Shown here: positions 1 to 64,000 of the stretch, piece after piece
How positions within the stretch are numbered: the stretch's first letter is position 1
Layout of the letters: the number at the start of each line of letters is the position of its first letter
From: Candidatus Limnocylindria bacterium
GTDB taxonomy: Bacteria > Chloroflexota > Limnocylindria > QHBO01
Length of the DNA: 64,000 nucleotides
Assembly: GCA_036556985.1 (NCBI GenBank)
Contig: DATBIK010000007.1
Coordinates: 4,000 to 67,999, forward strand
Direction of reading: 5' to 3'
The notes under the pieces: generated by a model
Databases searched by the model: none
Seen by the model: the letters and a program-made list of their open reading frames with translations, nothing else
Told to the model about the DNA's origin: nothing
Position numbers and translations under genes: made by a program

Positions 1-1
1 G

Positions 2-418
2 CTCGGACCGAACGGCGAGATCTTCTCGCAGGAGACCTGCTTCCACTACGAGCCGTGGCACTACCGGTACGTCGGGCGGGAGATCGCTCGCAGGATCCAT
101 CGCGCGGGGCTGACGATCCGCGAGTACCTGTGGAAGCACCACACCATGCTCGACACGAACCTCCAGCCGGTGGCGACCCCAACGCCATCGCCGACCCCGA
201 CACCCACACCGACGCCCACGCCCTCACCGACACCCACTGAGGCGCCGTCCGACACGCCGATGCCGACGCCGTCGCTCGCGCCCAGCGAGTCCCCGGATGC
301 CTCGCCCGTCGGCGAGCTGCTCGATAACCCGTGGCTCCTGGCGGTTGCCGGCTTCGCGGTGCTCCTCCTAATCGCCGCGATCGCTTTCGCGGCGCGACGC
401 CGCCCCACGGCGCGCTGA
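2..418 (+). CDS. 3' part of a D-alanyl-D-alanine carboxypeptidase (M15/VanY-like) with Pro/Thr-rich linker and C-terminal TM anchor; begins upstream of window
   Basis: Frame 2 reads ...[30 protein letters not shown]... (the EPWHxRYVG motif typical of M15B D,D-carboxypeptidases), then (TP)n linker, hydrophobic helix, RRR; stop at 416-418. Confidence 0.5.
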
Positions 419-419
419 G

Positions 420-1490
420 TCAGGCCGGCGCTGCCGGCAGCCGGAACCAGATGGAGGTGCGCCCGTCGGCTGAGGCCGCGCCGACCTGGCCGCCGTGGGC
501 CTCCACGATCTGGCGCACGATCGCCAGGCCGATCCCCGCGCCGCCGCTGACGCGGGCCCGCGAGGGGTCGACGCGATGGAGCCGCTCCCAGATGAGCGGC
601 AGCTCGTCGGGCGGGATGTCGGCGCCGGTGTTCTCGACCGCGCAGCGCACCCAGCCGCCCTCCTCGCGGAGTCGGACCACGATCTCGCCGCCATCGTCGG
701 TGTAGCGCGCCGCGTTCTGCATGAGGTTGCTGAGGACCTGGCCGACCGCGTCCGGCTCGGCCAGCAGACGAGGGAGAGACGCGGGATCCTCGACCCGGAT
801 GGCAATTCGCCGGCTGGCAAGCTCCGGGGACTGGATCGCCACGGCCCGCTCGACGAGGGCGGCGAGGTCCACTTCTCCGCGGGCCTGCTCCCGGTGGCCG
901 GCCTCGCCGCGCGCCAGCTGGTCGAGCCCCTCCACCAGCCGCGTGAGCCGGACGATCTCCTCGTGGACGGTGCGGAGCATCTCCGGCGTGGGCTCGACCA
1001 CGCCATCGGCCATCGCTTCCAGGTAGCCCTGGAGCGAGGTGAGCGGCGTGCGCAGCTCGTGCGCCACGTCCTCGACGAGGGCGCGGCGCAGCTCCTCGAC
1101 ACGCTGCAGCGTGGCGGCCATGGCGTTGAAGGCATCGGTCAGGCGCTGGAGCTCGGGATCGGGGGCGGCCGGGACACGGGCGGCGAGGTCGCCGCTGGCG
1201 ATGGCGCGCGAGGCATCGGCCATGCGGTCGAGCGGGCGGAGGATCCGGCGCAGGAGCCACCAGGCGGCCAGTCCGCCGAGGACGACCCCCACCCCCGCGC
1301 CGAGAAGCAGGACCTGGCCGACGTACTCGTCGAACATCGCCTGGGCCTCCGCCTCGGAGGCGCCGGCCTCCATGGCGAGGTGCATGATCTGCGCCGATCC
1401 GAAGCGGTGCACGGCGAGGATCATGACGCCGGCAACCACGAGGGCCATGAGCGCCCACAGGCCGATGAGACGGACCCGGAGCGTGGGCAT
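420..1490 (-). CDS. sensor histidine kinase (HAMP-HisKA-HATPase)
   Basis: TM-HAMP region, H-box HELRTPLTSLQGY, N/G boxes (NLMQNA, GGAGIGLAIV); probable start MPTLRVRL at 1490, 13 nt after the upstream regulator. Confidence 0.85.
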   Translation of the reverse strand: MPTLRVRLIGLWALMALVVAGVMILAVHRFGSAQIMHLAMEAGASEAEAQAMFDEYVGQVLLLGAGVGVVLGGLAAWWLLRRILRPLDRMADASRAIASGDLAARVPAAPDPELQRLTDAFNAMAATLQRVEELRRALVEDVAHELRTPLTSLQGYLEAMADGVVEPTPEMLRTVHEEIVRLTRLVEGLDQLARGEAGHREQARGEVDLAALVERAVAIQSPELASRRIAIRVEDPASLPRLLAEPDAVGQVLSNLMQNAARYTDDGGEIVVRLREEGGWVRCAVENTGADIPPDELPLIWERLHRVDPSRARVSGGAGIGLAIVRQIVEAHGGQVGAASADGRTSIWFRLPAAPA

Positions 1491-1503
1491 CGCGGCGCTC
1501 CGG

Positions 1504-2220
1504 TTAGCCTGCCGGGGCGGGCTCGCGGCGCTCGACCGGCGCAACGAACTTGTAGCCGACGGTGCGCACCGTGGCGATCCAGCGGGGAGCGGCGGCATCG
1601 TCACCCAGCTTCCGGCGCAGCCGCCCGAGGTGGACGTCGATCGTCCGGTCGATGATCCCCGGGTCGTCCATGCCGTGGATCGCGTCGATGAGGTCGTCGC
1701 GGGTGAAGACCCGGCCGGGGCGCTGCATGAGGCCGCGCAGGATGCGGAACTCGAACGGCGTGAGATCGAGCGAGCGTCCGTCGAGGCGCGCCTCGACCGC
1801 GTTCGGGTCGACTTCGAGCGAGCCGGCGACCAGGATCGGCTCCTCGCGGTCCTCCTCGAGCCGCCGCCGGCGGAGGAGCGCCCGCACCCGGGCCATGAGC
1901 TCGCGGGGGCTGAATGGCTTCACGACGTAGTCGTCGGCGCCCATGTCCAGGCCGATGACCTTGTCGCCCTCGCCGCTCCGCGCGGTGAGCAGCAGGATCG
2001 GCACGTCCGAGTCGTCGCGGATGCGGCGGCAGACCTCGAAGCCGTCGAGGCCGGGGAGCATGACGTCGAGGAGGACGAGGTCCGGCCGCTGGCGGAGCGC
2101 GGCGTCCAGGGCGGCCTCGCCATCGGCCGCGAACAGCGCCCGGTGTCCCTCGCGCTCGACGTACACGCGCAGGAGGTCGCGAATCTTCGCGTCGTCGTCG
2201 ACGAGGAGGACCGTGGCCAT
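1504..2220 (-). CDS. OmpR-family response regulator
   Basis: MATVLLVDDD receiver with phospho-acceptor D and winged-helix C-terminus (TVRTVGYKF); ATG at 2220 chosen over the upstream extended ORF. Confidence 0.9.
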   Translation of the reverse strand: MATVLLVDDDAKIRDLLRVYVEREGHRALFAADGEAALDAALRQRPDLVLLDVMLPGLDGFEVCRRIRDDSDVPILLLTARSGEGDKVIGLDMGADDYVVKPFSPRELMARVRALLRRRRLEEDREEPILVAGSLEVDPNAVEARLDGRSLDLTPFEFRILRGLMQRPGRVFTRDDLIDAIHGMDDPGIIDRTIDVHLGRLRRKLGDDAAAPRWIATVRTVGYKFVAPVERREPAPAG

Positions 2221-2387
2221 GGCCCGCACAGTATGTCTTCCGCGTGAAGGACCGATGAAGTGGGCGTTCGGTGCTGCGCGGGGCTCACCGAACGCAACCG
2301 CAGCGCTGGGAGGGCCGGCCGGCATGCTCTGAGCGGTCGCATCGGCAGGGGACACCCGAGCGCCGATCCACGTAACATTGGCCGCCC

Positions 2388-2690
2388 ATGACACGCGACC
2401 GGGCAGCGGGGGCCATCGGGTTCGGCTCCGGCACCTCCGACGACCACAAGGACGGCATCCGCTGGGTTGACTACGCCAACATCAGCTGGAACCCGGTCTT
2501 CTGCAAGCGCTGCGACATCTGTGTCGAGATCTGCCCCAAGGACACGCTCGTCCTGCGCAACGACGCGATCATCGAAGAGGAGAACTGCATCCTCTGCGGC
2601 CTGTGCGAGCGGTACTGCCCCGACCTGGCGATCGAGATGATCCCGTCGGCCGTCGCCGCCCACGAGGCGCGAAAGGGAGACGCCGGGTGA
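2388..2690 (+). CDS. 2-oxoacid:ferredoxin oxidoreductase delta subunit (2x[4Fe-4S] ferredoxin)
   Basis: Two CxxCxxCxxxCP motifs (CKRCDICVEICP, CILCGLCERYCP); stop overlaps next start (GTGA). Confidence 0.8.
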   Translation: MTRDRAAGAIGFGSGTSDDHKDGIRWVDYANISWNPVFCKRCDICVEICPKDTLVLRNDAIIEEENCILCGLCERYCPDLAIEMIPSAVAAHEARKGDAG

Positions 2691-3826
2691 CGCGCCGTCT
2701 GACCCAGGGCAACGAGGCGGTATTCCGCGGGGCGATCGCCGCCGGGGCGACCTACTACGCCGGCTACCCGATCTCGCCGTCCACCGAGATATTGAACGTC
2801 GCCTCCGGCTGGGCCGCCGATCATCCCGAGTTCCGATTCCTCCAGGCGGAGGACGAGATCGCGAGCGCGAACGCGATCATCGGCGCGTCGCTGGCGGGTG
2901 CCAAGGCGTTCACCGCCACGAGCGGGCCGGGGTTCAGCCTCATGCAGGAGGCGGTCGGCTATGCGCAGAAGGTCGGCGTGCCATGCGTCTTCGTCAACGT
3001 CCAGCGGGTCGGGCCCGCCACCGGGATGCCGACCATGCCCGGCCAGGGCGACGTGATGCAGGTGCGCTACGGCAGCACCGGTGACTACACTCCCATCGCC
3101 TTCTACCCGAACGGCGTGGAGGAGGCATTCCGGGTCACGATGCAGGCCTTCAACGCCGCGGAGGAGTCTCTCAGCCCGGTCGTGCTCCTCTCCGACACCT
3201 TCGTCGCGCACCTCAACGAGGTCGTCGACCTGGACGCGCTGGCCGAGGGGATGTCGGTCGTCGAGCGGGCCGTGCCGCCGCTGGGCCAACATGACGCCGG
3301 GAAGCCGCGGTTCTTCGCCGGCGTGCTCATGTACGAGCACGGGCCGAACGCCGGAGAGCCCGCCACCGCCGACGCCGACGAGTACCTGCGCCAGTTCTAC
3401 GCTGCCAAGCAGCGCCACCTCGAGGTTGCGCGGCGCTATGCCCTGTACGAGCACGGCTGGAACGTGGACGCCAGTGTCCTGATCATCGCCTACGGCATCG
3501 TCTCGCGCGTGGCGGCGCCGCTCGCCCCGGACTATGCCCTGTTCCGCCCGATCCGCATCCACCCGGTGCTCGGCGACGAGCTGCGGGCGGTCGCCGACCG
3601 CTACGAGCAGGTTGTCTGCATCGAGGCCAACGACGGGCAGTACGCCGACCTCGCGCAGCTCGCGCTGGGGCGGGAGGTGAAGCGGGTGCCATTGCTCGGC
3701 GGCCGGATCAGCCTCGAGGCGGTGCGCGACGGCCTCGAGCGGGTGCTCGCCGGCGGGTCCGGTGATCCGCCGATCCCGCCCGCGCCGAGCGAGCACCAGC
3801 CGCGATCGCCGCTGGGCGTCGGGTAG
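2687..3826 (+). CDS. 2-oxoacid:ferredoxin oxidoreductase alpha subunit
   Basis: GNEAVFRGAIAAGATYYAGYPISPSTEI...TSGPGFSLMQEAVGYA typical of the POR/KOR alpha N-terminus; GTG start overlapping the delta-subunit stop. Confidence 0.85.
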   Translation: MTRRLTQGNEAVFRGAIAAGATYYAGYPISPSTEILNVASGWAADHPEFRFLQAEDEIASANAIIGASLAGAKAFTATSGPGFSLMQEAVGYAQKVGVPCVFVNVQRVGPATGMPTMPGQGDVMQVRYGSTGDYTPIAFYPNGVEEAFRVTMQAFNAAEESLSPVVLLSDTFVAHLNEVVDLDALAEGMSVVERAVPPLGQHDAGKPRFFAGVLMYEHGPNAGEPATADADEYLRQFYAAKQRHLEVARRYALYEHGWNVDASVLIIAYGIVSRVAAPLAPDYALFRPIRIHPVLGDELRAVADRYEQVVCIEANDGQYADLAQLALGREVKRVPLLGGRISLEAVRDGLERVLAGGSGDPPIPPAPSEHQPRSPLGVG

Positions 3827-3841
3827 CGGAGGCATCGGTCC

Positions 3842-5275
3842 ATGCCCGAGACGACGCTCGCCGAGCTGGGATTCAAGAAGAACCTGAAGCTCGACCTGTT
3901 CCCGACGATCTGGTGCCCGGGCTGCGGCATCGGCACGATCATGATGCAGCTGGCCATGGTGCTCGACGAGATGGCGCTCGACGAGCGAAACACGGTGATC
4001 GTGACCGGCATCGGCTGCACCGGGCGCATGGGCGGCTACATGAAGTACGAGGGCGTCTACACGCTCCACGGCCGGACGCTGCCGGTGGCCGAGGCCATCA
4101 AGACGGTCCGGCCCGAGATGAACGTCATCGTCGTGTCCGGCGACGGAGACACGGCGAGCATCGGTGGCAACCACCTCATCCACGCCATCCGCCGCAACGT
4201 GCCGGTCACGGTCCTCTGCAACAACAACGAGATCTACGGGCTGACCGGCGGCCAGACCGGCCCGACCACGCCAGCGGGCACGAAGACGCTCTCCTCGCCG
4301 GCCGGCAACCCCGGCACCCCGATCAACCTGCAGGGGCTCGTGCGCTCGTCGCAGCACGCGCTCTACGCGAAGACGACGGTCTACCACCAGCAGCACATGC
4401 GCAACGTCGTGCGCGAGGCGATCGAGCACCCCGGTTTCAGCTTCGTCGACATCACCAGCCAGTGCATCGAGAACAACGGGCGGCGCATCGGCTTCGCCAG
4501 CGCGAACGAGATGCTCACCTTCTACCGCAAGACCTACAAGCGGGCGGCGAAGGACGCCGTGCGGCTGAACCCCTTCGAGATCGGCATCCTCTACCCGCAA
4601 GCCGATGGTGCGGCCGATGGCGTCGCGGGGTCCACGAACGGTGACGGCTCCAGCACGACAGCGGCGCCAGAGCGTCCCGAGGAGCTGCCGGCGCAGCCTG
4701 CCGGACCGATGACCTCGGCGGCCGATTCGCCCGGGTCGGCGGGTGCCACCGCCAAGCCGCCCACCGCCGACGACGAGGCCAGGGCCCGCAAGCGCGCCGA
4801 GTCGAAGGAGCGCGCCGCGCTCATGGCGCAGCTGTCGGCCGACGCGAAGATGGCCGTCGCACGGCGGGAGATGACGCTCGTCGACGCGCTGTCCCAGGCG
4901 GGGATCCCGGTCCCCGAGTGGGCGCGCACCGGGGCGAGCGCACCGGCCGGCGCGCCGGTGGCCGCCGGCGAGGTGGAGATCAGCGAGTCCGGACGCGACC
5001 CGCGTACCCAGGACCAGCCCGACGACCTTGCCGCCCAGAAGGCGGAGGCTGTCGCCGAGGAGTCCGGTTCCGCGCAGCCCGCGAGGCCGCTGTCGTCGTC
5101 CGATGCGGCACCTGCCGACCTCGACCCCAAGGAGGCGCGGAAGGCCGATGCCCGGCGCAAGCTGGCGATGATGCAGCGCCTGCCGACCGAAGTGAAGCTG
5201 CGGGTCGCGCGGCGCGAGATCAGCCTGGAGGACGCGCTCCGCGAGGCGGGTGTGGACCCGGAGGCATCGGTCTAG
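3842..5275 (+). CDS. 2-oxoacid:ferredoxin oxidoreductase beta subunit (TPP-binding) with ~220-aa low-complexity C-terminal extension containing two tandem ~45-aa helical repeats
   Basis: WCPGCG, GIGCTG, GDGD...NNxIYGLTGGQ TPP motifs in aa 1-250; aa 255-477 Ala/Asp/Pro-rich with repeats ...MAQLSADAKMAVARREMTLVDALSQAGIPVPE / ...MMQRLPTEVKLRVARREISLEDALREAGVDPE. Confidence 0.85.
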   Translation: MPETTLAELGFKKNLKLDLFPTIWCPGCGIGTIMMQLAMVLDEMALDERNTVIVTGIGCTGRMGGYMKYEGVYTLHGRTLPVAEAIKTVRPEMNVIVVSGDGDTASIGGNHLIHAIRRNVPVTVLCNNNEIYGLTGGQTGPTTPAGTKTLSSPAGNPGTPINLQGLVRSSQHALYAKTTVYHQQHMRNVVREAIEHPGFSFVDITSQCIENNGRRIGFASANEMLTFYRKTYKRAAKDAVRLNPFEIGILYPQADGAADGVAGSTNGDGSSTTAAPERPEELPAQPAGPMTSAADSPGSAGATAKPPTADDEARARKRAESKERAALMAQLSADAKMAVARREMTLVDALSQAGIPVPEWARTGASAPAGAPVAAGEVEISESGRDPRTQDQPDDLAAQKAEAVAEESGSAQPARPLSSSDAAPADLDPKEARKADARRKLAMMQRLPTEVKLRVARREISLEDALREAGVDPEASV

Positions 5276-5277
5276 GC

Positions 5278-5904
5278 ATGGCCACCCGGATCGCGCTCGA
5301 CGGCGTCGGCGGGCAGGGGGTGCGGGTCATCGCCGGCGTCCTGGGCGCGCTGCTGGCTCGCATGGGCAAGCAGGTGACCGTCCTGTACGACTACGACTCG
5401 AGCGTGCGCGGCAGCATGTCAGACGCGTTCGTCATCTTCGACGACGAGCCGATCCTCAACCCGGTTGTCGAGGAGGCGGACATCATGCTGAAGCTGGCGG
5501 ACAAAGGGCACCTGCGCATCCACGGCCGAAAACTCGTGACCGACCTCGGGTTGAACGTGCCGGGGGCCGAGCAGATCCCCTTCGCGTCGCTCGGGTCCGA
5601 GCGGTTCGGCAAGGAGCTGTTCGGCAACATGATCGCGCTCGGGCGCGTGATGCGCCTGGCCGAGATCGAGTTCGACGAGCCGGCGATCCGCGAGTCGCTG
5701 CCGCGTCGCTTCGTGGACGAGAACGTGGCCGCCATCCGCTTCGGCTATGACCTCACGCAGGAGGAGATCGCGCAGCTGGCCGACGCGGCGCCGCCGTCGC
5801 GCTTCGAGATGAACGACGCGGCCACCGCGCCGCACCACCGCGAGACGGGGATCGCCACCGGCGGCCAGATGGCCGTGGCCACCGACCCGGGCGAGACGGG
5901 CTGA
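5278..5904 (+). CDS. 2-oxoacid:ferredoxin oxidoreductase gamma subunit
   Basis: MATRIALDGVGGQGV... PorC/KorC-like; ATG 2 nt after the beta-subunit stop; same frame as the longer table ORF 4918..5904. Confidence 0.8.
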   Translation: MATRIALDGVGGQGVRVIAGVLGALLARMGKQVTVLYDYDSSVRGSMSDAFVIFDDEPILNPVVEEADIMLKLADKGHLRIHGRKLVTDLGLNVPGAEQIPFASLGSERFGKELFGNMIALGRVMRLAEIEFDEPAIRESLPRRFVDENVAAIRFGYDLTQEEIAQLADAAPPSRFEMNDAATAPHHRETGIATGGQMAVATDPGETG

Positions 5905-5908
5905 GCCC

Positions 5909-6802
5909 CTAGGCGACCGGCTCTGCCTCGAGCTCGGCCAGGCGTCGGTCGAGCTGCTCGGTCTCCTCCGCCGACAGCGGGCGCATCGGAGCGCGCATGT
6001 CGGGCCGGACGGGAATGCCGCGGCGGCCCAGGACGTGCTTCGCCGCGGCGATGAAGGGCTGCGCCTCCATGGCGGAGCGCAGCGTGGAGAGGCGCGACTC
6101 GGCATCGGCATCGGGCGTGTCGAGCGCGGCGCGGACGACGTCCGGGAAGGCGGCGGCCAGGCCGGAGACGCTGCCCGCCGCGCCCCGGGTGAGTGCGGGC
6201 GGGATGAGCGGCTCGGAACCGACGAGCACCGGCAGCCCGAGATCAAGGTAGGGGGTCAGCCGCTCCAAGGGAGACTCGCTCACCTTGAGTCCCGCCAGGT
6301 TCGACGCGGCCTCGCGAACCCGACCCACGACGTCGACCGGCACCGGATAGCCGCTCCGGGCGGCAAAGGCATAGATGAAGAAGGGAACTGGGGCGCAGGC
6401 GGCGGCTGCGGCGGAGAAGTGCGCGGTCAGCGCCCCTTCATCCAGCGGGAAGTAGGGCGGCGGGATGACGGCCACGCCGTCGGCTCCAATCTCGGCCGCA
6501 TGTGCCGCCAGGGCAACGGTGTCCGCCGTGGTCTGCGCGCCGCAGTGGACAACCAGCAGGTCGCGGGTCAAGGCCGCGCGGAACAGGGTCGCCGCGCGTC
6601 GCCGCTCGTCGAGTGAGAGGAGGATGCCCTCGCCCGTGGTGCCACAGGCGAACACCCCATCGGCGCCATGCTCGGCGTAGAAGCGCGCCAGGGGCCAGAA
6701 CGCCTCCTCGTCGAGGGCGGCACCGGCGTCGCGCAGGGGCGTGACCGACGCCGCGATGAGCGGCGGGTGCGGGAGATCCCATGGGAGGTCTGGCACGTGC
6801 AC
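5909..6802 (-). CDS. DapA-family lyase (dihydrodipicolinate synthase / N-acetylneuraminate lyase family)
   Basis: GTTGEGILLSLDER...GADGVAVIPPPYF with Schiff-base Lys region LKVSE; convergent with the upstream 2-oxoacid oxidoreductase operon. Confidence 0.8.
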   Translation of the reverse strand: MHVPDLPWDLPHPPLIAASVTPLRDAGAALDEEAFWPLARFYAEHGADGVFACGTTGEGILLSLDERRRAATLFRAALTRDLLVVHCGAQTTADTVALAAHAAEIGADGVAVIPPPYFPLDEGALTAHFSAAAAACAPVPFFIYAFAARSGYPVPVDVVGRVREAASNLAGLKVSESPLERLTPYLDLGLPVLVGSEPLIPPALTRGAAGSVSGLAAAFPDVVRAALDTPDADAESRLSTLRSAMEAQPFIAAAKHVLGRRGIPVRPDMRAPMRPLSAEETEQLDRRLAELEAEPVA

Positions 6803-6849
6803 AGCCTACCTTGCCGCACGACCCGACTGCCGGTTAGGCTCCCGCCACC

Positions 6850-7965
6850 ATGGTGACCGCAGCGCTCGACGGGCTGGCGAACGAGACGATCCGGCGTGCC
6901 CCGAAGGTCCTCCTGCACGACCACCTCGACGGCGGCCTGCGACCGGCGACGGTGATCGACCTGGCGCGCGAGGCAGGGTACGGCGAGCTGCCGACCACCG
7001 ATCCCGCCGAGCTCGGCCGGTGGTTCACGCGGGGCGCCGACCGCAAGAGCCTCGAGCTCTACCTGGAGGGATTCCGGCACACCGTGGCCGTGATGCAGAC
7101 GCGCGACGCGATCGAGCGGGTGGCCACCGAGGCGGTGGAGGATCTCGCCGCGGATGGCGTCGTCTACGCCGAGATCCGGATGGCACCCGAGCTGCTCACC
7201 GATGGCGGACTGACGCTCGACGATGCGACCGAGGCGATGCTTGTCGGGTTGCGGCGCGGCGCGGAGGGCCGGTCGATCACGATCGGGCTGATCATCACGG
7301 CGATGCGCCAGGCGGCTCGCTCCGTGGAGATCGCCGAGCTGGCGGTGCGGCACCGCGACGCGGGCGTGGTCGGTTTCGACATCGCGGGGCCGGAGGCGGG
7401 CTTTCCGCCCAGCCGGCACCTCGACGCCTTCCACCTCATCGCTCGAGAGAATTTCCACTTCACGATCCATGCCGGCGAGGGTTTCGGCCTGCCGAGCATC
7501 TGGGAGGCGCTGCAGTGGTGCGGCGCGGAGCGGCTGGGCCACGGCGTGCGTATCGTGGACGACATCACCGTGCGCGATGACGGGCGGGTGGTGCTCGGCC
7601 GGCTGGCGTCCTACGTCCGTGACCGCCGCGTGCCGCTCGAGATGTGCCCCACCTCGAACGTGCACACCGGGGCGGTCGCCGGTGTGGCCGTGCACCCGAT
7701 CGACCTGCTGCGGCGGCTCCGCTTCCGGGTCACGCTGAACACCGACAACCGGCTCATGAGCGGCATCAGCATGACGAGCGAGATGGCGGCGCTGCACGAG
7801 GCGTTCGGCATCGGCCTGGACGAGATGGAGTGGCTCACGCTGAACGCCATGAAGTCCGCCTTCTGGCCCTTCGACGGACGGCTGCGAATCATCAACGAGC
7901 AGATCAAGCCAGCCTACGCGCAGTTGCGGGCCGAGCAGACGGCGGTGGAGATCGCCGCCGGCTGA
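6850..7965 (+). CDS. add: adenosine deaminase
   Basis: [30 protein letters not shown] signature motifs of the adenosine deaminase family. Confidence 0.9.
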
Positions 7966-7980
7966 CCAGGCGCCGGCTGA

Positions 7981-8961
7981 TCAGTCGTCGAGGTTGCGGC
8001 CCTGGCGGCCGGCCTGGACCGATGGACGCAGCCAGCGCGGCATGTTCGTCTCGTCGCGGCGTCTCGGGCGCGCGCCGGGCAGATCGGCGGGCGCGGCTGC
8101 GGAGACGGCCGGCGACGCGGCGGCAGGTGCCGGGAACCCGGTACGCGCGACAGCGAGGCGCTCCCTTCGGTCCTCACCGCGCCGCGCAGAGAGCAGCAGG
8201 AGGAGGGCCAGGCCGCCGGCGGTGAGGGCGCCCCATTGCCCGACCCTGACCAGCGTCGAGTCCAGGCGAAGATCAAGAAGGTCGATACCGGACGGTGGCG
8301 TGTACCGCGGGTGCGGCAGCCAGCGAAAGCCGCCGGGTCGCTGCGTCGGGCCAGGTCCCACTGCCTCCAACGCCTCGGACGGGCTGGCCGATGGCTGCCG
8401 AGAGGCGCGCGGCCGCCTGGTCTGCGAAGGTTCAGGGCTGGCGGTCGGGCGCCGAGTCGGTTTGACGGTCGGCTTCGGGGTTCGCGCGGGTGCCACCGTC
8501 GGCCGCGGCGTGGGTACGGCCGTCGGCTTCGGTGTCGGCTTGGGCGTCGGCTTCGGCGCCTCGACCACGACCGAACGGGGCCGAACATCCGAGAGCTGGA
8601 CCGCCTTCTGGCCGTTTCCCGAGCCGGAGGACGCGAGGAAGACATACGCGTGGTCGCCGACCGGGGTGAGCCGCACGGATCGCGTGAAGCGGACGCCACC
8701 GTCCCAGTCGCTGCCATTCCCCGACATCGAGAAGGTGCCCACGCCATTGATCCGTACGCGGACGTATTGCGGCGCGCAGTTGCCCGTGTCGCGGTAGGTG
8801 ACCGAGAAGCGGAACGTGCTGCCCACGCCCGCGGACCCCGGCGCTACCACGCCATCGGAGAGGCTGGGCTGGTGGGATACGCCGTTGCAGGAGGCAGCCG
8901 AAACCAGGCTCGGTCCGGACAGTGAAATCACAGCCACTGCCAGCAGTGCCCCCAGGAGCAT
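7981..8961 (-). CDS. secreted protein with signal peptide, globular N-domain, (PKPT)n linker and C-terminal hydrophobic anchor
   Basis: MLLGALLAVAVISLSGPSLVSAASC signal; PKPTPKPTPKPTAVPTPRPT linker; C-terminal LALLLLLSARRGEDRR; start chosen at the signal-peptide Met. Confidence 0.6.
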   Translation of the reverse strand: MLLGALLAVAVISLSGPSLVSAASCNGVSHQPSLSDGVVAPGSAGVGSTFRFSVTYRDTGNCAPQYVRVRINGVGTFSMSGNGSDWDGGVRFTRSVRLTPVGDHAYVFLASSGSGNGQKAVQLSDVRPRSVVVEAPKPTPKPTPKPTAVPTPRPTVAPARTPKPTVKPTRRPTASPEPSQTRRPRASRQPSASPSEALEAVGPGPTQRPGGFRWLPHPRYTPPSGIDLLDLRLDSTLVRVGQWGALTAGGLALLLLLSARRGEDRRERLAVARTGFPAPAAASPAVSAAAPADLPGARPRRRDETNMPRWLRPSVQAGRQGRNLDD

Positions 8962-9147
8962 TGACCTGATGTGCGTTTCCTCCGTGGAAGGGCTCGGCCT
9001 CCCCGGCTCGAACGCGACGGTAACGCTCGCCCGCCGGGCGCCCAATGGGACGTCCGTACCAGCGGACGGCCGTCGCGGCGAGGCGTGCCGCGCCGCAGTT
9101 GGTCGAGGCCGCGGCCGTGAGAGGTACCTTCGGGTCATGTCGGGGGA

Positions 9148-10992
9148 GTGCCGACCGGGGTATCACGAGTTCCTGCACCCAGTACGAGGCCCTGCGTGTC
9201 GCCGTCCACGACGTCAGCCACCAGCGCCACCGGGCCGGAGACGCTCGACGCCGTCGCCGTCCGTCGGCGGCTGCTGCGGGCGTTCACCGCATTGTTCGTC
9301 GGGGTCATGGCCGTCGCCGGCCTGCCGGCGATGCTCTCCGACGTCGACAGCCTGCCGGTCCTCGCCTGGGTCGCGACCCTGGCCGCCTGCGTATCGGTGG
9401 GCATGGCACTTGCCGCGCGGCACGTCCTCGGCCCGATCGAGCGGCTCGTCGCGACCGGCGAGCGTCTGCGGGGCCTCTACCAGGACGCGCGAAACGACTC
9501 ACTGGTCGACCCGCTCACCGGCCTGGGCAACCATCGCGCCTTCCAGGAAGAGCTGCCTCGGCAGCTGGAGGGAGCCCGGGAGCTGGGATACGCGCTCTCC
9601 GTGGCGCTCATCGACGTCGACGACCTGAAACGCACCAACGACGAGCTCGGGCACGCCGCGGGCGACCGACTCCTCGCCGCCATGGGCCGGCTCATCGCCA
9701 CGATGATGCGCTCCGGCGACCGTGGGTTCCGCATCGGCGGCGACGAGTTCGTCGTGCTCATGCCGCGAAGCGGTGCCGATGGTGCCTACGTCAGCGTCCG
9801 GCGCCTGCTGGCGATGGCCCTTGGCGACGAAGGGGCGTCGCACGGGCGACCGTCGTTCTCGTTCTCGGCGGGCATTTCGACCTACCCGGAGCTCTCGCCG
9901 GACGCCACACGGCTGCGCCGCCAGGCCGACACAGCGCTGATGTGGGCGAAGCGGCACGGCCGCACCGATGTGCAGATCTTCGACCCCGATCGGCACGGTG
10001 CGGCGGACGACCATCGGGCGACGCCCGAGCTCGCCGCCGCGGTGGCGGACATTGCCCAGCGGCGCGCGCTCGTCCCCCGCTACCAGCCGATCTTCGACCT
10101 CGCCACCGGCGAGCCGGTCGGCTTCGAGGGACTCGTCCGGCCCGATGAGACTTCGCAGTTCGCCGATGCGGTGAGCCTGTTCGTCGCGGCCGAGGCGACC
10201 GAGCGCACCGTCGAGCTCGACCTCGCCGCGATCGAGGTCGTGGCGGCGGCCGTGGGCGACGCCGTGGCGGGCAGATACCTCAGCCTCAACCTGTCGCCGC
10301 GGACGCTGGAGGCCGGCGCGTTCCGCGCCTCGGACGTGGTCGTGATCCTCAACCGCCATGGGATCGACCCGCATCGGGTCGTCATCGAGCTCACCGAGCG
10401 CGAGGCGATCGAGGACCTGGCGCGGCTGCAGGAGAACCTGGATGCCTGCCGCGCGGCCGGCATGCGGATCGCGGCGGACGACGTCGGCGCCGGAAACGCC
10501 GGGCTCCGTCTCCTGAGCCACATCCAGTTCGACGTCGTGAAGATCGACCTGTCCCTGGTCCAGGGCGGCGTCATGCGCGACGCGGCGCTCGGCGTGCTGC
10601 GCGCGATCCGCGAGCTCGCCGGCCGGACCGGGGCCGTGGTCGTGGCCGAGGGCATCGAAACCCCGGAACAGCTCTCGGTCGTGCGGCGGCTGGGGATCGC
10701 CGCCGGGCAGGGGTACCTCCTCGCCCATCCCGCCGACGAGCCGAAGCTGGATGCTGCCGATCTCGATTCCCTCGAGCACGTCCGGCACGATCAGGAGTGG
10801 GTGGACCCGCGGCTGGTGGCGATCGGCCTGGCCGAGGCACCCGGGGACCGGCCCCCGGACCCGCCGGCGCCCGACAGCGACACCCATGTGCCGGCCCCAC
10901 CCGTGCCTGCACCGGAGGCGACGCGCCCTCCTCGCCGCCGGAAACGGCGAGCGACGCCGTTGCCGGAGGAGGCAGCGCCCGGTGTATCCTGA
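9148..10992 (+). CDS. GGDEF-EAL domain protein (diguanylate cyclase / c-di-GMP phosphodiesterase)
   Basis: RIGGDEFVV intact GGDEF; EAL domain with YQPIFDLATGEPVGFEGLVR (EAL motif reads EGL) and conserved DDVGAG, KIDLS; N-terminal TM helices; Pro-rich tail. Confidence 0.85.
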   Translation: MPTGVSRVPAPSTRPCVSPSTTSATSATGPETLDAVAVRRRLLRAFTALFVGVMAVAGLPAMLSDVDSLPVLAWVATLAACVSVGMALAARHVLGPIERLVATGERLRGLYQDARNDSLVDPLTGLGNHRAFQEELPRQLEGARELGYALSVALIDVDDLKRTNDELGHAAGDRLLAAMGRLIATMMRSGDRGFRIGGDEFVVLMPRSGADGAYVSVRRLLAMALGDEGASHGRPSFSFSAGISTYPELSPDATRLRRQADTALMWAKRHGRTDVQIFDPDRHGAADDHRATPELAAAVADIAQRRALVPRYQPIFDLATGEPVGFEGLVRPDETSQFADAVSLFVAAEATERTVELDLAAIEVVAAAVGDAVAGRYLSLNLSPRTLEAGAFRASDVVVILNRHGIDPHRVVIELTEREAIEDLARLQENLDACRAAGMRIAADDVGAGNAGLRLLSHIQFDVVKIDLSLVQGGVMRDAALGVLRAIRELAGRTGAVVVAEGIETPEQLSVVRRLGIAAGQGYLLAHPADEPKLDAADLDSLEHVRHDQEWVDPRLVAIGLAEAPGDRPPDPPAPDSDTHVPAPPVPAPEATRPPRRRKRRATPLPEEAAPGVS

Positions 10993-11031
10993 CGCGACAG
11001 CCGATCCGCCTGTCGCGAGGTACCCACCCGC

Positions 11032-11277
<246 letters not shown>

Positions 11278-11278
11278 C

Positions 11279-11599
11279 GTGCCCGTCCGACTGATCGCCC
11301 TCTACAACCAGCCCGACGACCCGGCCGCGTTCGACGCGCACTACCGCGACGTGCACGGGCCGATCGTCCGGCGCTACCCGGGCCTGCGCGACCTGCGCCT
11401 GACCCGGACCGATGGGCTCGGCGGCCGCCCGCCGACCTTCTATCTGGTCGCCGAGATGACCTTCGACTCCCGGAAGGACCTTGACGCGGCGATGCGATCC
11501 GACGCGGGCGTCGAGAGCGGGCGCGACCTCCGCAACTTCGCCTCCGCGGGCGTGACACTGCTCGTCGTCGATGACGACGCTGCCGTGCCGGGCGCCTGA
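11279..11599 (+). CDS. EthD-family protein (TIGR02118-like)
   Basis: MPVRLIALYNQPDDPAAFDAHYRDVHGPIVRRYPGLR resembles the EthD domain; GTG start 2 nt after the fdxA stop. Confidence 0.6.
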   Translation: MPVRLIALYNQPDDPAAFDAHYRDVHGPIVRRYPGLRDLRLTRTDGLGGRPPTFYLVAEMTFDSRKDLDAAMRSDAGVESGRDLRNFASAGVTLLVVDDDAAVPGA

Positions 11600-11604
11600 T
11601 CGAC

Positions 11605-12558
11605 ATGCCGGAGCCCGTTGCGCCGCTGCCATCCGAACCGGCCGACCTCGGCTTCAGCCGCGTCCGCTATCAGAAGGATCACGCCACCGCCACCGCCACC
11701 GTGGCGATCGACCGTCCCAGCGTGCTCAATGCCTTCGACTTCGGCACGCTCCGCGAGCTGGCGCGCGCCTTCGAGGACGCGAGCTGGGACGATTCGGTGG
11801 CGGTCGTCGTCGTGACCGGGGCGGGGGACCGCGCCTTCTGCACCGGCGCGGATCTCGACGAGCAGGCCGCGATGGGGGCGCACTCGGGGCAGTACTGGCG
11901 CTGGATGGGTGCCTTCGTCGAGATGCATGACCGGCTGCGGAACATCGGCAAGCCGACGATCGCGCGCATCAACGGGGTCTGCGTTGGCGGCGGGCAGGAG
12001 CTGCAATTGGCCTGCGACCTTTCGGTCATCGTCGACGACACGTACATCCGCCATGTCGGCCCCGAGCACGGATCGGTGCCGGCCGGCGGCGCAACCCAGT
12101 GGCTGCCGCTCGTCGTGGGCGACCGGCGCGCGCGCGAGATCGTCATGCTCTGCGAGCGCATCGCGCCGAGCCAGGCGCTCGAGTGGGGCCTCGTGTCGCG
12201 GGTTGTGCCGCGCGCCGAGCTGGACGCGACGGTATCGGCCATGGCGGAGTCGCTTCGGCGCAAGCTGCCGGAAACGATTCGCTACACGAAGGCACAGCTG
12301 AACTGGTGGCGCGAGATGGTGTGGGCCGGGACCATCACGCATGCCCGTGACTGGCTGGCCGTGCACTCGACCTCCGACGAGACGCGAGAGGCCGTGGCCG
12401 CCTTCCACGACAAGCGCCCGCCGCGATACGACGCCCTGCGCCGCATGGCTCACGACCCGCGGCGCTGTGGGCGGTGCGGCGCGAGCGGGCTCCCCGCCGG
12501 CCACGGCTTCTGCGGGATCTGCGGTTCGCCGCTGACCGATGCCTGGGAGGGCGCATGA
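11605..12558 (+). CDS. enoyl-CoA hydratase/isomerase (crotonase) family protein with C-terminal CxxC...CxxC zinc ribbon
   Basis: Crotonase fold (AFCTGADL, INGVCVGGGQELQLACDL); tail RRCGRCGASGLPAGHGFCGICGSPL. Confidence 0.8.
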   Translation: MPEPVAPLPSEPADLGFSRVRYQKDHATATATVAIDRPSVLNAFDFGTLRELARAFEDASWDDSVAVVVVTGAGDRAFCTGADLDEQAAMGAHSGQYWRWMGAFVEMHDRLRNIGKPTIARINGVCVGGGQELQLACDLSVIVDDTYIRHVGPEHGSVPAGGATQWLPLVVGDRRAREIVMLCERIAPSQALEWGLVSRVVPRAELDATVSAMAESLRRKLPETIRYTKAQLNWWREMVWAGTITHARDWLAVHSTSDETREAVAAFHDKRPPRYDALRRMAHDPRRCGRCGASGLPAGHGFCGICGSPLTDAWEGA

Positions 12559-12607
12559 TCGTGCGGTCACTGGAACCACATTCGTCCTACGCGGCCAGGA
12601 CAGACAG

Positions 12608-13396
12608 ATGACAGCGGAGCAGACCGATCTCGTCCTCGTCGAGCGCCAGGACGGGCAGCGCACCGCGCTCGTGCGGCTGAACCGGCCCAAGCAGCTGAAC
12701 GCGCTGAACGGCGCGGTCATGGACGCGCTGTGCGAGGCACTCGAGGCGCTGGATCGCGACGAGGGCGTGCGTGCCATCGTGGTGACCGGCAACGAGCGTG
12801 CCTTCGCCGCTGGCGCGGACATCGGTGAGATGTCGGATGCCACCCCGGTGCAGATGCTGACGAGCAACCGCATCGGGCAATGGGACCGGATCCGGCGGAT
12901 CGCCAAGCCAGTGATCGCCGCGGTCAACGGCTGGTGCCTGGGCGGGGGCTGCGAGCTGGCGATGACGCTGGACATCATCCTGGCCGGCGAAGGGGCGAAG
13001 TTCGGGCAGCCCGAGATCAACATCGGCGTCATTCCCGGTGCCGGCGGGACGCAGCGCCTCACGCGGGCGATCGGCAAGGGCCGGGCGATGGAGATGATCC
13101 TGACCGGTGAGCCCATGGATGCCCGCGAGGCGGAGCGCCGCGGCCTGGTGGCGCGGGTGGTGCCGGACGAGCTGGTGGTGGAGGACGCGCTGGCATTGGC
13201 GGCCAGGATCGCCGAGAAGTCGCCGATCGCCCTGCGCCTGGCGAAGGAGGCGGTGAACGCCGCCTACGAGATGGGCCTCACCGATGCGCTCGCCCACGAG
13301 CGGCGCCTCTTCTACCTCCTCTTCGCGAGCGAGGACCAGAAGGAGGGGATGGCAGCCTTCCTGGAGAAGCGGAAGCCCGACTTCAAGGGCCGATAG
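12608..13396 (+). CDS. enoyl-CoA hydratase (crotonase)
   Basis: LNRPKQLNALN, AFAAGADI, VNGWCLGGGCELAM; ATG at 12608 preferred over the overlapping upstream start. Confidence 0.85.
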   Translation: MTAEQTDLVLVERQDGQRTALVRLNRPKQLNALNGAVMDALCEALEALDRDEGVRAIVVTGNERAFAAGADIGEMSDATPVQMLTSNRIGQWDRIRRIAKPVIAAVNGWCLGGGCELAMTLDIILAGEGAKFGQPEINIGVIPGAGGTQRLTRAIGKGRAMEMILTGEPMDAREAERRGLVARVVPDELVVEDALALAARIAEKSPIALRLAKEAVNAAYEMGLTDALAHERRLFYLLFASEDQKEGMAAFLEKRKPDFKGR

Positions 13397-13397
13397 C

Positions 13398-14360
13398 GTG
13401 GCCGGCCTCGGCAACCCGGATCGGCCGATCGGCGGACTGGCGGTCCGCACGCCGCCCGGCGTCGAGCTCCTGCCCTTGGGCCGCGACCACCTGCCGGCGG
13501 CCGTCGCCCTCGCCCGGGCGGCACGCGGACTGTCGGCGGTCGGTGAACTCGACGCACTGCGCCCTCGCTGGGAGGCGCTCGTGAACGACCCGGACACGAT
13601 TGGCTACCTCGCCGCGCGCAACGACGACCCGGTCGGCCTGGGGCTCATGCTCATCCGCCGTCGCCTCAACTTCGCCACCTTCGAGGGCTGGATCCCGGAG
13701 CTGGCGGGCCGCGACGAGGTGGCGCCCGCGCTGGCCGAGGCGCTCGTCGCCGAGTGGCGCCTGCGCGGCGGCCATCGCATCCTCGCCCCGGTGCCGGAGG
13801 GCGACGAGGTCCGCCGCCGAGCGCTCGCCAGCGTCGGGTTCGGGGAGGCGTTCATCGACTTCGTCCTCGCGCCGATCACCGTTGGCGAGTGGACCGAGCC
13901 GCGCGACGTCCGGCTGCGGCCGCTCGCCGAGGGCGACCTCGACGCGGTCACGCGGCTCATCGCCGAGTTCGGCTCGCGACGCTCGCCGGTGCCCGACCGC
14001 ATGGAGGCGGTGGGACGCACCTTCTCGGCGCACGCGCGGGACGTGGCCGCGGGCCGCGCGGCGTCGCTCGTAGCGGAGCTGGAGGGCGTCACGGTCGGTG
14101 TGTGCACGCTCGAGTGGCAGCAGCCGTTCTGGGCCGACGAGCTCCATGCCTGGATCCCGGACCTCGTCGTCACCGAACCGGTGCGCGGCCGCGGCATCGG
14201 GCGTGCGCTGCTTCTCGCCGCGCTACGGACCGCGCGAGACAATGGGGCGGCCGAGGTGCGGCTGGAGTCCGGCGCACAGCGCACAGCGGCGCACGGGCTG
14301 TATCGGTCCATCGGCTTCGCCGAGGTGGGGCACACCTGGGTGCTCCGCCGGGAGGACTAG
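13398..14360 (+). CDS. tandem GNAT-domain N-acetyltransferase
   Basis: Two acetyl-CoA-binding cores (second: VRGRGIGRALLLAAL...AHGLYRSIGF); GTG 2 nt after the upstream stop. Confidence 0.65.
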   Translation: MAGLGNPDRPIGGLAVRTPPGVELLPLGRDHLPAAVALARAARGLSAVGELDALRPRWEALVNDPDTIGYLAARNDDPVGLGLMLIRRRLNFATFEGWIPELAGRDEVAPALAEALVAEWRLRGGHRILAPVPEGDEVRRRALASVGFGEAFIDFVLAPITVGEWTEPRDVRLRPLAEGDLDAVTRLIAEFGSRRSPVPDRMEAVGRTFSAHARDVAAGRAASLVAELEGVTVGVCTLEWQQPFWADELHAWIPDLVVTEPVRGRGIGRALLLAALRTARDNGAAEVRLESGAQRTAAHGLYRSIGFAEVGHTWVLRRED

Positions 14361-14963
14361 GTGGCCGAGGAGCCGAGCAACTTCGTCCGGCGTCTGCCCA
14401 TCGGCGAGCGCATGCCCGCGGACGAGGTCGTGGCCGACCCGCTCTTCCCGTTCGAGGGCGAGATCAGGACGCGGCCCCTCGAGGCGCCGACGCTGCCCGA
14501 GCCCACCCGATTCGGTGAGTCCGCGGCGGATTGCTGGAGCTGCACCGACAGCGGCGACGTGCCGGCCCACCTCATCTGGCAGGACGAGCGATGGCGGGTC
14601 CTCGTGGATCCCGAGCCGCATGGCCTGCCGATGGTCGCGGTGCTCATGCCGCGGGCGCACCACGACCTGGAAGACCTCCCTCCCGATCTTGCCGCGGAGC
14701 TCGGGATCATGATCCAGCGTGTGGCCTGGGCGATCGGCCGGCTGGACGGGATCGGCCGCGTGCACGTGAACCGCTGGGGCGACGGCGGCTTTCACTTCCA
14801 TGTCTGGTTCCTGGCTCGGCCGCGGGGCATGCGGCAGCTGCGCGGCGCGATGATCGCGATCTGGGACGACCTGCTGCCGAAGGTTCCGGCCGATGAGTGG
14901 GCGGCGAGCCGGCATGCCGTGGCCGAGGCGCTCTCGGAGGGAGGCGGGCACTCGCTCGCCTGA
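14361..14963 (+). CDS. HIT-like domain protein (hypothetical)
   Basis: GFHFHVWFL resembles a histidine-triad motif with the third His replaced by Trp; GTG preceded by GGAGGA. Confidence 0.45.
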   Translation: MAEEPSNFVRRLPIGERMPADEVVADPLFPFEGEIRTRPLEAPTLPEPTRFGESAADCWSCTDSGDVPAHLIWQDERWRVLVDPEPHGLPMVAVLMPRAHHDLEDLPPDLAAELGIMIQRVAWAIGRLDGIGRVHVNRWGDGGFHFHVWFLARPRGMRQLRGAMIAIWDDLLPKVPADEWAASRHAVAEALSEGGGHSLA

Positions 14964-14967
14964 GCCG

Positions 14968-15354
14968 TCAGCCCTTCGGGCGCTCCACCCACCACTCGGC
15001 AAACTCGCGGGCGCGGCCCTCGTCCGCGAAGCGCACGAGCCAGATGTTGGCGTACGCCTCGTCCCATGGCTCACCCTCGCCACGATCGTAGGAAGTCCAG
15101 CCCTCGATCACCGCGGTGTCGCCCTCGACCGCCAGGATCTCGTGCTCGAAGCGCCAGCCGATCTTCGAGTCGCCACGGCCCTGCCACTTCTCGACGATCG
15201 TGTCACGACCGCGCCAGGCGTTCTCCCCGCGCGGCCAGGGAAACGGCGAGTACGTCGCGTCCTCGGTGAACAGGGCGCCGATGTCGGCTGCGTCGTCGCT
15301 CGCCCACGCCCTGCGGTAGCCCTCGATCCATCGCTCCACGCCGGCCCGGTCCAT
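14968..15354 (-). CDS. SnoaL-like / NTF2-like domain protein
   Basis: ~128 aa with W/Y-rich NTF2-like pattern (VERWIEGYRRAWASDDAADIGALFTEDATY). Confidence 0.6.
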   Translation of the reverse strand: MDRAGVERWIEGYRRAWASDDAADIGALFTEDATYSPFPWPRGENAWRGRDTIVEKWQGRGDSKIGWRFEHEILAVEGDTAVIEGWTSYDRGEGEPWDEAYANIWLVRFADEGRAREFAEWWVERPKG

Positions 15355-15385
15355 CGCTGCTCCTCCTGGGTGCCTGATGCGTCGA

Positions 15386-15406
15386 GACCGATGCTACGCA
15401 TCGGTC
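15386..15406. promoter_or_regulatory. 21-bp perfect inverted repeat (9-3-9) GACCGATGCtacGCATCGGTC in a divergent promoter region
   Basis: Read directly in the sequence between the SnoaL-like gene (-) and the crotonase/hbd/HAD operon (+). Confidence 0.4.
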
Positions 15407-15488
15407 CATCACCAGTCAAGTGCTGATGAGTGGTAACGCCCCGACGGTGACGCGCTCCCGGCAGGTGGTCGGCGGCTAGAATCGGCGC

Positions 15489-16286
15489 ATGCCGGATCCC
15501 GCCCAAGATCTCGCGCAGGACACGATCCGCGTCGAGCGCACCGACGGCGTCGCCACCGTCACGCTGAACCGCCCCGACTCGCTGAACGCGCTGAACGCCA
15601 CGATGCGAGCCGAGCTCCTCGCGGCATTCAAGGCCCTCGGCCGCGACGAGGCGGTGCGGGCGGTCGTGCTGACCGGCGCGGGACGCGGCTTCTGCTCCGG
15701 GGCGGACCTGCGCGGCGGCGCCGGGGAGCGCGACTTCCGGCGCGTGCTCACCACCGAGTACAACCCGCTGGTGCGCGCCATCCGCGACCTGCCGAAGCCG
15801 GTGATCGCCGCGGTGAACGGGGTGGCCGCCGGGGCGGGCGTGAGCCTGGCGCTGGCCTGCGACCTCGTCTACGCCGCGGAGGAGGCGCGCTTCATCCAGG
15901 CCTTCGTCCGGATCGGGCTCGTCCCGGACTCCGGCTCGACCCGGACCCTGGTGCGGGCGCTCGGCCGCCATCGCGCGGCGCAGCTGATCTTCAGCGGCGA
16001 CCCGCTGTCCGCCGCCGAGGCGCGCGAAGCGGGGCTGGTGGCCGCGGTCGTGCCTGCCGACCAGCTGGCCGCGACCGTCCGGGAGGCGGCCGCGGGCCTG
16101 GCCGCGGCCCCGACCCGCGGGCTGGCGCTGGCCAAGCGGCTCATGAACGCCGCCGAGGACGCCACACTGGACGAGAGCCTGGCCACCGAGGCCGCGCTCC
16201 AGGAGCTCGCCGGTCGCACCGAGGACCACGCCGAGGGCGTCGCCGCCTTCGGCGAGAAGCGGGAGCCGCGTTTCGTTGGCCGTTGA
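15489..16286 (+). CDS. enoyl-CoA hydratase (crotonase)
   Basis: LNRPDSLNALN, GFCSGADL, VNGVAAGAGVSLALACD. Confidence 0.85.
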   Translation: MPDPAQDLAQDTIRVERTDGVATVTLNRPDSLNALNATMRAELLAAFKALGRDEAVRAVVLTGAGRGFCSGADLRGGAGERDFRRVLTTEYNPLVRAIRDLPKPVIAAVNGVAAGAGVSLALACDLVYAAEEARFIQAFVRIGLVPDSGSTRTLVRALGRHRAAQLIFSGDPLSAAEAREAGLVAAVVPADQLAATVREAAAGLAAAPTRGLALAKRLMNAAEDATLDESLATEAALQELAGRTEDHAEGVAAFGEKREPRFVGR

Positions 16287-16287
16287 C

Positions 16288-17541
16288 GTGGCGCGGCCCG
16301 GCGTCCTCGCGGACCGTGGTGTGCCGGATGACGGCGGCGTGCCGGACGACCTCGGGGTGCTCGGCGCCGGGACGATGGGCGCCGGCATCGTCCAGGTCGC
16401 GGCCGAGGCCGGCGTCCCGGTGCGGGTCCACGACCCGGTGCCCGGGGCCACGGACCGGGCGCGAGAGCGGATCAGCCGCTTCCTGGCGCGCAAGGTCGAG
16501 AAGGGCGAGCTCTCCGCCCAGGACCGCGAGGCGGCGATGGGCTGCATCCAGCCGGTGGGCAGCATCGACGAGCTGGGCGCCGCGCACGTCGTGGTCGAGG
16601 CCATCCCCGAGGAGCTGGAGCTGAAGCGCGACGCGTTCCGCCTCCTCGACGCCACCGCCGCCGACCACACCATCCTGGCCACCAACACGAGCAGCCTGTC
16701 CATCGCGCGCATCGCGGCCGCCACGCGACGGCCGGAGCGGGTGTGTGGCATGCACTTCTTCAACCCCGTCCCGCTCATGCCCCTGGTCGAGGTCGTGGCC
16801 GGACCCATGACCGACCCGGTCGTGGCCGACTCCATCGCCCTCTTCGCGCGCCGCCTCGGCAAGACCCCCGTCGTCGCAGCCGACACCCCGGGCTTCATCG
16901 TGAACCGCGTGGCGCGGCCCTTCTACCTCGAGGCGCTGCGCATGCTCGGGGAGGGCGCGGCCGGGGTGGCCGCGATCGACGCCGCCATGCGGGGCATCGG
17001 CTTCCGGATGGGGCCGTTCGAGCTCATCGACACGATCGGCCTGGACGTGAACTTCGCCGTCAGCCAGAGCGTGCACGAGCAGTTCTTCTTCGACCCGCGC
17101 TACCGGCCGCACCCGATCCAGCGATCGATGGTCGACGCCGGGCGCCTGGGCCGGAAGGCGGGCGGCGGGTTCTACGAGTACGACGCCGATGGCGCCCGGA
17201 CAGGCCCCTGGCCCGGGTTCGATCGCCGGCCCGCGGGGCCCGCGGTCGCGGCGCTCGACGAGCAGGCCATCGCCGCCCGGATCCTGGCCACCATCGTGAA
17301 CGAAGCCGCCTCCGCGGTGGCCGATGGGGTCGCCTCCCCCGAGGCGATCGACACCGCCATGCGGCTGGGCACCGGCTATCCGTCCGGGCCGCTGGAGTGG
17401 GGCGAGCGCATCGGCCTGTCGCACGTGGTCCACACCCTCGACGCGCTGCACGCCGCCGTGCCCGACGGCCGCTACCGGGTCATCCCCATCCTGCGCACCC
17501 TCGCCGACGACGGCGGCTCGTTCTTCGACACGACCGCGTGA
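16288..17541 (+). CDS. 3-hydroxyacyl-CoA (3-hydroxybutyryl-CoA) dehydrogenase, long form with duplicated C-terminal domain
   Basis: Rossmann GVLGAGTMGAGIV, NTSSLSI, HFFNPVPLMPLVEV; GTG at 16288 chosen over TTG at 16276. Confidence 0.8.
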   Translation: MARPGVLADRGVPDDGGVPDDLGVLGAGTMGAGIVQVAAEAGVPVRVHDPVPGATDRARERISRFLARKVEKGELSAQDREAAMGCIQPVGSIDELGAAHVVVEAIPEELELKRDAFRLLDATAADHTILATNTSSLSIARIAAATRRPERVCGMHFFNPVPLMPLVEVVAGPMTDPVVADSIALFARRLGKTPVVAADTPGFIVNRVARPFYLEALRMLGEGAAGVAAIDAAMRGIGFRMGPFELIDTIGLDVNFAVSQSVHEQFFFDPRYRPHPIQRSMVDAGRLGRKAGGGFYEYDADGARTGPWPGFDRRPAGPAVAALDEQAIAARILATIVNEAASAVADGVASPEAIDTAMRLGTGYPSGPLEWGERIGLSHVVHTLDALHAAVPDGRYRVIPILRTLADDGGSFFDTTA

Positions 17542-18185
17542 ACGAGCTCCTGCCGGACCGATATCGCGCGGTCGTCTTCGACATGGACGGCCTGCTGCTC
17601 GACACCGAGGTCGTCTGGCAGCGCGCCGAGGAGGACCTCTTCCGGCGCTACGGCGACGAGTTCAGCATGGAGGACAAGCTGGCGGTCATCGGCACCAGCT
17701 TCGACCACACGGCGAGCTACTTCGCGCGCCGCCTGGGACAGCCGCCGGAGCGCGGGCCGGCGCTCGTGGACGAGCTCATGGACGCCATGCACGAGCATCT
17801 CCAGGTCCAGGTCGCGGGGCGCCCTGGCGCCATCGAGCTCGTCGAGCGGCTGCGCGGTCGGACGCGCCTCGGCCTGGCCTCGAACTCGCCGCGCCGGCTG
17901 GTGGATGCGGCGCTGGCCACCGCCCGCCTGGCCGACGCCTTCGAGGCGATCGTGACCTCCGACGATGCCGCATTCAAGCCGGCCCCGGACATCTACCTGC
18001 TCGCCTGCGAGCGCCTCGGGGTCGCGCCGGCCGAGGCGCTGGCGCTCGAGGACTCGGCGAGCGGGATCGCGGCCGCCAAGGCGGCCGGCCTGACCTGCAT
18101 CGCCGTCCCCCAGTTTGCCGAGATCGACGTCTCCGCCGCCGACCGCATCGTCGACTCGCTGGAGGAGCTGCTCGCGGAGACGTAG
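17538..18185 (+). CDS. HAD-superfamily hydrolase (subfamily IA)
   Basis: VVFDMDGLLLDTE motif I, SNSPRR, C-terminal EDSASGIAAAKAAG; GTGA overlap with the hbd stop. Confidence 0.8.
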   Translation: MNELLPDRYRAVVFDMDGLLLDTEVVWQRAEEDLFRRYGDEFSMEDKLAVIGTSFDHTASYFARRLGQPPERGPALVDELMDAMHEHLQVQVAGRPGAIELVERLRGRTRLGLASNSPRRLVDAALATARLADAFEAIVTSDDAAFKPAPDIYLLACERLGVAPAEALALEDSASGIAAAKAAGLTCIAVPQFAEIDVSAADRIVDSLEELLAET

Positions 18186-18194
18186 ACTCCGCGC

Positions 18195-18419
18195 ATGTGC
18201 CGAAGCATCAAGACCCTCCGCACCCTCGACGTGGCGGCGCCCGACGAGGAGGTGCGTGCCGCCGCCCTCCAGTACGTGCGCAAGGTGAGCGGCTATCGCA
18301 AGCCGGCGCCGGTGAACGAGGCCGCCTTCAACGCCGCGGTCGACGAGGTCGCCCGCGCGTCGCAGCGCCTGCTCGACGCCGTCACCGCCACCCACCCCGC
18401 CCGCCGCGCGGCGAGCTGA
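18195..18419 (+). CDS. DUF2277-like small protein
   Basis: MCRSIKTLR N-terminus characteristic of an actinobacterial small conserved family. Confidence 0.55.
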   Translation: MCRSIKTLRTLDVAAPDEEVRAAALQYVRKVSGYRKPAPVNEAAFNAAVDEVARASQRLLDAVTATHPARRAAS

Positions 18420-18422
18420 CCG

Positions 18423-18896
18423 TCAGGTCGCGGCGCCCTCCGCGAATGCGGCGGCGCCCGCCTCTGCGGCGAGCCCATCCTGTTCCGCGGAGCCGCCGCT
18501 GACGCCGACCGCGCCGACGAGCACGCCGTCCCGCTCGAGCGGCAGTCCGCCGGCGAAGACGATCATCCGTCCGACCGCGACCGAGTCGTAGCCGTAGAAC
18601 TCGGTGCCGGGCTGCACCATCGGCCCCAGGTCGCCGGTCGGCATGCGGTTCATGAGCGCGGTGTAGGCCTTGTCCTGCGCGAGGCGGACGCTGACCAGGT
18701 CGGCGCCGTCCATCCGCTCGAACGCGATGAGCTGGTCGCCCGCATCCACCACGGCCACGGCCAGCGGCACGCCCAGCCGCCGGCCCTCTGTTAGCGCCGC
18801 AGCCACCACGCGACGCGCAGCGGCGAGCGTGAGCCCGGCCGCTTGTGATGCGGTCGGGCCGCGACTCGGGTCGACGAGGTCCGGCATGTCGGTCAT
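18423..18896 (-). CDS. GlcG / DUF336 (heme-binding, PduO-C-like) protein
   Basis: LTLAAARRVVAAALTEGRRLGVPLAVAVVDAGDQLIAFERMDGA...GGLPLERDGVLVGAVGVSGG; ATGA overlap with the upstream permease stop. Confidence 0.7.
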   Translation of the reverse strand: MTDMPDLVDPSRGPTASQAAGLTLAAARRVVAAALTEGRRLGVPLAVAVVDAGDQLIAFERMDGADLVSVRLAQDKAYTALMNRMPTGDLGPMVQPGTEFYGYDSVAVGRMIVFAGGLPLERDGVLVGAVGVSGGSAEQDGLAAEAGAAAFAEGAAT

Positions 18897-19684
18897 GCCC
18901 GCCTCCGGGCCAGGCCGAGCGCCACGAGCGTGAGCGTCACCGTGGCCACCATGAGCATGACCGCCATGGCGATGAGCACCGGCAGGCGCTGGGCGAAGCG
19001 CAGCTGCCCATAGAGGAAGACGGGGAAGGTGGGGTCGCCGCCGGCCAGGAAGAGGGCCACCGCCACCTCGTCGAACGAGACGATGAAGCAGGTCAGCCAC
19101 GCCGAGAGCAGGGACGGCCCGATGAGCGGCAGCACCACGCGGCGCAGCGTGGTCGGGTAGCTGGCGCCCAGGTCCATGGCCGCGTCCTCGAGCGCGGGGT
19201 CGATGCCACCCATGCGGGCGAGCAGGATGAGCGTGGCGAACGGCAGGGCGATGACCGAGTGGCCGGCGGCGATCGTGAACAGCGAGCGGGGGATGTCGAA
19301 GAACGAGAAGAGGAGGAACACCGAGACCCCGAGCACGATGAAGGGGACGACAAGCGGCAGGACCGCGAGCCCGAGGAGCGGGACACGCAGGCGCGATCGC
19401 AGCCGGGTGAAGACGATGCTCACCGCGAACCCGAGCGCGGTGGCGGCGGTCGCCGCCCCGGCGCCCACGACGAGGCTGTTCCGCGCGGCGCCGAGCAGGG
19501 AGGCATCGGCGAAGACCTCGCCATACCAGTGCAGGGTCAGGGTGCGGAGGGGGAAGGTGAGGACCGGGCGCTCGTTGAAGGAGAAGACGAACAGGATCGC
19601 GATCGGCAGGTAGAGCAGGAAGAGCATCACCGCGTAGGCGGTGCCGAGCGGGATTCGCGTGCGATGCACGCCGACGGCGCTCAC
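18893..19684 (-). CDS. ABC transporter permease (PotC/PotI-like)
   Basis: Six TM segments with the EAA-like loop LEDAAMDLGASYPTTLRRVVLP; GTGA overlap with the upstream permease. Confidence 0.8.
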   Translation of the reverse strand: MSAVGVHRTRIPLGTAYAVMLFLLYLPIAILFVFSFNERPVLTFPLRTLTLHWYGEVFADASLLGAARNSLVVGAGAATAATALGFAVSIVFTRLRSRLRVPLLGLAVLPLVVPFIVLGVSVFLLFSFFDIPRSLFTIAAGHSVIALPFATLILLARMGGIDPALEDAAMDLGASYPTTLRRVVLPLIGPSLLSAWLTCFIVSFDEVAVALFLAGGDPTFPVFLYGQLRFAQRLPVLIAMAVMLMVATVTLTLVALGLARRRA

Positions 19685-20538
19685 GCGTTCACCCGCGAGC
19701 GCACGAGCCAGGCAGCGAGGACGACGAGGACGCCGGTGATGGCGAGCATGATCATCGCGGCCGCGGCCCCGGTCGCCCAGCTGGCCGCGCGGCCGAAGAA
19801 GTCCTGGATGAGCTGCCCGTACATGTACGTCTCGCTGCCGCCGACCAGGCGGGGCGTCACGTACTCGCCGACGCTCGGGATGAAGACCATGAAGAAGGCG
19901 GCGATGGCGCCCGGCAGGCTCAATGGCAGCGTGACCCGCGTGAAGCGGCTCCACGGCCCCGCGCCGAGGTCCGCGGCCGCCTCGAGCTGGCGGCGCTCGA
20001 TGCGAGACATGGCCGCGTAAATCGGCAGCGCGGCGAACGGCACCCACACGTACACGAGCGTGACGACCACCGCCGCCCGCGAGTAGAGGAGGAGGTCGAG
20101 CGGGCCGCCGATGACGCCGGCCCACTGCAGCAGGGTGTTGATCGCTCCCTCCTGGCCAAGCATGAGCCGCCAGGCCATGACCCGCAGCAGGAAGCTGACC
20201 GCGAACGGGATGAGCAGCAGGGTGAGGGCCACCGTCGCCCAGCGCCCGGCGCGGAAGGCGAGGAAGTAGGCGAGCGGGTACGCCAGGACCGTGGCGCTGG
20301 CCGCCACGATGAGCGCCATCAGCACCGAGATGCCGAGCTGGCGCAGGTATGCCGGCGTCCCGAGGATGCGCTCGTACTGGACGAGCGTCGGCGTCCAGGG
20401 GTCGCCGAAGTCGATCGGCCCCGGCTCCGGCCGCAGGCTGATCACGAGGACGAGGACGACCGGCGCCAGGAGGAGTGCTGCCAGCCACAGGTAGGGAGGC
20501 AAAGTCAGGTAGCCGAGGAACGCGCGGCGTTCCAGCAT
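19681..20538 (-). CDS. ABC transporter permease (PotB/PotH-like)
   Basis: TM-rich; EAAADLGAGPWSRFTRVTLP permease signature. Confidence 0.8.
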   Translation of the reverse strand: MLERRAFLGYLTLPPYLWLAALLLAPVVLVLVISLRPEPGPIDFGDPWTPTLVQYERILGTPAYLRQLGISVLMALIVAASATVLAYPLAYFLAFRAGRWATVALTLLLIPFAVSFLLRVMAWRLMLGQEGAINTLLQWAGVIGGPLDLLLYSRAAVVVTLVYVWVPFAALPIYAAMSRIERRQLEAAADLGAGPWSRFTRVTLPLSLPGAIAAFFMVFIPSVGEYVTPRLVGGSETYMYGQLIQDFFGRAASWATGAAAAMIMLAITGVLVVLAAWLVRSRVNA

Positions 20539-20572
20539 GCTCCCCACCCGCCTCCGTCCGCGCCGCGACCGG

Positions 20573-21706
20573 CTAGTTCGCCTTCACCCTCGTCCACATC
20601 GCGGTCCACGCGTCGCGCTGCTCCGCGGTGATCGGCGGCGTGAAGTTCGTCGCTTCCAGGATGGCCGGATCGTTGATGGCGAACGCCTCGATCAGCGTCT
20701 CGTCGGTGATGCCGGCCATGACGTCCCCGTTCGCGCAGCCGTAGTAGAACAGGCTCACCGCGTTGCCACAGCTCGCCTCGGCGAGCTTCGCGTCGAGGAA
20801 GGCATGGGCCAGCTCCGGGCTGTCGCTGGTGGCGCTGATGCCGTACAGGCCCACCCAGGAGTTCCGCCCCTCCTCGGGGTTCGCGTACGCCACCGGCACG
20901 CCCTCGTAGAGCGCCGTCGCGTAGCAGCCCTGCCAGGCGTAGGCCACCCAGATCTCGCCGCTGATGACTTCCGGGCACAGGTTCTCGTACTCGGAGTCCC
21001 AGTAGTGGATGTTCAGCGGCTTCTGGTCGATCCACTCCTGCTCGATCGCCGCCAGCTGCTCGTCGGTGATCGCCGTCTCGTCATAGCCGTGGATGTACGA
21101 GGACACCGTCACCGCCGCCGGGCCGTCGTCCCACATCGAGATGTGGCCCGCGTACTCCTCGTTGAGGAGCGCGTCCCAGCTCGTCACCTCGTCGACGTGC
21201 TCGGTGTTGTACAGGATCGAGGTGAAGCCCCAGTCCCAGGGGAGGAAGTACTGCTTGCCGTTGACCTGGCCGAGCTCCTTGAACGAGTCGGGAACCTTGT
21301 CCCAGTTGGCGAGCTTGCTCGTGTCGATCTCCAGCACGAGCCCTTCGTCCACGTAGAACTGCTGCCAGCCGGTGTAGAAGTGGAACACGTCGGCCTGGCT
21401 GCCGGCCTGCATCTGGGCCAGGATGTCGGCGTCGTTGGCGCCGAACTCGAAGGAGACCTCCGTGTCGGGGTTCGCGCCGGCGAAATCGACCCAGAAATCC
21501 TCGGCCTCGTAGCCGGCCCACTCGAGCACGAGAAGCTCGTTGGGCTCAGGCGCCATGGACGCCATCTCGGATGCCGCGGCCGATGCCGGCGCCGATGCGG
21601 GCGATCCCGCGCTGCTCGCCGCCTGCTCGCCGCAGGCGGTCAGCACGAGCGCCAGGCTGGCCGTCACGGCGGCCCAGCGCCCACTGGTTCGGAACTGCAT
21701 GGTCAT
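20573..21706 (-). CDS. ABC transporter substrate-binding lipoprotein (PotD/PotF polyamine-type family)
   Basis: Signal plus lipobox LALVLTAC; family-1 SBP fold; start taken at MTMQFRTS. Confidence 0.75.
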   Translation of the reverse strand: MTMQFRTSGRWAAVTASLALVLTACGEQAASSAGSPASAPASAAASEMASMAPEPNELLVLEWAGYEAEDFWVDFAGANPDTEVSFEFGANDADILAQMQAGSQADVFHFYTGWQQFYVDEGLVLEIDTSKLANWDKVPDSFKELGQVNGKQYFLPWDWGFTSILYNTEHVDEVTSWDALLNEEYAGHISMWDDGPAAVTVSSYIHGYDETAITDEQLAAIEQEWIDQKPLNIHYWDSEYENLCPEVISGEIWVAYAWQGCYATALYEGVPVAYANPEEGRNSWVGLYGISATSDSPELAHAFLDAKLAEASCGNAVSLFYYGCANGDVMAGITDETLIEAFAINDPAILEATNFTPPITAEQRDAWTAMWTRVKAN

Positions 21707-21798
21707 GCTCGGATCGAACCTCCACCGCTCCACGTTCGCCTCGGCCACGCCTGAAGCAATACTGCAGGGGCCGATGGTATGCGCACCCTCCGTCAAGG

Positions 21799-23253
21799 TC
21801 AACGCTTCGACGCACCTCCCGCTCCATCGACGGGAGCCTTGGGGCTGCCGAGCCGATACCCGAGCGCCCGCGGCAGGCCGGCCACCAGCCGGATCGGCAT
21901 GCCGGCGCGGCGTCCATCGTCCTGTGCCTCGTCACTCCGCACCAGCGCCTCGCGCACGAGCCGGACGCCGACGGACCGGAATGGCTCCGGCGGGAAGCGC
22001 TGGTGGTGGCGGTTCACGATCGGCAGGCGCGCCAGCTCGCCGGCCGGGTCGCCGACCATGGCGGCCAGCAGGCGGCCCGCGAGATGGGCCGGCGCGACGC
22101 CGTTGCCCGAGTAGCCGTGCGCGTAGTGGATCCGGCCGCCGGCGCGCGAGCCGATGATCGGCAGGCGATCGGGGCTGATGTCGATCGGGCCGCCCCAGGC
22201 ATCGGCGATCGGGACGTCCGCGAACCCGGGGAGGAAGCGGTGCAGGGCGGCGCGCGCCCGCGCCTCGGCGCGCGGATCGCGGTCGTAGCGACCGTCGACG
22301 CGTCCCCCGTATGCGGCCCGCCCGACGCCGGCGCCGAACGCTACCCGGCCGTCGGGCGTGGTGCGGAAGTAGTGCACGGTGAAGCGTGCGTCGGCGATCG
22401 CCTCGCCACCGGTCCAGCCAACGGCGCGCAGCACGTCCGGCGCCGGCTCGGTGAGCACGATGTGGCTGCCCCAGGCCAGGAGGGAGGTGCCGAAGCCCGG
22501 CCAGTCCGCCGCCCAGGCGTTGAGCGCCAGCACGACCTGGTCCGCCCGGACCTCGCCGGCGCTCGTCGCCAGGCGGTTCGGCGTGCCGGGACGGACGCGC
22601 GCGACGTCCACGCCCTCGTGGACCGTGGCGCCGCGTGCGAGGAGCACGCGCCGCAGCCCGCGGACGAGCCGGGCCGGCTGCACCGTCGCGGCATTCGGCA
22701 TGAGCGCGGCGCCCCGGATCACCGGCGCGTTGCAGCGGGCGCGTGCCTCGTTCGCGGTCAGCTCCACGTACGCGTCGTCGACGCCAAGCCCACGCAGCGT
22801 CCGCACCGCCGGCCACCACTCGCCGTCCTGCGCCGGCGAGGCGCTGACACGGAGGTAGCCCGCGCGCCGATACCAGGCATCCACCCCCGTTGCCTCGCAC
22901 CATGCGCCTATGGCGCCGACGCTCTCGTCGACGAGCCGCAGCAGGGCGAGCGCTGCCTCGGGCCCGAAGCGCTCGACGAGGTACGGTGCCTGGTCCCACC
23001 AGCCGTGGAGGAAGCCGCCGTTTCGTCCGCTCGGGCCGCCGCCGCAGCTTGAGCGCTCGAGCACCGCCACGCGGATCCCCGGCTGCGTCTCGAGCAGCCA
23101 CCAGGCGGTCCACAGGCCGGTATAGCCGCCGCCCACCACCGCCACGTCATAGCGGCTGCCGGGCTCGAGGGCCGCGGCCGGCGGTGAGAGTTCGGCCGCC
23201 TCGGCTTCGAGCGCCTCGCGGAGCCACCAGCCAACCGGTTGCGCCACGGACAT
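21799..23253 (-). CDS. FAD-dependent oxidoreductase (DAO family; gamma-glutamylputrescine oxidase PuuB-like)
   Basis: N-terminal YDVAVVGGGYTGLWTAWWL dinucleotide fold; head of the polyamine-type transport operon. Confidence 0.8.
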   Translation of the reverse strand: MSVAQPVGWWLREALEAEAAELSPPAAALEPGSRYDVAVVGGGYTGLWTAWWLLETQPGIRVAVLERSSCGGGPSGRNGGFLHGWWDQAPYLVERFGPEAALALLRLVDESVGAIGAWCEATGVDAWYRRAGYLRVSASPAQDGEWWPAVRTLRGLGVDDAYVELTANEARARCNAPVIRGAALMPNAATVQPARLVRGLRRVLLARGATVHEGVDVARVRPGTPNRLATSAGEVRADQVVLALNAWAADWPGFGTSLLAWGSHIVLTEPAPDVLRAVGWTGGEAIADARFTVHYFRTTPDGRVAFGAGVGRAAYGGRVDGRYDRDPRAEARARAALHRFLPGFADVPIADAWGGPIDISPDRLPIIGSRAGGRIHYAHGYSGNGVAPAHLAGRLLAAMVGDPAGELARLPIVNRHHQRFPPEPFRSVGVRLVREALVRSDEAQDDGRRAGMPIRLVAGLPRALGYRLGSPKAPVDGAGGASKR

Positions 23254-23293
23254 CGGCGGGGCAAGCCTCTGAAGTGGGGCTTAAGTCAGCCGG

Positions 23294-23911
23294 ATGGTAC
23301 GGCCCGCCGGCCGTCGCGGTCAATGGATCGCGGCGCATCGGTACAATCCGGCCGTGGCCACCGACGAGACGCTCATCGGGCGGAGCCTGCGTGCGGCGCG
23401 GCACCGGCGAGGGATGACGCTCCGCGAGGTGGCGGACCAGGCCGGCGTGACGGAGAGCTTTCTCTCGCAGGTCGAGCGGGACGTCGCCAGCCCCTCGATC
23501 GCCACCCTGCGCCGCATCGCAGGGGGGCTGGGGACGAGCATCGGGGCGCTGCTCGACGCGGCGGGCCCGCACGGGCACCTCGTGAAGCGTGGCCAGCGGC
23601 GGGTCGTGGCCTACGCCGGCCTCGGCGCCCGCGACGAGTTCCTCACCGACGGGACGAACGCGCGGTTGCAGCTCATCGAGTCGTACATCGAGCCGGGCGG
23701 CGGCACCGGGCCGGAAGCCTACGCGCACGAGTCGGACGAGGAGTGCCTCGTCGTGCTCGAGGGCCGCCTCGACCTGTGGGTCGGGGACGAGACGTACCGC
23801 CTCGAGGCGGGCGACGCGATCCGCTACCCGAGCCGGATCGCCCACCGCAACGAGAACCCCGGGCCGGACCCGGCGCGCGTCCTCTTCGTCCTCACTCCGC
23901 CGTCGTATTGA
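23294..23911 (+). CDS. XRE-family HTH + cupin transcriptional regulator (PuuR-like)
   Basis: HTH MTLREVADQAGVTESFLSQVERD; C-terminal cupin (ECLVVLEGRLDLWVGDETYRLEAGDAIRYP); divergent from the oxidase/ABC operon; alternative GTG start at 23354. Confidence 0.75.
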   Translation: MVRPAGRRGQWIAAHRYNPAVATDETLIGRSLRAARHRRGMTLREVADQAGVTESFLSQVERDVASPSIATLRRIAGGLGTSIGALLDAAGPHGHLVKRGQRRVVAYAGLGARDEFLTDGTNARLQLIESYIEPGGGTGPEAYAHESDEECLVVLEGRLDLWVGDETYRLEAGDAIRYPSRIAHRNENPGPDPARVLFVLTPPSY

Positions 23912-23953
23912 GCGGACGGCAGCATCGCCATGCGGTGCTAGCATCGGCGCCTG

Positions 23954-25174
23954 ATGCGAACCGATCCCTCGCGCACACCGGTCGTCGTCGACGGCCTGCG
24001 CACGCCCTTCGGCAGATACGGCGGCGCGCTCGCGCAGGTCAGGCCCGACGACTTGGCCGCCCACGTCATCCGGGCCGTGGTCGCCCGGACCGGCGTGGAG
24101 GTCGAGGCCATCGACGACGTCATCTTCGGTGCGGCGAACCAGGCGGGCGAGGACAACCGCAACGTCGGGCGCATGGCCGCGCTGCTCGCCGGGCTGCCGG
24201 TCGAGGTGCCCGGCGCGACGGTGAACCGCCTGTGCGGATCGGGCATGAACGCAGTCGTGAACGCGGCCCACGCAATCGCTGCCGGTGACGGCTCGCTGTT
24301 CGTGGCCGGCGGCGTGGAGTCGATGACCCGCGCCCCGTTCGTCATGGCCAAGCCGTCGGCGGCCTTCCCGCGTGGGGAGCAGACCCTGTACGACACGACG
24401 CTCGGCTGGCGCTTCACGAACCCGCGCCTGGCCGAGGCGCACTACCCGTACTCGATGGGGGAGACAGCCGAGAACGTCGTCGAGCGCTGTGGGGTGACGC
24501 GCGACGAGCAGGACGCCTTCGCCCTCGAGTCGCAGCAGCGGTGGGCCGCCGCCCAGGCGACCGGCCGCTTCGCGGACGAGGTCGTGCCCATCGACGTCGC
24601 CGAAGGCAACGCGACCCGCACGCTCGACACGGACGAGCATCCACGACCGGAGACGACGCTTGAGCAGCTCGCGAAGTTGAAGCCTGCCTTCCGGCGCGAT
24701 GCGTCCGGGAGCGTGACCGCCGGTAACAGCAGCGGCATCAACGACGGCGCGGCCGCGCTGCTCGTCACCTCCGAGGCGCGCGCGCGCGAGCTCGGCCTGC
24801 GGCCGATGGCCCGCATGCTGGCCTCGGCGGTGGCGGGCGTCGATCCGGCCACGATGGGCCTGGGCCCGATCCCCGCCTCGCGCAGGGCGCTCGAGCGCGC
24901 CGGCCTCTCGGTGGACGACCTGGACCTGGTCGAGCTGAACGAGGCGTTCGCCGCGCAGGCCATCCCCTGCATGCGGGAGCTCGGCCTCGATCCGGAGAAG
25001 GTGAACGTGAACGGCGGCGCGATCGCCATCGGGCATCCGCTCGGCGCCTCCGGCGCGCGCCTGGTGGCGACGCTGCTCCACGAGATGCGGCGGCGCGGCG
25101 CGCGGTACGGCCTGGCCACGATGTGCATCGGCGTCGGCCAGGGCATCGCATCGGTCTGGGAGGCGGCCGAGTAG
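23954..25174 (+). CDS. acetyl-CoA C-acyltransferase (thiolase; beta-ketoadipyl-CoA thiolase-like)
   Basis: [11 protein letters not shown] active-site Cys, [24 protein letters not shown] thiolase signatures. Confidence 0.9.
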
Positions 25175-25176
25175 CC

Positions 25177-25815
25177 GTGGCGGAGCAGGTCGAGCGCGCG
25201 ATCGTGGTGACCGGCGAGGCCAGCGTGCGGCGCGCGCCGGACACAGCGGTCGTCTCGCTGGCTGTGACGGTGCGTGACGCGCGTCCCGCGCGGGCGCGCG
25301 ATGCCGCCAGCCAGCGCGCTTCGGACGTCCTCGCCACCCTCCGCCAGCTGGGCCTCCCCGATGCCGATGTGCAGGCCGCATCCCTCGTCGTCCAGCCCGT
25401 CCACGACTACGCGTCCGGGACGCAGAAGCTCATCGGCTTCGACGCGTCGCGACCGATCACGGTGCGCCTTCGCGACCTCGAGCTGCTCGGCCCGGTCCTC
25501 GACGGGCTCGTGGACGACGGCGCCACGCAGGTGCAGGGAACCGTGATGCAGCTCGCTGAGCCGGAGGAGGCGTCGCGCGAGGCGCTCGCTGCGGCGTACG
25601 CGGCGGCCGCGGGGCGGGCGGAGGCGCTTGCGGCAGCGGCCGGCCTGACGCTCGGCGAGCCGATCCGCATCGAGGAGGAGGCAGGCTGGGTGCCGTTCCG
25701 CGGCCAAGACATGGCCATGATGCGCGGCGCGGTCGCCGAGGGTGCGCCAACCGAGGTGGCGGTGGGCGAGATCGAGATCAGCGCACGCGTGCGGACCTGG
25801 TTCAACCTGGGCTGA
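25177..25815 (+). CDS. SIMPL (DUF541) domain protein
   Basis: [22 protein letters not shown]...VQGTV pattern of SIMPL/26-kDa periplasmic immunogenic protein family; GTG 2 nt after the thiolase stop. Confidence 0.6.
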
Positions 25816-26811
25816 TCAGGAGAGCCGGAGGCGAGGGAGCACCTTGTCGCCGAAGGTTGCGATGAACTCCGCCTGGTTGCGTCCGACGTTGTGCAGGTAG
25901 ATCTCGTCGAAGCCCATCTCGACGTAGTTCTGGAGCGCGTCGACGTGCTCGTCGAGATCGGCGCTGATGAGCATCCGGTTCGCGAAGTGCTCGATCCGCA
26001 CGAGCTTCGCGATGTTCGCGAAGTCCTCCGGGTTCTTGATGTCCTGCTTCGGGAACGGCATCCCGCCGTTCGGCCATTCCTTCAGCGCCTGCTCCTCGGC
26101 GGCCTCCTGCGTATCGGCCCACGAGACGTGGACCTGGAGCTGGGTGCGCATGGCCTCGGGATCCTTGCCGGCTTCGCGCGCGCCCTCGCGGAACCGGTCC
26201 CAGAGCATGGCGATCTTCTCGTCGGCGGCTCCGACGGTGATGATCCCGTCGGCGAACCTGCCGGTGCGCTTCGCGTTGAGCGGCCCGGCGGTGGCGACGT
26301 AGATCGGCACGCGCTCGTCAGGGAGGGTGTAGAGGCGGGCGGACTCCAGGGTGAAGTACTCGCCGTCGTGCTTCACCACCTTCCCCGTGAACAGCTTGTC
26401 GATGACCTCGATGGCCTCGAACATCATCGCGCTGCGGATACCGATCTCCGGCCACTCGCCGCCGATGACGTGCTCGTTCAGCGCCTCTCCGGCGCCGAGG
26501 CCCAGCCAGGTGCGCCCCGGGTACATGGCGCCGAGGGTTGCCGCGGCGTGGGCGATGACCGCGGGGTGGTAGCGGAAGCCGGGGCAGGTGACCGCGGTCC
26601 CGAACGGCAGCGATGTGCGCTGGCCGAGCGCGCCCATGAAGGCGAAGGCGAAGGCCGACTGGCCCTGCTCCGGCGTCCACGGGTGGAAGTGCTCGCTCAC
26701 CTGGAAGCCGGCGCTGAAGCCGGCGCCCTCCGCCTGCTCCGCCCAGTCGAGCAGGTCGGTGGGGTGGAACTGCTCGAGCATGCAGGCGTATCCGATCTTC
26801 GTCATGCGCAC
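25816..26811 (-). CDS. LLM-class F420-dependent oxidoreductase (F420-dependent glucose-6-phosphate dehydrogenase Fgd-like)
   Basis: Close colinearity with the Fgd1 pattern (SEHFHPW, LGTAVTCPGFRYHPAVIA, GLGAGEALNE, VLPRLR). Confidence 0.8.
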   Translation of the reverse strand: MRMTKIGYACMLEQFHPTDLLDWAEQAEGAGFSAGFQVSEHFHPWTPEQGQSAFAFAFMGALGQRTSLPFGTAVTCPGFRYHPAVIAHAAATLGAMYPGRTWLGLGAGEALNEHVIGGEWPEIGIRSAMMFEAIEVIDKLFTGKVVKHDGEYFTLESARLYTLPDERVPIYVATAGPLNAKRTGRFADGIITVGAADEKIAMLWDRFREGAREAGKDPEAMRTQLQVHVSWADTQEAAEEQALKEWPNGGMPFPKQDIKNPEDFANIAKLVRIEHFANRMLISADLDEHVDALQNYVEMGFDEIYLHNVGRNQAEFIATFGDKVLPRLRLS

Positions 26812-26828
26812 AGCGTACCCTCAGGTAC

Positions 26829-27683
26829 ATGCTCAGGCTGGACCGATACCGGCGCGCCACCGACTTCCTCGCCGATGCCGGGGCCTGGCTCACCGAGCGC
26901 GAGGCCGAGCACAACCTGATCCTGGGGATCGCCTCCGGACTGGAAGACGACGAGACGAGCGCCACCGACGAGCCCCCGTACCTGGCGCTCGTGCGTGACG
27001 ACGCGCGCCCGGTGGCCGCCGCCCTGCGCACGCCGCCGTGGAACCTGCTCCTGTCGGAGGTGGATGACCCGGCGGCGCTCGCCGTGCTCGCCGACGACCT
27101 CGCCGGCGCGCAGCTGCCCGGCGTCACGGGCCCACCCCACGCCGTGCGGCACTTCGCCGCGTCCTGGACGACGATGAACGGCGGCCGCAGCGAGGTGGCG
27201 ATGGAGGAGGGCATCTACCGCCTGGAGCGGGTCGTCCATCCGCCACCGGTGAGGGGCAGAGCTCGGCGCGCGACCGCTGATGACCGGCCGCTGCTGCGCG
27301 AATGGGTGGGCGCCTTCCACATCGAGGCTGGACTGCCGACGGAGCGCAACCGGGCGCGCACCATCATCGACGAGTGGGAGCCGGAGACGGGCCGCCAGTT
27401 CTGGCTGTGGGACGTGGAAGGTCGCCCCGTCTCGCTGGTCGGTGCCGGCAGCCCGACGCCGAACGGCATCCGCATCGGTCCGGTCTACACCCCGCCGCAG
27501 GAGCGGGGCCACGGCTATGCGAGCGTCCTGACGGCGGTGGCCAGCCAATGGAACCTCGACCAGGGCCGCCGCTTCTGCTTCCTCTACACGAACCTCGCCA
27601 ACGCGACCGCCAACCACATCTACCAGGCCATCGGCTACGAGCGCGTGACCGATGCGCTCATGGTCCGCTTCACCGCGGAGTGA
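26829..27683 (+). CDS. GNAT-like acetyltransferase domain protein (hypothetical)
   Basis: C-terminal QERGHGYASVLTAVAS...IYQAIGYERV resembles a GNAT core; N-terminal domain unknown. Confidence 0.45.
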   Translation: MLRLDRYRRATDFLADAGAWLTEREAEHNLILGIASGLEDDETSATDEPPYLALVRDDARPVAAALRTPPWNLLLSEVDDPAALAVLADDLAGAQLPGVTGPPHAVRHFAASWTTMNGGRSEVAMEEGIYRLERVVHPPPVRGRARRATADDRPLLREWVGAFHIEAGLPTERNRARTIIDEWEPETGRQFWLWDVEGRPVSLVGAGSPTPNGIRIGPVYTPPQERGHGYASVLTAVASQWNLDQGRRFCFLYTNLANATANHIYQAIGYERVTDALMVRFTAE

Positions 27684-27732
27684 CGCCAGCGGGCCGCCCG
27701 CCTCGCGGCGAGCGGCCCTCGGTTGGGTGGGG

Positions 27733-28446
27733 TCAGTGCCAGGGGCCGCCGCGATGGCCGGGCCCGCCCGGGCCGAAGCGGCCTACGCGACCCTCGCCAC
27801 CCTCGTCGAGCCAGGCCCGGATCCGGTCGAGCATCGCGTCCGCGCGCTCCTGGTCCAGGCCCTCGGCCACGGCGGCGTCGAGGTCGGCCTCGACCGCGGC
27901 GACGACCGTGTCCTTCAGCGCGTCGTAGGCGACGCCCTCGTCAGCGGCGATCTCCTCGAGGGACTCGCCGTCTGCCATGCGGCCGATGAGATCGTCCGAG
28001 CCGAGGCCCAGCGCACCCGCCGCCGCCTCGATGACGTCCGCGCGCATGAAGCCGTGCGCGGCGCCGATCGCCAGGCCGCGGCCGAAGCCCAGCCCGAACC
28101 CGAAGCCGCAACCAACCTCCTCGAGGTTCTCGATCCGCTCCGTCATGGCCGCGGCGCGATCCTCGTCGAGGTCGCCCGCCTCCACGGCGGCCTCGATGGC
28201 CGCGATTGCGGCCGCCTTGCCGGCAGGAAGCAGGTCATCGGTGCTCACGCCGAGCTCGGCGGCGAACGTGTCGAGGAAGACCTCGCAGTACTCGCCGTCG
28301 CCGAACGGGCCGTGGAGGTCGACGCGGGCATCGGTCCCGTCGGTGGTGGTGCCAGGGGCGGCCAGCACCCCGCCGATCAGCGTCCCGCCCACCAGGGCGG
28401 TGATCATCAGCAGGCCGGCGCCGCCGAGCAGCTTCGCAATCTGCAT
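27733..28446 (-). CDS. secreted hypothetical protein (Ala/Asp/Gly-rich)
   Basis: Signal MQIAKLLGGAGLLMITALVGGTLIGGVLAAP; divergent from the adjacent two-component system. Confidence 0.45.
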   Translation of the reverse strand: MQIAKLLGGAGLLMITALVGGTLIGGVLAAPGTTTDGTDARVDLHGPFGDGEYCEVFLDTFAAELGVSTDDLLPAGKAAAIAAIEAAVEAGDLDEDRAAAMTERIENLEEVGCGFGFGLGFGRGLAIGAAHGFMRADVIEAAAGALGLGSDDLIGRMADGESLEEIAADEGVAYDALKDTVVAAVEADLDAAVAEGLDQERADAMLDRIRAWLDEGGEGRVGRFGPGGPGHRGGPWH

Positions 28447-28589
28447 CTTCGTGCTCCTCATCTGTCGCGTCTCGCCGGGCGGGAGCGGACGTCCGCACCA
28501 GCATCCGCCGGCGGCCGTGAAGATCGGGTCAAGATCGGCCCTATCGGTCTTGACAAGTCCTGAACCGCCGCGCGACTACGATTCGCCGC

Positions 28590-29300
28590 ATGGGAGCCCG
28601 CATCCTGGTCGTCGAGGATGAGCCGCGCCTGCGCGAGCTGCTGCGGCTGTACCTCGAGCGGGACGGCCACCAGGTGACCGATGTGGGGGACGGTTCGGCG
28701 GCCATCGCCGCCTACGACGCGGAGGGTGCCGACCTCGTGGTGCTCGACCTCATGCTGCCCGGCCTGCAGGGCGAGGCCGTCCTCGGCGCGCTCCGCGAGG
28801 CGGGTGACGTGCCGGTGCTCATCACGAGTGCGAAGCGCTCGGACGCCGAGCGGATCGCCGGCCTGCGGCTCGGTGCCGATGACTACCTCGGCAAGCCGTT
28901 CAACCCGCACGAGCTCACGGCGCGGGTGGCGGCAATCCTGCGCCGGACGCAGCCCGAGGGCGCCCCTGACGACGGCGGGATCCTGTCGCTGGCCGATGGC
29001 CGGCTCGTGCTCGACCCGGCCTCGCGGCGCTACACCCTGGCCGATGGCGCCACCGGCCGGCTGACGCCGGGGGAGAGCGCCCTGCTCGTCGCCCTCGCCC
29101 GCCGACCCGGCGCGGTCCTCAGCCGCGACCAGCTGGTCGAGGCCGTGGCGCGGCGGCCGGACGAGGTGTACGGGCGCGTCGTGGACGTCCACGTCGCGAA
29201 CCTGCGCCGCAAGCTCGGCGACGATGCCGGCGACCCGTGGCTCATCGAGACGGTGCCGACCACCGGGTATCGGCTCGTGGCCAGCCGGGACGCGCCGTGA
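28590..29300 (+). CDS. OmpR-family response regulator
   Basis: RILVVEDEPRLRELL receiver; winged helix TVPTTGYRL. Confidence 0.9.
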   Translation: MGARILVVEDEPRLRELLRLYLERDGHQVTDVGDGSAAIAAYDAEGADLVVLDLMLPGLQGEAVLGALREAGDVPVLITSAKRSDAERIAGLRLGADDYLGKPFNPHELTARVAAILRRTQPEGAPDDGGILSLADGRLVLDPASRRYTLADGATGRLTPGESALLVALARRPGAVLSRDQLVEAVARRPDEVYGRVVDVHVANLRRKLGDDAGDPWLIETVPTTGYRLVASRDAP

Positions 29301-30610
29301 CCGGCCGGCCGCTCTCCGTGCGGCTCGCGCTCGTCCTGTCGGGCGTGGTCGTGGCCGTCCTGCTCGTCGCCGGCCTCGCCGTGAACCGCATCGTGAGCCG
29401 CGGCCTCGAGGACCAGCTGGCCGACATCCAGCGCGACCGGCTCGGCTTCCTCGCGCAGCAGCTGGAGGACGTGGACGTCAGCCAGCCGCGCGTGGCGGCG
29501 GCCGTGCAGCGGGCCATGCAGCGGGCCGCGCGCGGATCGGGCGGTCGGATGGTCCTCCTCGACGCCGACGGCAATGAGCTCGTCACGGCCGGGAACGTGC
29601 CACCCGGCGCGGCAACGCAACGGGTCGAGGAGGCGATCCCCGGTGATGCCGGCTGGACGCTGGCCGTCGACCTGCCCGGGGGGCGGCCGGCATTCCTCGG
29701 CGTGTTCAACGCCACGCTCCTCGTGGCCGGTGTGCTGGCCGTCGGGGCTCTCGTGCTTGCGTCTGCGCTCCTGTCCGAGCGCCTGACCCGGCCGCTGCGT
29801 GGCGTCGCGGCCGCCGCGCGCCGCCTCGGGTCCGGCGACCTTGGCGCGCGGGCAGCGGGTGGCCCGGACCGCGAGTCACAGGAGCTGGCCAGCTCCTTCA
29901 ACGCGATGGCGGAACGCCTCGAGCGCTCGGAGGCACTCCGGCGCCGCGCGGCGGCGGACATGGCCCACGACCTCGCCACGCCGGCGACGGTCCTCGAGTC
30001 GCAGCTGCAGGCCATGGTGGACGGCGTCGTGCCGGCCGACCGCGCCGAGCTTGAACGCGCCCGCTCGGCGGCAGGTGCGCTGAGCGAGGTCATCGTCCAG
30101 CTCCGCGAGCTCGTCGACGCCGAGGCTGCGGCAACCCAGCGCAGCGTCCGCCACACCTCCGTCGCCGAGATGCTCGGCGAGGCGACCCAGGCGCTCGAGC
30201 CGTACTCGCGAGAGCGCGGCGTCCGCCTGCGGACCGATCGCATCCCGGACGCCACCCTCGAACTCGACCCCACCCAGGTCGGCCGAGCGCTGCGCAACGT
30301 TCTCGCCAACGCCATCCAGCACTCGCCTGCGGATGGGGAGGTGGTCGTCTCCGCCGAGGTGCTGCCCGCCGAGGTCGTTGTGCGCGTGGCGGACTCCGGC
30401 GGCGGCATCGCCGCGGCTGACCTGCCGCACATCTTCGAGCGCTTCTACCGCGCCGATCCCTCCCGGGGCGGCAGTGCGCAGCCTTCCGGCAGCGGCATCG
30501 GGCTCACCATCGCGCGCGAGCTGCTGGCGGCGAACGGCGGCAGCGTCGAGGTGGAGCGCACCGGCTCGGACGGGACGACCTTCGCGCTGCGCCTACCGCG
30601 CGGGGTCTGA
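29297..30610 (+). CDS. sensor histidine kinase
   Basis: TM-HAMP, H-box AHDLATPATVLESQL, HATPase GSGIGLTIAREL; GTGA overlap with the regulator. Confidence 0.85.
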   Translation: MTGRPLSVRLALVLSGVVVAVLLVAGLAVNRIVSRGLEDQLADIQRDRLGFLAQQLEDVDVSQPRVAAAVQRAMQRAARGSGGRMVLLDADGNELVTAGNVPPGAATQRVEEAIPGDAGWTLAVDLPGGRPAFLGVFNATLLVAGVLAVGALVLASALLSERLTRPLRGVAAAARRLGSGDLGARAAGGPDRESQELASSFNAMAERLERSEALRRRAAADMAHDLATPATVLESQLQAMVDGVVPADRAELERARSAAGALSEVIVQLRELVDAEAAATQRSVRHTSVAEMLGEATQALEPYSRERGVRLRTDRIPDATLELDPTQVGRALRNVLANAIQHSPADGEVVVSAEVLPAEVVVRVADSGGGIAAADLPHIFERFYRADPSRGGSAQPSGSGIGLTIARELLAANGGSVEVERTGSDGTTFALRLPRGV

Positions 30611-30614
30611 AACG

Positions 30615-31226
30615 CTAGGGTGCCACCGGGTCCCAGGCGCGCCGGCGCGGCAGCGCCAGCCACTCCTCGCGCAGGATCGACATCACGTCGACGTCGTGGT
30701 GCTGCCCGCGGTGGAAGCGGGCGTGGCGGAGCGTGGCATCGGTCTGGAATCCCGCCTTCTCGTACGAGCGCCTGGCGCGGGGGTTGTAGTCGAAGACCTG
30801 GAGATAGATGCGCTCGAGCCGGAGCTCGCCGAAGCCGAAGTCGACGATGCAGTTCACCGCGTCGGTGCCGTACCCCCGGCCGATGTAGCGCGGGTCGGTC
30901 ATGACGATCGCCATCTCGGCCTGGCCGTTCTCCGCATCCAGGTTGCGAAGGCTGCAGTTGCCGATGGGGCGACGGTCGCCGAGCGCGCAGATCGCGAAGG
31001 ACCACAGCGTCTTTCCCTGTTGAGAGATGACCATCTGCGCGAACTCGCTCGCCCCGTCGATGCTGACCGGGATCTTCAGTCCCATGGTGTGCGCGATCTC
31101 CGGGTCATTGACCGCGGGCGGATCGTCCATGAAGTCGGCCCGCTCCATGGCCCGCAGCCAGACGAGGTCGCCACGCAGCATGGGTGGTGGTTCGGGGGCT
31201 GCCTCCGTCTCCGGCATGGCGCGCAT
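30615..31226 (-). CDS. GNAT N-acetyltransferase (RimJ/RimL-like)
   Basis: IGRGYGTDAVNCIVDFGF...ARRSYEKAGF. Confidence 0.75.
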   Translation of the reverse strand: MRAMPETEAAPEPPPMLRGDLVWLRAMERADFMDDPPAVNDPEIAHTMGLKIPVSIDGASEFAQMVISQQGKTLWSFAICALGDRRPIGNCSLRNLDAENGQAEMAIVMTDPRYIGRGYGTDAVNCIVDFGFGELRLERIYLQVFDYNPRARRSYEKAGFQTDATLRHARFHRGQHHDVDVMSILREEWLALPRRRAWDPVAP

Positions 31227-31273
31227 GATACCGATGCCCCTGCGGTCGGGCGGCCCGCGCTACCATCTTGGCC

Positions 31274-32770
31274 ATGACCGAAGCCGCCATCGCCGCCGTC
31301 GAGTCGCGCCTGCTCATCGACGGCGAGTTCCGGGACGCCACCGAGGGCGCCACCTTCCCGACCCACAACCCCGCCACCGGCGAGCTGCTCGCCGACGTGG
31401 CGCAGGCCGGCCGCGCGGACGTCGATGCCGCAGTGGCCGCGGCGCGCGGCGCCTTCGACGGTGCCTGGGCGAAGACGAGCCCAGCCAAGCGGGCGCGGAT
31501 GCTGTACCGGCTGGCCCAGCTCCTCGACGAGCGCACCGACGAGCTCGCCATCCTCGAGTCGCGGAACAACGGCAAGCCGAAGTGGCAGTCGGCCGCGGAG
31601 ATCAAGACCGCGGTCGCGTCGCTCGAGCTGTTCGCGGGCACCGCCCAGCACCTCTACGGACGCTCTCACGTCGTAAACCCGTCGGTGCTGACCTACACGC
31701 TGCGCGAGCCGGTGGGCGTCTGCGCGGCGATCATCCCCTGGAACTACCCGCTCATGATGGCGGTCTGGAAGGTTGCGCCGGCCCTGGCCGCCGGGAACGT
31801 CCTCGTCCTCAAGCCGGCATCGGCCACGCCGCTCTCCGCGCTCGCGCTCGGCGGGCTGGCGCTCGAGGCCGGCATCCCGACCGGCGTCCTCAACATCGTT
31901 CCCGGGCCGGGCGGCGAGGTGGGGGAGGCGCTCGCCGCGCATCCCGGGGTGGACAAGGTGGCCTTCACCGGCGAGACGGACACCGGCCGGCGCATCGCGG
32001 CCGTGGCCGCCGAGAGCCTGAAGCGGGTGAGCCTCGAGCTGGGCGGCAAGTCCCCGAACCTCGTCTTCGACGACGCGGACATCGACGCCGCGGTCCTCGG
32101 CTCGCTGTGGGCGATCTACTACTCGGCCGGGCAGTCGTGCGAGGCACGCTCCCGGATCCTCGTCCAGGACGGGGTCTACGAGCGTTTTGCGGCCGCATTC
32201 ACCGAGAAGGCCGCCGCCCTGCGGGTGGGCGACCCGCTGGCCGACGACACCCAGGTCGGCTCGCTCATCAGCCGTGCCCACGCGGCCCGGGTCCTCGGAT
32301 ACGTCGAGTCTGCCGTCGACGAGGGCGGCGAGCTCCTCACCGGCGGGCCACTGGATGGATCGCTGGCGCACGGGCTCGACCCGGAGGCCTTCGTGCGGCC
32401 GACCGTCATCGGTGCGGTCAGTAACGAGATGCGCATCGCCCAGGAGGAGGTCTTCGGCCCCGTCGTCACCCTCCAGCGCTTCGGCGACGAGGCGGAGGCG
32501 GTGCGCTGGGCGAACGACGTGCGCTACGGCCTGGCCGCCACGGCCTGGACCGGCGACTCCGCGCGCGGCCACCGGGTCGCGCAGCGCATCCGGGCCGGGG
32601 CGGTCGGCATCAACACCCCGTTCGTCGCCTTCCCCGGCATCCCGTTCGGCGGCTTCAAGGAGTCCGGCTACGGCCGGGAGCAGTCGCTCGAGGCGCTCGA
32701 GCTGTACACCGAAACGAAGGCCGTGCTGGTCGGTACCAGCCCGAAGCCGGTCAACCCCTTCGGCGCCTGA
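31274..32770 (+). CDS. NAD(P)+-dependent aldehyde dehydrogenase
   Basis: ELGGKSP Glu motif, FYSAGQSCEARSR catalytic Cys, FTGETDTG; ATG at 31274 preferred to TTG 31268. Confidence 0.9.
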   Translation: MTEAAIAAVESRLLIDGEFRDATEGATFPTHNPATGELLADVAQAGRADVDAAVAAARGAFDGAWAKTSPAKRARMLYRLAQLLDERTDELAILESRNNGKPKWQSAAEIKTAVASLELFAGTAQHLYGRSHVVNPSVLTYTLREPVGVCAAIIPWNYPLMMAVWKVAPALAAGNVLVLKPASATPLSALALGGLALEAGIPTGVLNIVPGPGGEVGEALAAHPGVDKVAFTGETDTGRRIAAVAAESLKRVSLELGGKSPNLVFDDADIDAAVLGSLWAIYYSAGQSCEARSRILVQDGVYERFAAAFTEKAAALRVGDPLADDTQVGSLISRAHAARVLGYVESAVDEGGELLTGGPLDGSLAHGLDPEAFVRPTVIGAVSNEMRIAQEEVFGPVVTLQRFGDEAEAVRWANDVRYGLAATAWTGDSARGHRVAQRIRAGAVGINTPFVAFPGIPFGGFKESGYGREQSLEALELYTETKAVLVGTSPKPVNPFGA

Positions 32771-32800
32771 CGGCGTCGCCATCGAACCCAGGAGGAACCG

Positions 32801-33094
32801 ATGCCCAGCGTCACCGACTTCACTTCCGAGGCGCACATGCGCGCCCTCGCCGACGCCCGCGGCTGGAACGACGGTATGGCCCTCGCGGAAGCGAACAGCG
32901 TGGTCTTCGAGTCGGTGACGGCGGAGCGGGTCATCGCCACCGTGAACGCCCCGGACGGGTCCGCGCGGGTCGAGCTCACCGCCACGGGCAGCCGCTTCGG
33001 GTACGACTGCTCGTGCTGGGACGTCCCCGAGGCCTGTCGCCACATCGTGGCCACCGCCATGGCCCTGCCGCGCTATCACGCTCCGCAGGCCTGA
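32801..33094 (+). CDS. SWIM zinc-finger domain protein
   Basis: CSCWDVPEACRHIVA = CxCx(n)CxH SWIM signature; RBS GGAGGAA upstream. Confidence 0.6.
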   Translation: MPSVTDFTSEAHMRALADARGWNDGMALAEANSVVFESVTAERVIATVNAPDGSARVELTATGSRFGYDCSCWDVPEACRHIVATAMALPRYHAPQA

Positions 33095-33125
33095 TCGGCC
33101 GGAGGCGGCGCGCCGTATCGGCGGC

Positions 33126-33575
33126 ATGGCAGTCATCCGCAGCCGCACCTGGGTGGCGGCGCCCATCGACGAGGTCTTCGCCTTCTTCGACGACCCGCGC
33201 AACCTCGGGCGGCTCATGCCGCCGCCCGTCCGCATCGAGCTGGCCGCCCTCGACCCGGCGCCACCGGCGCCGGGGACCATCCTGACCTTCCGCTACGGCA
33301 TCGGCCCGCTGCGACGGACGTGGACGGTGCAGCTCGTCGAGCGCGAGCCGCCGCATCGGTTCGTCGACGAGACGATCACGGGACCGATGGCGCGGTTCCA
33401 CCACGCGCACCGTTTCGCACCGGGGCGGCGCGGCACCTGGATCAGCGACGAGATCGCGTTCCGGGTCGGCCCGGAGGGCCGCATCGGTGCCGTGCTCGAC
33501 TGGCTCGCCGGGTGGGTGATGCGGGCCACCTTCGTATGGCGCGCGGCGCGGCAGCGGCAGCTGCTGCCGGGCTAG
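33126..33575 (+). CDS. SRPBCC (polyketide cyclase/Bet v1-like) domain protein
   Basis: IRSRTWVAAPIDEVFAFFDDPRNLGRLMPP typical SRPBCC N-terminus. Confidence 0.6.
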   Translation: MAVIRSRTWVAAPIDEVFAFFDDPRNLGRLMPPPVRIELAALDPAPPAPGTILTFRYGIGPLRRTWTVQLVEREPPHRFVDETITGPMARFHHAHRFAPGRRGTWISDEIAFRVGPEGRIGAVLDWLAGWVMRATFVWRAARQRQLLPG

Positions 33576-33581
33576 GGGACG

Positions 33582-34268
33582 CTACTCCTCGAAGGGAAGT
33601 GCCCGCTCGACCGCGTCCCAGCCGGCCGCCAGCATGCGGCGCACGGTGGCGGGATCGCGGACCGGCGGGTGGTCCGGGGCGATGAGCGCGCCGGCCAGTG
33701 CCGGCAGCAGCGGTGAGAGGCCGAAGGAGGCCGCCACGAGCGCGTCACCGGCATGTGGGCCGTCGACGATCTCATACAGGGTCTCCTGCTCGAGCGTGTC
33801 GTAATGCACCCAGTACGGGTCGGTGACGGTGAGCCGATGCAGCCGCGTCCCCGCCACCAGCCGGCGCGACTCCGGCGTGGCGGGCAGCTCCGGCGCGCCC
33901 GCGTACCAGGCATGGTGCCTGGCCTGCTCCCGCTGCAGGCTGTCGGTCCAGCCCTCCCACCACGTCGCGCGTCGCGGCTCCGCCGGGTCGAGCGACAGGT
34001 TGGCGAGCACCACGAACGCGTGCGGCTCGTGCGACACGCCGGCGCAGCGCTCGTCGCAGCGCGGAAGGAAGCGCCGTGCCAGCTCGCCGATGGCGAGTCG
34101 CGCGCCCAGCCAGATGCTCGACGCCGCGGGGTGCGACTGGAGCGCCTCGGGGTTCACCAGCGCGACGACCTGCTCCCCCTCACGCATGCGATCGACCGCG
34201 ACCGAGAACGCCCGGTAGGCGTCGCGCGCGGCCGTCAGCCGGCTCGGGGGCAGCACACTGCGGGTCAT
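33582..34268 (-). CDS. hypothetical protein
   Basis: ORF with good codon bias; start taken at MTRSVLPP; no recognised domain; shares the palindrome-bearing divergent promoter with the operon below. Confidence 0.4.
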   Translation of the reverse strand: MTRSVLPPSRLTAARDAYRAFSVAVDRMREGEQVVALVNPEALQSHPAASSIWLGARLAIGELARRFLPRCDERCAGVSHEPHAFVVLANLSLDPAEPRRATWWEGWTDSLQREQARHHAWYAGAPELPATPESRRLVAGTRLHRLTVTDPYWVHYDTLEQETLYEIVDGPHAGDALVAASFGLSPLLPALAGALIAPDHPPVRDPATVRRMLAAGWDAVERALPFEE

Positions 34269-34377
34269 GCTCGCTATGTGACCAAGCGCGACCGGTACTT
34301 GGCAACTACCACTATCCTCACCGCAGCCCACGGGTCCGCACGAATGGCACGCCACGCGGCCCTTCTGGGGCCTACTG

Positions 34378-34399
34378 GCACCGGTACCCGGGTACCGGT
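34378..34399. promoter_or_regulatory. 22-bp perfect palindrome CACCGGTACCCGGGTACCGGTG (candidate operator), plus a solo half-site ACCGGTAC ~85 bp upstream
   Basis: Read directly in the sequence; lies in the 200-bp divergent intergenic region 34269-34470. Confidence 0.5.
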
Positions 34400-34470
34400 G
34401 TGCGCCCACCCCGCGGTCAGCCGGCCACCCGGTTGCGCCCCGCGGGGGCGCCGCGTACCGTGGCCCGACC

Positions 34471-35391
34471 ATGGACCGAGCGCTCGTCGACTGGTACCGC
34501 CGCTTTCCCGAGGGATGGTGGGGTTACCACTGGACGCTGCCGACCCCGATGAGCGCCGTGGAGATCGTCGCATCCGGCAGCCTCGACGCGCGCCTGATGG
34601 CAACCCTGTGGGCCGTGGTCGCGCGGCGTCGCGGCGTGATGCTCGCCAGCGAGGCGCCCCAAGCCGGCAAGACGACGACGCTCTCCGCCCTGGTCGACTT
34701 CCTTCCGGACGAGACGGTGGGCGTCTTCCTGCGCGGCTGGGCGCAGGACATGTCCTGGACCGATGAGATCGGCCCCGATCGCGGCTACCTGCTCGTGAAC
34801 GAGCTGAGCGACCACCTGCCGATCTACGTGTGGGGCTCGAACGCGCGGGACGCCCTGCGCCTGGCCGGCAGCGGCTACGGCCTGGGGGCCACCATGCACG
34901 CCGACTCCCTCGACGAGGCGCTGGACTGCCTGCGCGACGAGCTGCGAGCCAGCGACGCCGACCTGGCCGGGATGACCGTCTACCTCCAGTACTCGGCCTA
35001 TCGCACGCCAGCCGGCATGTACCGGCGCGTCGAGGAGGCCTGGCACCTGCGGACCGATGCGTCCGGGCGCCTCGCGCCCGTCCGGCTGGCGGCCCTCGAG
35101 GGCGGCCGCTCGCCGAGCCTGACCGGGGCGCAGCGGCTGCCCGTCCCGCCAATGCTGTCGGACGACGGAGGCCGCGGCGCCCGTCGCCTCGTCCACGACC
35201 CGGACGCATACGCGGTGCTGGCCGCCAGCCTGGGCCTGGCTGCCGAGGCCCTCGAGCGCGAGCTCTCCGAGCGGGCGACGTACCTGGCGACGCTCGAGCA
35301 GCGTGGGCTATGCGGCCCCGCCGAGGTGGCGTTCGCGGCCCGCTACTATCCGGACCTGCCCCCGAACCGATCCCAAGGAGCCGGCGCATGA
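34471..35391 (+). CDS. CpaF/TadA/VirB11-family P-loop ATPase core domain only (partly degenerate)
   Basis: Walker A EAPQAGKTTTLSALVDFLP aligns to secretion-ATPase GTGSGKTTLLNAL..IP; downstream LLVNELSD...ATMHADSLDEALDCL aligns to the Walker-B/His-box region (His box reads SGY); no N-terminal domain. Confidence 0.6.
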   Translation: MDRALVDWYRRFPEGWWGYHWTLPTPMSAVEIVASGSLDARLMATLWAVVARRRGVMLASEAPQAGKTTTLSALVDFLPDETVGVFLRGWAQDMSWTDEIGPDRGYLLVNELSDHLPIYVWGSNARDALRLAGSGYGLGATMHADSLDEALDCLRDELRASDADLAGMTVYLQYSAYRTPAGMYRRVEEAWHLRTDASGRLAPVRLAALEGGRSPSLTGAQRLPVPPMLSDDGGRGARRLVHDPDAYAVLAASLGLAAEALERELSERATYLATLEQRGLCGPAEVAFAARYYPDLPPNRSQGAGA

Positions 35392-36803
35392 CTCAGCCCC
35401 CCGCCATCACCACCCTCGGCGCGCTGCGCGATGCGGGCTACCGCCCCCGCAGCGTGAAGGAGGAGATGCGCGCGAACCTCGTCCGCCGCCTGCGCGACGG
35501 CGAGCCGCTGCTGCCCGGCATCCTCGGCTACGACGACACCGTGCTGCCCCAGATCGAGAACGCAGTGCTCGCCGGGCAGGACATCATCCTCCTCGGGGAG
35601 CGGGGCCAGGCGAAGAGCCGCATCGCCCGATCGCTCGTCGGCCTCCTCGACGAGTGGGTCCCGGAGCTGGCCGGTGCCGAGCTGCACGACGACCCGCTGC
35701 GCCCGGTGAGCCCGTACGCCCACGACCTCGTGCGGGAGCGCGGCGATGAGGCGCCGGTGGCCTGGCTGCACCGGGGCGCCCGCTACGGCGAGAAGCTGGC
35801 AACCCCGGACATCACGATCGCCGATCTCGTCGGCGAGGTCGACCCGGTCAAGGTCGCAGAGGGCCGCTATCTGTCCGACGCGCTCACCATCCACTACGGC
35901 CTGCTGCCACGCACGAACCGGGGCATCTTCGCGCTGAACGAGCTGCCGGACCTCGCCGAGCGGATCCAGGTCGGCCTCCTCAACGTGATGGAAGAGCGCG
36001 ACGTCCAGATCCGTGGCTACAAGGTGCGGCTCGAGCTCGACCTGTTCGTCATCGCCTCGGCCAACCCGGAGGACTACACCAGCCGCGGCCGGATCATCAC
36101 CCCGTTGAAGGACCGCTTCGGGGCCCAGATCCGGACCCACTACCCGGATGACCCGGAGGTGGAGATCGCCATCGTGGAGGCCGAGCGGACGACGTTCGCC
36201 GACGACGCGGCGACATCGGTCCCGGTCCAGGTGCCAGGCTTCATGCGCGAGGTCGTGGCGGAGCTGTCCCAGCTCGCCCGCCGCTCGTCCGAGGTCAGCC
36301 AGCGTTCCGGCGTCAGCGTGCGCGTCACGATCGCGAACCAGGAGACGCTCCTGGCCGCCGCGCTGAAGCGCGCGGTGCGCCTGGGCGAGCCCGTCGCGGC
36401 GCCGCGCATCAGCGACCTTCCGGCGGTCGTGGCCTCGACCGCGGGCAAGATCGAGCTCGAGACGCTCGGCGACGAGACGCGCGAGGACAAGGTCATCGAG
36501 AAGCTCGTGCAGCGCGCGATCGTGAACGTCTTCAACCGCCACTTCACGCTGTCCGAGCTGGTGCCGCTCGTCGAGCGCTTCGAGGCCGGGGCCGAGGCCG
36601 AGGTGGGGGAGCTCGTCGCCAGCGATCGCCACGAGCGGCTCGTGGCGGAGATCGACGAGCTGCGCCGCGCGGTCGGCCACCTCGACGTCGGGGAGTCGCC
36701 GGCCGGCGTCGCGAGTGGCGTGGAGTTCGTGCTCGAGGGGCTGCACCTGAACCGCCGCCTGAACAAGGAGCGCCGCGGCGGCGGGGTTCGCTACGCGCGG
36801 TAG
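35388..36803 (+). CDS. Mg-chelatase ChlI-like AAA+ ATPase
   Basis: ILGYDDTVLPQIENAVLAGQDIILLGERGQAKSRIARSL (ChlI-type Walker A GExGxAKS), NELPDL Walker B, sensor regions; ATGA overlap with the upstream gene. Confidence 0.8.
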   Translation: MTQPPAITTLGALRDAGYRPRSVKEEMRANLVRRLRDGEPLLPGILGYDDTVLPQIENAVLAGQDIILLGERGQAKSRIARSLVGLLDEWVPELAGAELHDDPLRPVSPYAHDLVRERGDEAPVAWLHRGARYGEKLATPDITIADLVGEVDPVKVAEGRYLSDALTIHYGLLPRTNRGIFALNELPDLAERIQVGLLNVMEERDVQIRGYKVRLELDLFVIASANPEDYTSRGRIITPLKDRFGAQIRTHYPDDPEVEIAIVEAERTTFADDAATSVPVQVPGFMREVVAELSQLARRSSEVSQRSGVSVRVTIANQETLLAAALKRAVRLGEPVAAPRISDLPAVVASTAGKIELETLGDETREDKVIEKLVQRAIVNVFNRHFTLSELVPLVERFEAGAEAEVGELVASDRHERLVAEIDELRRAVGHLDVGESPAGVASGVEFVLEGLHLNRRLNKERRGGGVRYAR

Positions 36804-36807
36804 GCCG

Positions 36808-37260
36808 ATGGCCGCGGACCCCTTCCCGACCGCGCGCTTTGCCGCGCTGGTCCGCCGCCTGCCGGCCTACGGCCGGCTCGCCTGGCGTCTCGGCCGCGAT
36901 CCGCGGCTGAGCGGCGGGCGCCGCGCCGCGGTGCTGGGCGCGGCCGCCTACCTCGCCTCGCCCCTCGACCTCGTGCCGGGGATCATCCCCTTCGCCGGCC
37001 AGCTCGACGACGCCGCGGTCACGCTGCTCGGGCTGCGCTTCGCGCTGCGCGGTCTGCCGGCTGCGGAACAGGCGGCGCACCTGTCGGCCGCGGGCCTGGC
37101 AGCCCGGGACATCGACGACGACCTCGTCACGGTCGGGGCCGGCGCCGCCTGGCTCGCCCGACGCGGTGCCTCGCTCGCGGCGCGCGGCGGTCGCGCTGTC
37201 GGCCGTGCCGCCTGGCGGGCGGCGCGGGGCGGCGCACGGCGCCTGGCGCACCGCGGATGA
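36808..37260 (+). CDS. DUF1232-like (YkvA-like) membrane protein
   Basis: LDLVPGIIPFAGQLDDAAV matches the DUF1232 core; Arg/Ala-rich tail. Confidence 0.5.
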   Translation: MAADPFPTARFAALVRRLPAYGRLAWRLGRDPRLSGGRRAAVLGAAAYLASPLDLVPGIIPFAGQLDDAAVTLLGLRFALRGLPAAEQAAHLSAAGLAARDIDDDLVTVGAGAAWLARRGASLAARGGRAVGRAAWRAARGGARRLAHRG

Positions 37261-37850
37261 CCGACGCCGACCCGGTCAACGTCCGCCTCGCCGACCCGAG
37301 CGGGGACGCCGCGGCGGTGGCCGCCATCTACGCCGATGGCGTGGAGCGCACGGTCGCGTCGTTCGAGGAGGTCGCGCCCACGGCCGCAAAGATGGCCGAG
37401 CGCATGCGGCGCATCCTGGAGCGCACGCCGTGGCTCGTGGCCTGTGGGCCTGACGGCAGGGTCGTCGGCTACGCCTACGCCGGCCCGCACCACGCACGAC
37501 CCGGCTACCGCTGGTCGGTGAACCTGTCCGCCTACGTGGCGGACGGGCAGCGCGGCAGGGGCATCGGTCGTCGCCTGTACGCCGAGCTCCTCGACCTGCT
37601 GCGGCGACAGGGATTCGTGAACGCCTACGCGGGCGTCACGCTGCCGAATCCGGCCAGTGAGCGCCTCCACCAGGCGATCGGCATGCAGCGCTTCGCCGTC
37701 TACCGGCGGGTCGGCTACAAGTTCGGCGCCTGGCACGACGTGGCCTGGTACGAGCTCCGCCTCGCCTCCCCTCCGGGACGGCCTGCCGAGCCGGTCGCGC
37801 TGCCGGACCTCGCCGGAGGACCGATGGACGCCGCCCGCGGATCGGCCTAG
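37257..37850 (+). CDS. GNAT acetyltransferase (phosphinothricin-acetyltransferase-like)
   Basis: QRGRGIGRRLYAELLDLLRRQGFVNAYAGVTLPNPASERLHQAIGM; ATGA overlap upstream. Confidence 0.75.
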   Translation: MTDADPVNVRLADPSGDAAAVAAIYADGVERTVASFEEVAPTAAKMAERMRRILERTPWLVACGPDGRVVGYAYAGPHHARPGYRWSVNLSAYVADGQRGRGIGRRLYAELLDLLRRQGFVNAYAGVTLPNPASERLHQAIGMQRFAVYRRVGYKFGAWHDVAWYELRLASPPGRPAEPVALPDLAGGPMDAARGSA

Positions 37851-37863
37851 GCTGGCGCGCACG

Positions 37864-39897
37864 ATGGGCACCTTCCGCTACTCGCGCTGGGACGGCAGCC
37901 AGCAGCTGCCGCCGTTCGACGCGGACGACGTGCTCGAGGCGCTGTCGGACGACCTGCTGGCCGAGGGCGACGTACGCCGCGCGCTCCAGCGCCTCATGCA
38001 GCGCGGCATGCGTGGCACGCGCGGCGGCGACGTGCAGGGCCTTCGACGGATCGTCGACCGCCTGCGGGAGCGCCGGCAGGTCGAGCTCGAGCGCGCCCAC
38101 CTGGACGGCGTGCTCGACGGCCTCGCCGAACGGCTGGCGGAGATCATCGACCAGGAGCGCGGCGGCATCGAGCGGCGGCTGCAGGAGGCGGAGCGGACCG
38201 CGCTCGACGCGCCGCCGGGTGAGGGCCAGGACCGGGCGCGGATGGCCGAACAGGTGCTCCGGCGCGCCGCGCAGCAGCGCCGCGATCGGCTCGACGCGCT
38301 CCCGCCGGACCTGGCCGGCCGGCTCGGAGGCCTGCGCGACTACGAGTTCATGGATCCCGGCGCGCGCGACGCCTTCAACGCCCTCACCGACGAGCTTCGC
38401 CAGCAGCTCCTGCAGACCTACTTCCAGGGCCTCAAGGAGGGCGTCGCGGGGCTGACGCCGGACGACCTGGACGGCGTGCGCGAGATGGTCCGCGACCTGA
38501 ATGCACTCCTCGAGAAGCATGCCTCCGGCGCCGATACCCGGGCCGACTTCGAGCAGTTCATGGCGCGCCACGGACAGTACTTCCCGCCGGGAATCGGCAG
38601 CGTCGACGAGCTCATCGACCACCTCCATCGCCAGGCCTCGCAGATGGCCTCGCTGCTGGCCGGGATGAGCCCGCAGATGCGCGACGAGCTGCAGCGCATG
38701 ATGGACGACCTGCTGCGCGACGACCGGCTGCGCTGGGACATGGCGCGCCTGGCCGGCACGCTTCAGGCGCTGCGACCTGACCTGCCGTTCGGCGAGCCGT
38801 ACCCGTTCAGCGGCGACGAGCCGATGGGCCTCGTCGAAGCGCTCGCCGCCATCGACCGCCAGCAGCAGTACGACGCGCTCGGCGAGGAGCTGTCCGGCGT
38901 GCGCGATCCAGCCGCGCTCGAGCGCCTCGACCGGGAGCTGCTGCGCGACCTCGGCGGGGACGATGCCGCCGACGAGCTCGACCGGCTGCGGGAGATCTCG
39001 CGTGCGCTGGAGGATGCCGGCTACCTGGAGAGCGACAGAGGGCGCCTGGAGCTCACCCCGCGTGCCGCGCGCAAGCTCGGGATGCGGGCCCTGACCGACA
39101 TCTTCAGCCGCCTGCGGCGCGAGTCGCTCGGCGGGCACCCGCTGCCGGTCGCCGGTGGCGGCGGCGAGCCGACAGACGAGACGAAAATGTACGAGCACGG
39201 CGACCCGTTCGTGCTGGACCTGAACCGAACGCTCTTCAACGCCATGGCCCGCGGGGGCGCCGGCACGCCGGTGGCGCTGGCTCCGGAGGACTTCGAGGTA
39301 CGGCGCTCCGAGGAGACGACGGTCTCGTCGACCGTCCTCCTCCTGGACATGAGCCGCTCGATGCTCCTGCGGGGCTGCTCGACCGCGGCAAAGCGAGTGG
39401 CGATGGCGCTCCACACGCTCATCCACACGAAGTACCCGCGCGACCGGCTGTACGTCGTCGGCTTCGCCTACTACGCCCGCCAGATCAAGCCGGAAGCGAT
39501 CGCCACGCTCTCGCCGTACGAGTTCGAGTACGGCACGAACCTGCAGCACGCGCTCCAGATCGCCCGGCAGCTGCTCGGCCGGCGGGCCGGCGGCAACAAG
39601 GAGATCGTCGTCATCACCGATGGCGAGCCGACCGCCCACATCGCCAACGGCCAGGTCGAGTTCGCGTATCCGCCCACCATCCGCACCATGCAGTCCACGC
39701 TGCGCGAGGTCGGTCGGGCGACGCGGGAGGGGATCGTCATCAACACCTTCATGCTCGAGCGCTCTCGCTACCTGTCCGACTTCGTCGACCTCATGAGCCG
39801 CATCAACCGCGGTCGGGCCTTCTACGTCGAGCCCGAGCACCTCGGCGAGTACGTCCTCGTCGACTACGTGAGCAAGAAGACGAAGCGCGTCGCCTGA
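37864..39897 (+). CDS. von Willebrand factor A (VWA) domain protein, 678 aa, with long helical N-terminal region
   Basis: C-terminal VWA: VLLLDMSRSM (MIDAS DxSxS)...VVITDGEPT; partner of the ChlI-like ATPase. Confidence 0.8.
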   Translation: MGTFRYSRWDGSQQLPPFDADDVLEALSDDLLAEGDVRRALQRLMQRGMRGTRGGDVQGLRRIVDRLRERRQVELERAHLDGVLDGLAERLAEIIDQERGGIERRLQEAERTALDAPPGEGQDRARMAEQVLRRAAQQRRDRLDALPPDLAGRLGGLRDYEFMDPGARDAFNALTDELRQQLLQTYFQGLKEGVAGLTPDDLDGVREMVRDLNALLEKHASGADTRADFEQFMARHGQYFPPGIGSVDELIDHLHRQASQMASLLAGMSPQMRDELQRMMDDLLRDDRLRWDMARLAGTLQALRPDLPFGEPYPFSGDEPMGLVEALAAIDRQQQYDALGEELSGVRDPAALERLDRELLRDLGGDDAADELDRLREISRALEDAGYLESDRGRLELTPRAARKLGMRALTDIFSRLRRESLGGHPLPVAGGGGEPTDETKMYEHGDPFVLDLNRTLFNAMARGGAGTPVALAPEDFEVRRSEETTVSSTVLLLDMSRSMLLRGCSTAAKRVAMALHTLIHTKYPRDRLYVVGFAYYARQIKPEAIATLSPYEFEYGTNLQHALQIARQLLGRRAGGNKEIVVITDGEPTAHIANGQVEFAYPPTIRTMQSTLREVGRATREGIVINTFMLERSRYLSDFVDLMSRINRGRAFYVEPEHLGEYVLVDYVSKKTKRVA

Positions 39898-39935
39898 GGC
39901 CGATCCCGGCCGGCCGGGCGGCGCACAATCCGGGC

Positions 39936-40850
39936 ATGCCACGTCCCCTGAAGGTCGGCGTCCAGCTGCCCGAGGTCGAGTACGTCGCCAGCTGGGAGCA
40001 GCAGCTCGCCATGGCCCGTACCGCCGAGCAGATCGGCCTTGACTCGGTGTGGGTCGGCGACCACCTCCTCTATCGCGACGACGGCAAGCCGACCCGCGCG
40101 CCGTGGGAGGCGTGGACCACGCTGGCGGCGCTGGCGGCGGTGACGCGGCGGGTGGAGATCGGGCCGCTCGTGGCGGCGACGAGCTTCCACAACCCCGCGA
40201 TGCTCGCCAAGAAGGCGGCCACCATCGATGAGATCAGCGGCGGGCGGCTCATCCTCGGGCTGGGGGCCGGCTGGAACCGCGTCGAGTACGAGGCCTACGG
40301 CTTCGCCTTCGACCATCGGGTCAGCCGCTTCGAGGAGGCCTTCACGATCATCCGCGAGCTGCTCCGCGAGGGCCGCTCCGACTTCCACGGCGCGTACTAC
40401 CAGCTCGACGACTGCGTCCTGCTGCCCCGCGGACCCCGCTCCGATGGCCCGCCGCTCATGGTCGGCTCTGAGGGGCCGCGCATGCTCGGCATCACGCTGC
40501 CGCACGTGGACGCCTGGAACGCGTGGTTCACCTGGTTCGGCAACACGCCGGACGGCTATCGTCCGATGCGGGCGCGCATCGACGAGGCCTGCCGCGCTGC
40601 GGGCCGCGACCCGTCCGAGGTCGAGCGCACGGTGGCCCTGTTCGTCGCCTTCCCCGGTGCCCAGGGACGGAGCCTGGGCGACCTGGCCGACCCCGACGTG
40701 GAGGCGATCAGCGGCGAGCCGGCGGTCCTCGTGGAGCACCTGCGTGCCTTTGCCGAGGAAGGGGTGAGCCACGTCCAGCTCGTCCTGGACCCGATCACCG
40801 CCGACACGATCGGCGCCCTGCGGCCCACCCTCGAACGGCTCGACGCCTGA
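39936..40850 (+). CDS. LLM-class (luciferase-like) flavin/F420-dependent oxidoreductase
   Basis: LKVGVQLP...DSVWVGDHL...LGLGAGW motifs of the luciferase-like monooxygenase family. Confidence 0.8.
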   Translation: MPRPLKVGVQLPEVEYVASWEQQLAMARTAEQIGLDSVWVGDHLLYRDDGKPTRAPWEAWTTLAALAAVTRRVEIGPLVAATSFHNPAMLAKKAATIDEISGGRLILGLGAGWNRVEYEAYGFAFDHRVSRFEEAFTIIRELLREGRSDFHGAYYQLDDCVLLPRGPRSDGPPLMVGSEGPRMLGITLPHVDAWNAWFTWFGNTPDGYRPMRARIDEACRAAGRDPSEVERTVALFVAFPGAQGRSLGDLADPDVEAISGEPAVLVEHLRAFAEEGVSHVQLVLDPITADTIGALRPTLERLDA

Positions 40851-40876
40851 GCCGCGCTGGTATCCTCGCCCACGGA

Positions 40877-41245
40877 ATGGACGAGCTTCCCCCGTCGATC
40901 CCGCTCGGCGCCACCGGGCGCCTCGCGGTCCAGCCGCTGGTGAACGCCACCGGCGATCACGCGCTCCTCGTGCGCGAGGGAGACGCGAGCCGCGCGCTCA
41001 TCACCGGCGAGGCGGCGTCGGGCCGCGATCGCATCGTGGTCGTGCCGCTCGACGACGACGTCGAGCTGCGGGTCGACGGCGACGCGCTCGCGGTGTGGCT
41101 GGCCCGCGGATCGGTGAGCACCTCGGTCGCCCGCGTGCCGGGCTGGGCCAGCGCCATCGGGCTCGTCCTGGTCATCGGCTTCGTCGCCTTCGCGGTCATC
41201 GGCTCGGCGACCGCGTTCGGCTGGCTGCTCGACGTCCTGCGCTGA
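40877..41245 (+). CDS. hypothetical protein with C-terminal TM helix
   Basis: 122-aa ORF, coding-like composition, C-terminal WASAIGLVLVIGFVAFAVIGSATAFGWLL. Confidence 0.35.
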   Translation: MDELPPSIPLGATGRLAVQPLVNATGDHALLVREGDASRALITGEAASGRDRIVVVPLDDDVELRVDGDALAVWLARGSVSTSVARVPGWASAIGLVLVIGFVAFAVIGSATAFGWLLDVLR

Positions 41246-41256
41246 CGGATGGACCG

Positions 41257-41553
41257 ATGAAGCGCGTAGAGCCGCCGGCCGCCGGGCTCATCGCGATGCG
41301 GATCACCGCCGAGTACGGCTCGCCGGACGGCTTCACCGAGACGCTCGAGCGCGCGCTCACCCGCGGCGGGGAGCGGGGGGCGACCGTCGTCGCCGTCCTC
41401 GACCGCGGCGACCTGGCGATCCACATCCCCCGCGAGGACGGCCCCAGCTGGAACACCGTCCCGCTCGTGCACGTCCACCGCGGCCAGGCCCCCGACAGCG
41501 GGGACTGGGCGGCTGCCAACGCCGTGCTGGAGAAGCTCGAGCGCTACCGGTGA
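41257..41553 (+). CDS. hypothetical small protein (98 aa)
   Basis: ATG 12 nt after the previous stop; stop overlaps the flavin reductase start (GTGA). Confidence 0.35.
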   Translation: MKRVEPPAAGLIAMRITAEYGSPDGFTETLERALTRGGERGATVVAVLDRGDLAIHIPREDGPSWNTVPLVHVHRGQAPDSGDWAAANAVLEKLERYR

Positions 41554-42122
41554 GCGACGACCTGGGTGCCGTCCTCCGTCGCTTCGAGCGCGCCCCGGCC
41601 GGCGCCAGTGTCGAGCCCATCAGCGACGAGCAGCAGCGCCTCCTGCGCTCGATGATGGCCCGCTTCGCGACCGGCGTGACGATCGTGGCCGCGCGCCATG
41701 GCCCGCTCCTGGCGGGGATGACCGCCAACGCCATCGCCAGCATCAGCATCAACCCGCCGCTCATGCTGGCCAGCATCGGCCAGCGCTCGGAGACGCACTC
41801 CGCCATTCATGGCAGCCACTCGTTCGCGATCAGTGTCCTGGCCGACACCCAGCGGGCGGTGGCCGACTGCTTCGCGCAGTCGACGACCGCCGCCAAGCTC
41901 CAGCGCTTCTGCGACGCGCCGTGGCACGAGGGCGAGACGGGCTCGCCGATCCTGGACGGCGCGATCGCCTACTTCGACTGCCGCCTCGTGGCCAGCCATG
42001 CCGGCGGAGACCACACGATCTTCATCGGCGAGATCGTGGGTGCAGGCTACGATGAGGCCGCCCAGCCGCTGGTCTGGTACGGCTCGCGCTACCGGCAGCT
42101 CTCGCCGGAGGAGCCGGCCTAG
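41550..42122 (+). CDS. NAD(P)H-dependent flavin reductase (FMN-binding split-barrel)
   Basis: RFATGVTIVAA...GMTANAIASISINPPLMLASI typical flavin-reductase-domain pattern. Confidence 0.8.
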   Translation: MSDDLGAVLRRFERAPAGASVEPISDEQQRLLRSMMARFATGVTIVAARHGPLLAGMTANAIASISINPPLMLASIGQRSETHSAIHGSHSFAISVLADTQRAVADCFAQSTTAAKLQRFCDAPWHEGETGSPILDGAIAYFDCRLVASHAGGDHTIFIGEIVGAGYDEAAQPLVWYGSRYRQLSPEEPA

Positions 42123-43462
42123 CTCCCGCGAATGGCGGCCAATGCCTCGCCGATGATGCTCACCGCCGAGTCGACCTCGGCATCGGTCGTCACCAGCGGC
42201 GGGATGACGCGCACGACCTGGCTCCACGTCCCGCAGCTGAGGAGCAGGAGCTTGCGGTCGAACGCCTCGCGCAGGAGCGCCTTGGCCAGCTCGGGCCGCG
42301 GGGCGAGCGTCTGCGGGTCTGCGAGCTCGATGCCCACCATGCAGCCGCGCCCGCGCACCTCGGCCACGCCGGGGTGCCCGGCGGCCACGTGCCGGATGCC
42401 GCCAAGCAGCCTTTCGCCCTGGCGCTGGGCGTTCTCGAGCAGCCCTTCGGCCGCGATGACGTCCAGGGTGGCCAGCGCCGCCGCGCAGGCGACCGCGTTG
42501 CCGCCGTACGTGCCGCCGTGCGCTCCGGGGCCGAAGCGGTCGAGCAGCTCGCGCCGGGCGAGGATGCCGGACAGCGGCATGCCCGACGCGATGCCCTTGG
42601 CCATGACCACGATGTCCGGCCGCGCGTCGGTCCATTCGGTGGCCCACATGCGGCCGGTGCGCCCGAACCCGGTCTGCACCTCGTCGGCGATGAGCAGGAT
42701 GCCGTGGCGGTCGGCCACCTCGCGCAGGGCAGGCAGGAAGCCGTCGGGCGGCACCACGTAGCCGCCCTCGCCGAGGATCGGCTCCACGATGAAGGCGGCC
42801 ACGTCCTCGGGATAGATCATCGTGGCGAACAGCTCGTCGAGCGCGGCCAGGCTGTACGCCAGTGCCGCATCCTCGGTCCGGCCGGTGGGATTGCGCAGGA
42901 CGTACGGGAACGGCGCGTGATGGACCGATGCCGAGGGAAGCGGCTCGAAGTGGCCGCGGTACTTCACGCCGGAGCTGGTGAGCGCCATGGCACCGTGCGT
43001 GCGGCCGTGGAAGCCGCCGCGGAAGGCGACGATCCCCGGGCGGCGGGTCGCGTACTTCGCCAGCTTGATCGCCGCCTCGACCGCCTCGGCGCCGGAGTTC
43101 GAGAGGAACAGGCCGGCCTCCTCGCCGTCGGCGATGCCGGGCATGGTGCGGGGCAGCCGCTCGTGGAGGTCGAGGCCGGGCTTGTGGTACACGATGTTCT
43201 GCTGGGCGTGGATCACCCGCGCCGCCTGGTCGGCGATGGCCGCCGCCACCCGCGGGTGGGCATGGCCCGTGTTCGTGACGCCGATGCCGCTCGTGTAGTC
43301 GAGGTAGCGCTCCCCATCCACCGTCTCCAGCCACGAGCCGGAGCCGCGCTCGATGACGAGGTCGGTGTAGCGCGCCCAGACGCCGGGCACCCGGGCCCGC
43401 CGGTCGAGCCAGCGGGCGCTGTCGTGGGCCCGATCGGTGTCGGGTCGGTCGGCGACGCTCAT
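42119..43462 (-). CDS. class-III aminotransferase (GABA/putrescine/omega-aminotransferase family)
   Basis: PLP motifs SGAEAVEAAIKLA, LLIADEVQTGFGRTG, AKGIASG (Lys); start MSVADRP overlaps the upstream permease stop. Confidence 0.85.
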   Translation of the reverse strand: MSVADRPDTDRAHDSARWLDRRARVPGVWARYTDLVIERGSGSWLETVDGERYLDYTSGIGVTNTGHAHPRVAAAIADQAARVIHAQQNIVYHKPGLDLHERLPRTMPGIADGEEAGLFLSNSGAEAVEAAIKLAKYATRRPGIVAFRGGFHGRTHGAMALTSSGVKYRGHFEPLPSASVHHAPFPYVLRNPTGRTEDAALAYSLAALDELFATMIYPEDVAAFIVEPILGEGGYVVPPDGFLPALREVADRHGILLIADEVQTGFGRTGRMWATEWTDARPDIVVMAKGIASGMPLSGILARRELLDRFGPGAHGGTYGGNAVACAAALATLDVIAAEGLLENAQRQGERLLGGIRHVAAGHPGVAEVRGRGCMVGIELADPQTLAPRPELAKALLREAFDRKLLLLSCGTWSQVVRVIPPLVTTDAEVDSAVSIIGEALAAIRGS

Positions 43463-44319
43463 CGGCTTGCGATGGTGACTGGTGGCGCGCCCTCTGTCGA
43501 GCGCCCGGCACCCCGCTGGGTCCAGATCTGGACGCCGATGAAGGCGAGCGCGATGAGGAAGATGAGGGTGCCAAGCACGTTCACCTCCGGCGGGATGCCG
43601 AGGCGGCTCACGCCGAAGACCCATAGCGGGAAGGTGACCGTGCGGCCCGCGCTGAACAGGGTGATGACGTAGTCGTCGATCGACAGCGCGAAGGCGAGGA
43701 GGGCGGCCGACAGGATGCCGGGGAAGATGATCGGGAAGGTCACCTTCCAGAACGTCGTCCGGGAGTCCGCGTACAGGTCCATGCCGGCCTCCTCGAGGCT
43801 GCGCCCCAGCCCGGCCAGCCTCGCCCGCACCGTGACGACCACGAAGCTGATGTTGAACATGATGTGCGCGACCAGGATGGTGAGGAAGCCGCGCTCCACC
43901 CCGAAGCTGACCCACAGGGTCAGCAGCGATGCGCCGAGGATGATCTCCGGCGCGGTCATGGGGATGAAGATGAGCATGTTCATCAACCATCGGCCGCGGA
44001 ACTGGTAGCGGGTCAGGGCCAGCGCGATCATCGTGCCCAGCGTGGTGGCCACCAGTGTCGAGATGGTGGCGATGACCAGGCTGACGACCATCGGCCCGGT
44101 GATCTGGGAGCGGCCCCACAGGTCGACGTAGTTGCGGAGCGTGAACCCCTGCCAGGTGATGTTCTGCCGGCCGCCGGGGTCGTTGAAGCTGAACACGATC
44201 ATGACGAAGATCGGCGCGAACAGGAACAGCAGCAGCAGCACCGTGAAACCCGGCAGCACCAGGCCGCCGAGCCGCGCGCCCAGCGGGCGCCCGCGCCGGA
44301 TTGGGGCCGCGGCGGTCAT
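43459..44319 (-). CDS. ABC transporter permease (PotC/PotI-like)
   Basis: TM-rich with LEEAGMDLYADSRTTFWKVTFP. Confidence 0.8.
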   Translation of the reverse strand: MTAAAPIRRGRPLGARLGGLVLPGFTVLLLLFLFAPIFVMIVFSFNDPGGRQNITWQGFTLRNYVDLWGRSQITGPMVVSLVIATISTLVATTLGTMIALALTRYQFRGRWLMNMLIFIPMTAPEIILGASLLTLWVSFGVERGFLTILVAHIMFNISFVVVTVRARLAGLGRSLEEAGMDLYADSRTTFWKVTFPIIFPGILSAALLAFALSIDDYVITLFSAGRTVTFPLWVFGVSRLGIPPEVNVLGTLIFLIALAFIGVQIWTQRGAGRSTEGAPPVTIASR

Positions 44320-44323
44320 CGGC

Positions 44324-45172
44324 TCATCCCGCCACCTGCTCGCTGCCCACCAGCCGGGTGTACACCGTCACCAGCACCATCACCGCCGCCACCAGCACGA
44401 AGGCCAGCGCCGCCGCGGCCGGGTAGTCCAGGCTGTCGAGGAACTTGCGCTGGATGATGTTGCCGACCATGAAGACCTGCGGGTTCGCAGCACCGATCAC
44501 CTCGGCGGTGATGAAGTCGCCGACCGCCGGGATGAAGACGAGCAGCGAGCCCGCCACCACGCCCGGGAGTGAGAGGAGGAAGGTCACCCGCCAGAAGGCC
44601 TGCGCGCGGCTGGCATACAGGTCGGTCGCCGCCTCGATGAGGCGCCGGTCGATGCGCTCCAACGCCACGTACAGGGGCAGGATCATGAACGGCAGGAAGT
44701 TGTACGTGAGCCCGAAGATCACCGATCCCGGCGTCGCCAGGAAGTGGAAGTCGGGCGCCAGCAGGCCGAGGTCCTTGAGCGGCCCGAACAGGATGCCGTT
44801 GTCGGAGAGGACCATCCGCCAGTTCAGGGTGCGGATGACGAAGCTCACGAAGAAGGGCAGCACCACCAGCAGGAGCAGCGCGTTCTTGTAGCGGCCGGCG
44901 CGAAACGCGATGGTGTACGCCACCGGGTAGCCGATCAGCAGGGTGAGCCCCGTGGTCGCCACCGCGAAGAAGGCGGAGCGGACGTACAGGTCCCAGTACT
45001 GGCTGATGACCTCGGGATAGATCCCGAAGTTCCAGGTCAGCTCGTACCCGGTGTCGAACGTTCCCTGCTGCAGCGAGATGAGGAGCATGAACGCCATGGG
45101 GATGGCGAAGAACGCGATGAGCCAGCCGCCACCTGGCAGCAGCAGGAGATACGGTGTCAGCCGGCGTCGCAC
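44324..45172 (-). CDS. ABC transporter permease (PotB/PotH-like)
   Basis: TM-rich with EAATDLYASRAQAFWRVTF. Confidence 0.8.
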   Translation of the reverse strand: MRRRLTPYLLLLPGGGWLIAFFAIPMAFMLLISLQQGTFDTGYELTWNFGIYPEVISQYWDLYVRSAFFAVATTGLTLLIGYPVAYTIAFRAGRYKNALLLLVVLPFFVSFVIRTLNWRMVLSDNGILFGPLKDLGLLAPDFHFLATPGSVIFGLTYNFLPFMILPLYVALERIDRRLIEAATDLYASRAQAFWRVTFLLSLPGVVAGSLLVFIPAVGDFITAEVIGAANPQVFMVGNIIQRKFLDSLDYPAAAALAFVLVAAVMVLVTVYTRLVGSEQVAG

Positions 45173-45211
45173 CGGGGCACCCGACCCGTCAGCTCGGCGT
45201 CAGCGGGCGGC

Positions 45212-46450
45212 TTACGCGCCGATGACCGCCTCGAAGAGGTCGTTCCATTGCGACTCTTCCTCTTCGCTGAGTTGCTTGTCCGTAAACGTGTTGTCGATCT
45301 GCTGCGACGTGGGCACCAGGGTGGGTGCCATCGCCTCGAGCGTGTCGGCCCACTCGGCATCTCCCTCGTCGCGGGCCGCCTCCGCGTCCTCCATTACGCG
45401 GTCGTCGATGCCGGACACCGGGGAGAAGTAGCCGACGTACTCGGACAGGAGCGACGCGCCGTCGAGGCCGTAGTAGTAGTCGATCAGCTTGTGCGCGCCG
45501 TCGGGATTGCCGGCCTTCTTGGGGATGACGAAGTTGTCGTTCCAGCGCATGCCGCCCGACGCGGGCACGACGAAGCGCACCCGGTCGTTGTCGTAGAAGT
45601 TCATCTGGCTGATATCGCCCGACCAGGCCACGGCGATTGCCAGGTCGCCGGCGGAGAGGGCGTCGTAGTACTCGTTGCCGTAGAAGCCGCGGAAGTGCCC
45701 CTCCGGCGCGTTGAGAAGCTTCTGCTGCGCCGCCTCGACGTCGGAGATCGTTGCGTTCGCGGGTTCGACGCCCAGCGACAGCAGGGTCAGGCCGAACATG
45801 TCGCGCATGTCGCTGAAGCCGCCGGCGCGTCCGGAGAACTCCGGGTCGAGGAGGTCGTCGAAGGTCGTGATCTCGCGGCCGGTGAGCTCCGGATCGTAGG
45901 CGATGCCGGTGATGCCGCCCTGGTAGTAGGCGCTGTACTTGTTGTCCGGGTCGAACCAGAGGCCCTTGGCATGGTCGGCGCAGTTCGCCGTCCAGTTCGG
46001 CAGCTTCGAGTGGTCGATCTCCTCGAGCCACCCATTGCGCGCCATGCGCTCGACCACCCAGCCACCGGGCGTCATGAGGTCCCAACCCGTGGAGTTTCCG
46101 GCGCGCAGGTCCGGTGCGTACTGGGCCAGGAAGTCAGCGTTGTCGAGGAGGCCCTCGTTGTACTCGACCTCGATGCCGGACTCCTCGGTGAAGGCCACGA
46201 TGCTCGGGTAGCTGGCCTCGTCCTCGGACAGGTCCATGTACGCCGGCCAGTTCAGCCAGCGCAGCCGATTCGGGTCACCGCCCCCGCCTGTCTGGCAGGC
46301 GGCCAGGAATCCGGGCAGGGTCATGAGCGCCCCGAGTGCGACGCCGCCTCGACCGGCGCGGCGCAGGAACGCGCGACGCGACATCGGGTCGTGGCGCAGG
46401 ACGTTGTCGATGGCGTTCTCGAGGCGCGTGCGCTGGGTTTCGTCAGACAT
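45212..46450 (-). CDS. ABC transporter substrate-binding protein (PotD/PotF-type), Tat-signal lipoprotein
   Basis: SRRAFLRRAGRGGVALGALMTLPGFLAAC Tat motif plus lipobox; start taken at MSDETQ. Confidence 0.75.
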   Translation of the reverse strand: MSDETQRTRLENAIDNVLRHDPMSRRAFLRRAGRGGVALGALMTLPGFLAACQTGGGGDPNRLRWLNWPAYMDLSEDEASYPSIVAFTEESGIEVEYNEGLLDNADFLAQYAPDLRAGNSTGWDLMTPGGWVVERMARNGWLEEIDHSKLPNWTANCADHAKGLWFDPDNKYSAYYQGGITGIAYDPELTGREITTFDDLLDPEFSGRAGGFSDMRDMFGLTLLSLGVEPANATISDVEAAQQKLLNAPEGHFRGFYGNEYYDALSAGDLAIAVAWSGDISQMNFYDNDRVRFVVPASGGMRWNDNFVIPKKAGNPDGAHKLIDYYYGLDGASLLSEYVGYFSPVSGIDDRVMEDAEAARDEGDAEWADTLEAMAPTLVPTSQQIDNTFTDKQLSEEEESQWNDLFEAVIGA

Positions 46451-47603
46451 CGGGGTCCTCCACCTCCTCAGATCCATGGGGGTCGCCGTGTACGTGCCTC
46501 CCGGCACCGGCGATCACGAAGCTGTGCTGAGGCTTCCAGGTCAGGCGCACCGGGTGCCCGTCCGAGAGCAGCTCCGAGGCGCCGCTGGTCTCCAGGTTCT
46601 GGGTGTACACGGTGAGCCGATGCCCGTCCCGCGTCTCGACGAGGTATTGGGTGCTTACGCCGATGTAGCTGGCGTCGAGCACCGTGCCGTCGAGCACGTT
46701 CAAGCCTGACTCGGCCGGGGCACTGCCGCCGGGCGTCACGCGAAGCTTCTCGGGCCGCACCCCGACGCGCACTTGCTTGGCACCGTTCGTGGCATTGGCC
46801 GGCGTACGCAGCACGCTGCCGTCGCCGACGCGCACGGCGAGCATCCCGTCGTCTTCGCCGACCACCTCGCCGTCGAGCAGGTTGCTCACGCCCAGGAACC
46901 CGGCCACGAAGCCCGTGGTGGGCCGCTCGTACAGCTCCTCGGGATTGCCCAGCTGCTCGATTCGGCCGCGGTTCATGACGGCGATGCGATCCGACATCGT
47001 CATCGCCTCCTCCTGGTCGTGCGTGACGTAGATGAAAGTGATGCCCACCTCGGTCTGGATGCGTTTCAGCTCGAGCTGCATCTGCTTGCGCAGCTTCAGG
47101 TCCAGGGCGCCGAGCGGCTCGTCGAGGAGGAGGACGCGGGGATGGTTGATGAGGGCTCGCGCCAGGGCCACCCGCTGCTGCTGGCCGCCCGAGAGGAGCG
47201 TCGGCTTGCGCTTCTCGAAGCCGGGCAGCTCGACGAGCTCGAGCATCTCGCGCACCCGGCGGATGATCTCGTCGTTCGCCACCTTCTTGCGGCGCAGCCC
47301 GAAGGCCACGTTCTCGAACACCGTCAGGTGCGGGAAGAGGGCGTAGTTCTGGAAGACGGTGTTCACGTCCCGACGGAAGGGGGGGAGCCCGGTGACGTCG
47401 GCGTCTCCCAGATAGATCGTCCCACTGGTGGCTTCCTCGAAGCCCCCGATCATGCGCAGGGTCGTCGTCTTGCCGCATCCCGATGGCCCGAGCATGGAGA
47501 AGAACTCCCCGCGCTGGATGTCCAGGCTAAGGTCGTCCACGGCGGTGAAGTCGTGGAATCGTTTCGTGACCCGATCGAGGCGGACGTCAGTCTCGGGCGC
47601 CAA
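46443..47603 (-). CDS. ABC transporter ATP-binding protein (PotA-like, with C-terminal TOBE/MOP-like region)
   Basis: GPSGCGKTT Walker [16 protein letters not shown] signature, [11 protein letters not shown] Walker B. Confidence 0.9.
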
Positions 47604-47964
47604 ATCGGTCTCCCGGGATCGGGGAAGTCAAGCCCGACCCCACCTGCGTTGTGTGCCCCCGGAGGGCGGCAGTATATCCCGCTCCAGCAACCGAGGCGGA
47701 GCGCGCGAGTGCAACCGCGGCCCCTTGCCGGGCGTCCTAGGCCACATGGCGAAGCCGAACCACGCCAAGCGCTCCCGGCCGCGACCTCTTCCGGCCCGGC
47801 GGCGTCGCGCCCTCCAGCAGCGGGTTGAGGAGCACCGCGCGCGGCGTGAGATGGAGCGATGGCGCCGCGGGTGATCCGGCAGACCCCCTGCTAGACTCGG
47901 CTGGCGGGGCCGAGCGCCCGCCACGCGCCCAGCCGAACCCGCAGCGACGGAGCCGATCCCCCCG

Positions 47965-49116
47965 ATGGACTTCGCCCTCTCCCCGCAGCACCTCGACATC
48001 CGCCGCACCGTCCGCGACTTCGCCGAGCGCGAGATCGTGCCCGTCGCCGGCGAGCTCGAGCGCCGCGGCGAGTTCCCCCACGACATCATCCGGCGCGCCG
48101 CCGAGCTCGGCCTGCTCGGGGTCCCGTACCCGGAGGAGGTCGGCGGCACCGGCCTGGACTCGCTGGCCTACGCGATCACCATCGAGGAGCTCGCCCGTGC
48201 CAGCGGCAGCGTGGCGATCATCGTCAGCGCCCACACCAGCCTCGGCTGCAACCCCCTCTACATGGCCGGCACCCAGGAGCAGAAGGACCGATACCTCCGC
48301 CCGATGGCGTCGGGCGAGGTCCTCGGCGCGTACGGGCTCACCGAGTCCGGGGCCGGTTCCGATTCGCGCGGCACGCGCACCCGCGCGCGGAAGGACGGCG
48401 ACTGCTGGGTCCTGAACGGCAGCAAGCGGTTCATCACCAACGCCGGCGTGGCGGGGACCTACATCGTCACCGCCGTCACCGACCGGGAAGCCGGCAGCGG
48501 GAGGATCTCCGCCTTCATCGTGCCCGCCGAGACGCCGGGCTTCTCCATCGGCCGCATGGAGGAGAAGATGGGCCTGCATGCCAGCAACACGGGGGAGCTG
48601 CTCTTCGAGGACTGCCGCATCCCGCTGGAGAACCTCCTCGGCGAGGAGGGCGAGGGCGACAAGCTGTTCCTCAAGACGCTGGACGGCGGCCGCATCGGCA
48701 TCGGCGCCATGGCGCTCGGGCTGGCGCAGGCGGCGTACGAGGCGTCATCGGCCTACGCGAGGGAGCGGCACCAGTTCGACCGACCCATCGGCTCCTTCCA
48801 GGGGGTGGCGTTCATGATCGCCGACATGGCGACCCAGATCGACGCCGCCCGCCTGATGGTCTACCGCGCCGCCTGGCTGAAGGACTCCGGCAAGCCGTAC
48901 TCGACCGAGGCCGCCATGGCCAAGCTGTTCGCCTCCGAGGTCTCGCGCCAGGTTACGAACGACGCGGTGCAGGTGCACGGCGGCTACGGCTACGTGGAGG
49001 AGTACAACGTCGAGCGCTACCTGCGCGATGCGAAGCTGACCGAGATCGGCGAGGGGACGAGCCAGATCCAGCGGCTCGTCATCGCGCGCAACCTGCTCGA
49101 CATCCGCGCGATGTAG
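47965..49116 (+). CDS. acyl-CoA dehydrogenase (short-chain/butyryl-CoA type)
   Basis: GLTESGAGSD, catalytic-base region YVEEYNVERYLRDAKLTEIGEGTSQIQR. Confidence 0.9.
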   Translation: MDFALSPQHLDIRRTVRDFAEREIVPVAGELERRGEFPHDIIRRAAELGLLGVPYPEEVGGTGLDSLAYAITIEELARASGSVAIIVSAHTSLGCNPLYMAGTQEQKDRYLRPMASGEVLGAYGLTESGAGSDSRGTRTRARKDGDCWVLNGSKRFITNAGVAGTYIVTAVTDREAGSGRISAFIVPAETPGFSIGRMEEKMGLHASNTGELLFEDCRIPLENLLGEEGEGDKLFLKTLDGGRIGIGAMALGLAQAAYEASSAYARERHQFDRPIGSFQGVAFMIADMATQIDAARLMVYRAAWLKDSGKPYSTEAAMAKLFASEVSRQVTNDAVQVHGGYGYVEEYNVERYLRDAKLTEIGEGTSQIQRLVIARNLLDIRAM

Positions 49117-49191
49117 CCAGCGCGCCTGTCACTGGTTAGCCTGTGCCCTAGCTCCGCAATCCCGCGGCGCCGACGATGGAGGGTGGTCCCG

Positions 49192-49422
49192 ATGCGCACC
49201 GTGTTCGCGTTGCTCGCCGCTGGCTGGTTCCTCTTTCAGGCACTCACGTTCCTGCCATTCGGCACGTACGCGAACAGCGGCGCGCCGGGAGGGATCGATG
49301 GCGATCTCGGGGGTGTTGCCGTGACGTGGGCCGCACGCGCAGCCTTTGCGGGCTTGACGGCCCTGGCCCTGGCACTCATCGACTGGGAATTCCTCTTTCG
49401 GCTCGGGCGACCGCGCGCATAG
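49192..49422 (+). CDS. possible small two-TM membrane protein
   Basis: MRTVFALLAAGWFLFQALTFLPF...AAFAGLTALALALIDWEF; no homolog recognised. Confidence 0.3.
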   Translation: MRTVFALLAAGWFLFQALTFLPFGTYANSGAPGGIDGDLGGVAVTWAARAAFAGLTALALALIDWEFLFRLGRPRA

Positions 49423-49446
49423 GCGTTGATGCCCGCAGGCGCGTGG

Positions 49447-51408
49447 CTATTCGCTCCGACGTAGGCCGTGGGCCAGGTCGGCGAAGGCGTCCAGGGCGTG
49501 CGGGTTGGCCAGTGAGCCGCGCGAGGCGGCCTCGTCCACGGGCGTGCCGGTGAGGATCCGCTTCACGGGGACCTCGAGCTTCTTGCCGGACAGCGTGCGC
49601 GGGACCGCCGGCACGGCCACGATCCGATCCGGCACGTGGCGCGGCGAGAGGGCGCTGCGGATCTCGGCGCGCAGCCGCGCCTCCAGCGCGTCGTCGAGCG
49701 GGGCGCCGTCGCGGAGCGCCACGAACAGCAGAAGCTCGTCGGCCGCCTCGAGGTGGACGACGACCGAGTCCGCCACCTCGGGCAGCGACTCGACCACGGC
49801 GTAGTACTCGGCGGTGCCGACCCGCACGCCGCCGCGGTTCAGGGTTGCGTCGGAGCGCCCGCTGATCACGCACGAGCCGCGCTCGGTGAGCGTGATCCAG
49901 TCACCGTGGCGCCACACGCCGGGGAAGGCGTCGAAGTAGGCGGCGCGGTAGCGCGCGCCATCGGCGTCGTTCCAGAAGCCGATCGGCATGGATGGCATCG
50001 GCTGGGTGAGGACGAGCTCTCCCTGCTCGCCGACGAGGGATCGGCCGTCCGGCGAGAATGCCTCGACCGCCGCGCCCAGGCAGCGGCAGCTGATCTCGCC
50101 CTCCCACACCGGCACGAGCGGCGAGCCGCCGACGAAGGCGGTGCACAGGTCGGTCCCGCCGGAGACCGACTGAAGCTGAGCCGACGGCGCAACCGCGTCG
50201 TACACGTAGCGGAAGCCCTCGGCCGGCAGCGGTGCGCCGGTGGAGCCGATGGCCCGCACGCGTGACAGGTCAGCCACATCCGCCGGGCGGAGGCCGGCCT
50301 TGCGACAGGCCATCAGGTATGGCGCGCTCGTGCCGAAGCAGGTCACCGCCTCCTCGGACGCCATTCGCCACAGCGCCGACAGGTCCGGGTGCGCCGGCGA
50401 GCCGTCGAACAGCACGAGCGTCGCTCCGACACCGAGGCCGGAGACGAGGTAGTTCCACATCATCCAGCCGGTGGTGGTGAACCAGAAGAAGCGGTCGTCC
50501 GGGCCGAGGTCGTGGTGCAGGCCGAGCATCTTGAGGTGCTCGAGCAGGATGCCGCCGTGACCGTGCACGATCGGCTTGGGCAGGCCGGTCGTCCCCGACG
50601 AGTAAAGGATGTACAGCGGGTGGTCGAAGGGGACCGATGCGAAGGTCGGCTCACCGGCCTCGGCCGTCACCTCGTCCCAGGCCAGTCCGCCGCCGACGGA
50701 CGCGTCAGCGTTGACATAGGGAAGGATGACGGTCGCCTGCAGGCTGGGGAGGGAGCGGCGGATGGCGGCCAGCTCCTCGCGGCGGTCGACCGCGTTCGAC
50801 CCGTACCGATAGCCGTCGACCGCGAGCATGACGCGCGGCTCCACCTGGGCGAGCCGGTCGACGACGCTGCGCACGCCGAACTCCGGCGCGCACGAGGTCC
50901 AGATCGCCCCGAGGCCGGCGGTCGCCAGCAGCGCGATGACGGCCTCCGGTATGTTCGGCAGGTAGGCCGCCACCCTGTCGCCGGGTCCGACACCCAGCCG
51001 CCGCAGGCCGGCCTGCACCCGCCCGACGGCGTCGCGCAGCTGGACCGCGGTGAGCGTCGAACGATCGCGCGTCTGCGAGCGGCCGATGAGGACCACGTCG
51101 TCCTGGCGGCGGGCCGCCAGGCCGCGCACCAGCAGGTGCTCCGCGTAGTTCAGGCGCGCGTCCGGGAACCAGCGTGCGCCCGGCATGCCGGCATCGGCCA
51201 GGGCCGCTCCATCGGTCGCGGGAAAGGCGGCGAAGAAGTCGCGGATCGAGCGCCAGAAGGCATCGGGCGCGCGGACCGACCAGGCCCAGGCAGCGTCGTA
51301 GTCGGGGAGGCTGACGCCGCGCTCGGCGAGCCATTCGAGATAGGCGCCCATCCGGGTCGTGGCGCGCGCGTCGGGCGCGGGACGCCACAGGACCGCCGGA
51401 TCGGGCAT
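49447..51408 (-). CDS. acetoacetyl-CoA synthetase (AMP-forming acyl-CoA ligase)
   Basis: YSSGTTGLPKPIVHGHGG AMP-binding motif; overall acetoacetate-CoA ligase architecture (~654 aa); start taken at MPDPAVLWRP. Confidence 0.8.
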   Translation of the reverse strand: MPDPAVLWRPAPDARATTRMGAYLEWLAERGVSLPDYDAAWAWSVRAPDAFWRSIRDFFAAFPATDGAALADAGMPGARWFPDARLNYAEHLLVRGLAARRQDDVVLIGRSQTRDRSTLTAVQLRDAVGRVQAGLRRLGVGPGDRVAAYLPNIPEAVIALLATAGLGAIWTSCAPEFGVRSVVDRLAQVEPRVMLAVDGYRYGSNAVDRREELAAIRRSLPSLQATVILPYVNADASVGGGLAWDEVTAEAGEPTFASVPFDHPLYILYSSGTTGLPKPIVHGHGGILLEHLKMLGLHHDLGPDDRFFWFTTTGWMMWNYLVSGLGVGATLVLFDGSPAHPDLSALWRMASEEAVTCFGTSAPYLMACRKAGLRPADVADLSRVRAIGSTGAPLPAEGFRYVYDAVAPSAQLQSVSGGTDLCTAFVGGSPLVPVWEGEISCRCLGAAVEAFSPDGRSLVGEQGELVLTQPMPSMPIGFWNDADGARYRAAYFDAFPGVWRHGDWITLTERGSCVISGRSDATLNRGGVRVGTAEYYAVVESLPEVADSVVVHLEAADELLLFVALRDGAPLDDALEARLRAEIRSALSPRHVPDRIVAVPAVPRTLSGKKLEVPVKRILTGTPVDEAASRGSLANPHALDAFADLAHGLRRSE

Positions 51409-51433
51409 GGGCCGATCATGCCACGGGCGGGCT

Positions 51434-53575
51434 ATGCTGGCCGGACCCATGCCTCCGCCTGCACCCGCACGCGTCATCGTCGCCGCACTCCTGGGGGCGG
51501 CGGCGCTGGTGGCCGGCGTCGCACTGCCGGCCGCGGGCGTCGAGGTCATCCCGCGCGAGGGGGCCAGTGTGCTGCCGGGCGAGGCGCACGGCGCCCTTGT
51601 TGGTGACGTGGACGGCGACGGGGTCCGAGAGCTCGTGCGTCTCGTCCCGTGGAGCTCGAACCCCGGCCGCCTGGCGCTGGAGGTCGTGACCCTGGAGCGT
51701 GACGAGCCGCGCGTCCGTGGACAGGCGCTCGTCCAGCGGGCGGCATCGGTCGAGGATCACGTGGCCGGCAACAACCCGGACGAGGCCGAGCTGCTGCCGC
51801 TGAGCACGAACGAGCCGGCGCGGCTCATCGCCTGGCGCGACGGGGGGCGGGAGCGTGTCCTCCTGGCCACGATGCAGGGCGACCCCGGCTCGGTGGCCAT
51901 CGAGCGGTCCTGCTGCCTCACGCTGTGGTGGGTCGGCTACGACCGCGACGGCGCGACGGAGCTGCGCTACGTCCAGAACACCGTGGCCAGCGCAGCCTGG
52001 ATCGTGGCCGCCGACATGGACGCCGACAGGACCGATGAGCTGGCGGTGGTCGAGACCCCGAACCCGGCCATCCCCGACGCCTCCGAGGTGATGGTGCTGC
52101 GCTGGAACGGTCGGGACTTCGACCGCCTGCGCGACACGGCGCACCGCGGTCTCATGAGCGGGCCGCTGACCGTCCTCGGGGACAGCGACGGGTTGGCGGG
52201 GGAGGAGGTCGGCTACGTCGCCACGCCGCCGCCCGGCGACCTTGGCGCCTCGACACTGCATCGATTCGCGCTCGTCAACGGTCGGATGCGAATCGACCGC
52301 AGGGAGCTGACCGACAGAGGTTCCATCGTCCCCCTCGTCGGACCGGCAGGCCCACGGCTCGCCATCGTCTCCGAGCGAGCTGTGCAGCTCCTGGAGTGGC
52401 CGGCGGGGGAGCCCAGCCGATTGGTCGACACGTTCGAGCGGGGTGGCACGCCGCTCGGGGTGCTCGGGATGGGGGAGTCGGCGCGTCTGCTCGTCCTTCG
52501 TGGCAGCACGGTCGACCTCCTCGACGCCGAGCTGCGCTCGCGACAGGGGATCGTGGCCGGCGAGGCCGCCGTGTGGTTCAACGGCAGCTCGCTGCCCGCG
52601 TACCACGGGGAGCTGCCCGGCGGCGACGAGTCAGGGGCAGCGGCGGTCGTCTTCGGCGGCCGCCTCATCTCGGCGGCAGGCGCCTCCGGCCAGGCGAGCT
52701 TCCGCGAGATCTCCGTCCTTGCCGGCAAGACGCCGGTCGGTCTGTTCGGGCCCCGGCTGGCATGGGCGGCGGTGGGTGACGGTCCAGCCCTCCCCGCCGA
52801 GCGACGCGGTGGCAGCATGCTCGTGGGTGCCAGCGCGCGCGCCAGCGCGGTCGCGATCGTGCGGGCGGACGCGCTCCTCGCACCGGCGGCCGACGGTGGG
52901 ATGTTCCGGCCGGAGGTCAGCGGCGGGTTCCTGGACGACTCGCGCCCCGCGCGTCCCAGCCTCATGACGAATGGCGAGGTGCGCGCCACGGTCGCGGCGC
53001 CGCCGAACAGCCGGCTGCAGGTGACGAGCCGCGGGGGCGAGCGTACCGAGGGGCTGCTCGCCGGCGAGGCGGCAGACGTCGTCCTCATCCCCGACTTCGA
53101 CTCGGACGAGAACGAGACGTTCACCGTGCGGCTCCTCGTTTCCACGCCCGCGGGACAGGGCTACGGCGCCATCTGGGAGGCCCGGGTCCTGCGACAGCCG
53201 CCCGCCCTTCGCGCCAGCGCCCCATTCGCCTCGCTGGCCTTCACGGTGCCGATCAGCGGTCACACCGCCCCGTCCGTGACGCTGGAGGTGGACGGCGAGC
53301 CGGTGCCGGTGCAGCCGGATGGCAGCTTCGCGGCCGACGTGGGGGCCGGCCTCCTGCCGCGGTCGGTCCGGGTTGCCGCCACGGATCGGCTGGGGAACAC
53401 GAACGAGGTCGTGGTGGAGGTCGTGGCGCTCCTCGACTACCGGCAGCTGCCGTGGGTGCCGTTCGTCGTCGCGCTGACGCTCGCCGCCGGCGCGATCCTG
53501 TACCTGCGCGTGCCGCGACCGACCTCCACGGGATCGGCGCACCCCGACGAAGGGGTACTGGAGGACATCCAATAG
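51434..53575 (+). CDS. large secreted protein with FG-GAP/VCBS-like DxDxDG repeats and C-terminal TM anchor
   Basis: Signal VIVAALLGAAALVAGVALPAAG; repeats VGDVDGDGVRELV, ADMDADRTDELAVV, LGDSDGLAGEEVGYV; C-terminal WVPFVVALTLAAGAILYL. Confidence 0.55.
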   Translation: MLAGPMPPPAPARVIVAALLGAAALVAGVALPAAGVEVIPREGASVLPGEAHGALVGDVDGDGVRELVRLVPWSSNPGRLALEVVTLERDEPRVRGQALVQRAASVEDHVAGNNPDEAELLPLSTNEPARLIAWRDGGRERVLLATMQGDPGSVAIERSCCLTLWWVGYDRDGATELRYVQNTVASAAWIVAADMDADRTDELAVVETPNPAIPDASEVMVLRWNGRDFDRLRDTAHRGLMSGPLTVLGDSDGLAGEEVGYVATPPPGDLGASTLHRFALVNGRMRIDRRELTDRGSIVPLVGPAGPRLAIVSERAVQLLEWPAGEPSRLVDTFERGGTPLGVLGMGESARLLVLRGSTVDLLDAELRSRQGIVAGEAAVWFNGSSLPAYHGELPGGDESGAAAVVFGGRLISAAGASGQASFREISVLAGKTPVGLFGPRLAWAAVGDGPALPAERRGGSMLVGASARASAVAIVRADALLAPAADGGMFRPEVSGGFLDDSRPARPSLMTNGEVRATVAAPPNSRLQVTSRGGERTEGLLAGEAADVVLIPDFDSDENETFTVRLLVSTPAGQGYGAIWEARVLRQPPALRASAPFASLAFTVPISGHTAPSVTLEVDGEPVPVQPDGSFAADVGAGLLPRSVRVAATDRLGNTNEVVVEVVALLDYRQLPWVPFVVALTLAAGAILYLRVPRPTSTGSAHPDEGVLEDIQ

Positions 53576-53646
53576 CACCAGTCCGCACCGGACGGGACCG
53601 GTGCTAGCGTTGCGGGCGTCGATCACGCCCGCCGAGGACGCTGCCC

Positions 53647-55551
53647 ATGGAGGTGACCGGAGCGCGACTGCCCGCGCTCGAGTCCCACCTCGAACGCCAG
53701 ATGCGCACGACCGAGCGCCAGCTGGCGCTCGCGCGCGCCGCGATCGCCGGCGCGGGACTGGTGGCGATCCTCCTCTTCCGCGACCGGATCGACTCCTGGC
53801 CGTTGCTCGTCGGGCTGGCCGCCGCCGTCCTCGTGTACTCCGGTCTCGTTCTCGTCCTCGTCGGCCGCTTCCCGGCGCGCGAGGTGGGGATCATGGCGAC
53901 CGCGCTCGACATGGTGGCGGTCACGCTCGCGATCTACGTCGAGCCGCAGGCCCTCGACGCGTTCCTCTTCTACATCCCGGTCATCCTGGAGGTAGCGCTG
54001 CGCTTCGGGTTGGGGGCATCGGTCTGGACCTCGCTGGTGGTGTCGTTCATGTACGCGGCAGTCGTCCTCGTCGCGGGCGAGGAGGGACAGGTGCGGACGC
54101 TGCTCCCGGTGCGGATCGGCTACCTCGTCGGCCTCGGCCTGGCAGCCGGCCTCTTCGCGCGCGTCGTCATCGGCCGCGTGTCGGAGAACGCGCGGCTCCA
54201 GCGGCGGCTCGAGGAGGAGGAGCGCGACCAGGCCCGGCGCCGCGAGGCGGAGCTTCTCAGCCAGATGGCCCGCGAGTTCGGCACGACCCTCGAGCGACAG
54301 GCGACGGTGGACGCCATCGTGCGGGCCGCGGCGCCGCTCCTCGGCGACCTGACCTGGCTGCTCACCGTGGAGGAGGCGCCGGATGACGGCGCGCCGCTCC
54401 TGCGCCTGGCCGGGATCGAGGGGCGGGACGTGGCAGCCACCGTTCGCCTCCGCGCCCATCTCGACACCCGGCGCCCGCGGGTGGGGGAGGGCGTCGCCGG
54501 CGCGGCGGCCGCCACCGTGACGCCCACCGTGGTCCGCGTCAACGAGGCGCCGGCCGACAGCCCCGGCGACCCTGACGGAATGGCGCTGCTGGGGCTGCGC
54601 TCGCTGTTGGCGGTGCCGATCATCTTCCGCGCCCGCGTTCGTGGCGTCCTCGTCTCGGGCAGCACCCACGGCCCCACTCTCGGCGACGGGGAGGCGCGCT
54701 TGGCCGCGGCCATCGCGGAGCGGGCCGGGCCGGCCCTCGAGAACGCGGTGCTGTGGGCGGACCTCCAGGAACAGGTCGCGCGCGAGCAGCGGGCGCAGCG
54801 CGCGAAGGATGACTTCCTCTCGATCGTCAGCCACGAGCTGCGCACCCCGCTGACGAGCATCCAGGGCTACTCGCAGCTGCTCGAGAATCGGATGCGGGAC
54901 AGCGCCGGGGCGAAGGAGCTCTCCCAGATCCGGACCATCCGCACCCAGGTCACGCGCATGCGACGCTTGGTCGAGGACCTGCTCGACGTGAGCCGCATCG
55001 ACCGCCGCGGGCTGGTGAGCATCGAGCCGGCGCCGCTCGACTTGGCGGTCGAGGTCCGGGAGGCGGCATCCCGCACGCAGCGCGAGCATCCGGAGCGCAC
55101 CATCAACGTCGAGACGCCGGACGCGCTCCCGGTCACCGCCGACCGCGATCGCATCGGGCAGGTCCTCACCAACCTGCTCGACAACGCGGTGAAGTACTCG
55201 CCCGGCGGCGGTCCGGTCACCGTCCGCGCAGAGGCCCGGGGCAGCGTCGTGGAGATCATCGTGGCCGACGAGGGCATCGGCCTCACGCCGGAGCAGGCTG
55301 CGCGCATCTTCGACCGCTTCTACCAGGCCGATGACGGTGCCGGCGCGCGGCGTCCCGGCGGCCTGGGGCTGGGTCTGTACATTACCCGCGCCATCGTCCT
55401 CGCCCATGGCGGTGAGATCTCGGCCGAGCCGAATACCGCGGCGGCCAAGGGGACGGTCATCCGCCTCCGGCTGCCGCGCGTCGCGAAGGCGCCGGCCGGC
55501 ATGGGGCCGGTCAGCGACGCCCCTCCGCCGTTCGTGACCCGACGCGGCTAG
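53647..55551 (+). CDS. membrane sensor histidine kinase with GAF domain (no cognate regulator adjacent)
   Basis: Five to six N-terminal TM helices, GAF region, H-box SHELRTPLTSIQGY, HATPase GGLGLGLYITRAIV. Confidence 0.8.
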   Translation: MEVTGARLPALESHLERQMRTTERQLALARAAIAGAGLVAILLFRDRIDSWPLLVGLAAAVLVYSGLVLVLVGRFPAREVGIMATALDMVAVTLAIYVEPQALDAFLFYIPVILEVALRFGLGASVWTSLVVSFMYAAVVLVAGEEGQVRTLLPVRIGYLVGLGLAAGLFARVVIGRVSENARLQRRLEEEERDQARRREAELLSQMAREFGTTLERQATVDAIVRAAAPLLGDLTWLLTVEEAPDDGAPLLRLAGIEGRDVAATVRLRAHLDTRRPRVGEGVAGAAAATVTPTVVRVNEAPADSPGDPDGMALLGLRSLLAVPIIFRARVRGVLVSGSTHGPTLGDGEARLAAAIAERAGPALENAVLWADLQEQVAREQRAQRAKDDFLSIVSHELRTPLTSIQGYSQLLENRMRDSAGAKELSQIRTIRTQVTRMRRLVEDLLDVSRIDRRGLVSIEPAPLDLAVEVREAASRTQREHPERTINVETPDALPVTADRDRIGQVLTNLLDNAVKYSPGGGPVTVRAEARGSVVEIIVADEGIGLTPEQAARIFDRFYQADDGAGARRPGGLGLGLYITRAIVLAHGGEISAEPNTAAAKGTVIRLRLPRVAKAPAGMGPVSDAPPPFVTRRG

Positions 55552-55561
55552 ACTCGGGCGC

Positions 55562-56830
<1,269 letters not shown>

Positions 56831-56840
56831 CGCAAGGCCC

Positions 56841-57701
56841 ATGGTCCAGGCCATCAAGCGCGACGAGGTCTACATCGAGCCCGAGGGCATCTACGTCGAG
56901 ACCCACCAGCCCGAGCGGCGCAGCCGGAAGCCACCGCTGCTCCTCGTCCACGGCGCGCTGGGCGGGTCGTGGATGTGGAGCTCCTTCGCCACGTTCTTCG
57001 CCGAGCGCGGCTGGGAGGCGCACGCCATGAACTTCCGTGGCCACTACACCTCCGACCTCGCCGACCTGTCGCGGGTGCGCATGCGCGACTACGCCGACGA
57101 CATCGGCGTCGCCGTCCGCCAGCTCGGCCGGCCGCCGGTGGTCATCGGCTGGGGGATCGGCGCGCTGGCGGCCATGCTCTACGCGGAGCGGAGCCGCACG
57201 CTGGGCCTCGTGCTGCTGGCACCGTCGCCGCCGGCCGCGGCCCTGCCGCGCCGTCCGAGCGACCTGGAGCTGAAGGCGGTGCCCGGCGTGTACGACGCGA
57301 CCTGGTGGGGCTGGATCCAGCCGCCCGAGCGCCTGCGCGAGATGATGCCGGACATGGCCGACGGCGAGATCGAGAAGGTCCAGGAGATGCTCGCCGGCGC
57401 CCGAGAATCCGGCAGCGCCCGGCGCGAGCGGATGCTCGGCGTGGAGGTGGACGCAACGCGGATCGAGGTCGATGCCCTCGTCATCGGCGCCGGTCGCGAC
57501 GATGTCATCCACCCCTCCGAGGCGCGGCGCACCGCCGACATGCTGGGGGCGGCGTACGAGTACTTCCCATCGGCCTCGCACTTCGGGCTGGTCATGGGCT
57601 CCGAGACGTGGCCGCAGGTCGCCGGCTCGGTGCTCGGCTGGCTGGAGGAGCGGCGGCACGCCATGAACGCGGTCCTCACCAGGCTCGCCGCCGTCCGCTA
57701 G
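56841..57701 (+). CDS. alpha/beta-hydrolase fold protein (nucleophile elbow reads GWGIG)
   Basis: LLLVHGALGGSW oxyanion region; VVIGWGIGALAAMLYA where GxSxG would be expected. Confidence 0.65.
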   Translation: MVQAIKRDEVYIEPEGIYVETHQPERRSRKPPLLLVHGALGGSWMWSSFATFFAERGWEAHAMNFRGHYTSDLADLSRVRMRDYADDIGVAVRQLGRPPVVIGWGIGALAAMLYAERSRTLGLVLLAPSPPAAALPRRPSDLELKAVPGVYDATWWGWIQPPERLREMMPDMADGEIEKVQEMLAGARESGSARRERMLGVEVDATRIEVDALVIGAGRDDVIHPSEARRTADMLGAAYEYFPSASHFGLVMGSETWPQVAGSVLGWLEERRHAMNAVLTRLAAVR

Positions 57702-57718
57702 ACGGACCGATATGCCGG

Positions 57719-57748
57719 TTGAGCCGCCTCGCGGGGGCTTGCTATACT
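57719..57748 (+). promoter_or_regulatory. candidate sigma-70-type promoter for tRNA-Glu (TTGAGC-18 nt-TATACT)
   Basis: Read directly ~30 nt upstream of the tRNA 5' end. Confidence 0.35.
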
Positions 57749-57778
57749 CGGCCCCGTCCTCGACACCGTGGACGACGG

Positions 57779-57855
57779 GCCGCATTCGTCTAGAGGCCTA
57801 GGACACCGCCCTCTCAAGGCGGAGATCACCGGTTCGAATCCGGTATGCGGTACCA
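57779..57855 (+). tRNA. tRNA-Glu (anticodon CUC)
   Basis: Cloverleaf colinear with bacterial tRNA-Glu: TCGTCTAGAGGCCTAGGAC D-arm, anticodon stem CCGCC/GGCGG with loop CTCTCAA, T-arm ACCGGTTCGAATCCGGT, acceptor GCCGCAT/ATGCGGT (G1·U72), encoded ACCA end. Confidence 0.85.
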
Positions 57856-57870
57856 AATCCCTCATTATCG

Positions 57871-57900
57871 GCCCGATCTAAGCTCGGATCGGGCTTCTTC
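57871..57900 (+). terminator. rho-independent terminator after tRNA-Glu
   Basis: GCCCGATC-taagctcg-GATCGGGC hairpin followed by TTCTTC. Confidence 0.5.
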
Positions 57901-57970
57901 GTGCCCGGATTCGGAGCCGAGGAACCCTTATAGGAACCCTTATCGGAGCTGCGACCCCCTGTCAAACTCT

Positions 57971-58858
57971 TCAGCCGGCAACCGAGATGAGCACGTTTCC
58001 CGCCTTCCGGCCCTTCTCGACATACGAGTGCGCTTCCCGAATCTGATCGAGAGCATACCGTCGGTCGATGACGGCGCGGATTCGTCTGGCGGCCAGGAGC
58101 TTCCTGACCTCGATGAGGTCGGATGGACTCTCCGTGGTCGATGAGCGCACCGAGACGAACGAGCCGCCTTCGGCGAGGATGCGCTTGAAGGATCCGGTCG
58201 AGCCCGCGCCAACGGCGTCGAACACGAGGTCGTATCGGCGCTCACCCTTGGTGACGTCCTCCACGGTGTAGTCGATCACCTCCGCGGCGCCGAGCGACCT
58301 CACGAGCTCGGCGTTCCGCCCACTCGACACACCGGTCACATGAGCGCCGTAGTGCGCGGCGATCTGAACGCCGTACGAGCCGACGCTGCCGGACGCGCCG
58401 ATGACGAGCACGCGCTTGCCGCTGGCCAGCCCGCCGCGTCGGAGGAACTGCAGGGCGGTGGTGGCGCCGATCGGGACTGGCGCGGCGTCCTCGAACGGCA
58501 CGTGCGGGGGAATCGTCGCCAGCATGCCGGCGGCCGGCACGCAGATGTACTCGGCGTACGACCCGGTCGGCAGTCCGGTAGTGGTGCCGAAGACGCGGTC
58601 ACCCACCGAGACCTCGGTGACCTCCGATCCGATGGCCTCGATCTCGCCAGCGAACTCGTGGCCCAGCATCGCCTTGCGCTTCTGCCCGAACAGGCGCGCC
58701 AGGAGGAACGGGATCTTGCGCAGCACGACGTCACCTCGCGTCACGCTCGTCGCATGGATGCGGACCAAAACCTCGCTCGGCTTGGGCACGGGCTGTGGAA
58801 TGTCGGCGAGGACCAGGCCCGCGACCGAGCCGGTCTTCTTGAACAGGACGGCCTTCAT
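57971..58858 (-). CDS. NADPH:quinone oxidoreductase / zinc-type MDR-family alcohol dehydrogenase
   Basis: GHEFAGEIEAIG, Rossmann VLVIGASGSVGSYGVQIA. Confidence 0.85.
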   Translation of the reverse strand: MKAVLFKKTGSVAGLVLADIPQPVPKPSEVLVRIHATSVTRGDVVLRKIPFLLARLFGQKRKAMLGHEFAGEIEAIGSEVTEVSVGDRVFGTTTGLPTGSYAEYICVPAAGMLATIPPHVPFEDAAPVPIGATTALQFLRRGGLASGKRVLVIGASGSVGSYGVQIAAHYGAHVTGVSSGRNAELVRSLGAAEVIDYTVEDVTKGERRYDLVFDAVGAGSTGSFKRILAEGGSFVSVRSSTTESPSDLIEVRKLLAARRIRAVIDRRYALDQIREAHSYVEKGRKAGNVLISVAG

Positions 58859-58867
58859 CGGAGTGCC

Positions 58868-60133
58868 CTAGTAGCCCGTCGCTGTATAGCGGACGCCTCC
58901 GAACGAGTTGGCGCCCGGCGCGAGCGAACGGGCGGCAGCGGCATCGTCCTTCAGCTCCGCCAGCAGGAATGCGGTGGCGTAGTGGCGCACGAGGGCGTGG
59001 GCCTGGGCGCGTTCCCACGCCGGATCGGCGCAGAACGGCTCGCGCAGCATGGTCAGGATCCTGCGGCTCGTGTCGCAGGGGCCGGTGAAGACCATGTGCT
59101 CGGCATCCTCCAGGCCGATCTCCACCTTCCGGGGGCTGGACGCGGCCTCGTACGCCAGCTGCGTGCCCCAGGCGTACGGCGAGTCGACGTCGGCCGTGCC
59201 GCCGATGGCCATGACCGGGACCTCGACCTTGGCCATGCCGGCCTCGCCGAACATCACCGCGTCGCCCGCCAGCGCGATGGCCGCATCCACCCGGACATCG
59301 CCCCATGTCGGCCACAGGCCATCCGGCATCGATCCCAGATCGGCCGCATCGGCCATATCGTCGACGTGCAGCGCCAGGGCGTCGCACTGAAATCCGATCG
59401 GGTCGTCGGGCGAGGCCGCCTCGCAGATCTCGCGCAGCCGAGTGGTGTCGAGGCGCGCCCCCGCGGCGGCGAGGGCGGTGTAGCCGCCGTAGGAGTGGCC
59501 GACGACGGCCACGCGGCTGGCGTCCACCAGGTCGCTCCATTCGCCGCTGCTGACCTCGCGCTCCGCATGATCGAGCGCAGCGACGATGTCCCGCGGCCGG
59601 TCGACGGTGGCCTGCCACAGCGCCGACGGGTCGAGTTCTTCGGCGTGCTCCACCGCGAGGACCACGAACCCGTGCGACGCCAGATGCTCGGCCAGCCAGG
59701 CGTACGTTTCAGCGCCAAAGGCGAATCCGGGTGAGAAGACCACCAGCGGAAACGGTCCGGCGGCATGGTCGGCCTTCGCCTCCCGCGTGCCGATCCCAGC
59801 GTAGGTGGCCAGGGTGAACGGGGCGTCACCGAACGCCTTCAGCCCATAGGTGTAGGCGACGTGGCCGGAGCCTGTTTGACCCTCGGCTGGGTACCACAGA
59901 ACGCCCTCCATCGGTGTGGGGTCGCCAACGGAGACGGAGTGAAGGCCGACGGCATGCGGGCCGAACGCGCCGTAGGGTGATCCGAACTCGCCATAGACGG
60001 CGGACGCAACGCTGCTACTCGTCCATCCGAGCGCGAATCCGCCGAGCCGCAAGGCCACCGCGGACAGCACGACGATAACGAGCAGCACGCCGACGACGGC
60101 GGTTCTGAGGAGTCTCAGCCATCCGCGAGCCAA
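58868..60133 (-). CDS. membrane-anchored alpha/beta hydrolase (PAF-acetylhydrolase / lipase-like)
   Basis: N-terminal TM; GHSYGG nucleophile elbow; overall PAF-AH-like lipase architecture. Confidence 0.7.
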   Translation of the reverse strand: MARGWLRLLRTAVVGVLLVIVVLSAVALRLGGFALGWTSSSVASAVYGEFGSPYGAFGPHAVGLHSVSVGDPTPMEGVLWYPAEGQTGSGHVAYTYGLKAFGDAPFTLATYAGIGTREAKADHAAGPFPLVVFSPGFAFGAETYAWLAEHLASHGFVVLAVEHAEELDPSALWQATVDRPRDIVAALDHAEREVSSGEWSDLVDASRVAVVGHSYGGYTALAAAGARLDTTRLREICEAASPDDPIGFQCDALALHVDDMADAADLGSMPDGLWPTWGDVRVDAAIALAGDAVMFGEAGMAKVEVPVMAIGGTADVDSPYAWGTQLAYEAASSPRKVEIGLEDAEHMVFTGPCDTSRRILTMLREPFCADPAWERAQAHALVRHYATAFLLAELKDDAAAARSLAPGANSFGGVRYTATGY

Positions 60134-60137
60134 CGGG

Positions 60138-60308
60138 TCACTCCGGCGGCGCGCTCGACCGGCGCGTCCGCGCCCGGAGATCGAAGGCGATGCCGACGAC
60201 GAGTCCCAGGATCAGTCCGACCACCGGGTTCCCGAAACCGATGCCCACAACGAGGCCGAGGACCGTGCCGATCAGAGTCGACAGGCCGATGTTCGTCACC
60301 CACTGCAC
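60138..60308 (-). CDS. small membrane protein (GlsB/YeaQ/YmgE transglycosylase-associated family-like), 56 aa
   Basis: AAGGAGG RBS 6 nt before GTG; VQWVTNIGLSTLIGTVLGLVVGIGFGNPVVGLILGLVVGIAF Gly-zipper pattern; too short for the ORF table. Confidence 0.45.
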   Translation of the reverse strand: MQWVTNIGLSTLIGTVLGLVVGIGFGNPVVGLILGLVVGIAFDLRARTRRSSAPPE

Positions 60309-60326
60309 AGGCGTTCCTCCTTTCGC

Positions 60327-60479
60327 CTAGATCGACGAGAGAAGCGTCAGCCCGAAGGCCAGGAGGGCGAACCCGCCGAAGATGCAGAGCATCCCGATCC
60401 CCAGGCCGACGGGTGATGCCCACCCGTGCCATTGCTGCTGGAGCCGGGTGTTCTCCTCCCGTCCAGTTCGCTCGTTCAT
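60327..60479 (-). CDS. possible small membrane protein (50 aa)
   Basis: MNERTGREENTRLQQQWHGWASPVGLGIGMLCIFGGFALLAFGLTLLSSI; GAAGGA ~9 nt upstream. Confidence 0.3.
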   Translation of the reverse strand: MNERTGREENTRLQQQWHGWASPVGLGIGMLCIFGGFALLAFGLTLLSSI

Positions 60480-60576
60480 GGTCGAAGTGTCCTTCTGTGA
60501 TGTGACGTCCAATCGATTCGATACCCGCTGTGCCATTACCCGCTCCTTCTGCGTCTTGCTGGTCGTTCTGCCCCCC

Positions 60577-61551
60577 TCAGACGCTGAGCACGACGCTGCC
60601 CTGCTTTCCTCCGCCTTCCACGTAGCGGTGCGCGTCCACCGACGCATCGAGCTCGAAGCGTTTCCCGATGACTGGCCTGATGGCGCCGGACTCGAGGAGA
60701 CCCATGAGGAAGCCGAGATCCTTCGATTTCTCAGCTGGCTTGCGGAGGCCGGTGAACATCAGGGTCGCCCGCTTGGATCCGACGCGAGACGTCCACAGCA
60801 TCTGCGCCAGTACGCCGAGCGAAGGGACCGTGCGCAGGTAACGACCTCCGGGATTCAGCGAGCCTCGGCAACGACCGTACGACGAGTTGCCGACCACGTC
60901 GAAGACGATGTCGTAGAACTGTCCGGTCGTGGTGAAGTCCGTGGTGCGGTAGTCGATCACCTCGTCGGCACCCAGCGACTGCACCAGCTCGGCGCTCCCG
61001 GCACTGCACACGCCGATCACATGGGCGCCGAAGTGCTTGGCCAGCTGAACGGCTGCGGACCCGACGCCTCCGGAGGCGCCGTTGATCAGCACTCGCTCGC
61101 CCGCTGCGATTCGTCCGGCATTGCGGAGGAATGGGAGGGCGGTCAACCCGCCCTCGCAGACCACGGCCGCGTCCTCGAAGCTCGCGCCATCGGGGATTCG
61201 CGCCAGGGCGCCGTCCTGCTCGAGCACTGCGTACTCGGCATTGGCTCCGAGGCTGACGCCCGTGCTGCCGACCACGCGGTCGCCGGGCGCGAACCGGCTC
61301 ACACCCGGTCCGACGGCGGCTACCTCACCGGCCAGCTCGCTGCCGGGCGTCGTCGGCTTGCGTGGCCTGCGCAGGCCGGAAACGAGACGCGCGAAGAACG
61401 GTTCACCCTTGCGCATCGCCATCTCGGCGGTCGATACCGTCGTGGCGTGGACGCGGACGAGCAGCTGGCCCTCCGCGGGCGCCGGGGTCTCGACGTCCTC
61501 CACCCGGAGCACCTCAGGCCCGCCGTACCGGCGGAAGCGCACGGCCCGCAT
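60577..61551 (-). CDS. NADPH:quinone oxidoreductase / MDR family (paralog of 57971-58858)
   Basis: MRAVRFRRYGGPEVL..., GASGGVGSAAVQLAK Rossmann; start taken at MRAVRF. Confidence 0.8.
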   Translation of the reverse strand: MRAVRFRRYGGPEVLRVEDVETPAPAEGQLLVRVHATTVSTAEMAMRKGEPFFARLVSGLRRPRKPTTPGSELAGEVAAVGPGVSRFAPGDRVVGSTGVSLGANAEYAVLEQDGALARIPDGASFEDAAVVCEGGLTALPFLRNAGRIAAGERVLINGASGGVGSAAVQLAKHFGAHVIGVCSAGSAELVQSLGADEVIDYRTTDFTTTGQFYDIVFDVVGNSSYGRCRGSLNPGGRYLRTVPSLGVLAQMLWTSRVGSKRATLMFTGLRKPAEKSKDLGFLMGLLESGAIRPVIGKRFELDASVDAHRYVEGGGKQGSVVLSV

Positions 61552-62306
61552 CAGACCGCTCCTGTCGCGGGCGCCGTCAGTGTCGGCGCGACGGCGCGAT
61601 CCCGCCAGCGCTCGGCGTTCACACCCTTGATCAGCAGCCACAGGGTGAGCGGGAGCTCACCGATGAGGGCGGCAACGATCACGACCATCGCCATCGTCTC
61701 GGTCAGGTCGGGAACGACGAAGACGGCGAAGCTGTTCGCCAGGTAGCCGAGTCCAGAGACGACGAGCAGCACGCCGAGGAAGCGGGGCAGGAAGCCGGAC
61801 CGGTAGACCAGGTAGCCGAGTGCGAACAGGTGCAGCGCGAAGAACACCAGCCCCAGCTCGTAGCCGAAGCTCTGCGCGCGCAGGAACACGAAGGCCAGCG
61901 TCTCGACCTGGCCGGCGCCGAACGCCGCGGCGTACTCGGGGGCCGTCAGCAGCTGCAGACCGGTGTACATGTTGAGCAAGTTGAGGCCGAGAATCGTGGC
62001 CTGCGCCAGCCGGGCAAAGGACATCACCAACGCCAGCGGCCGGCTGACGGGCGCCAGCAGCACGTACAGGATCGCCGCCTGGGCGACCTCGATCACGAAC
62101 ACGATGAGGTCGGTGAAGAAGCCAGCCCGGAAGAGGCCCTCCGACTCGCGAATGTTCGCTGCGGTCGTGGTTGCGTCGCCGGCCACGATCAGCCCTTCGC
62201 GCACGAAGAACTCGGCGAAGGGCGCCATGACGAAGATGACGAGGTAGAGCAGGCCGGCGATCCTGGCGAGAGCCATGGGGGACATGCCGGCGGATCGGTC
62301 TTGCAT
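61551..62306 (-). CDS. DUF4386-like integral membrane protein
   Basis: GLLYLVIFVMAPFAEFFVREGLIV... multi-TM pattern of DUF4386. Confidence 0.55.
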   Translation of the reverse strand: MQDRSAGMSPMALARIAGLLYLVIFVMAPFAEFFVREGLIVAGDATTTAANIRESEGLFRAGFFTDLIVFVIEVAQAAILYVLLAPVSRPLALVMSFARLAQATILGLNLLNMYTGLQLLTAPEYAAAFGAGQVETLAFVFLRAQSFGYELGLVFFALHLFALGYLVYRSGFLPRFLGVLLVVSGLGYLANSFAVFVVPDLTETMAMVVIVAALIGELPLTLWLLIKGVNAERWRDRAVAPTLTAPATGAV

Positions 62307-62339
62307 CGGAATCTCCTCTACGCGATGTATGGCGATGGC

Positions 62340-62984
62340 TCAGCGGAAGCTGAACGGGGGATAGCGATCGGTGACGAGCAGGAAGGCGTACGCCATGACG
62401 CGCCATGTCCAGCGGCCCACGCCAACGACGAAGTCGAACAGTCCGCGCGGGTAGCGACCGGTGACGAGGATCGCGAACCACGCGATCACCACCGCCACGA
62501 TGGCCGCGAGCCACATGGCGACGAGAACGAAGTAGTGGGGCAGGACCAACAGCCACTTGATGAGCGGTAGCCAGCGGTTGAGGTCGGGCTCGACGTCGGG
62601 GTAGTCGACCTCGAGGTGGACGGCCTGCTCGTCGATGGTGGACGGATAGCGATCCGTCAGCAGCGTCAGGTAGGCGCCGATGCGCGCGCCGAAGCGCGCG
62701 AGCTCGCGGGCGAAGTCGAACCACCAGCGCGGATAGCGCTGGCGGACGACGATCATCAGTGCCGTGGCCGCCCATAGGCCAGCGGCGATGCCGCCGCCGG
62801 TGCTGACGATCTCCTCGCCAGCCTCGGTGACGACGGTCTCGTTGCCGGTGGCGGTGAGCAGGCTGTAGACGATCGCGATCGGGATGATCCAGATCAGGCG
62901 GAGGGCCGTCGTCAGCCGGTCGAGCCGGTCAGGGTAGTCGACCGCAAGGCGCGCGGCATAGGGTTCGGGTGGGCGGGGAGTCAC
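62340..62984 (-). CDS. DUF4389-like membrane protein
   Basis: Repeated RYPRWWFDF / RYPRGLFDF motifs flanking TM helices. Confidence 0.55.
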   Translation of the reverse strand: MTPRPPEPYAARLAVDYPDRLDRLTTALRLIWIIPIAIVYSLLTATGNETVVTEAGEEIVSTGGGIAAGLWAATALMIVVRQRYPRWWFDFARELARFGARIGAYLTLLTDRYPSTIDEQAVHLEVDYPDVEPDLNRWLPLIKWLLVLPHYFVLVAMWLAAIVAVVIAWFAILVTGRYPRGLFDFVVGVGRWTWRVMAYAFLLVTDRYPPFSFR

Positions 62985-63060
62985 GGGGATCCTTCCTTCG
63001 GTGCTCGGGGAGCCGAGGCAGGCGATAATCGGAGAGGCCGCTCTTGCCTCATCACAACTA

Positions 63061-63091
63061 TTGTCCTATGACAACGTTGCTATGAAGCAAC
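63061..63091. promoter_or_regulatory. overlapping inverted repeats TTGTCctatGACAA and GTTGCtatgaaGCAAC in an AT-rich divergent promoter (candidate MarR operator)
   Basis: Read directly between the DUF4389 gene (-) and the MarR gene (+). Confidence 0.4.
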
Positions 63092-63101
63092 TATACAGGT
63101 A

Positions 63102-63617
63102 GTGTCAACACCACACGACGAGAGGGTGCAAGTGAGCAGGGAGCAGGTTGTCGACTGGCTGGAAGGCATCGTCTTCGGTGGTGTGGCGATCACGACCGCC
63201 GCGCTCGAGTACGCGACCGATGGTCAGGAGCTGACGTTCACCCAGTGGCGGGCAATCCTGTTCGTGGGCGAGGATGCGGGCGGCTGCCGGGTGGGTGAGG
63301 TCGCCACCCTGCTGCACGCCTCACTGCCGACCACCAGTCGCCTCCTGCGTCGGCTCGAGCGTCGCGGCCTGTTGGCCCTCAAGCGCGACGAGCAGGATCG
63401 GCGCGCGACGCGGGCGCGTCTCACCGAGGCGGGCGCGGCCCTCCGGTCGGCGGTGCTTGCCTATCGCCGGGACCGGATCGCGGCCATCGTCGACCAGGCG
63501 AACCCGCCGGCTTCGGCCCATCGTGCGCTGCGCAACCTGGCCATGCGGTTCGATGCGCGCGGACACGACGCATCAGCGCCCGCTCGGGCGGCGAGCGCTG
63601 AGGAAACCGGCGAGTGA
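63102..63617 (+). CDS. MarR-family transcriptional regulator
   Basis: Winged HTH VGEVATLLHASLPTTSRLLRRLERRGLLALKRDEQDRRATRARLTEAG; alternative GTG start at 63132 with GAGAGGG RBS. Confidence 0.8.
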   Translation: MSTPHDERVQVSREQVVDWLEGIVFGGVAITTAALEYATDGQELTFTQWRAILFVGEDAGGCRVGEVATLLHASLPTTSRLLRRLERRGLLALKRDEQDRRATRARLTEAGAALRSAVLAYRRDRIAAIVDQANPPASAHRALRNLAMRFDARGHDASAPARAASAEETGE

Positions 63618-64000
63618 CCGTCGACAGCGTGCTCTTCATCGCCATCGCGGAGATCGCGGGAGTGTTCGTCGGATTCGGCGCCTTGATCAGCGTCACCCGG
63701 CGGGCCGATGTCGAGCCCGCGCAACTCGGTGCCATCCGCGCGGTCGTCACCGCCGGCCTGACCGTGGTCGTCGCCGCTCTGATCCCCGTGGCCATGGCCA
63801 GCTACGGAGTGGAGGGCCGGACCCTGTGGTTCTTCTCGAGCCTGGCGTTCCTGCTGCTGAGCTGGGCAGTCATCGGCCTGTCGCTGCGATCCGCGTCGAA
63901 CCGGCAGCTGCTGGGAAGCCTCGCCAAGGATGCGCCGGTGTCCAGCCTGTTCTTCTGGCTCGCGCTCGAGCTTCCGATCCAGGTTCCTCTGATCCTTGCG
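63614..64000 (+). CDS. integral membrane protein, 5' part (continues past window end)
   Basis: GTGA overlap with the MarR stop; consecutive TM helices (VLFIAIAEIAGVFVGFGALI...). Confidence 0.5.
   Translation, partial: MTVDSVLFIAIAEIAGVFVGFGALISVTRRADVEPAQLGAIRAVVTAGLTVVVAALIPVAMASYGVEGRTLWFFSSLAFLLLSWAVIGLSLRSASNRQLLGSLAKDAPVSSLFFWLALELPIQVPLILA

What the first reader, a model, noticed from the sequence alone, without database searches (positions are those of the whole stretch)
4598..5272. 2-oxoacid:ferredoxin oxidoreductase beta subunit carries a ~220-aa C-terminal extension with two tandem helical repeats
The TPP-binding core ends near aa 250. The same ORF continues for ~225 aa of Ala/Asp/Pro/Gly-rich sequence. 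It contains two clearly related ~45-aa repeats: aa ~312-358 and aa ~430-473 (...AKMAVARREMTLVDALSQAGIPVPE and ...VKLRVARREISLEDALREAGVDPE).

Standard POR/KOR beta subunits end right after the TPP domain. The repeats resemble short helix-extended-helix nucleic-acid- or protein-binding modules (Rho-N / IF2-N / SAP-like). They could tether the enzyme to another complex or to the membrane or nucleoid.
Basis: seen in the sequence. Interest (0 to 1): 0.55.

Follow-up and report, generated by a model that had tools for sequence, protein, structure and literature searches.

The report
Novel helical tail modules on OorB
The beta subunit of a 2-oxoacid:ferredoxin oxidoreductase in a soil and freshwater Chloroflexota lineage really carries a 225-residue flexible tail with two copies of a small three-helix module of unknown function that matches no described domain.

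Summary
ORF 3842-5275 (+) encodes 477 aa. An intact OorB-type TPP/[4Fe-4S] core (aa 1-252) is followed, in frame, by a 225-aa tail.

The tail consists of acidic Ala/Pro-rich linkers predicted to be disordered, plus two related ~49-aa modules (aa 310-358 and 426-474; 41% identity, E=4e-10). AlphaFold predicts each module as a three-helix unit with pLDDT 93-95.

The fusion is not an assembly artefact. Five species-level MAGs and dozens of metagenome contigs have the same single ORF. "Stand-alone" tail genes in databases come from frameshifted long-read contigs or contig edges. The tail has GC3 0.89 and dN/dS 0.2-0.33.

All 120 closest beta homologs (84-91% core identity, Ca. Limnocylindria/Chloroflexota) that are complete carry a tail: about 75 have one module and about 31 have two. 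A profile search of 1.84 billion proteins found the module only in these tails.

There is no Pfam, PDB-sequence or Foldseek match. The Rho-N/SAP/IF2-N idea is not supported.

Function is inferred only. The most likely role is a tethered protein-protein docking arm, analogous in position to D. africanus PFOR domain VII. This is a new variant of a known enzyme and is moderately interesting.

The parts
3842..5275 (+). Complete beta-subunit gene (477 aa plus stop): OorB-type core fused in frame to the tail
   Evidence: ORF list. The same single ORF occurs in L004-L007, and in L008 as part of a longer stop-free reading frame. GC3 is 0.97 in the core and 0.89 in the tail.
3842..4597 (+). Catalytic core, aa 1-252: TPP-binding domain, GDG...NNN motif (aa 100-129) and four Cys ligands of the proximal [4Fe-4S] cluster (C25, C28, C59, C208)
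   Evidence: Pfam PF02775, E=3.9e-30. The alignment to H. pylori OorB 8ys5_C places the four Cys opposite OorB Cys19/22/53/202 (PMC12307629). Foldseek top hit is 8ys5_C at E=2.8e-15.
4598..4768 (+). Linker 1, aa 253-309: acidic Ala/Gly/Ser/Pro-rich tether, predicted disordered. It contains a conserved short motif PERPxxLPxQPAGPMxSAxxSPG (aa 276-298, nt 4667-4735).
   Evidence: pLDDT <50 over 247-307. Composition and pI 4.05. Invariant or near-invariant columns L282, P283, P286, R278, P279, Q285, G288, P289, M290.
4769..4915 (+). Module 1, aa 310-358: three-helix mini-domain (helices 309-329, 333-340, 346-352)
   Evidence: Profile hit of 74 bits. AlphaFold pLDDT 93-95. The module alone gives pLDDT 85 with the same three helices.
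4913..4945 (+). Conserved motif after module 1: PEW(L/A)RTGASAP (aa 358-368)
   Evidence: Near-invariant columns E359, R362, T363, G364, A365, S366, A367, P368. dN/dS 0.20.
4946..5116 (+). Linker 2, aa 369-425: acidic Ala/Pro-rich tether of very variable length among homologs
   Evidence: pLDDT mostly <50. pI 4.08. Module-to-module spacing varies from 62 to 137 residues among homologs.
5117..5263 (+). Module 2, aa 426-474: second copy of the three-helix mini-domain (helices 429-445, 449-456, 462-468), at the extreme C-terminus
   Evidence: Profile hit of 81 bits. pLDDT 92-95. BLASTP against module 1 gives E=4e-10.
2388..2690 (+). Delta subunit (2x[4Fe-4S] ferredoxin-like); the start codon is uncertain
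   Evidence: Pfam Fer4 families. NCBIfam PorD_KorD/OGOR_delta hits fall below cut-off.
2687..3826 (+). Alpha subunit. A GTG start overlaps the delta stop (GTGA) and is preceded by GGGAG.
   Evidence: Pfam POR_N, E=5.9e-54. Start-codon scan.
5278..5904 (+). Gamma subunit (208 aa). It starts 2 nt after the beta stop, and a GGAGG lies inside the last beta codons.
   Evidence: Pfam POR. Sequence.

Best explanation
Shown: this is one translated gene for the beta subunit of a four-subunit, Oor-type (delta-alpha-beta-gamma) 2-oxoacid:ferredoxin oxidoreductase. In Ca. Limnocylindria-type Chloroflexota this subunit has acquired a C-terminal tail. The tail alternates acidic, disordered Ala/Pro-rich tethers with a ~45-49-residue module that matches no described family and is predicted as three helices. 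Most relatives carry one module at the extreme C-terminus. This window belongs to a subgroup in which an in-frame internal duplication produced two.

Inferred: the modules are protein-protein docking units on flexible arms. My preferred version is that they bind back onto the (alpha-beta-gamma-delta)2 complex in trans, across the alpha/beta dimer interface or onto the exposed ferredoxin-like delta subunit. Two other C-terminal add-ons to this same domain extend over the partner subunit: domain VII of D. africanus PFOR and the C-terminal helix of Sulfolobus OFOR beta. Such binding would stabilise the dimer and could shield Fe-S clusters in organisms from soil and oxic lake water. Confidence is about 0.95 for the descriptive part, about 0.6 for a docking arm of some kind, and about 0.35 for the intra-complex clamp specifically. 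The confidence number given for this explanation (0.4) refers to the whole statement, including the preferred mechanism.
For: Real gene and fusion:
- Single ORF in the window, in four species-representative MAGs L004-L007, and in L008 as part of a longer stop-free frame.
- Many JGI/NCBI/ENA/Logan proteins carry PF02775 plus the tail.
- GC3 is 0.94-0.98 in the modules. dN/dS is 0.20-0.33 along the tail against 0.15 in the core.

Core intact:
- TPP motif and all four cluster cysteines are present.

Module is a folded unit:
- pLDDT is 93-95 in the full-length model and 85 for the module alone, with three helices in both, flanked by segments with pLDDT <50.
- Conserved hydrophobic positions are M19, L22, L37, A40, V30 and A31. 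Conserved charged positions, presumed surface-exposed, are R9, E11, K27 and E34.

Distribution:
- The module occurs only in this tail. A profile search of 1.84e9 representatives gave 34 hits. All 23 whose sequences were read, plus the seven already known from earlier searches, are tails or tail fragments of this protein; the four weakest or repetitive hits (P0247, P0249, P0250, P0252) were not examined.

Copy-number dynamics:
- In 68 of 72 single-module proteins the module looks like the N-half of module 1 joined to the C-half of module 2. Hybrids such as P0141 exist.

Precedent at the same position:
- The StOFOR beta C-terminal helix and DaPFOR domain VII (residues 1171-1232, a domain-swapping extension whose first 14 residues are disordered) extend over the partner subunit (PMC5020499; PMC8945911).
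- In the closest solved enzyme, the dimer interface is formed by OorA and OorB (PMC12307629).
Against: - No binding partner or contact was tested. AlphaFold was run on a monomer only, and coordinates and PAE were not available to me.
- Linkers of 48-75 residues, highly variable in length, are longer than an intra-complex clamp needs. They fit recruitment of a diffusible partner at least as well.
- A second module would need a second site on the complex.
- There is no sequence similarity to DaPFOR domain VII, and the tail has no cysteines, so the disulfide redox switch of that domain cannot apply.
- The aerobic lifestyle of these particular organisms is assumed from habitat, not shown here.
Confidence: 0.4

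Rival explanations
1. Partner recruitment. The tethered modules capture a soluble partner, most plausibly the acidic ferredoxin acceptor or a downstream enzyme, and hold it near the distal cluster. This is functionally like the peripheral-subunit-binding domain on the Ala/Pro-rich linkers of 2-oxoacid dehydrogenase E2 chains. Two modules would give higher avidity.
For: - The tethers are long, variable and disordered.
- The modules are mildly basic (pI 8.9 and 10.0) on acidic linkers.
- A 7Fe-type ferredoxin gene, visibly rich in Asp and Glu, lies 5.8 kb downstream (11032-11277). A Fer4 gene is syntenic downstream in L001-L003.
- Conserved charged residues R9, E11, K27 and E34, presumed surface-exposed.
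Against: - No interaction was tested.
- The net charge of the consensus single module is about zero by my own count.
- No Pfam E3_binding or other docking-domain match.
- Synteny with ferredoxin is loose, with other genes in between.
Confidence: 0.28
2. Self-association. Modules pair with each other (between the two beta tails of a dimer, within one chain in two-module proteins, or between complexes). This would staple the dimer or drive higher-order assemblies.
For: - The two beta subunits sit at the dimer interface (PMC12307629).
- A long first helix with a small hydrophobic patch could pair.
- Copy number switches between 1 and 2.
Against: - No coiled-coil-like amphipathicity: muH is 0.1-0.2 for helix 1.
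- AlphaFold folds a single module confidently on its own.
- No data on oligomeric state.
Confidence: 0.12
3. Nucleic-acid or nucleoid tether through HeH/SAP/Rho-N-like or ribbon-helix-helix-like modules.
For: - The N-terminal half of helix 1 is Arg/Lys-rich.
- Weak sub-threshold hit to 56B_RHH (13.4 bits against a cut-off of 27.2; one homolog carries a precomputed PF21432 hit).
- The weakest Foldseek hits are sigma-factor region 4 helices, at E>3.
Against: - No Rho_N, SAP, IF2_N or HeH hit in 70 modules at E<=10.
- Three helices are predicted, with no N-terminal strand.
- The tail as a whole is acidic, pI 4.7.
- No structural match is significant.
Confidence: 0.05
4. Artefact or separate gene. 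The tail is a mis-assembly or frameshift product, or a separately translated small protein wrongly fused here.
For: - Databases hold many 130-200-aa "stand-alone" tail proteins starting at conserved Met residues.
- On one JGI contig whose DNA could not be read (encoding P0041), a 254-aa gene is followed by a 203-aa tail gene with a 4-nt overlap.
Against: - The stand-alone calls that could be inspected are artefacts. L001 and L002 (ENA long-read-style contigs) have 1-nt frame shifts at different places in linker 1.
- The L003 ORF is open to the contig edge, and P0071 starts 30 nt from a contig end.
- L004-L008 and dozens of short-read contigs have one uninterrupted ORF.
- Coding signal and purifying selection are continuous across the junction.
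- None of the 120 closest beta homologs is a complete protein that ends without a module. The 14 without a match are truncated or frameshifted.
Confidence: 0.03

Closest known systems
Helicobacter pylori OorDABC 2-oxoglutarate:acceptor oxidoreductase, beta subunit OorB (PDB 8ys5 chain C)
   Same: - Same delta-alpha-beta-gamma gene order.
- 38% identity over 227 aligned columns in the Foldseek structural alignment; the sequence alignment covers aa 11-250.
- TPP domain and all four proximal-cluster cysteines are conserved.
   Different: - OorB is 273 aa and ends about 24 residues after the aligned core.
- The window protein continues for about 225 more residues with linkers and two modules.
- All NCBIfam beta, alpha, gamma and delta models score below their curated cut-offs. 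This is a divergent Oor/Kor-like enzyme of unknown substrate.
Domain VII of Desulfovibrio africanus pyruvate:ferredoxin oxidoreductase (residues 1171-1232), and the C-terminal helix of Sulfolobus tokodaii OFOR beta (283b-305b)
   Same: - Lineage-specific add-ons at exactly the same place, the C-terminus of the TPP-binding domain VI/beta.
- Each begins with a flexible stretch and reaches over the partner subunit (PMC5020499; PMC8945911).
   Different: - No sequence similarity: the phmmer alignment to 1b0p_A stops at residue 1094.
- No Cys pair.
- The tail here is 4-10 times longer, repeated, and separated from the core by at least 50 disordered residues.
- Contact with the complex is not shown.
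Peripheral-subunit-binding domain (Pfam E3_binding) of 2-oxoacid dehydrogenase E2 chains
   Same: A very small helical domain flanked by Ala/Pro-rich flexible linkers in a 2-oxoacid-oxidising enzyme. This is an analogy of design only.
   Different: - No profile match.
- Different helix pattern.
- Different enzyme superfamily.
- A docking function is not demonstrated here.
   Same: A short stretch "(L/I)(S/T)LxxALxxAG(I/V/L)" recalls the first helix plus Gly cap of these motifs.
   Different: - No Pfam hit.
- Three helices, with the motif at the end rather than the start of the unit.
- No second helix follows it.

Membership tests
2-oxoacid:ferredoxin oxidoreductase beta subunit (PorB/KorB/OorB) | C-terminal-type TPP-binding domain with GDG...NN motif | tested here: met
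   PF02775 E=3.9e-30 at aa 58-204. GDGD...NNN at aa 100-129.
2-oxoacid:ferredoxin oxidoreductase beta subunit (PorB/KorB/OorB) | Four Cys ligands of the proximal [4Fe-4S] cluster | tested here: met
   C25, C28, C59 and C208 align with OorB Cys19/22/53/202 (ligands named in PMC12307629).
2-oxoacid:ferredoxin oxidoreductase beta subunit (PorB/KorB/OorB) | Encoded with alpha (POR_N), gamma (POR) and delta (2x4Fe-4S) subunits | tested here: met
   Pfam on the neighbouring ORFs. The order delta-alpha-beta-gamma matches oorDABC.
2-oxoacid:ferredoxin oxidoreductase beta subunit (PorB/KorB/OorB) | Score above the curated cut-off of an NCBIfam equivalog or subfamily model (would name the substrate) | tested here: not met
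   Best is TIGR02177 at 206 bits against a cut-off of 261.9. KorB model NF007207 gives 200 against 364. It belongs to the superfamily, but the substrate is unassigned.
HeH motifs: SAP / Rho_N / IF2_N | Match to the family profile | tested here: not met
   None of these families appears among hits of 70 module sequences at E<=10, nor for the whole tail at E<=1. HMMER's filters drop most matches above E of about 0.1.
HeH motifs: SAP / Rho_N / IF2_N | Two helices joined by an extended segment | tested here: not met
   AlphaFold predicts three helices (18-21, 8 and 7 residues) joined by short turns. No significant PDB fold match.
Ribbon-helix-helix (56B_RHH, PF21432) | Profile score above the gathering threshold, and an N-terminal beta-strand | tested here: not met
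   13.4 bits against 27.2. Only 1 of 70 modules hits it, at E=0.024. The preceding segment is predicted helical.
DaPFOR domain VII-type arm | Extension directly after domain VI/beta | tested here: met
   The tail starts at aa 253, right after the OorB-aligned core. Domain boundaries of DaPFOR are given in PMC8945911.
DaPFOR domain VII-type arm | Sequence homology and the Cys1195-Cys1212 pair | tested here: not met
   The alignment to 1b0p_A ends at residue 1094. The tail contains no Cys.
DaPFOR domain VII-type arm | Domain-swapped contact with the partner protomer | not testable with these tools
   Only monomer prediction was available, and no coordinates were returned.
Peripheral-subunit-binding domain (E3_binding) | Profile match | tested here: not met
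   Absent from the hmmscan results.

The most novel reading that the evidence does not exclude
The ~45-residue module is a new docking-domain family. Either it clamps and shields the Fe-S clusters of an Oor-type oxidoreductase, or it recruits the enzyme's electron acceptor. Either role would help explain how abundant soil and freshwater Chloroflexota from oxic habitats can run an enzyme class normally regarded as oxygen-sensitive. Gain and loss of a second copy would tune that function.
Probability: 0.25. Interest if true: 0.65.

Novelty: new variant of a known kind. Interest (0 to 1): 0.42.

Why it matters
2-oxoacid:ferredoxin oxidoreductases are ancient, oxygen-labile enzymes of central carbon metabolism and CO2 fixation. 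How organisms living in oxic habitats keep them working is only partly understood.

The known solutions include the loss of the delta subunit in Sulfolobus. D. africanus PFOR carries a domain-swapped C-terminal arm, which from my own knowledge of the literature has been linked to its oxygen stability. Here a whole, environmentally abundant class of Chloroflexota has a different, conserved and selectively maintained add-on at that same position. It is built from a module family that matches nothing in Pfam, in PDB sequences or, by Foldseek, in PDB structures.

If the module docks on the complex or on a partner, it is a compact new interaction domain and a handle for engineering OFORs. If not, it is still a clean example of domain birth and copy-number change inside a disordered tail.

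It also has a practical consequence. Gene callers and long-read assemblies split this gene, and JGI labels some tail fragments "FliN", which is misleading.

Tried and rejected
1. Separate gene or frameshift. I inspected contigs encoding "stand-alone" tails. L001 and L002 have single-base frame shifts at different linker positions. L003 and the P0071 contig are contig-edge truncations. One JGI contig (P0041) shows a 254-aa gene overlapping a 203-aa tail gene by 4 nt, but its DNA could not be fetched, so this stays unresolved. The sample is also the source of other fragmented calls.

2. Known domain. Pfam on the whole protein, the tail and 70 modules gave only chance-level hits: DUF7931 in 15 of 70 with best E=0.0037, DUF1858/ScdA_N, and Fer2 through the generic "ALxxAGI" motif. 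A PDB sequence search with the module profile gave a best E of 0.56. Foldseek of the module model against the PDB gave a best E of 3.1.

4. Module in other proteins. The HMM search of 1.84e9 representatives found only beta-tail sequences. There is no other copy in the window.

5. DNA-level tandem repeat. There is none; only short chance matches.

6. Literature. No paper links Limnocylindria with ferredoxin oxidoreductases or describes this tail.

7. Considered but not testable here. Encapsulin or microcompartment targeting peptide: the module does not resemble the known short motifs, from my own knowledge. Internal translation start at the conserved Met290: no Shine-Dalgarno sequence is visible upstream in the sequence.

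Full report
**What is there**

The window has about 70% G+C. Nt 2388-5904 carry four co-directional genes:
- a 2x[4Fe-4S] delta subunit (2388-2690);
- an alpha subunit with POR_N (GTG at 2687, overlapping the delta stop; ends at 3826);
- the beta subunit (3842-5275);
- a gamma subunit (5278-5904).

This is the oorDABC order. The beta ORF encodes 477 aa. Pfam sees only the TPP-binding domain at aa 58-204.

The closest solved protein is H. pylori OorB (8ys5_C, 273 aa). It aligns to aa 11-250 at E=5e-51 by sequence and E=2.8e-15 by Foldseek. The four cysteines that hold the proximal cluster in OorB (Cys19/22/53/202; PMC12307629) align with C25, C28, C59 and C208, and the GDG...NNN motif is present. 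The catalytic core therefore looks intact.

All NCBIfam models for the four subunits score below their curated cut-offs. I call it an Oor/Kor-like 2-oxoacid:ferredoxin oxidoreductase of unassigned substrate.

**The tail**

From aa 253 (nt 4598) the same frame runs on for 225 residues. The tail is 23% Ala, 9% Pro, 17% Asp+Glu, has no Cys and has pI 4.7.

BLASTP between the two regions gives 41% identity and 77% positives over 39 residues, E=4e-10. A profile built from the family, which included both window copies, finds aa 310-358 and 426-474 and nothing else in the six-frame translation of the window.

AlphaFold2 on the full-length protein, with a 62-sequence alignment, gave:
- a recognisable core;
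- two islands of very high confidence (pLDDT 93-95), each with three helices (309-329/333-340/346-352 and 429-445/449-456/462-468);
- pLDDT below 50 for the intervening segments.

The module folded alone gives the same three helices at pLDDT 85. The modules are mildly basic (pI 8.9 and 10.0). The linkers are strongly acidic (pI about 4.05-4.1).

**Is it an artefact or a separate gene?**

A search with the tail found 108 proteins. Many are 130-200-aa "stand-alone" proteins starting at Met residues that are conserved inside the tail. I inspected their contigs.
- On two long ENA contigs (L001, L002) the core and the tail are in different frames. The shift lies at different points of linker 1, as expected of indel errors.
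- On L003 the reading frame is open to the first base of the contig.
- The P0071 gene starts 30 nt from a contig end.
- One contig (P0041) could not be read.

In contrast, four species-representative MAGs retrieved from GTDB genomes (L004-L007) have a single ORF from MPE... through both modules to the stop. L008 carries the same continuous frame inside a longer stop-free reading that runs on upstream into the alpha gene. Many short-read contigs also carry PF02775 and the tail in one protein.

Codon-position G+C (GC3 0.94-0.98 in the modules, 0.97 in the core) supports translation of this frame. So does pairwise dN/dS (0.20-0.33 along the tail, 0.15 in the core), which also indicates purifying selection.

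**Distribution and evolution**

The 120 closest beta homologs have 84-91% identity in the core. Where labelled, they are Ca. Limnocylindria, Limnocylindrales or Chloroflexota. All continue beyond the core:
- about 75 have one module at the extreme C-terminus (total length 334-362 aa);
- about 31 have two modules (414-447 aa; 477 aa here);
- the 14 without a recognisable module end at a contig edge inside the tail or run into frame-shifted sequence.

A profile search of 1.84 billion representative proteins returned only 34 hits. All 23 whose sequences I read are tails or fragments of this same protein, as are the seven hits already known from the earlier searches. Four low-ranking hits were not read: two short fragments (P0247, P0249) and two long proteins with 11 short matched stretches each (P0250, P0252). 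The module was seen in no other architecture.

In 68 of 72 single-module proteins, the single module resembles module 1 in its N-terminal half and module 2 in its C-terminal half. Hybrids such as P0141 sit in a linker context typical of two-module proteins. This fits one internal in-frame duplication with breakpoints inside the module, followed by occasional deletion by recombination between the copies. The two DNA copies in the window are too diverged to be detected as repeats.

The linkers also hold short conserved motifs: ERPxxLPxQPAGPM at aa 276-298 and PEWxRTGASAP at aa 358-368.

**Comparison with known domains**

There is no Pfam family for the tail or for any of 70 modules. In particular there is no Rho_N, SAP, IF2_N, HeH or E3_binding hit. 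The only recurring hits are chance-level matches through the generic "ALxxAGI(D/E)P" helix-cap motif.

The module therefore matches nothing in the libraries I could search.

**How it most likely works (inference)**

Four features point to a functional interaction module on an entropic tether:
- a small, confidently predicted domain;
- conserved charged residues (R9, E11, K27, E34 in module numbering), presumed surface-exposed;
- long, acidic, length-variable disordered linkers with embedded conserved short motifs;
- purifying selection.

The only precedents in this enzyme family sit at the same place. The C-terminal helix of Sulfolobus OFOR beta and domain VII of D. africanus PFOR both follow the TPP domain and extend over the partner subunit (PMC5020499). 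PMC8945911 describes domain VII as a domain-swapping extension whose first 14 residues are disordered. In H. pylori OOR the dimer interface is made by OorA and OorB, and OorD carries the exposed medial and distal clusters.

My preferred reading is therefore an intra-complex, in-trans clamp or shield (about 0.35). Recruitment of a soluble partner such as the acidic 7Fe ferredoxin encoded 5.8 kb downstream, which is syntenic in L001-L003, is nearly as likely (about 0.28). It fits the long linkers and the duplication better. Self-association (0.12), nucleic-acid binding (0.05) and artefact (0.03) follow. None of these could be tested with monomer-only structure prediction.

**Verdict**

The fusion is genuine and conserved. 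The module is new to the domain databases and confined to one bacterial class. Its function is unknown and only inferred. This is a new variant of a well-known enzyme. It is of moderate interest, mainly as a candidate adaptation of an oxygen-sensitive enzyme in organisms from oxic habitats and as a clean case of module birth and duplication in a disordered tail.

Noticed in passing
window 5770-5901 (gamma subunit aa ~165-208): The gamma subunit also has a ~45-residue C-terminal tail beyond the region matched by gamma-subunit profiles...LADAAPPSRFEMNDAATAPHHRETGIATGGQMAVATDPGETG. It is almost invariant in the gamma translations of L004, L005, L007 and L008. It could be a second lineage-specific add-on or a partner of the beta modules.
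   Followed up: partly
window 4667-4735 and 4913-4945: Short, nearly invariant linear motifs sit inside the otherwise variable, disordered linkers: ERPxxLPxQPAGPMxSAxxSPG and PEWxRTGASAP. The first is absent from most single-module proteins.
   Followed up: partly
window 11032-11277, 11279-11599, 11605-12558: A 7Fe-type ferredoxin visibly rich in Asp and Glu, an EthD-like ORF and an enoyl-CoA hydratase lie downstream. The same Fer4-EthD-ECH trio, together with a DHDPS-like gene and an adenosine deaminase, is syntenic with the oxidoreductase operon in L001-L003.
   Followed up: no
L001 ~4900-5000 and L002 ~4900-5000: ENA contigs named contig_NNNNN (probably long-read assemblies) carry single-base frame shifts in the G+C-rich linker. 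These split the beta gene into a truncated core and a spurious "stand-alone" tail protein. On L001 the core is not called as a gene at all.
   Followed up: yes
proteins P0002, P0004, P0009, P0011, P0017, P0087: JGI names several tail fragments [quoted passage not shown]. Nothing in the sequence supports this, and no FliN family appeared in the Pfam scans. It is probably a low-complexity mis-annotation.
   Followed up: partly
L006 (DASRYM010000049.1): A contig carrying an operon 75% identical in the tail is labelled Candidatus Zixiibacteriota, whereas all other sources are Chloroflexota or Limnocylindria. Mis-binning or mislabelling is likely.
   Followed up: no
window 5256-5280: The likely ribosome-binding site of the gamma gene (GGAGG) lies inside the last codons of beta (..PEAS..). 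The gamma ATG starts 2 nt after the beta stop. This may explain the semi-conserved DPEAS ending.
   Followed up: no
window 420-1604 (-), 1504-2394 (-), 9148-10992 (+): By eye, the flanking ORFs look like a sensor histidine kinase, an OmpR-type response regulator and a GGDEF/EAL signalling protein. They were not analysed.
   Followed up: no
window 4591-5160 (-): A 189-aa antisense ORF overlaps the tail. It is a typical shadow ORF of 75% G+C DNA. Codon-position G+C supports the + strand frame.
   Followed up: partly

Follow-up and report, generated by a model that had tools for sequence, protein, structure and literature searches.

Organization of the gene cluster

The window analyzed here, that is, the whole stretch of 64 kb, belongs to a soil genome of Candidatus Limnocylindria bacterium (Chloroflexota) and not to an actinobacterial host; a previous sequence-only reading had looked to Actinobacteria for comparison. 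The five co-directional open reading frames separated by 4-nt overlaps or small gaps that were described in that reading are found on the forward strand (Table 1), with the difference that the last product has 677 residues instead of 678, the count of 678 codons including the stop. The first two reading frames, those of the P-loop protein P1 and of an AAA+ ATPase, share 4 nt (35388-35391), with the start codon of the AAA+ gene overlapping the stop codon of P1 (ATGA). A gap of 4 nt separates the AAA+ from the DUF1232 gene, the DUF1232 and GNAT reading frames overlap by 4 nt, and 13 nt lie between the GNAT and VWA genes. All five show a strong third-position GC bias (GC3 between 0.90 and 0.96), as expected for real genes in a genome of 72% GC. 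No terminator-like site was found on the forward strand inside the five-gene cluster, which is compatible with a single transcript without being a proof of it. The module is present in a single copy in the window.

Table 1. Genes and sequence motifs of the cluster, in positions of the window
Feature	Position	Strand	Residues	Description
P1	34471..35391	+	306 aa	stand-alone P-loop protein; core member
P1 Walker A / P-loop	34648..34677	+	60-69	SEAPQAGKTT; aligns to GETASGKTT of afGspE
P1 Walker-B strand and family signature loop	34783..34836	+	105-122	GYLLVNELSDHLPIYVWG
P1 degenerate His box	34870..34905	+	134-145	SGYGLGATMHAD; aligned to STGHASYSTLHA of afGspE
AAA+ ATPase (ChlI/BchI-like)	35388..36803	+	471 aa	helix-2-insert clade, Rv0958 type; core member
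AAA+ Walker A	35595..35618	+	70-77	GERGQAKS; aligned to GDRGTGKS of BchI/ChlI
AAA+ Walker B	35925..35954	+	180-189	IFALNELPDL; Asn replaces the usual Asp
DUF1232 (YkvA-like) small membrane protein	36808..37260	+		PF06803, E=2e-12; variable insert, non-core
GNAT N-acetyltransferase	37257..37850	+		phosphinothricin/arsinothricin-resistance type; passenger gene
VWA partner protein	37864..39897	+	677 aa	Rv0959 family; core member
MIDAS DxSxS	39346..39360	+	D495-S497-S499	completed by G557-T558-N559 and T585-D586-G587

A comparison with related loci reduces the unit, previously taken as one of five genes, to three. The slot between the AAA+ and VWA genes holds a DUF1232 gene in 10 of 81 Limnocylindria loci and a GNAT gene only in the window and in locus L015 (1 of 81 related loci). 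Both are absent from all distant loci in which the AAA+-to-VWA interval is covered by sequence, and the same slot takes unrelated inserts in other loci. The GNAT protein scores 191 bits with the ArsN1b model NF040504 (cut-off 210) and 120 bits with that of phosphinothricin acetyltransferases. Both genes are passengers in a permissive gap.

P1 in relation to secretion and pilus ATPases

The family profile of P1 matches afGspE from A. fulgidus (PDB code: 2OAP) with E=1e-31 and FlaI (PDB codes: 4II7/4IHQ) with E=1e-21, in both cases through the C-terminal domain only. Moreover, its predicted model (pLDDT 92, pTM 0.92) presents the C-terminal RecA-like ATPase fold of the GspE/PilB/PilT/FlaI/VirB11 superfamily. 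These profile and fold comparisons, which are the sole basis of the family assignment, support the proposal that the first gene product is a core-only relative of secretion and pilus ATPases. Nevertheless, they correct its description as CpaF/VirB11-like, since the superfamily stands while archaeal GspE and FlaI are the nearest relatives and CpaF and VirB11 are more remote. In searches with curated models, AAA_5/ChlI-like, DUF1232, GNAT and VWA_2 matches are obtained for the other four proteins. For P1, no Pfam match is detected at E≤0.01 and the T2SSE model (PF00437) is not passed, the NCBIfam FlaI model gives 27 bits (cut-off 550), and a precomputed PF00437 match exists in only some distant members of the family, being "faint" where graded.

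P1 starts about 25 residues ahead of the position equivalent to residue 232 of afGspE and has no N-terminal domain. In secretion ATPases, this domain packs on the neighboring subunit and so builds the hexameric motor. At E≤1e-3 the P1 family comprises 525 clusters (50% identity), and its intact members, of 250-320 aa, all lack the N-terminal domain, the shorter entries being fragments. Judging from these sequences, P1 is a genuine family rather than a truncation.

The motifs AGKTTTLSAL..LP and SGY quoted previously are both present in P1. In the Walker A motif, G66 is found in 337 and K67 in 335 of 339 family members, and T/S68 and T69 are conserved to almost the same extent. For Walker B, MAFFT pairs the LLVNE of P1 with the ILVGE of an archaeal type IV pilus (T4P) ATPase and the predicted model shows a β strand at 105-109 followed by N110-E111; this register is the one used here, and BLAST proposes a different one. 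E111, the putative catalytic glutamate, is present in 336 of the 339 sequences. In comparison with archaeal GspE/FlaI, P1 has a deletion of about 25 residues before Walker B and, after it, an insertion of about 8 residues (SxHLPxYxW) that bears the near-invariant S113, H115, Y119, W121 and G122. Among the 339 members, K67, E111, S113, Y119, G135 and H143 are each retained in 98-99%, and H115, W121 and G122 in 96-97%. Also, the reading of SGY in place of TGH at the His box is confirmed and extends to the whole family: P1 has a Tyr where the first His would be, with Tyr or Phe at Y136 in 325 members, and the second, H143, is kept in 333. The Asp box (ExDxxE) is missing, being IED in archaeal GspE/FlaI and LRG in P1, with one acidic residue at 92 or 93. 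Hence, P1 conserves the Walker A lysine and the Walker B glutamate and has neither the Asp box nor the first His of the His box, so that its ATPase activity is not assured.

The AAA+ ATPase and its VWA partner

The description of the second gene product as a ChlI-type AAA+ ATPase is borne out by a match to ChlI (PDB code: 8OSF) with E=2e-8 and by the family profile, which reaches E~1e-10 against BchI/ChlI (PDB codes: 1G8P, 8OSF). The protein scores 30 bits with Pfam AAA_5 (cut-off 22). The Walker A, sensor-1 NPED and LKDRFG motifs are found in the ChlI register and are invariant in alignment A5; for Walker A, this holds for seven of the eight residues, position 75 being Ala or Gly. In Walker B, N184-E185 is invariant in nine of nine sequences and aligns with the IDEC of BchI and the VDEV of ChlI. 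Therefore, the hhhhDE form of Walker B is not present, and with an invariant asparagine at this position, ATPase activity is not assured for the AAA+ protein either. The scores stay below the cut-offs of Mg_chelatase (17.7 against 20.3 bits) and TIGR02030 (31.9 against 467 bits), and also below those of the MoxR family (23 against 27 bits for AAA_3 and 18 against 27 for bpMoxR). A conserved C-terminal extension of about 120 residues is also present. Identity among homologs is 51-65% from Chloroflexota to Actinobacteria, being 51% over 96-99% of the length for the Tsukamurella, Nocardia and Nonomuraea genes.

The VWA protein has a RYSRWDG motif at the N terminus and a long helical region in which a charged linker varies; as previously proposed, it also has a C-terminal VWA domain with the DxSxS/T/D residues of a MIDAS. 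VWA_2 covers residues 490-588, and the MIDAS residues do not vary in either alignment A6 (8 sequences, Tsukamurella among them) or alignment A7 (41 sequences). In the AF2 model (pLDDT 75) the N terminus is all-helical and not AAA-like, and the best structural match of the VWA domain is that of NorD in NorQD complexes. The domain lies at the extreme C terminus with no effector domain, an architecture that is constant in 49 homologs. A collection protein that is 100% identical (P0435) carries the Pfam domains PF27532 Mb0984_helical, PF13519 VWA_2 and PF27098 Rv0959_3rd, and the homologs in L082, L084, L085 and L087 share the Mb0984_helical, Rv0959_3rd and C-terminal VWA domains. Because of the Mb0984_helical and Rv0959_3rd domains of P0435, the likeness of the pair to Rv0958/Rv0959 of M. 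tuberculosis, pointed out in the sequence-only reading, holds.

Linkage of P1 to the AAA+/VWA pair

In Limnocylindria, the AAA+ gene directly follows P1 in 74 of the 78 loci with room downstream, and the VWA gene is then present in 44 of 53 with room for it; one subclade retains P1 and AAA+ with the VWA gene not within 5.5 kb. The module lies in a syntenic metabolic (housekeeping) neighborhood, and within this class general synteny could account for much of the linkage of P1. The three genes are also found together in at least five unrelated neighborhoods, including that of the cultured Thermomicrobium roseum. These are the loci L082, L084/L087, L085, L086, L089 (T. roseum TRD_RS11475-11485) and L095, all with unrelated flanks, and P1 followed by AAA+ is also observed on the short contigs L092 and L093/94. 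On this point the sequence-only reading is supported, P1, AAA+ and VWA being co-located in distant genomes. P1 is upstream of AAA+ on the same strand in every locus holding both, and the adjacency is maintained at P1 identities down to 33% despite complete turnover of the flanks.

Tsukamurella, Nonomuraea and L096 have the pair without P1, and no match to the P1 profile is obtained in Actinobacteria even at E≤10. In Mycobacteriales (Tsukamurella), the AAA+ gene is located downstream of purN-purH and overlaps its VWA gene. From this occurrence by itself, the pair is taken as the ancestral engine, to which P1 was added. On the other side, P1 with intact motifs and no adjacent AAA+ gene is observed in four Limnocylindria loci (L034, L048, L068, L074) and in L088, and in L083 it adjoins a different AAA+/VWA-like operon, PrkA-DUF444-SpoVR (PrkA-YeaH-SpoVR), so that a function of its own is possible for P1.

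Comparison with known systems

NorQ/NorD and CbbQ/CbbO consist of a MoxR-class AAA+ ATPase with a VWA adaptor and act in metal insertion or Rubisco activation. As in these systems, a helix-2-insert AAA+ gene adjoins here the gene for a VWA protein of about 600-750 aa, and the latter, like NorD and CbbO, has helices in its N-terminal region, then a linker and, at the other end, a VWA domain with a MIDAS, and its C terminus is conserved. This adjacency of an AAA+ ATPase and a MIDAS-bearing VWA partner is the one of the MoxR/VWA chaperones (NorQD, CbbQO, CoxDE, RavA-ViaA). However, the AAA+ protein resembles ChlI/BchI more than MoxR and carries the C-terminal extension and the Walker B asparagine, no client operon (norCB, cbbLS) is adjacent, and P1 is an extra P-loop subunit. 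The pair also resembles Rv0958/Rv0959, the gene for a ChlI-like ATPase of about 460-470 aa, orthologous to the actinobacterial one, being adjacent to the VWA gene; this assignment is based on the Pfam domain names of the VWA protein and on the Mycobacteriales homolog of the AAA+ protein, and the difference is the absence of P1 from actinobacterial loci. Rv0958 is annotated as "possible magnesium chelatase" and Rv0959 as a conserved hypothetical protein, and no function for them was found in the literature searched.

A link between an archaeal-type T4P ATPase locus and an AAA+/vWA pair is described, in the only case found, for thaumarchaeal type IV pilus loci, where vWA (ArnB-type) and GvpN/MoxR ATPase pairs occur (Makarova et al. 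2016, PMC4858521). Those loci contain a full-length ATPase, TadC, pilins and a GvpN-like AAA+ protein, whereas here the catalytic domain of the ATPase is alone and the AAA+ protein is ChlI-like.

Alternative explanations

The homology of P1 to GspE/FlaI/PilB/CpaF, together with the RefSeq name "type II secretion system protein E" given to the T. roseum ortholog, could mean that P1 is the ATPase in an apparatus for secretion, pili or DNA uptake, or what is left of one after decay. This has an extremely small probability, because the N-terminal domain is missing from the whole family, the Asp box and first His are lost, and neither the genes scanned at ~28.6-46.5 kb nor the related loci include one for a platform protein (GspF/TadB/C/FlaJ), a pilin or a secretin, while the genuine archaeal T4P locus used as a control (L097) does carry platform and pilin components; the strong purifying conservation of P1 speaks against decay. 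P1 would thus be no secretion motor and, unlike archaeal GspE/FlaI, is encoded with an AAA+/VWA pair. It could also be an independent small nucleotide-binding protein whose adjacency to the pair is an inherited gene order without functional coupling, as the loci with intact P1 and no pair, the PrkA-associated P1 of L083 and the pairs without P1 would suggest. We regard this as unlikely given the persistence of the adjacency through at least five neighborhood types and strong P1 divergence, the constant same-strand order and the overlap of the P1 stop and AAA+ start codons in the window.

For the AAA+/VWA pair, a chelatase role, in which it would be the I/D-type motor for the ATP-dependent insertion of Mg or Co into a tetrapyrrole and P1 would be incidental, seems very unlikely. 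BchI/ChlI are indeed the best sequence matches of the AAA+ protein, with which it shares a GxRGxxKS Walker A, an NPEx sensor 1 and LxDRFG; the VWA partner resembles BchD/ChlD in its charged linker and in the MIDAS-bearing VWA domain at its C terminus; both proteins give weak matches to TIGR02442 (putative cobaltochelatase); and a B12-resistance screen in M. marinum yielded a transposon insertion 49 bp upstream of the Rv0958 ortholog (PMC11237697). Nonetheless, the scores are far under what the families require (38.7 bits where the cut-off is 779, besides the score for Mg_chelatase), the VWA protein does not have the AAA-like N-terminal half of BchD/ChlD, and the Walker B Asp is changed to Asn. 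Moreover, no gene of CobN/BchH size is found in other loci or in the 64-kb window, where a GC3-based gene scan gives no ORF above 750 aa, and the conserved linkage of P1 is left unexplained. The conflict or defense function contemplated in the sequence-only reading obtains no support. Ternary AAA+/vWA systems with a derived P-loop NTPase as third member are described (Kaur et al. 2020, PMC7159879), and P1, whose P-loop domain is derived and whose catalytic motifs are in part degenerate, could be a third component of an anti-phage MoxR-vWA system like the inactive STAND NTPase of iSTAND. The probability of this is very slight: the lineage of P1 is that of secretion ATPases and not STAND, the third component is none of the VMAP, iSTAND, FtsH or beta-propeller types, and the AAA+ protein is not MoxR. 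Also, the vWA protein shows none of the variable effectors of those systems, the module shows no mobility, the sequences are very highly conserved rather than diversifying, the copy in the window is single, the surroundings are conserved and metabolic (near purN-purH in Mycobacteriales), and PADLOC yields no system match, its hits being weak ones to RtcR models that reflect generic AAA+ similarity.

Proposed function

Based on these comparisons, the unit is somewhat more probably than otherwise a three-gene cytoplasmic ATP-driven remodeling machine of the NorQD/CbbQO style, in which P1 would be a Chloroflexota-specific third nucleotide-binding subunit. By analogy with NorQ/NorD, CbbQ/CbbO and BchI/BchD, the AAA+ protein would assemble into a hexameric ring, onto which the VWA domain and the conserved C terminus would dock the VWA protein. 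Using the finger-in-pore complex of NorQD as a template (PMC13036017), the MIDAS site and the N-terminal helical region of the VWA protein may grip a target protein, and ATP hydrolysis would then pull or twist the linker and remodel the target, for example, by cofactor insertion or by assembly or disassembly of a complex. P1 would be a nucleotide-binding domain derived from an archaeal-type pilus or archaellum ATPase that lost the N-terminal domain of the motor hexamer, kept the P-loop lysine, the Walker B glutamate and the second His of the His box, and gained the conserved loop NExSxHLPxYxWG.

The homologies, motif conservation and gene linkage of P1, AAA+ and VWA are observed; that the proteins form a physical complex, which way P1 and the pair act on each other and what kind of target they have are matters of inference. 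Then, in Chloroflexota, P1 would be a dedicated third subunit that serves the AAA+/VWA machine as a nucleotide-gated regulator or adaptor, or else is its client.

Gene cluster and host

Five co-directional genes, marked by a third-position GC of 0.90-0.96 within a window of 72% G+C, follow each other closely: P1 overlaps AAA+ by 4 nt, as DUF1232 does GNAT, and gaps of 4 and 13 nt precede DUF1232 and VWA, respectively (see the table). A sequence-only reading had described these genes and their motifs, and both the GC signal and the translations agree with it. Moreover, four of its five domain calls were confirmed by Pfam and NCBIfam, the first gene product (P1) having no Pfam match.

The closest P1 homologues (75-93% identical) come from soil metagenomes and metagenome-assembled genomes (MAGs), and those carrying a name are mostly labeled Candidatus Limnocylindria or Chloroflexota. 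Also, the best 80 genome matches are mostly Limnocylindria/Chloroflexota MAGs in which the gene order of the window is kept on both sides of the cluster. An actinobacterial origin was rejected. A few of these 80, labeled Steroidobacteraceae, Dormiibacterota, and Angelobacter and 69-77% identical to the window protein, are probably mis-binned.

Upstream, a divergent conserved hypothetical ORF, without a Pfam, NCBIfam, or PADLOC match, overlaps the P1 start by 2 nt as listed. Its true start is probably Met69 (near 34268), because the homologue in the related locus L001 is called at 228 aa; this would give a divergent intergenic region of ~200 nt. The VWA gene is followed by genes for an F420/LLM-class oxidoreductase, two small conserved hypothetical proteins without a Pfam match (122 and 98 aa), and a flavin reductase. 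Their order is kept in most Limnocylindria loci and they are absent from distant loci, being a matter of synteny and not members of the module.

Features of the gene cluster and of related loci (L numbers); positions are those of the window or of the respective locus
Locus	Feature	Positions	Strand	Size	Assignment
Window	Upstream ORF	33582-34472	-		Conserved hypothetical
Window	P1	34471-35391	+	306 aa	
Window	AAA+	35388-36803	+	471 aa	AAA_5/ChlI-like (Pfam, NCBIfam)
Window	AAA+ Walker B	35925-35954		residues 180-189	hhhhNELPDL
Window	AAA-VWA gap	36804-37863			
Window	DUF1232	36808-37260	+	150 aa	DUF1232 (Pfam, NCBIfam)
Window	GNAT	37257-37850	+	197 aa	Phosphinothricin/arsinothricin-acetyltransferase type (Pfam, NCBIfam)
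Window	VWA	37864-39897	+	677 aa	VWA_2 within the last 190 residues (Pfam, NCBIfam)
Window	Downstream genes	39936-42122			Four genes 3' of VWA
L029	Gap insert	10907-11392			DoxX
L047	Gap insert	4380-4901			DoxX
L092	Gap insert	4134-4583			2TM protein
L091	Gap insert	7363-8187		~0.8 kb	Nonomuraea
L082	Gene after VWA	12740-13003	Same as VWA		Small hypothetical
L089	Gene after VWA	9521-9886	Same as VWA		Small hypothetical
L095	Gene after VWA	8247-8540	Same as VWA		Small hypothetical
L083	P1, PrkA, DUF444/YeaH, SpoVR	8001-14141			Sphaerobacter sp. MAG
L097	Type IV pilus ATPase	1231-3540			Natronorubrum bangense plasmid NZ_CP031309.1
L089	P1, AAA+	494616-499076 (NC_011961.1)			Thermomicrobium roseum

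P1 is a derivative of the secretion-ATPase fold

Direct sequence matches of P1 are short and confined to the surroundings of the P-loop, with FlaI in NCBIfam and archaeal GspE and FlaI in the PDB (E=2e-4 for GspE as a single-sequence match). However, a profile of 60 P1 sequences matches the Archaeoglobus secretion ATPase GspE (PDB code: 2OAP) with E=1e-31 and the archaellum ATPase FlaI with E=1e-21, which bears out the kinship with secretion ATPases proposed earlier. Of the 511 residues of GspE, the profile aligns only 232-294 and 344-502, corresponding to the C-terminal ATPase domain including its C-terminal helical subdomain. An exhaustive HMMER search over 1.84 billion representative proteins gave 525 clusters at E<=1e-3, where intact members have 250-320 aa and shorter entries are fragments; therefore, P1 represents a family of stand-alone proteins. 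The "truncated" ATPase of the sequence-only reading is thus right about the absent N-terminal domain but not about the gene, since this form is family-wide. The AlphaFold model of P1 is confident (pLDDT 92, pTM 0.92). Fusions of P1 to other domains (Rosetta-stone cases) were discarded, the longer matches P0207, P0266, and P0186 looking frameshifted or chimeric.

The motif register was set by alignment to a genuine archaeal type IV pilus ATPase and by the strand order in the model. Walker A reads S-E-A-P-Q-A-G-K-T-T, and the Asp-box position reads L-R-G, with a single acidic residue at 92 or 93. The Walker-B strand (105-109) is followed by N110-E111 and an insertion of ~8 residues with near-invariant S113, H115, Y119, W121, and G122, and the His box is S-G-Y...T-M-H-A, its first His being replaced by Tyr or Phe. 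In the Walker-B region the BLAST and MAFFT registers differ, and the latter is preferred because E111 then falls at the end of a predicted beta-strand. Among 339 family members, conservation reaches 98-99% for each of K67, E111, S113, Y119, G135, and H143, and 96-97% for H115, W121, and G122, so the nucleotide site is under strong constraint.

Nonetheless, of the four classical catalytic boxes two are missing, as is the entire N-terminal domain, which in the superfamily packs on the neighboring subunit and builds the hexamer. A scan of the genes surrounding the cluster (about 28.6-46.5 kb) and of every related locus gave no gene for a platform protein, pilin, or secretin, whereas platform/pilin-type genes are present in the archaeal control locus L097. 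P1 is related to secretion ATPases but lacks several hallmarks of a functional one.

The ATPase gene of the control locus is the nearest archaeal P1 match in the plasmid collection. It appears frameshifted, its N- and C-terminal domains being read in different frames, and for the C-terminal part the gene table of the collection lists no CDS. TadC-like and pilin genes lie next to this ATPase gene.

The AAA+ ATPase and the VWA protein

The closest relatives of the AAA+ protein are BchI/ChlI, as had been recognized from its sequence. In an alignment reaching from Chloroflexota to Tsukamurella and Nonomuraea (51-65% identity to the window protein), GERGQ[A/G]K[S/T], ASANPED, RGRIITPLKDRFG, RSGVS, and a C-terminal EFxLEGLxLxR are among the invariant features. 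Its Walker B has Asn where the aligned BchI and ChlI carry Asp, and this NE pair is found in 9/9 sequences from Chloroflexota to Actinobacteria (window, L082, L084-L087, L089-L091).

The RefSeq names are "type II secretion system protein E" for P1 of T. roseum and "sigma 54-interacting transcriptional regulator" for the AAA+ protein of L089 and L090. A role as sigma-54 activator was rejected, the Sigma54_activat match covering only the generic AAA+ core (residues 164-227). In the searched literature, no DNA association was found for the Mycobacterium smegmatis orthologue. The phyla concerned are not known to possess sigma-54. Both names are probably misleading, because P1 has no N-terminal domain and the AAA+ match is generic, and the present finding would correct them.

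Precomputed Pfam annotation assigns the domains Mb0984_helical, VWA_2, and Rv0959_3rd to a collection protein 100% identical to the window VWA protein. This places the VWA protein in the Rv0959 family, as the sequence-only reading had suggested. All of 8 diverse and 41 further sequences retain the MIDAS residues D495, S497, S499, T558, and D586. In the model (pLDDT 75), the N-terminal 380 residues are all helical and are followed by a small alpha/beta unit and the VWA domain, whose best solved match is NorD in the NorQD cryo-EM complexes.

Linkage of P1 to the AAA+/VWA pair

Among 81 Limnocylindria loci, the AAA+ gene lies 3' of P1 in 74 of the 78 with enough downstream sequence, and the VWA gene is also present in 44/53. 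These counts alone are weak evidence because the genomes are broadly syntenic; a stronger test is given by distant P1 relatives, 33-45% identical and in unrelated flanking contexts. The order P1-AAA-VWA recurs in Thermomicrobiaceae (L082), in two divergent Limnocylindria-like loci (L084, L087), in Chloroflexota (L085), in L095, in L086, where a peptidase gene separates P1 from AAA+, and in the cultured T. roseum DSM 5159 (L089; TRD_RS11475, 11480, and 11485), and the short contigs L092 and L093/94 show P1-AAA. In the Thermomicrobia-type loci L082, L089, and L095, a small gene (87-121 aa, no Pfam match) stands right after the VWA gene.

Exceptions occur on both sides. P1 is alone in L088, and four Limnocylindria loci (L034, L048, L068, L074) with intact P1 motifs have lost the adjacent AAA+ gene, the VWA gene likewise missing where there is enough downstream sequence. 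In a Limnocylindria subclade (L060, L067, L076, L081), P1 and AAA+ occur with no VWA gene within 5.5 kb, and a PAS-GGDEF-EAL protein is encoded just downstream of AAA+ (directly in L067 and L076). In L083, P1 lies 690 nt upstream of PrkA (AAA_PrkA), DUF444/YeaH (VWA-like), and SpoVR, a different conserved AAA+/VWA-type operon, with no Rv0958/Rv0959-type pair adjoining. Conversely, P1 is absent beside the pair in Nonomuraea, in L096, and in Tsukamurella, where the pair lies downstream of purN-purH, in keeping with the conserved actinobacterial pair named in the sequence-only reading. The P1 HMM gave no match in the actinobacterial loci L090 and L091 even at E<=10; the idea of an overlooked P1 homologue 5' of the pair in Actinobacteria was discarded on this blank result, the 286-aa upstream protein of Tsukamurella being HTH_67. 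From this neighborhood test, the pair is the widespread unit and P1 an addition, seen here only in Chloroflexota, linked to it tightly but not absolutely.

P1, AAA+, and VWA are thus co-located in distant genomes, but DUF1232 and GNAT are not conserved with them. DUF1232 occupies the AAA-VWA gap in 10/81 loci and GNAT, besides the window, in 1/81 (L015). In other loci, the slot is taken by a DoxX gene (L029, L047), a gene for a 2TM protein (L092), a gene on the opposite strand (L070), or the Nonomuraea insert, so the five-gene operon was rejected as a conserved unit; DUF1232 and GNAT are passengers in a permissive gap. Three of the insert types (DUF1232, DoxX, 2TM) are small membrane proteins, a recurrence that may be coincidental or may point to membrane association. 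The GNAT protein matches ArsN1b (arsinothricin resistance, NCBIfam) at 191 bits against a cut-off of 210, and also phosphinothricin N-acetyltransferase, being a detoxification-type enzyme inside an unrelated module.

Proposed mechanism and alternatives

Beyond the observed homologies, motif conservation, and linkage, a mechanism can be drawn by analogy with CbbQO, BchID, and NorQD (PMC13036017). By this analogy, the AAA+ protein would assemble as a hexamer, on which the VWA protein would dock via its VWA domain and conserved C terminus. The MIDAS and the helical N-terminal region would grip a target, and ATP hydrolysis would strain the VWA linker and remodel the target. P1 would be a dedicated third subunit: a regulator or adaptor gated by nucleotide, or else the client, whose gene often neighbors the pair in known AAA+/VWA systems. 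On balance, we lean toward this NorQD-like remodeling machine with P1 as third subunit. A more specific proposal, tentative and in our view somewhat doubtful, is that P1 is an undescribed family in which the catalytic domain of an archaeal-type pilus/archaellum ATPase, detached from its N-terminal domain and the membrane machinery, was exapted as an obligate third subunit of the ChlI-like AAA+/VWA machine. It would then act as a switch gated by nucleotide or form a second, stacked ring that binds nucleotide.

Other roles were weighed for the same genes. Orphan P1 genes would fit a P1 that functions independently of the pair, which we consider unlikely, and P1 as a secretion motor or a decayed remnant of one is excluded by the family-wide architecture and conservation. 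A tetrapyrrole chelatase motor is suggested by the similarity of AAA+ to ChlI and by one incidental insertion in a B12 screen (PMC11237697), but there is no gene of CobN/BchH size in the window or in the other loci, the VWA partner has no AAA-like half, and the family scores fall far under the cut-offs. The conflict or defense module entertained in the sequence-only reading is formally similar to the MoxR-vWA ternary systems (PMC7159879), although it fails their defining features: variable effector domains are absent and the architecture is constant, PADLOC gives only weak, generic AAA+ matches, and the context is housekeeping and syntenic.

Significance

The AAA+/VWA class is already known, and the Rv0958/Rv0959 subfamily is recognized by Pfam domain names. 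Such pairs (NorQD, CbbQO, CoxDE, BchID, RavA-ViaA) are a recurring but mechanistically young class of machines for protein remodeling and metal insertion. Conservation of the Rv0958/Rv0959-type pair extends from Chloroflexota to Mycobacterium, the AAA+ protein being 51% identical across these phyla. The searched literature assigns the pair no function, and neither the P1 family nor its link to the pair was found described there. The nearest precedent is that of thaumarchaeal type IV pilus loci linked to GvpN/vWA pairs, where, however, the ATPases are full-length.

P1 represents a new derivative of the secretion-ATPase fold that is under strong constraint, and the persistence of a secretion-motor ATPase domain without its N-terminal domain or a secretion apparatus informs the evolution of the superfamily. 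Moreover, a strictly ordered, often translationally coupled P1 provides a concrete hypothesis on the binding partner or control of the pair, testable in T. roseum DSM 5159 because the triad is present in this cultured organism. If P1 is indeed obligate, this would be a remodeling machine of three ATPase components without a characterized counterpart, and, if the reading is true, the culturable T. roseum would offer the first experimental handle on the Rv0958/Rv0959 pair of Mycobacterium tuberculosis.
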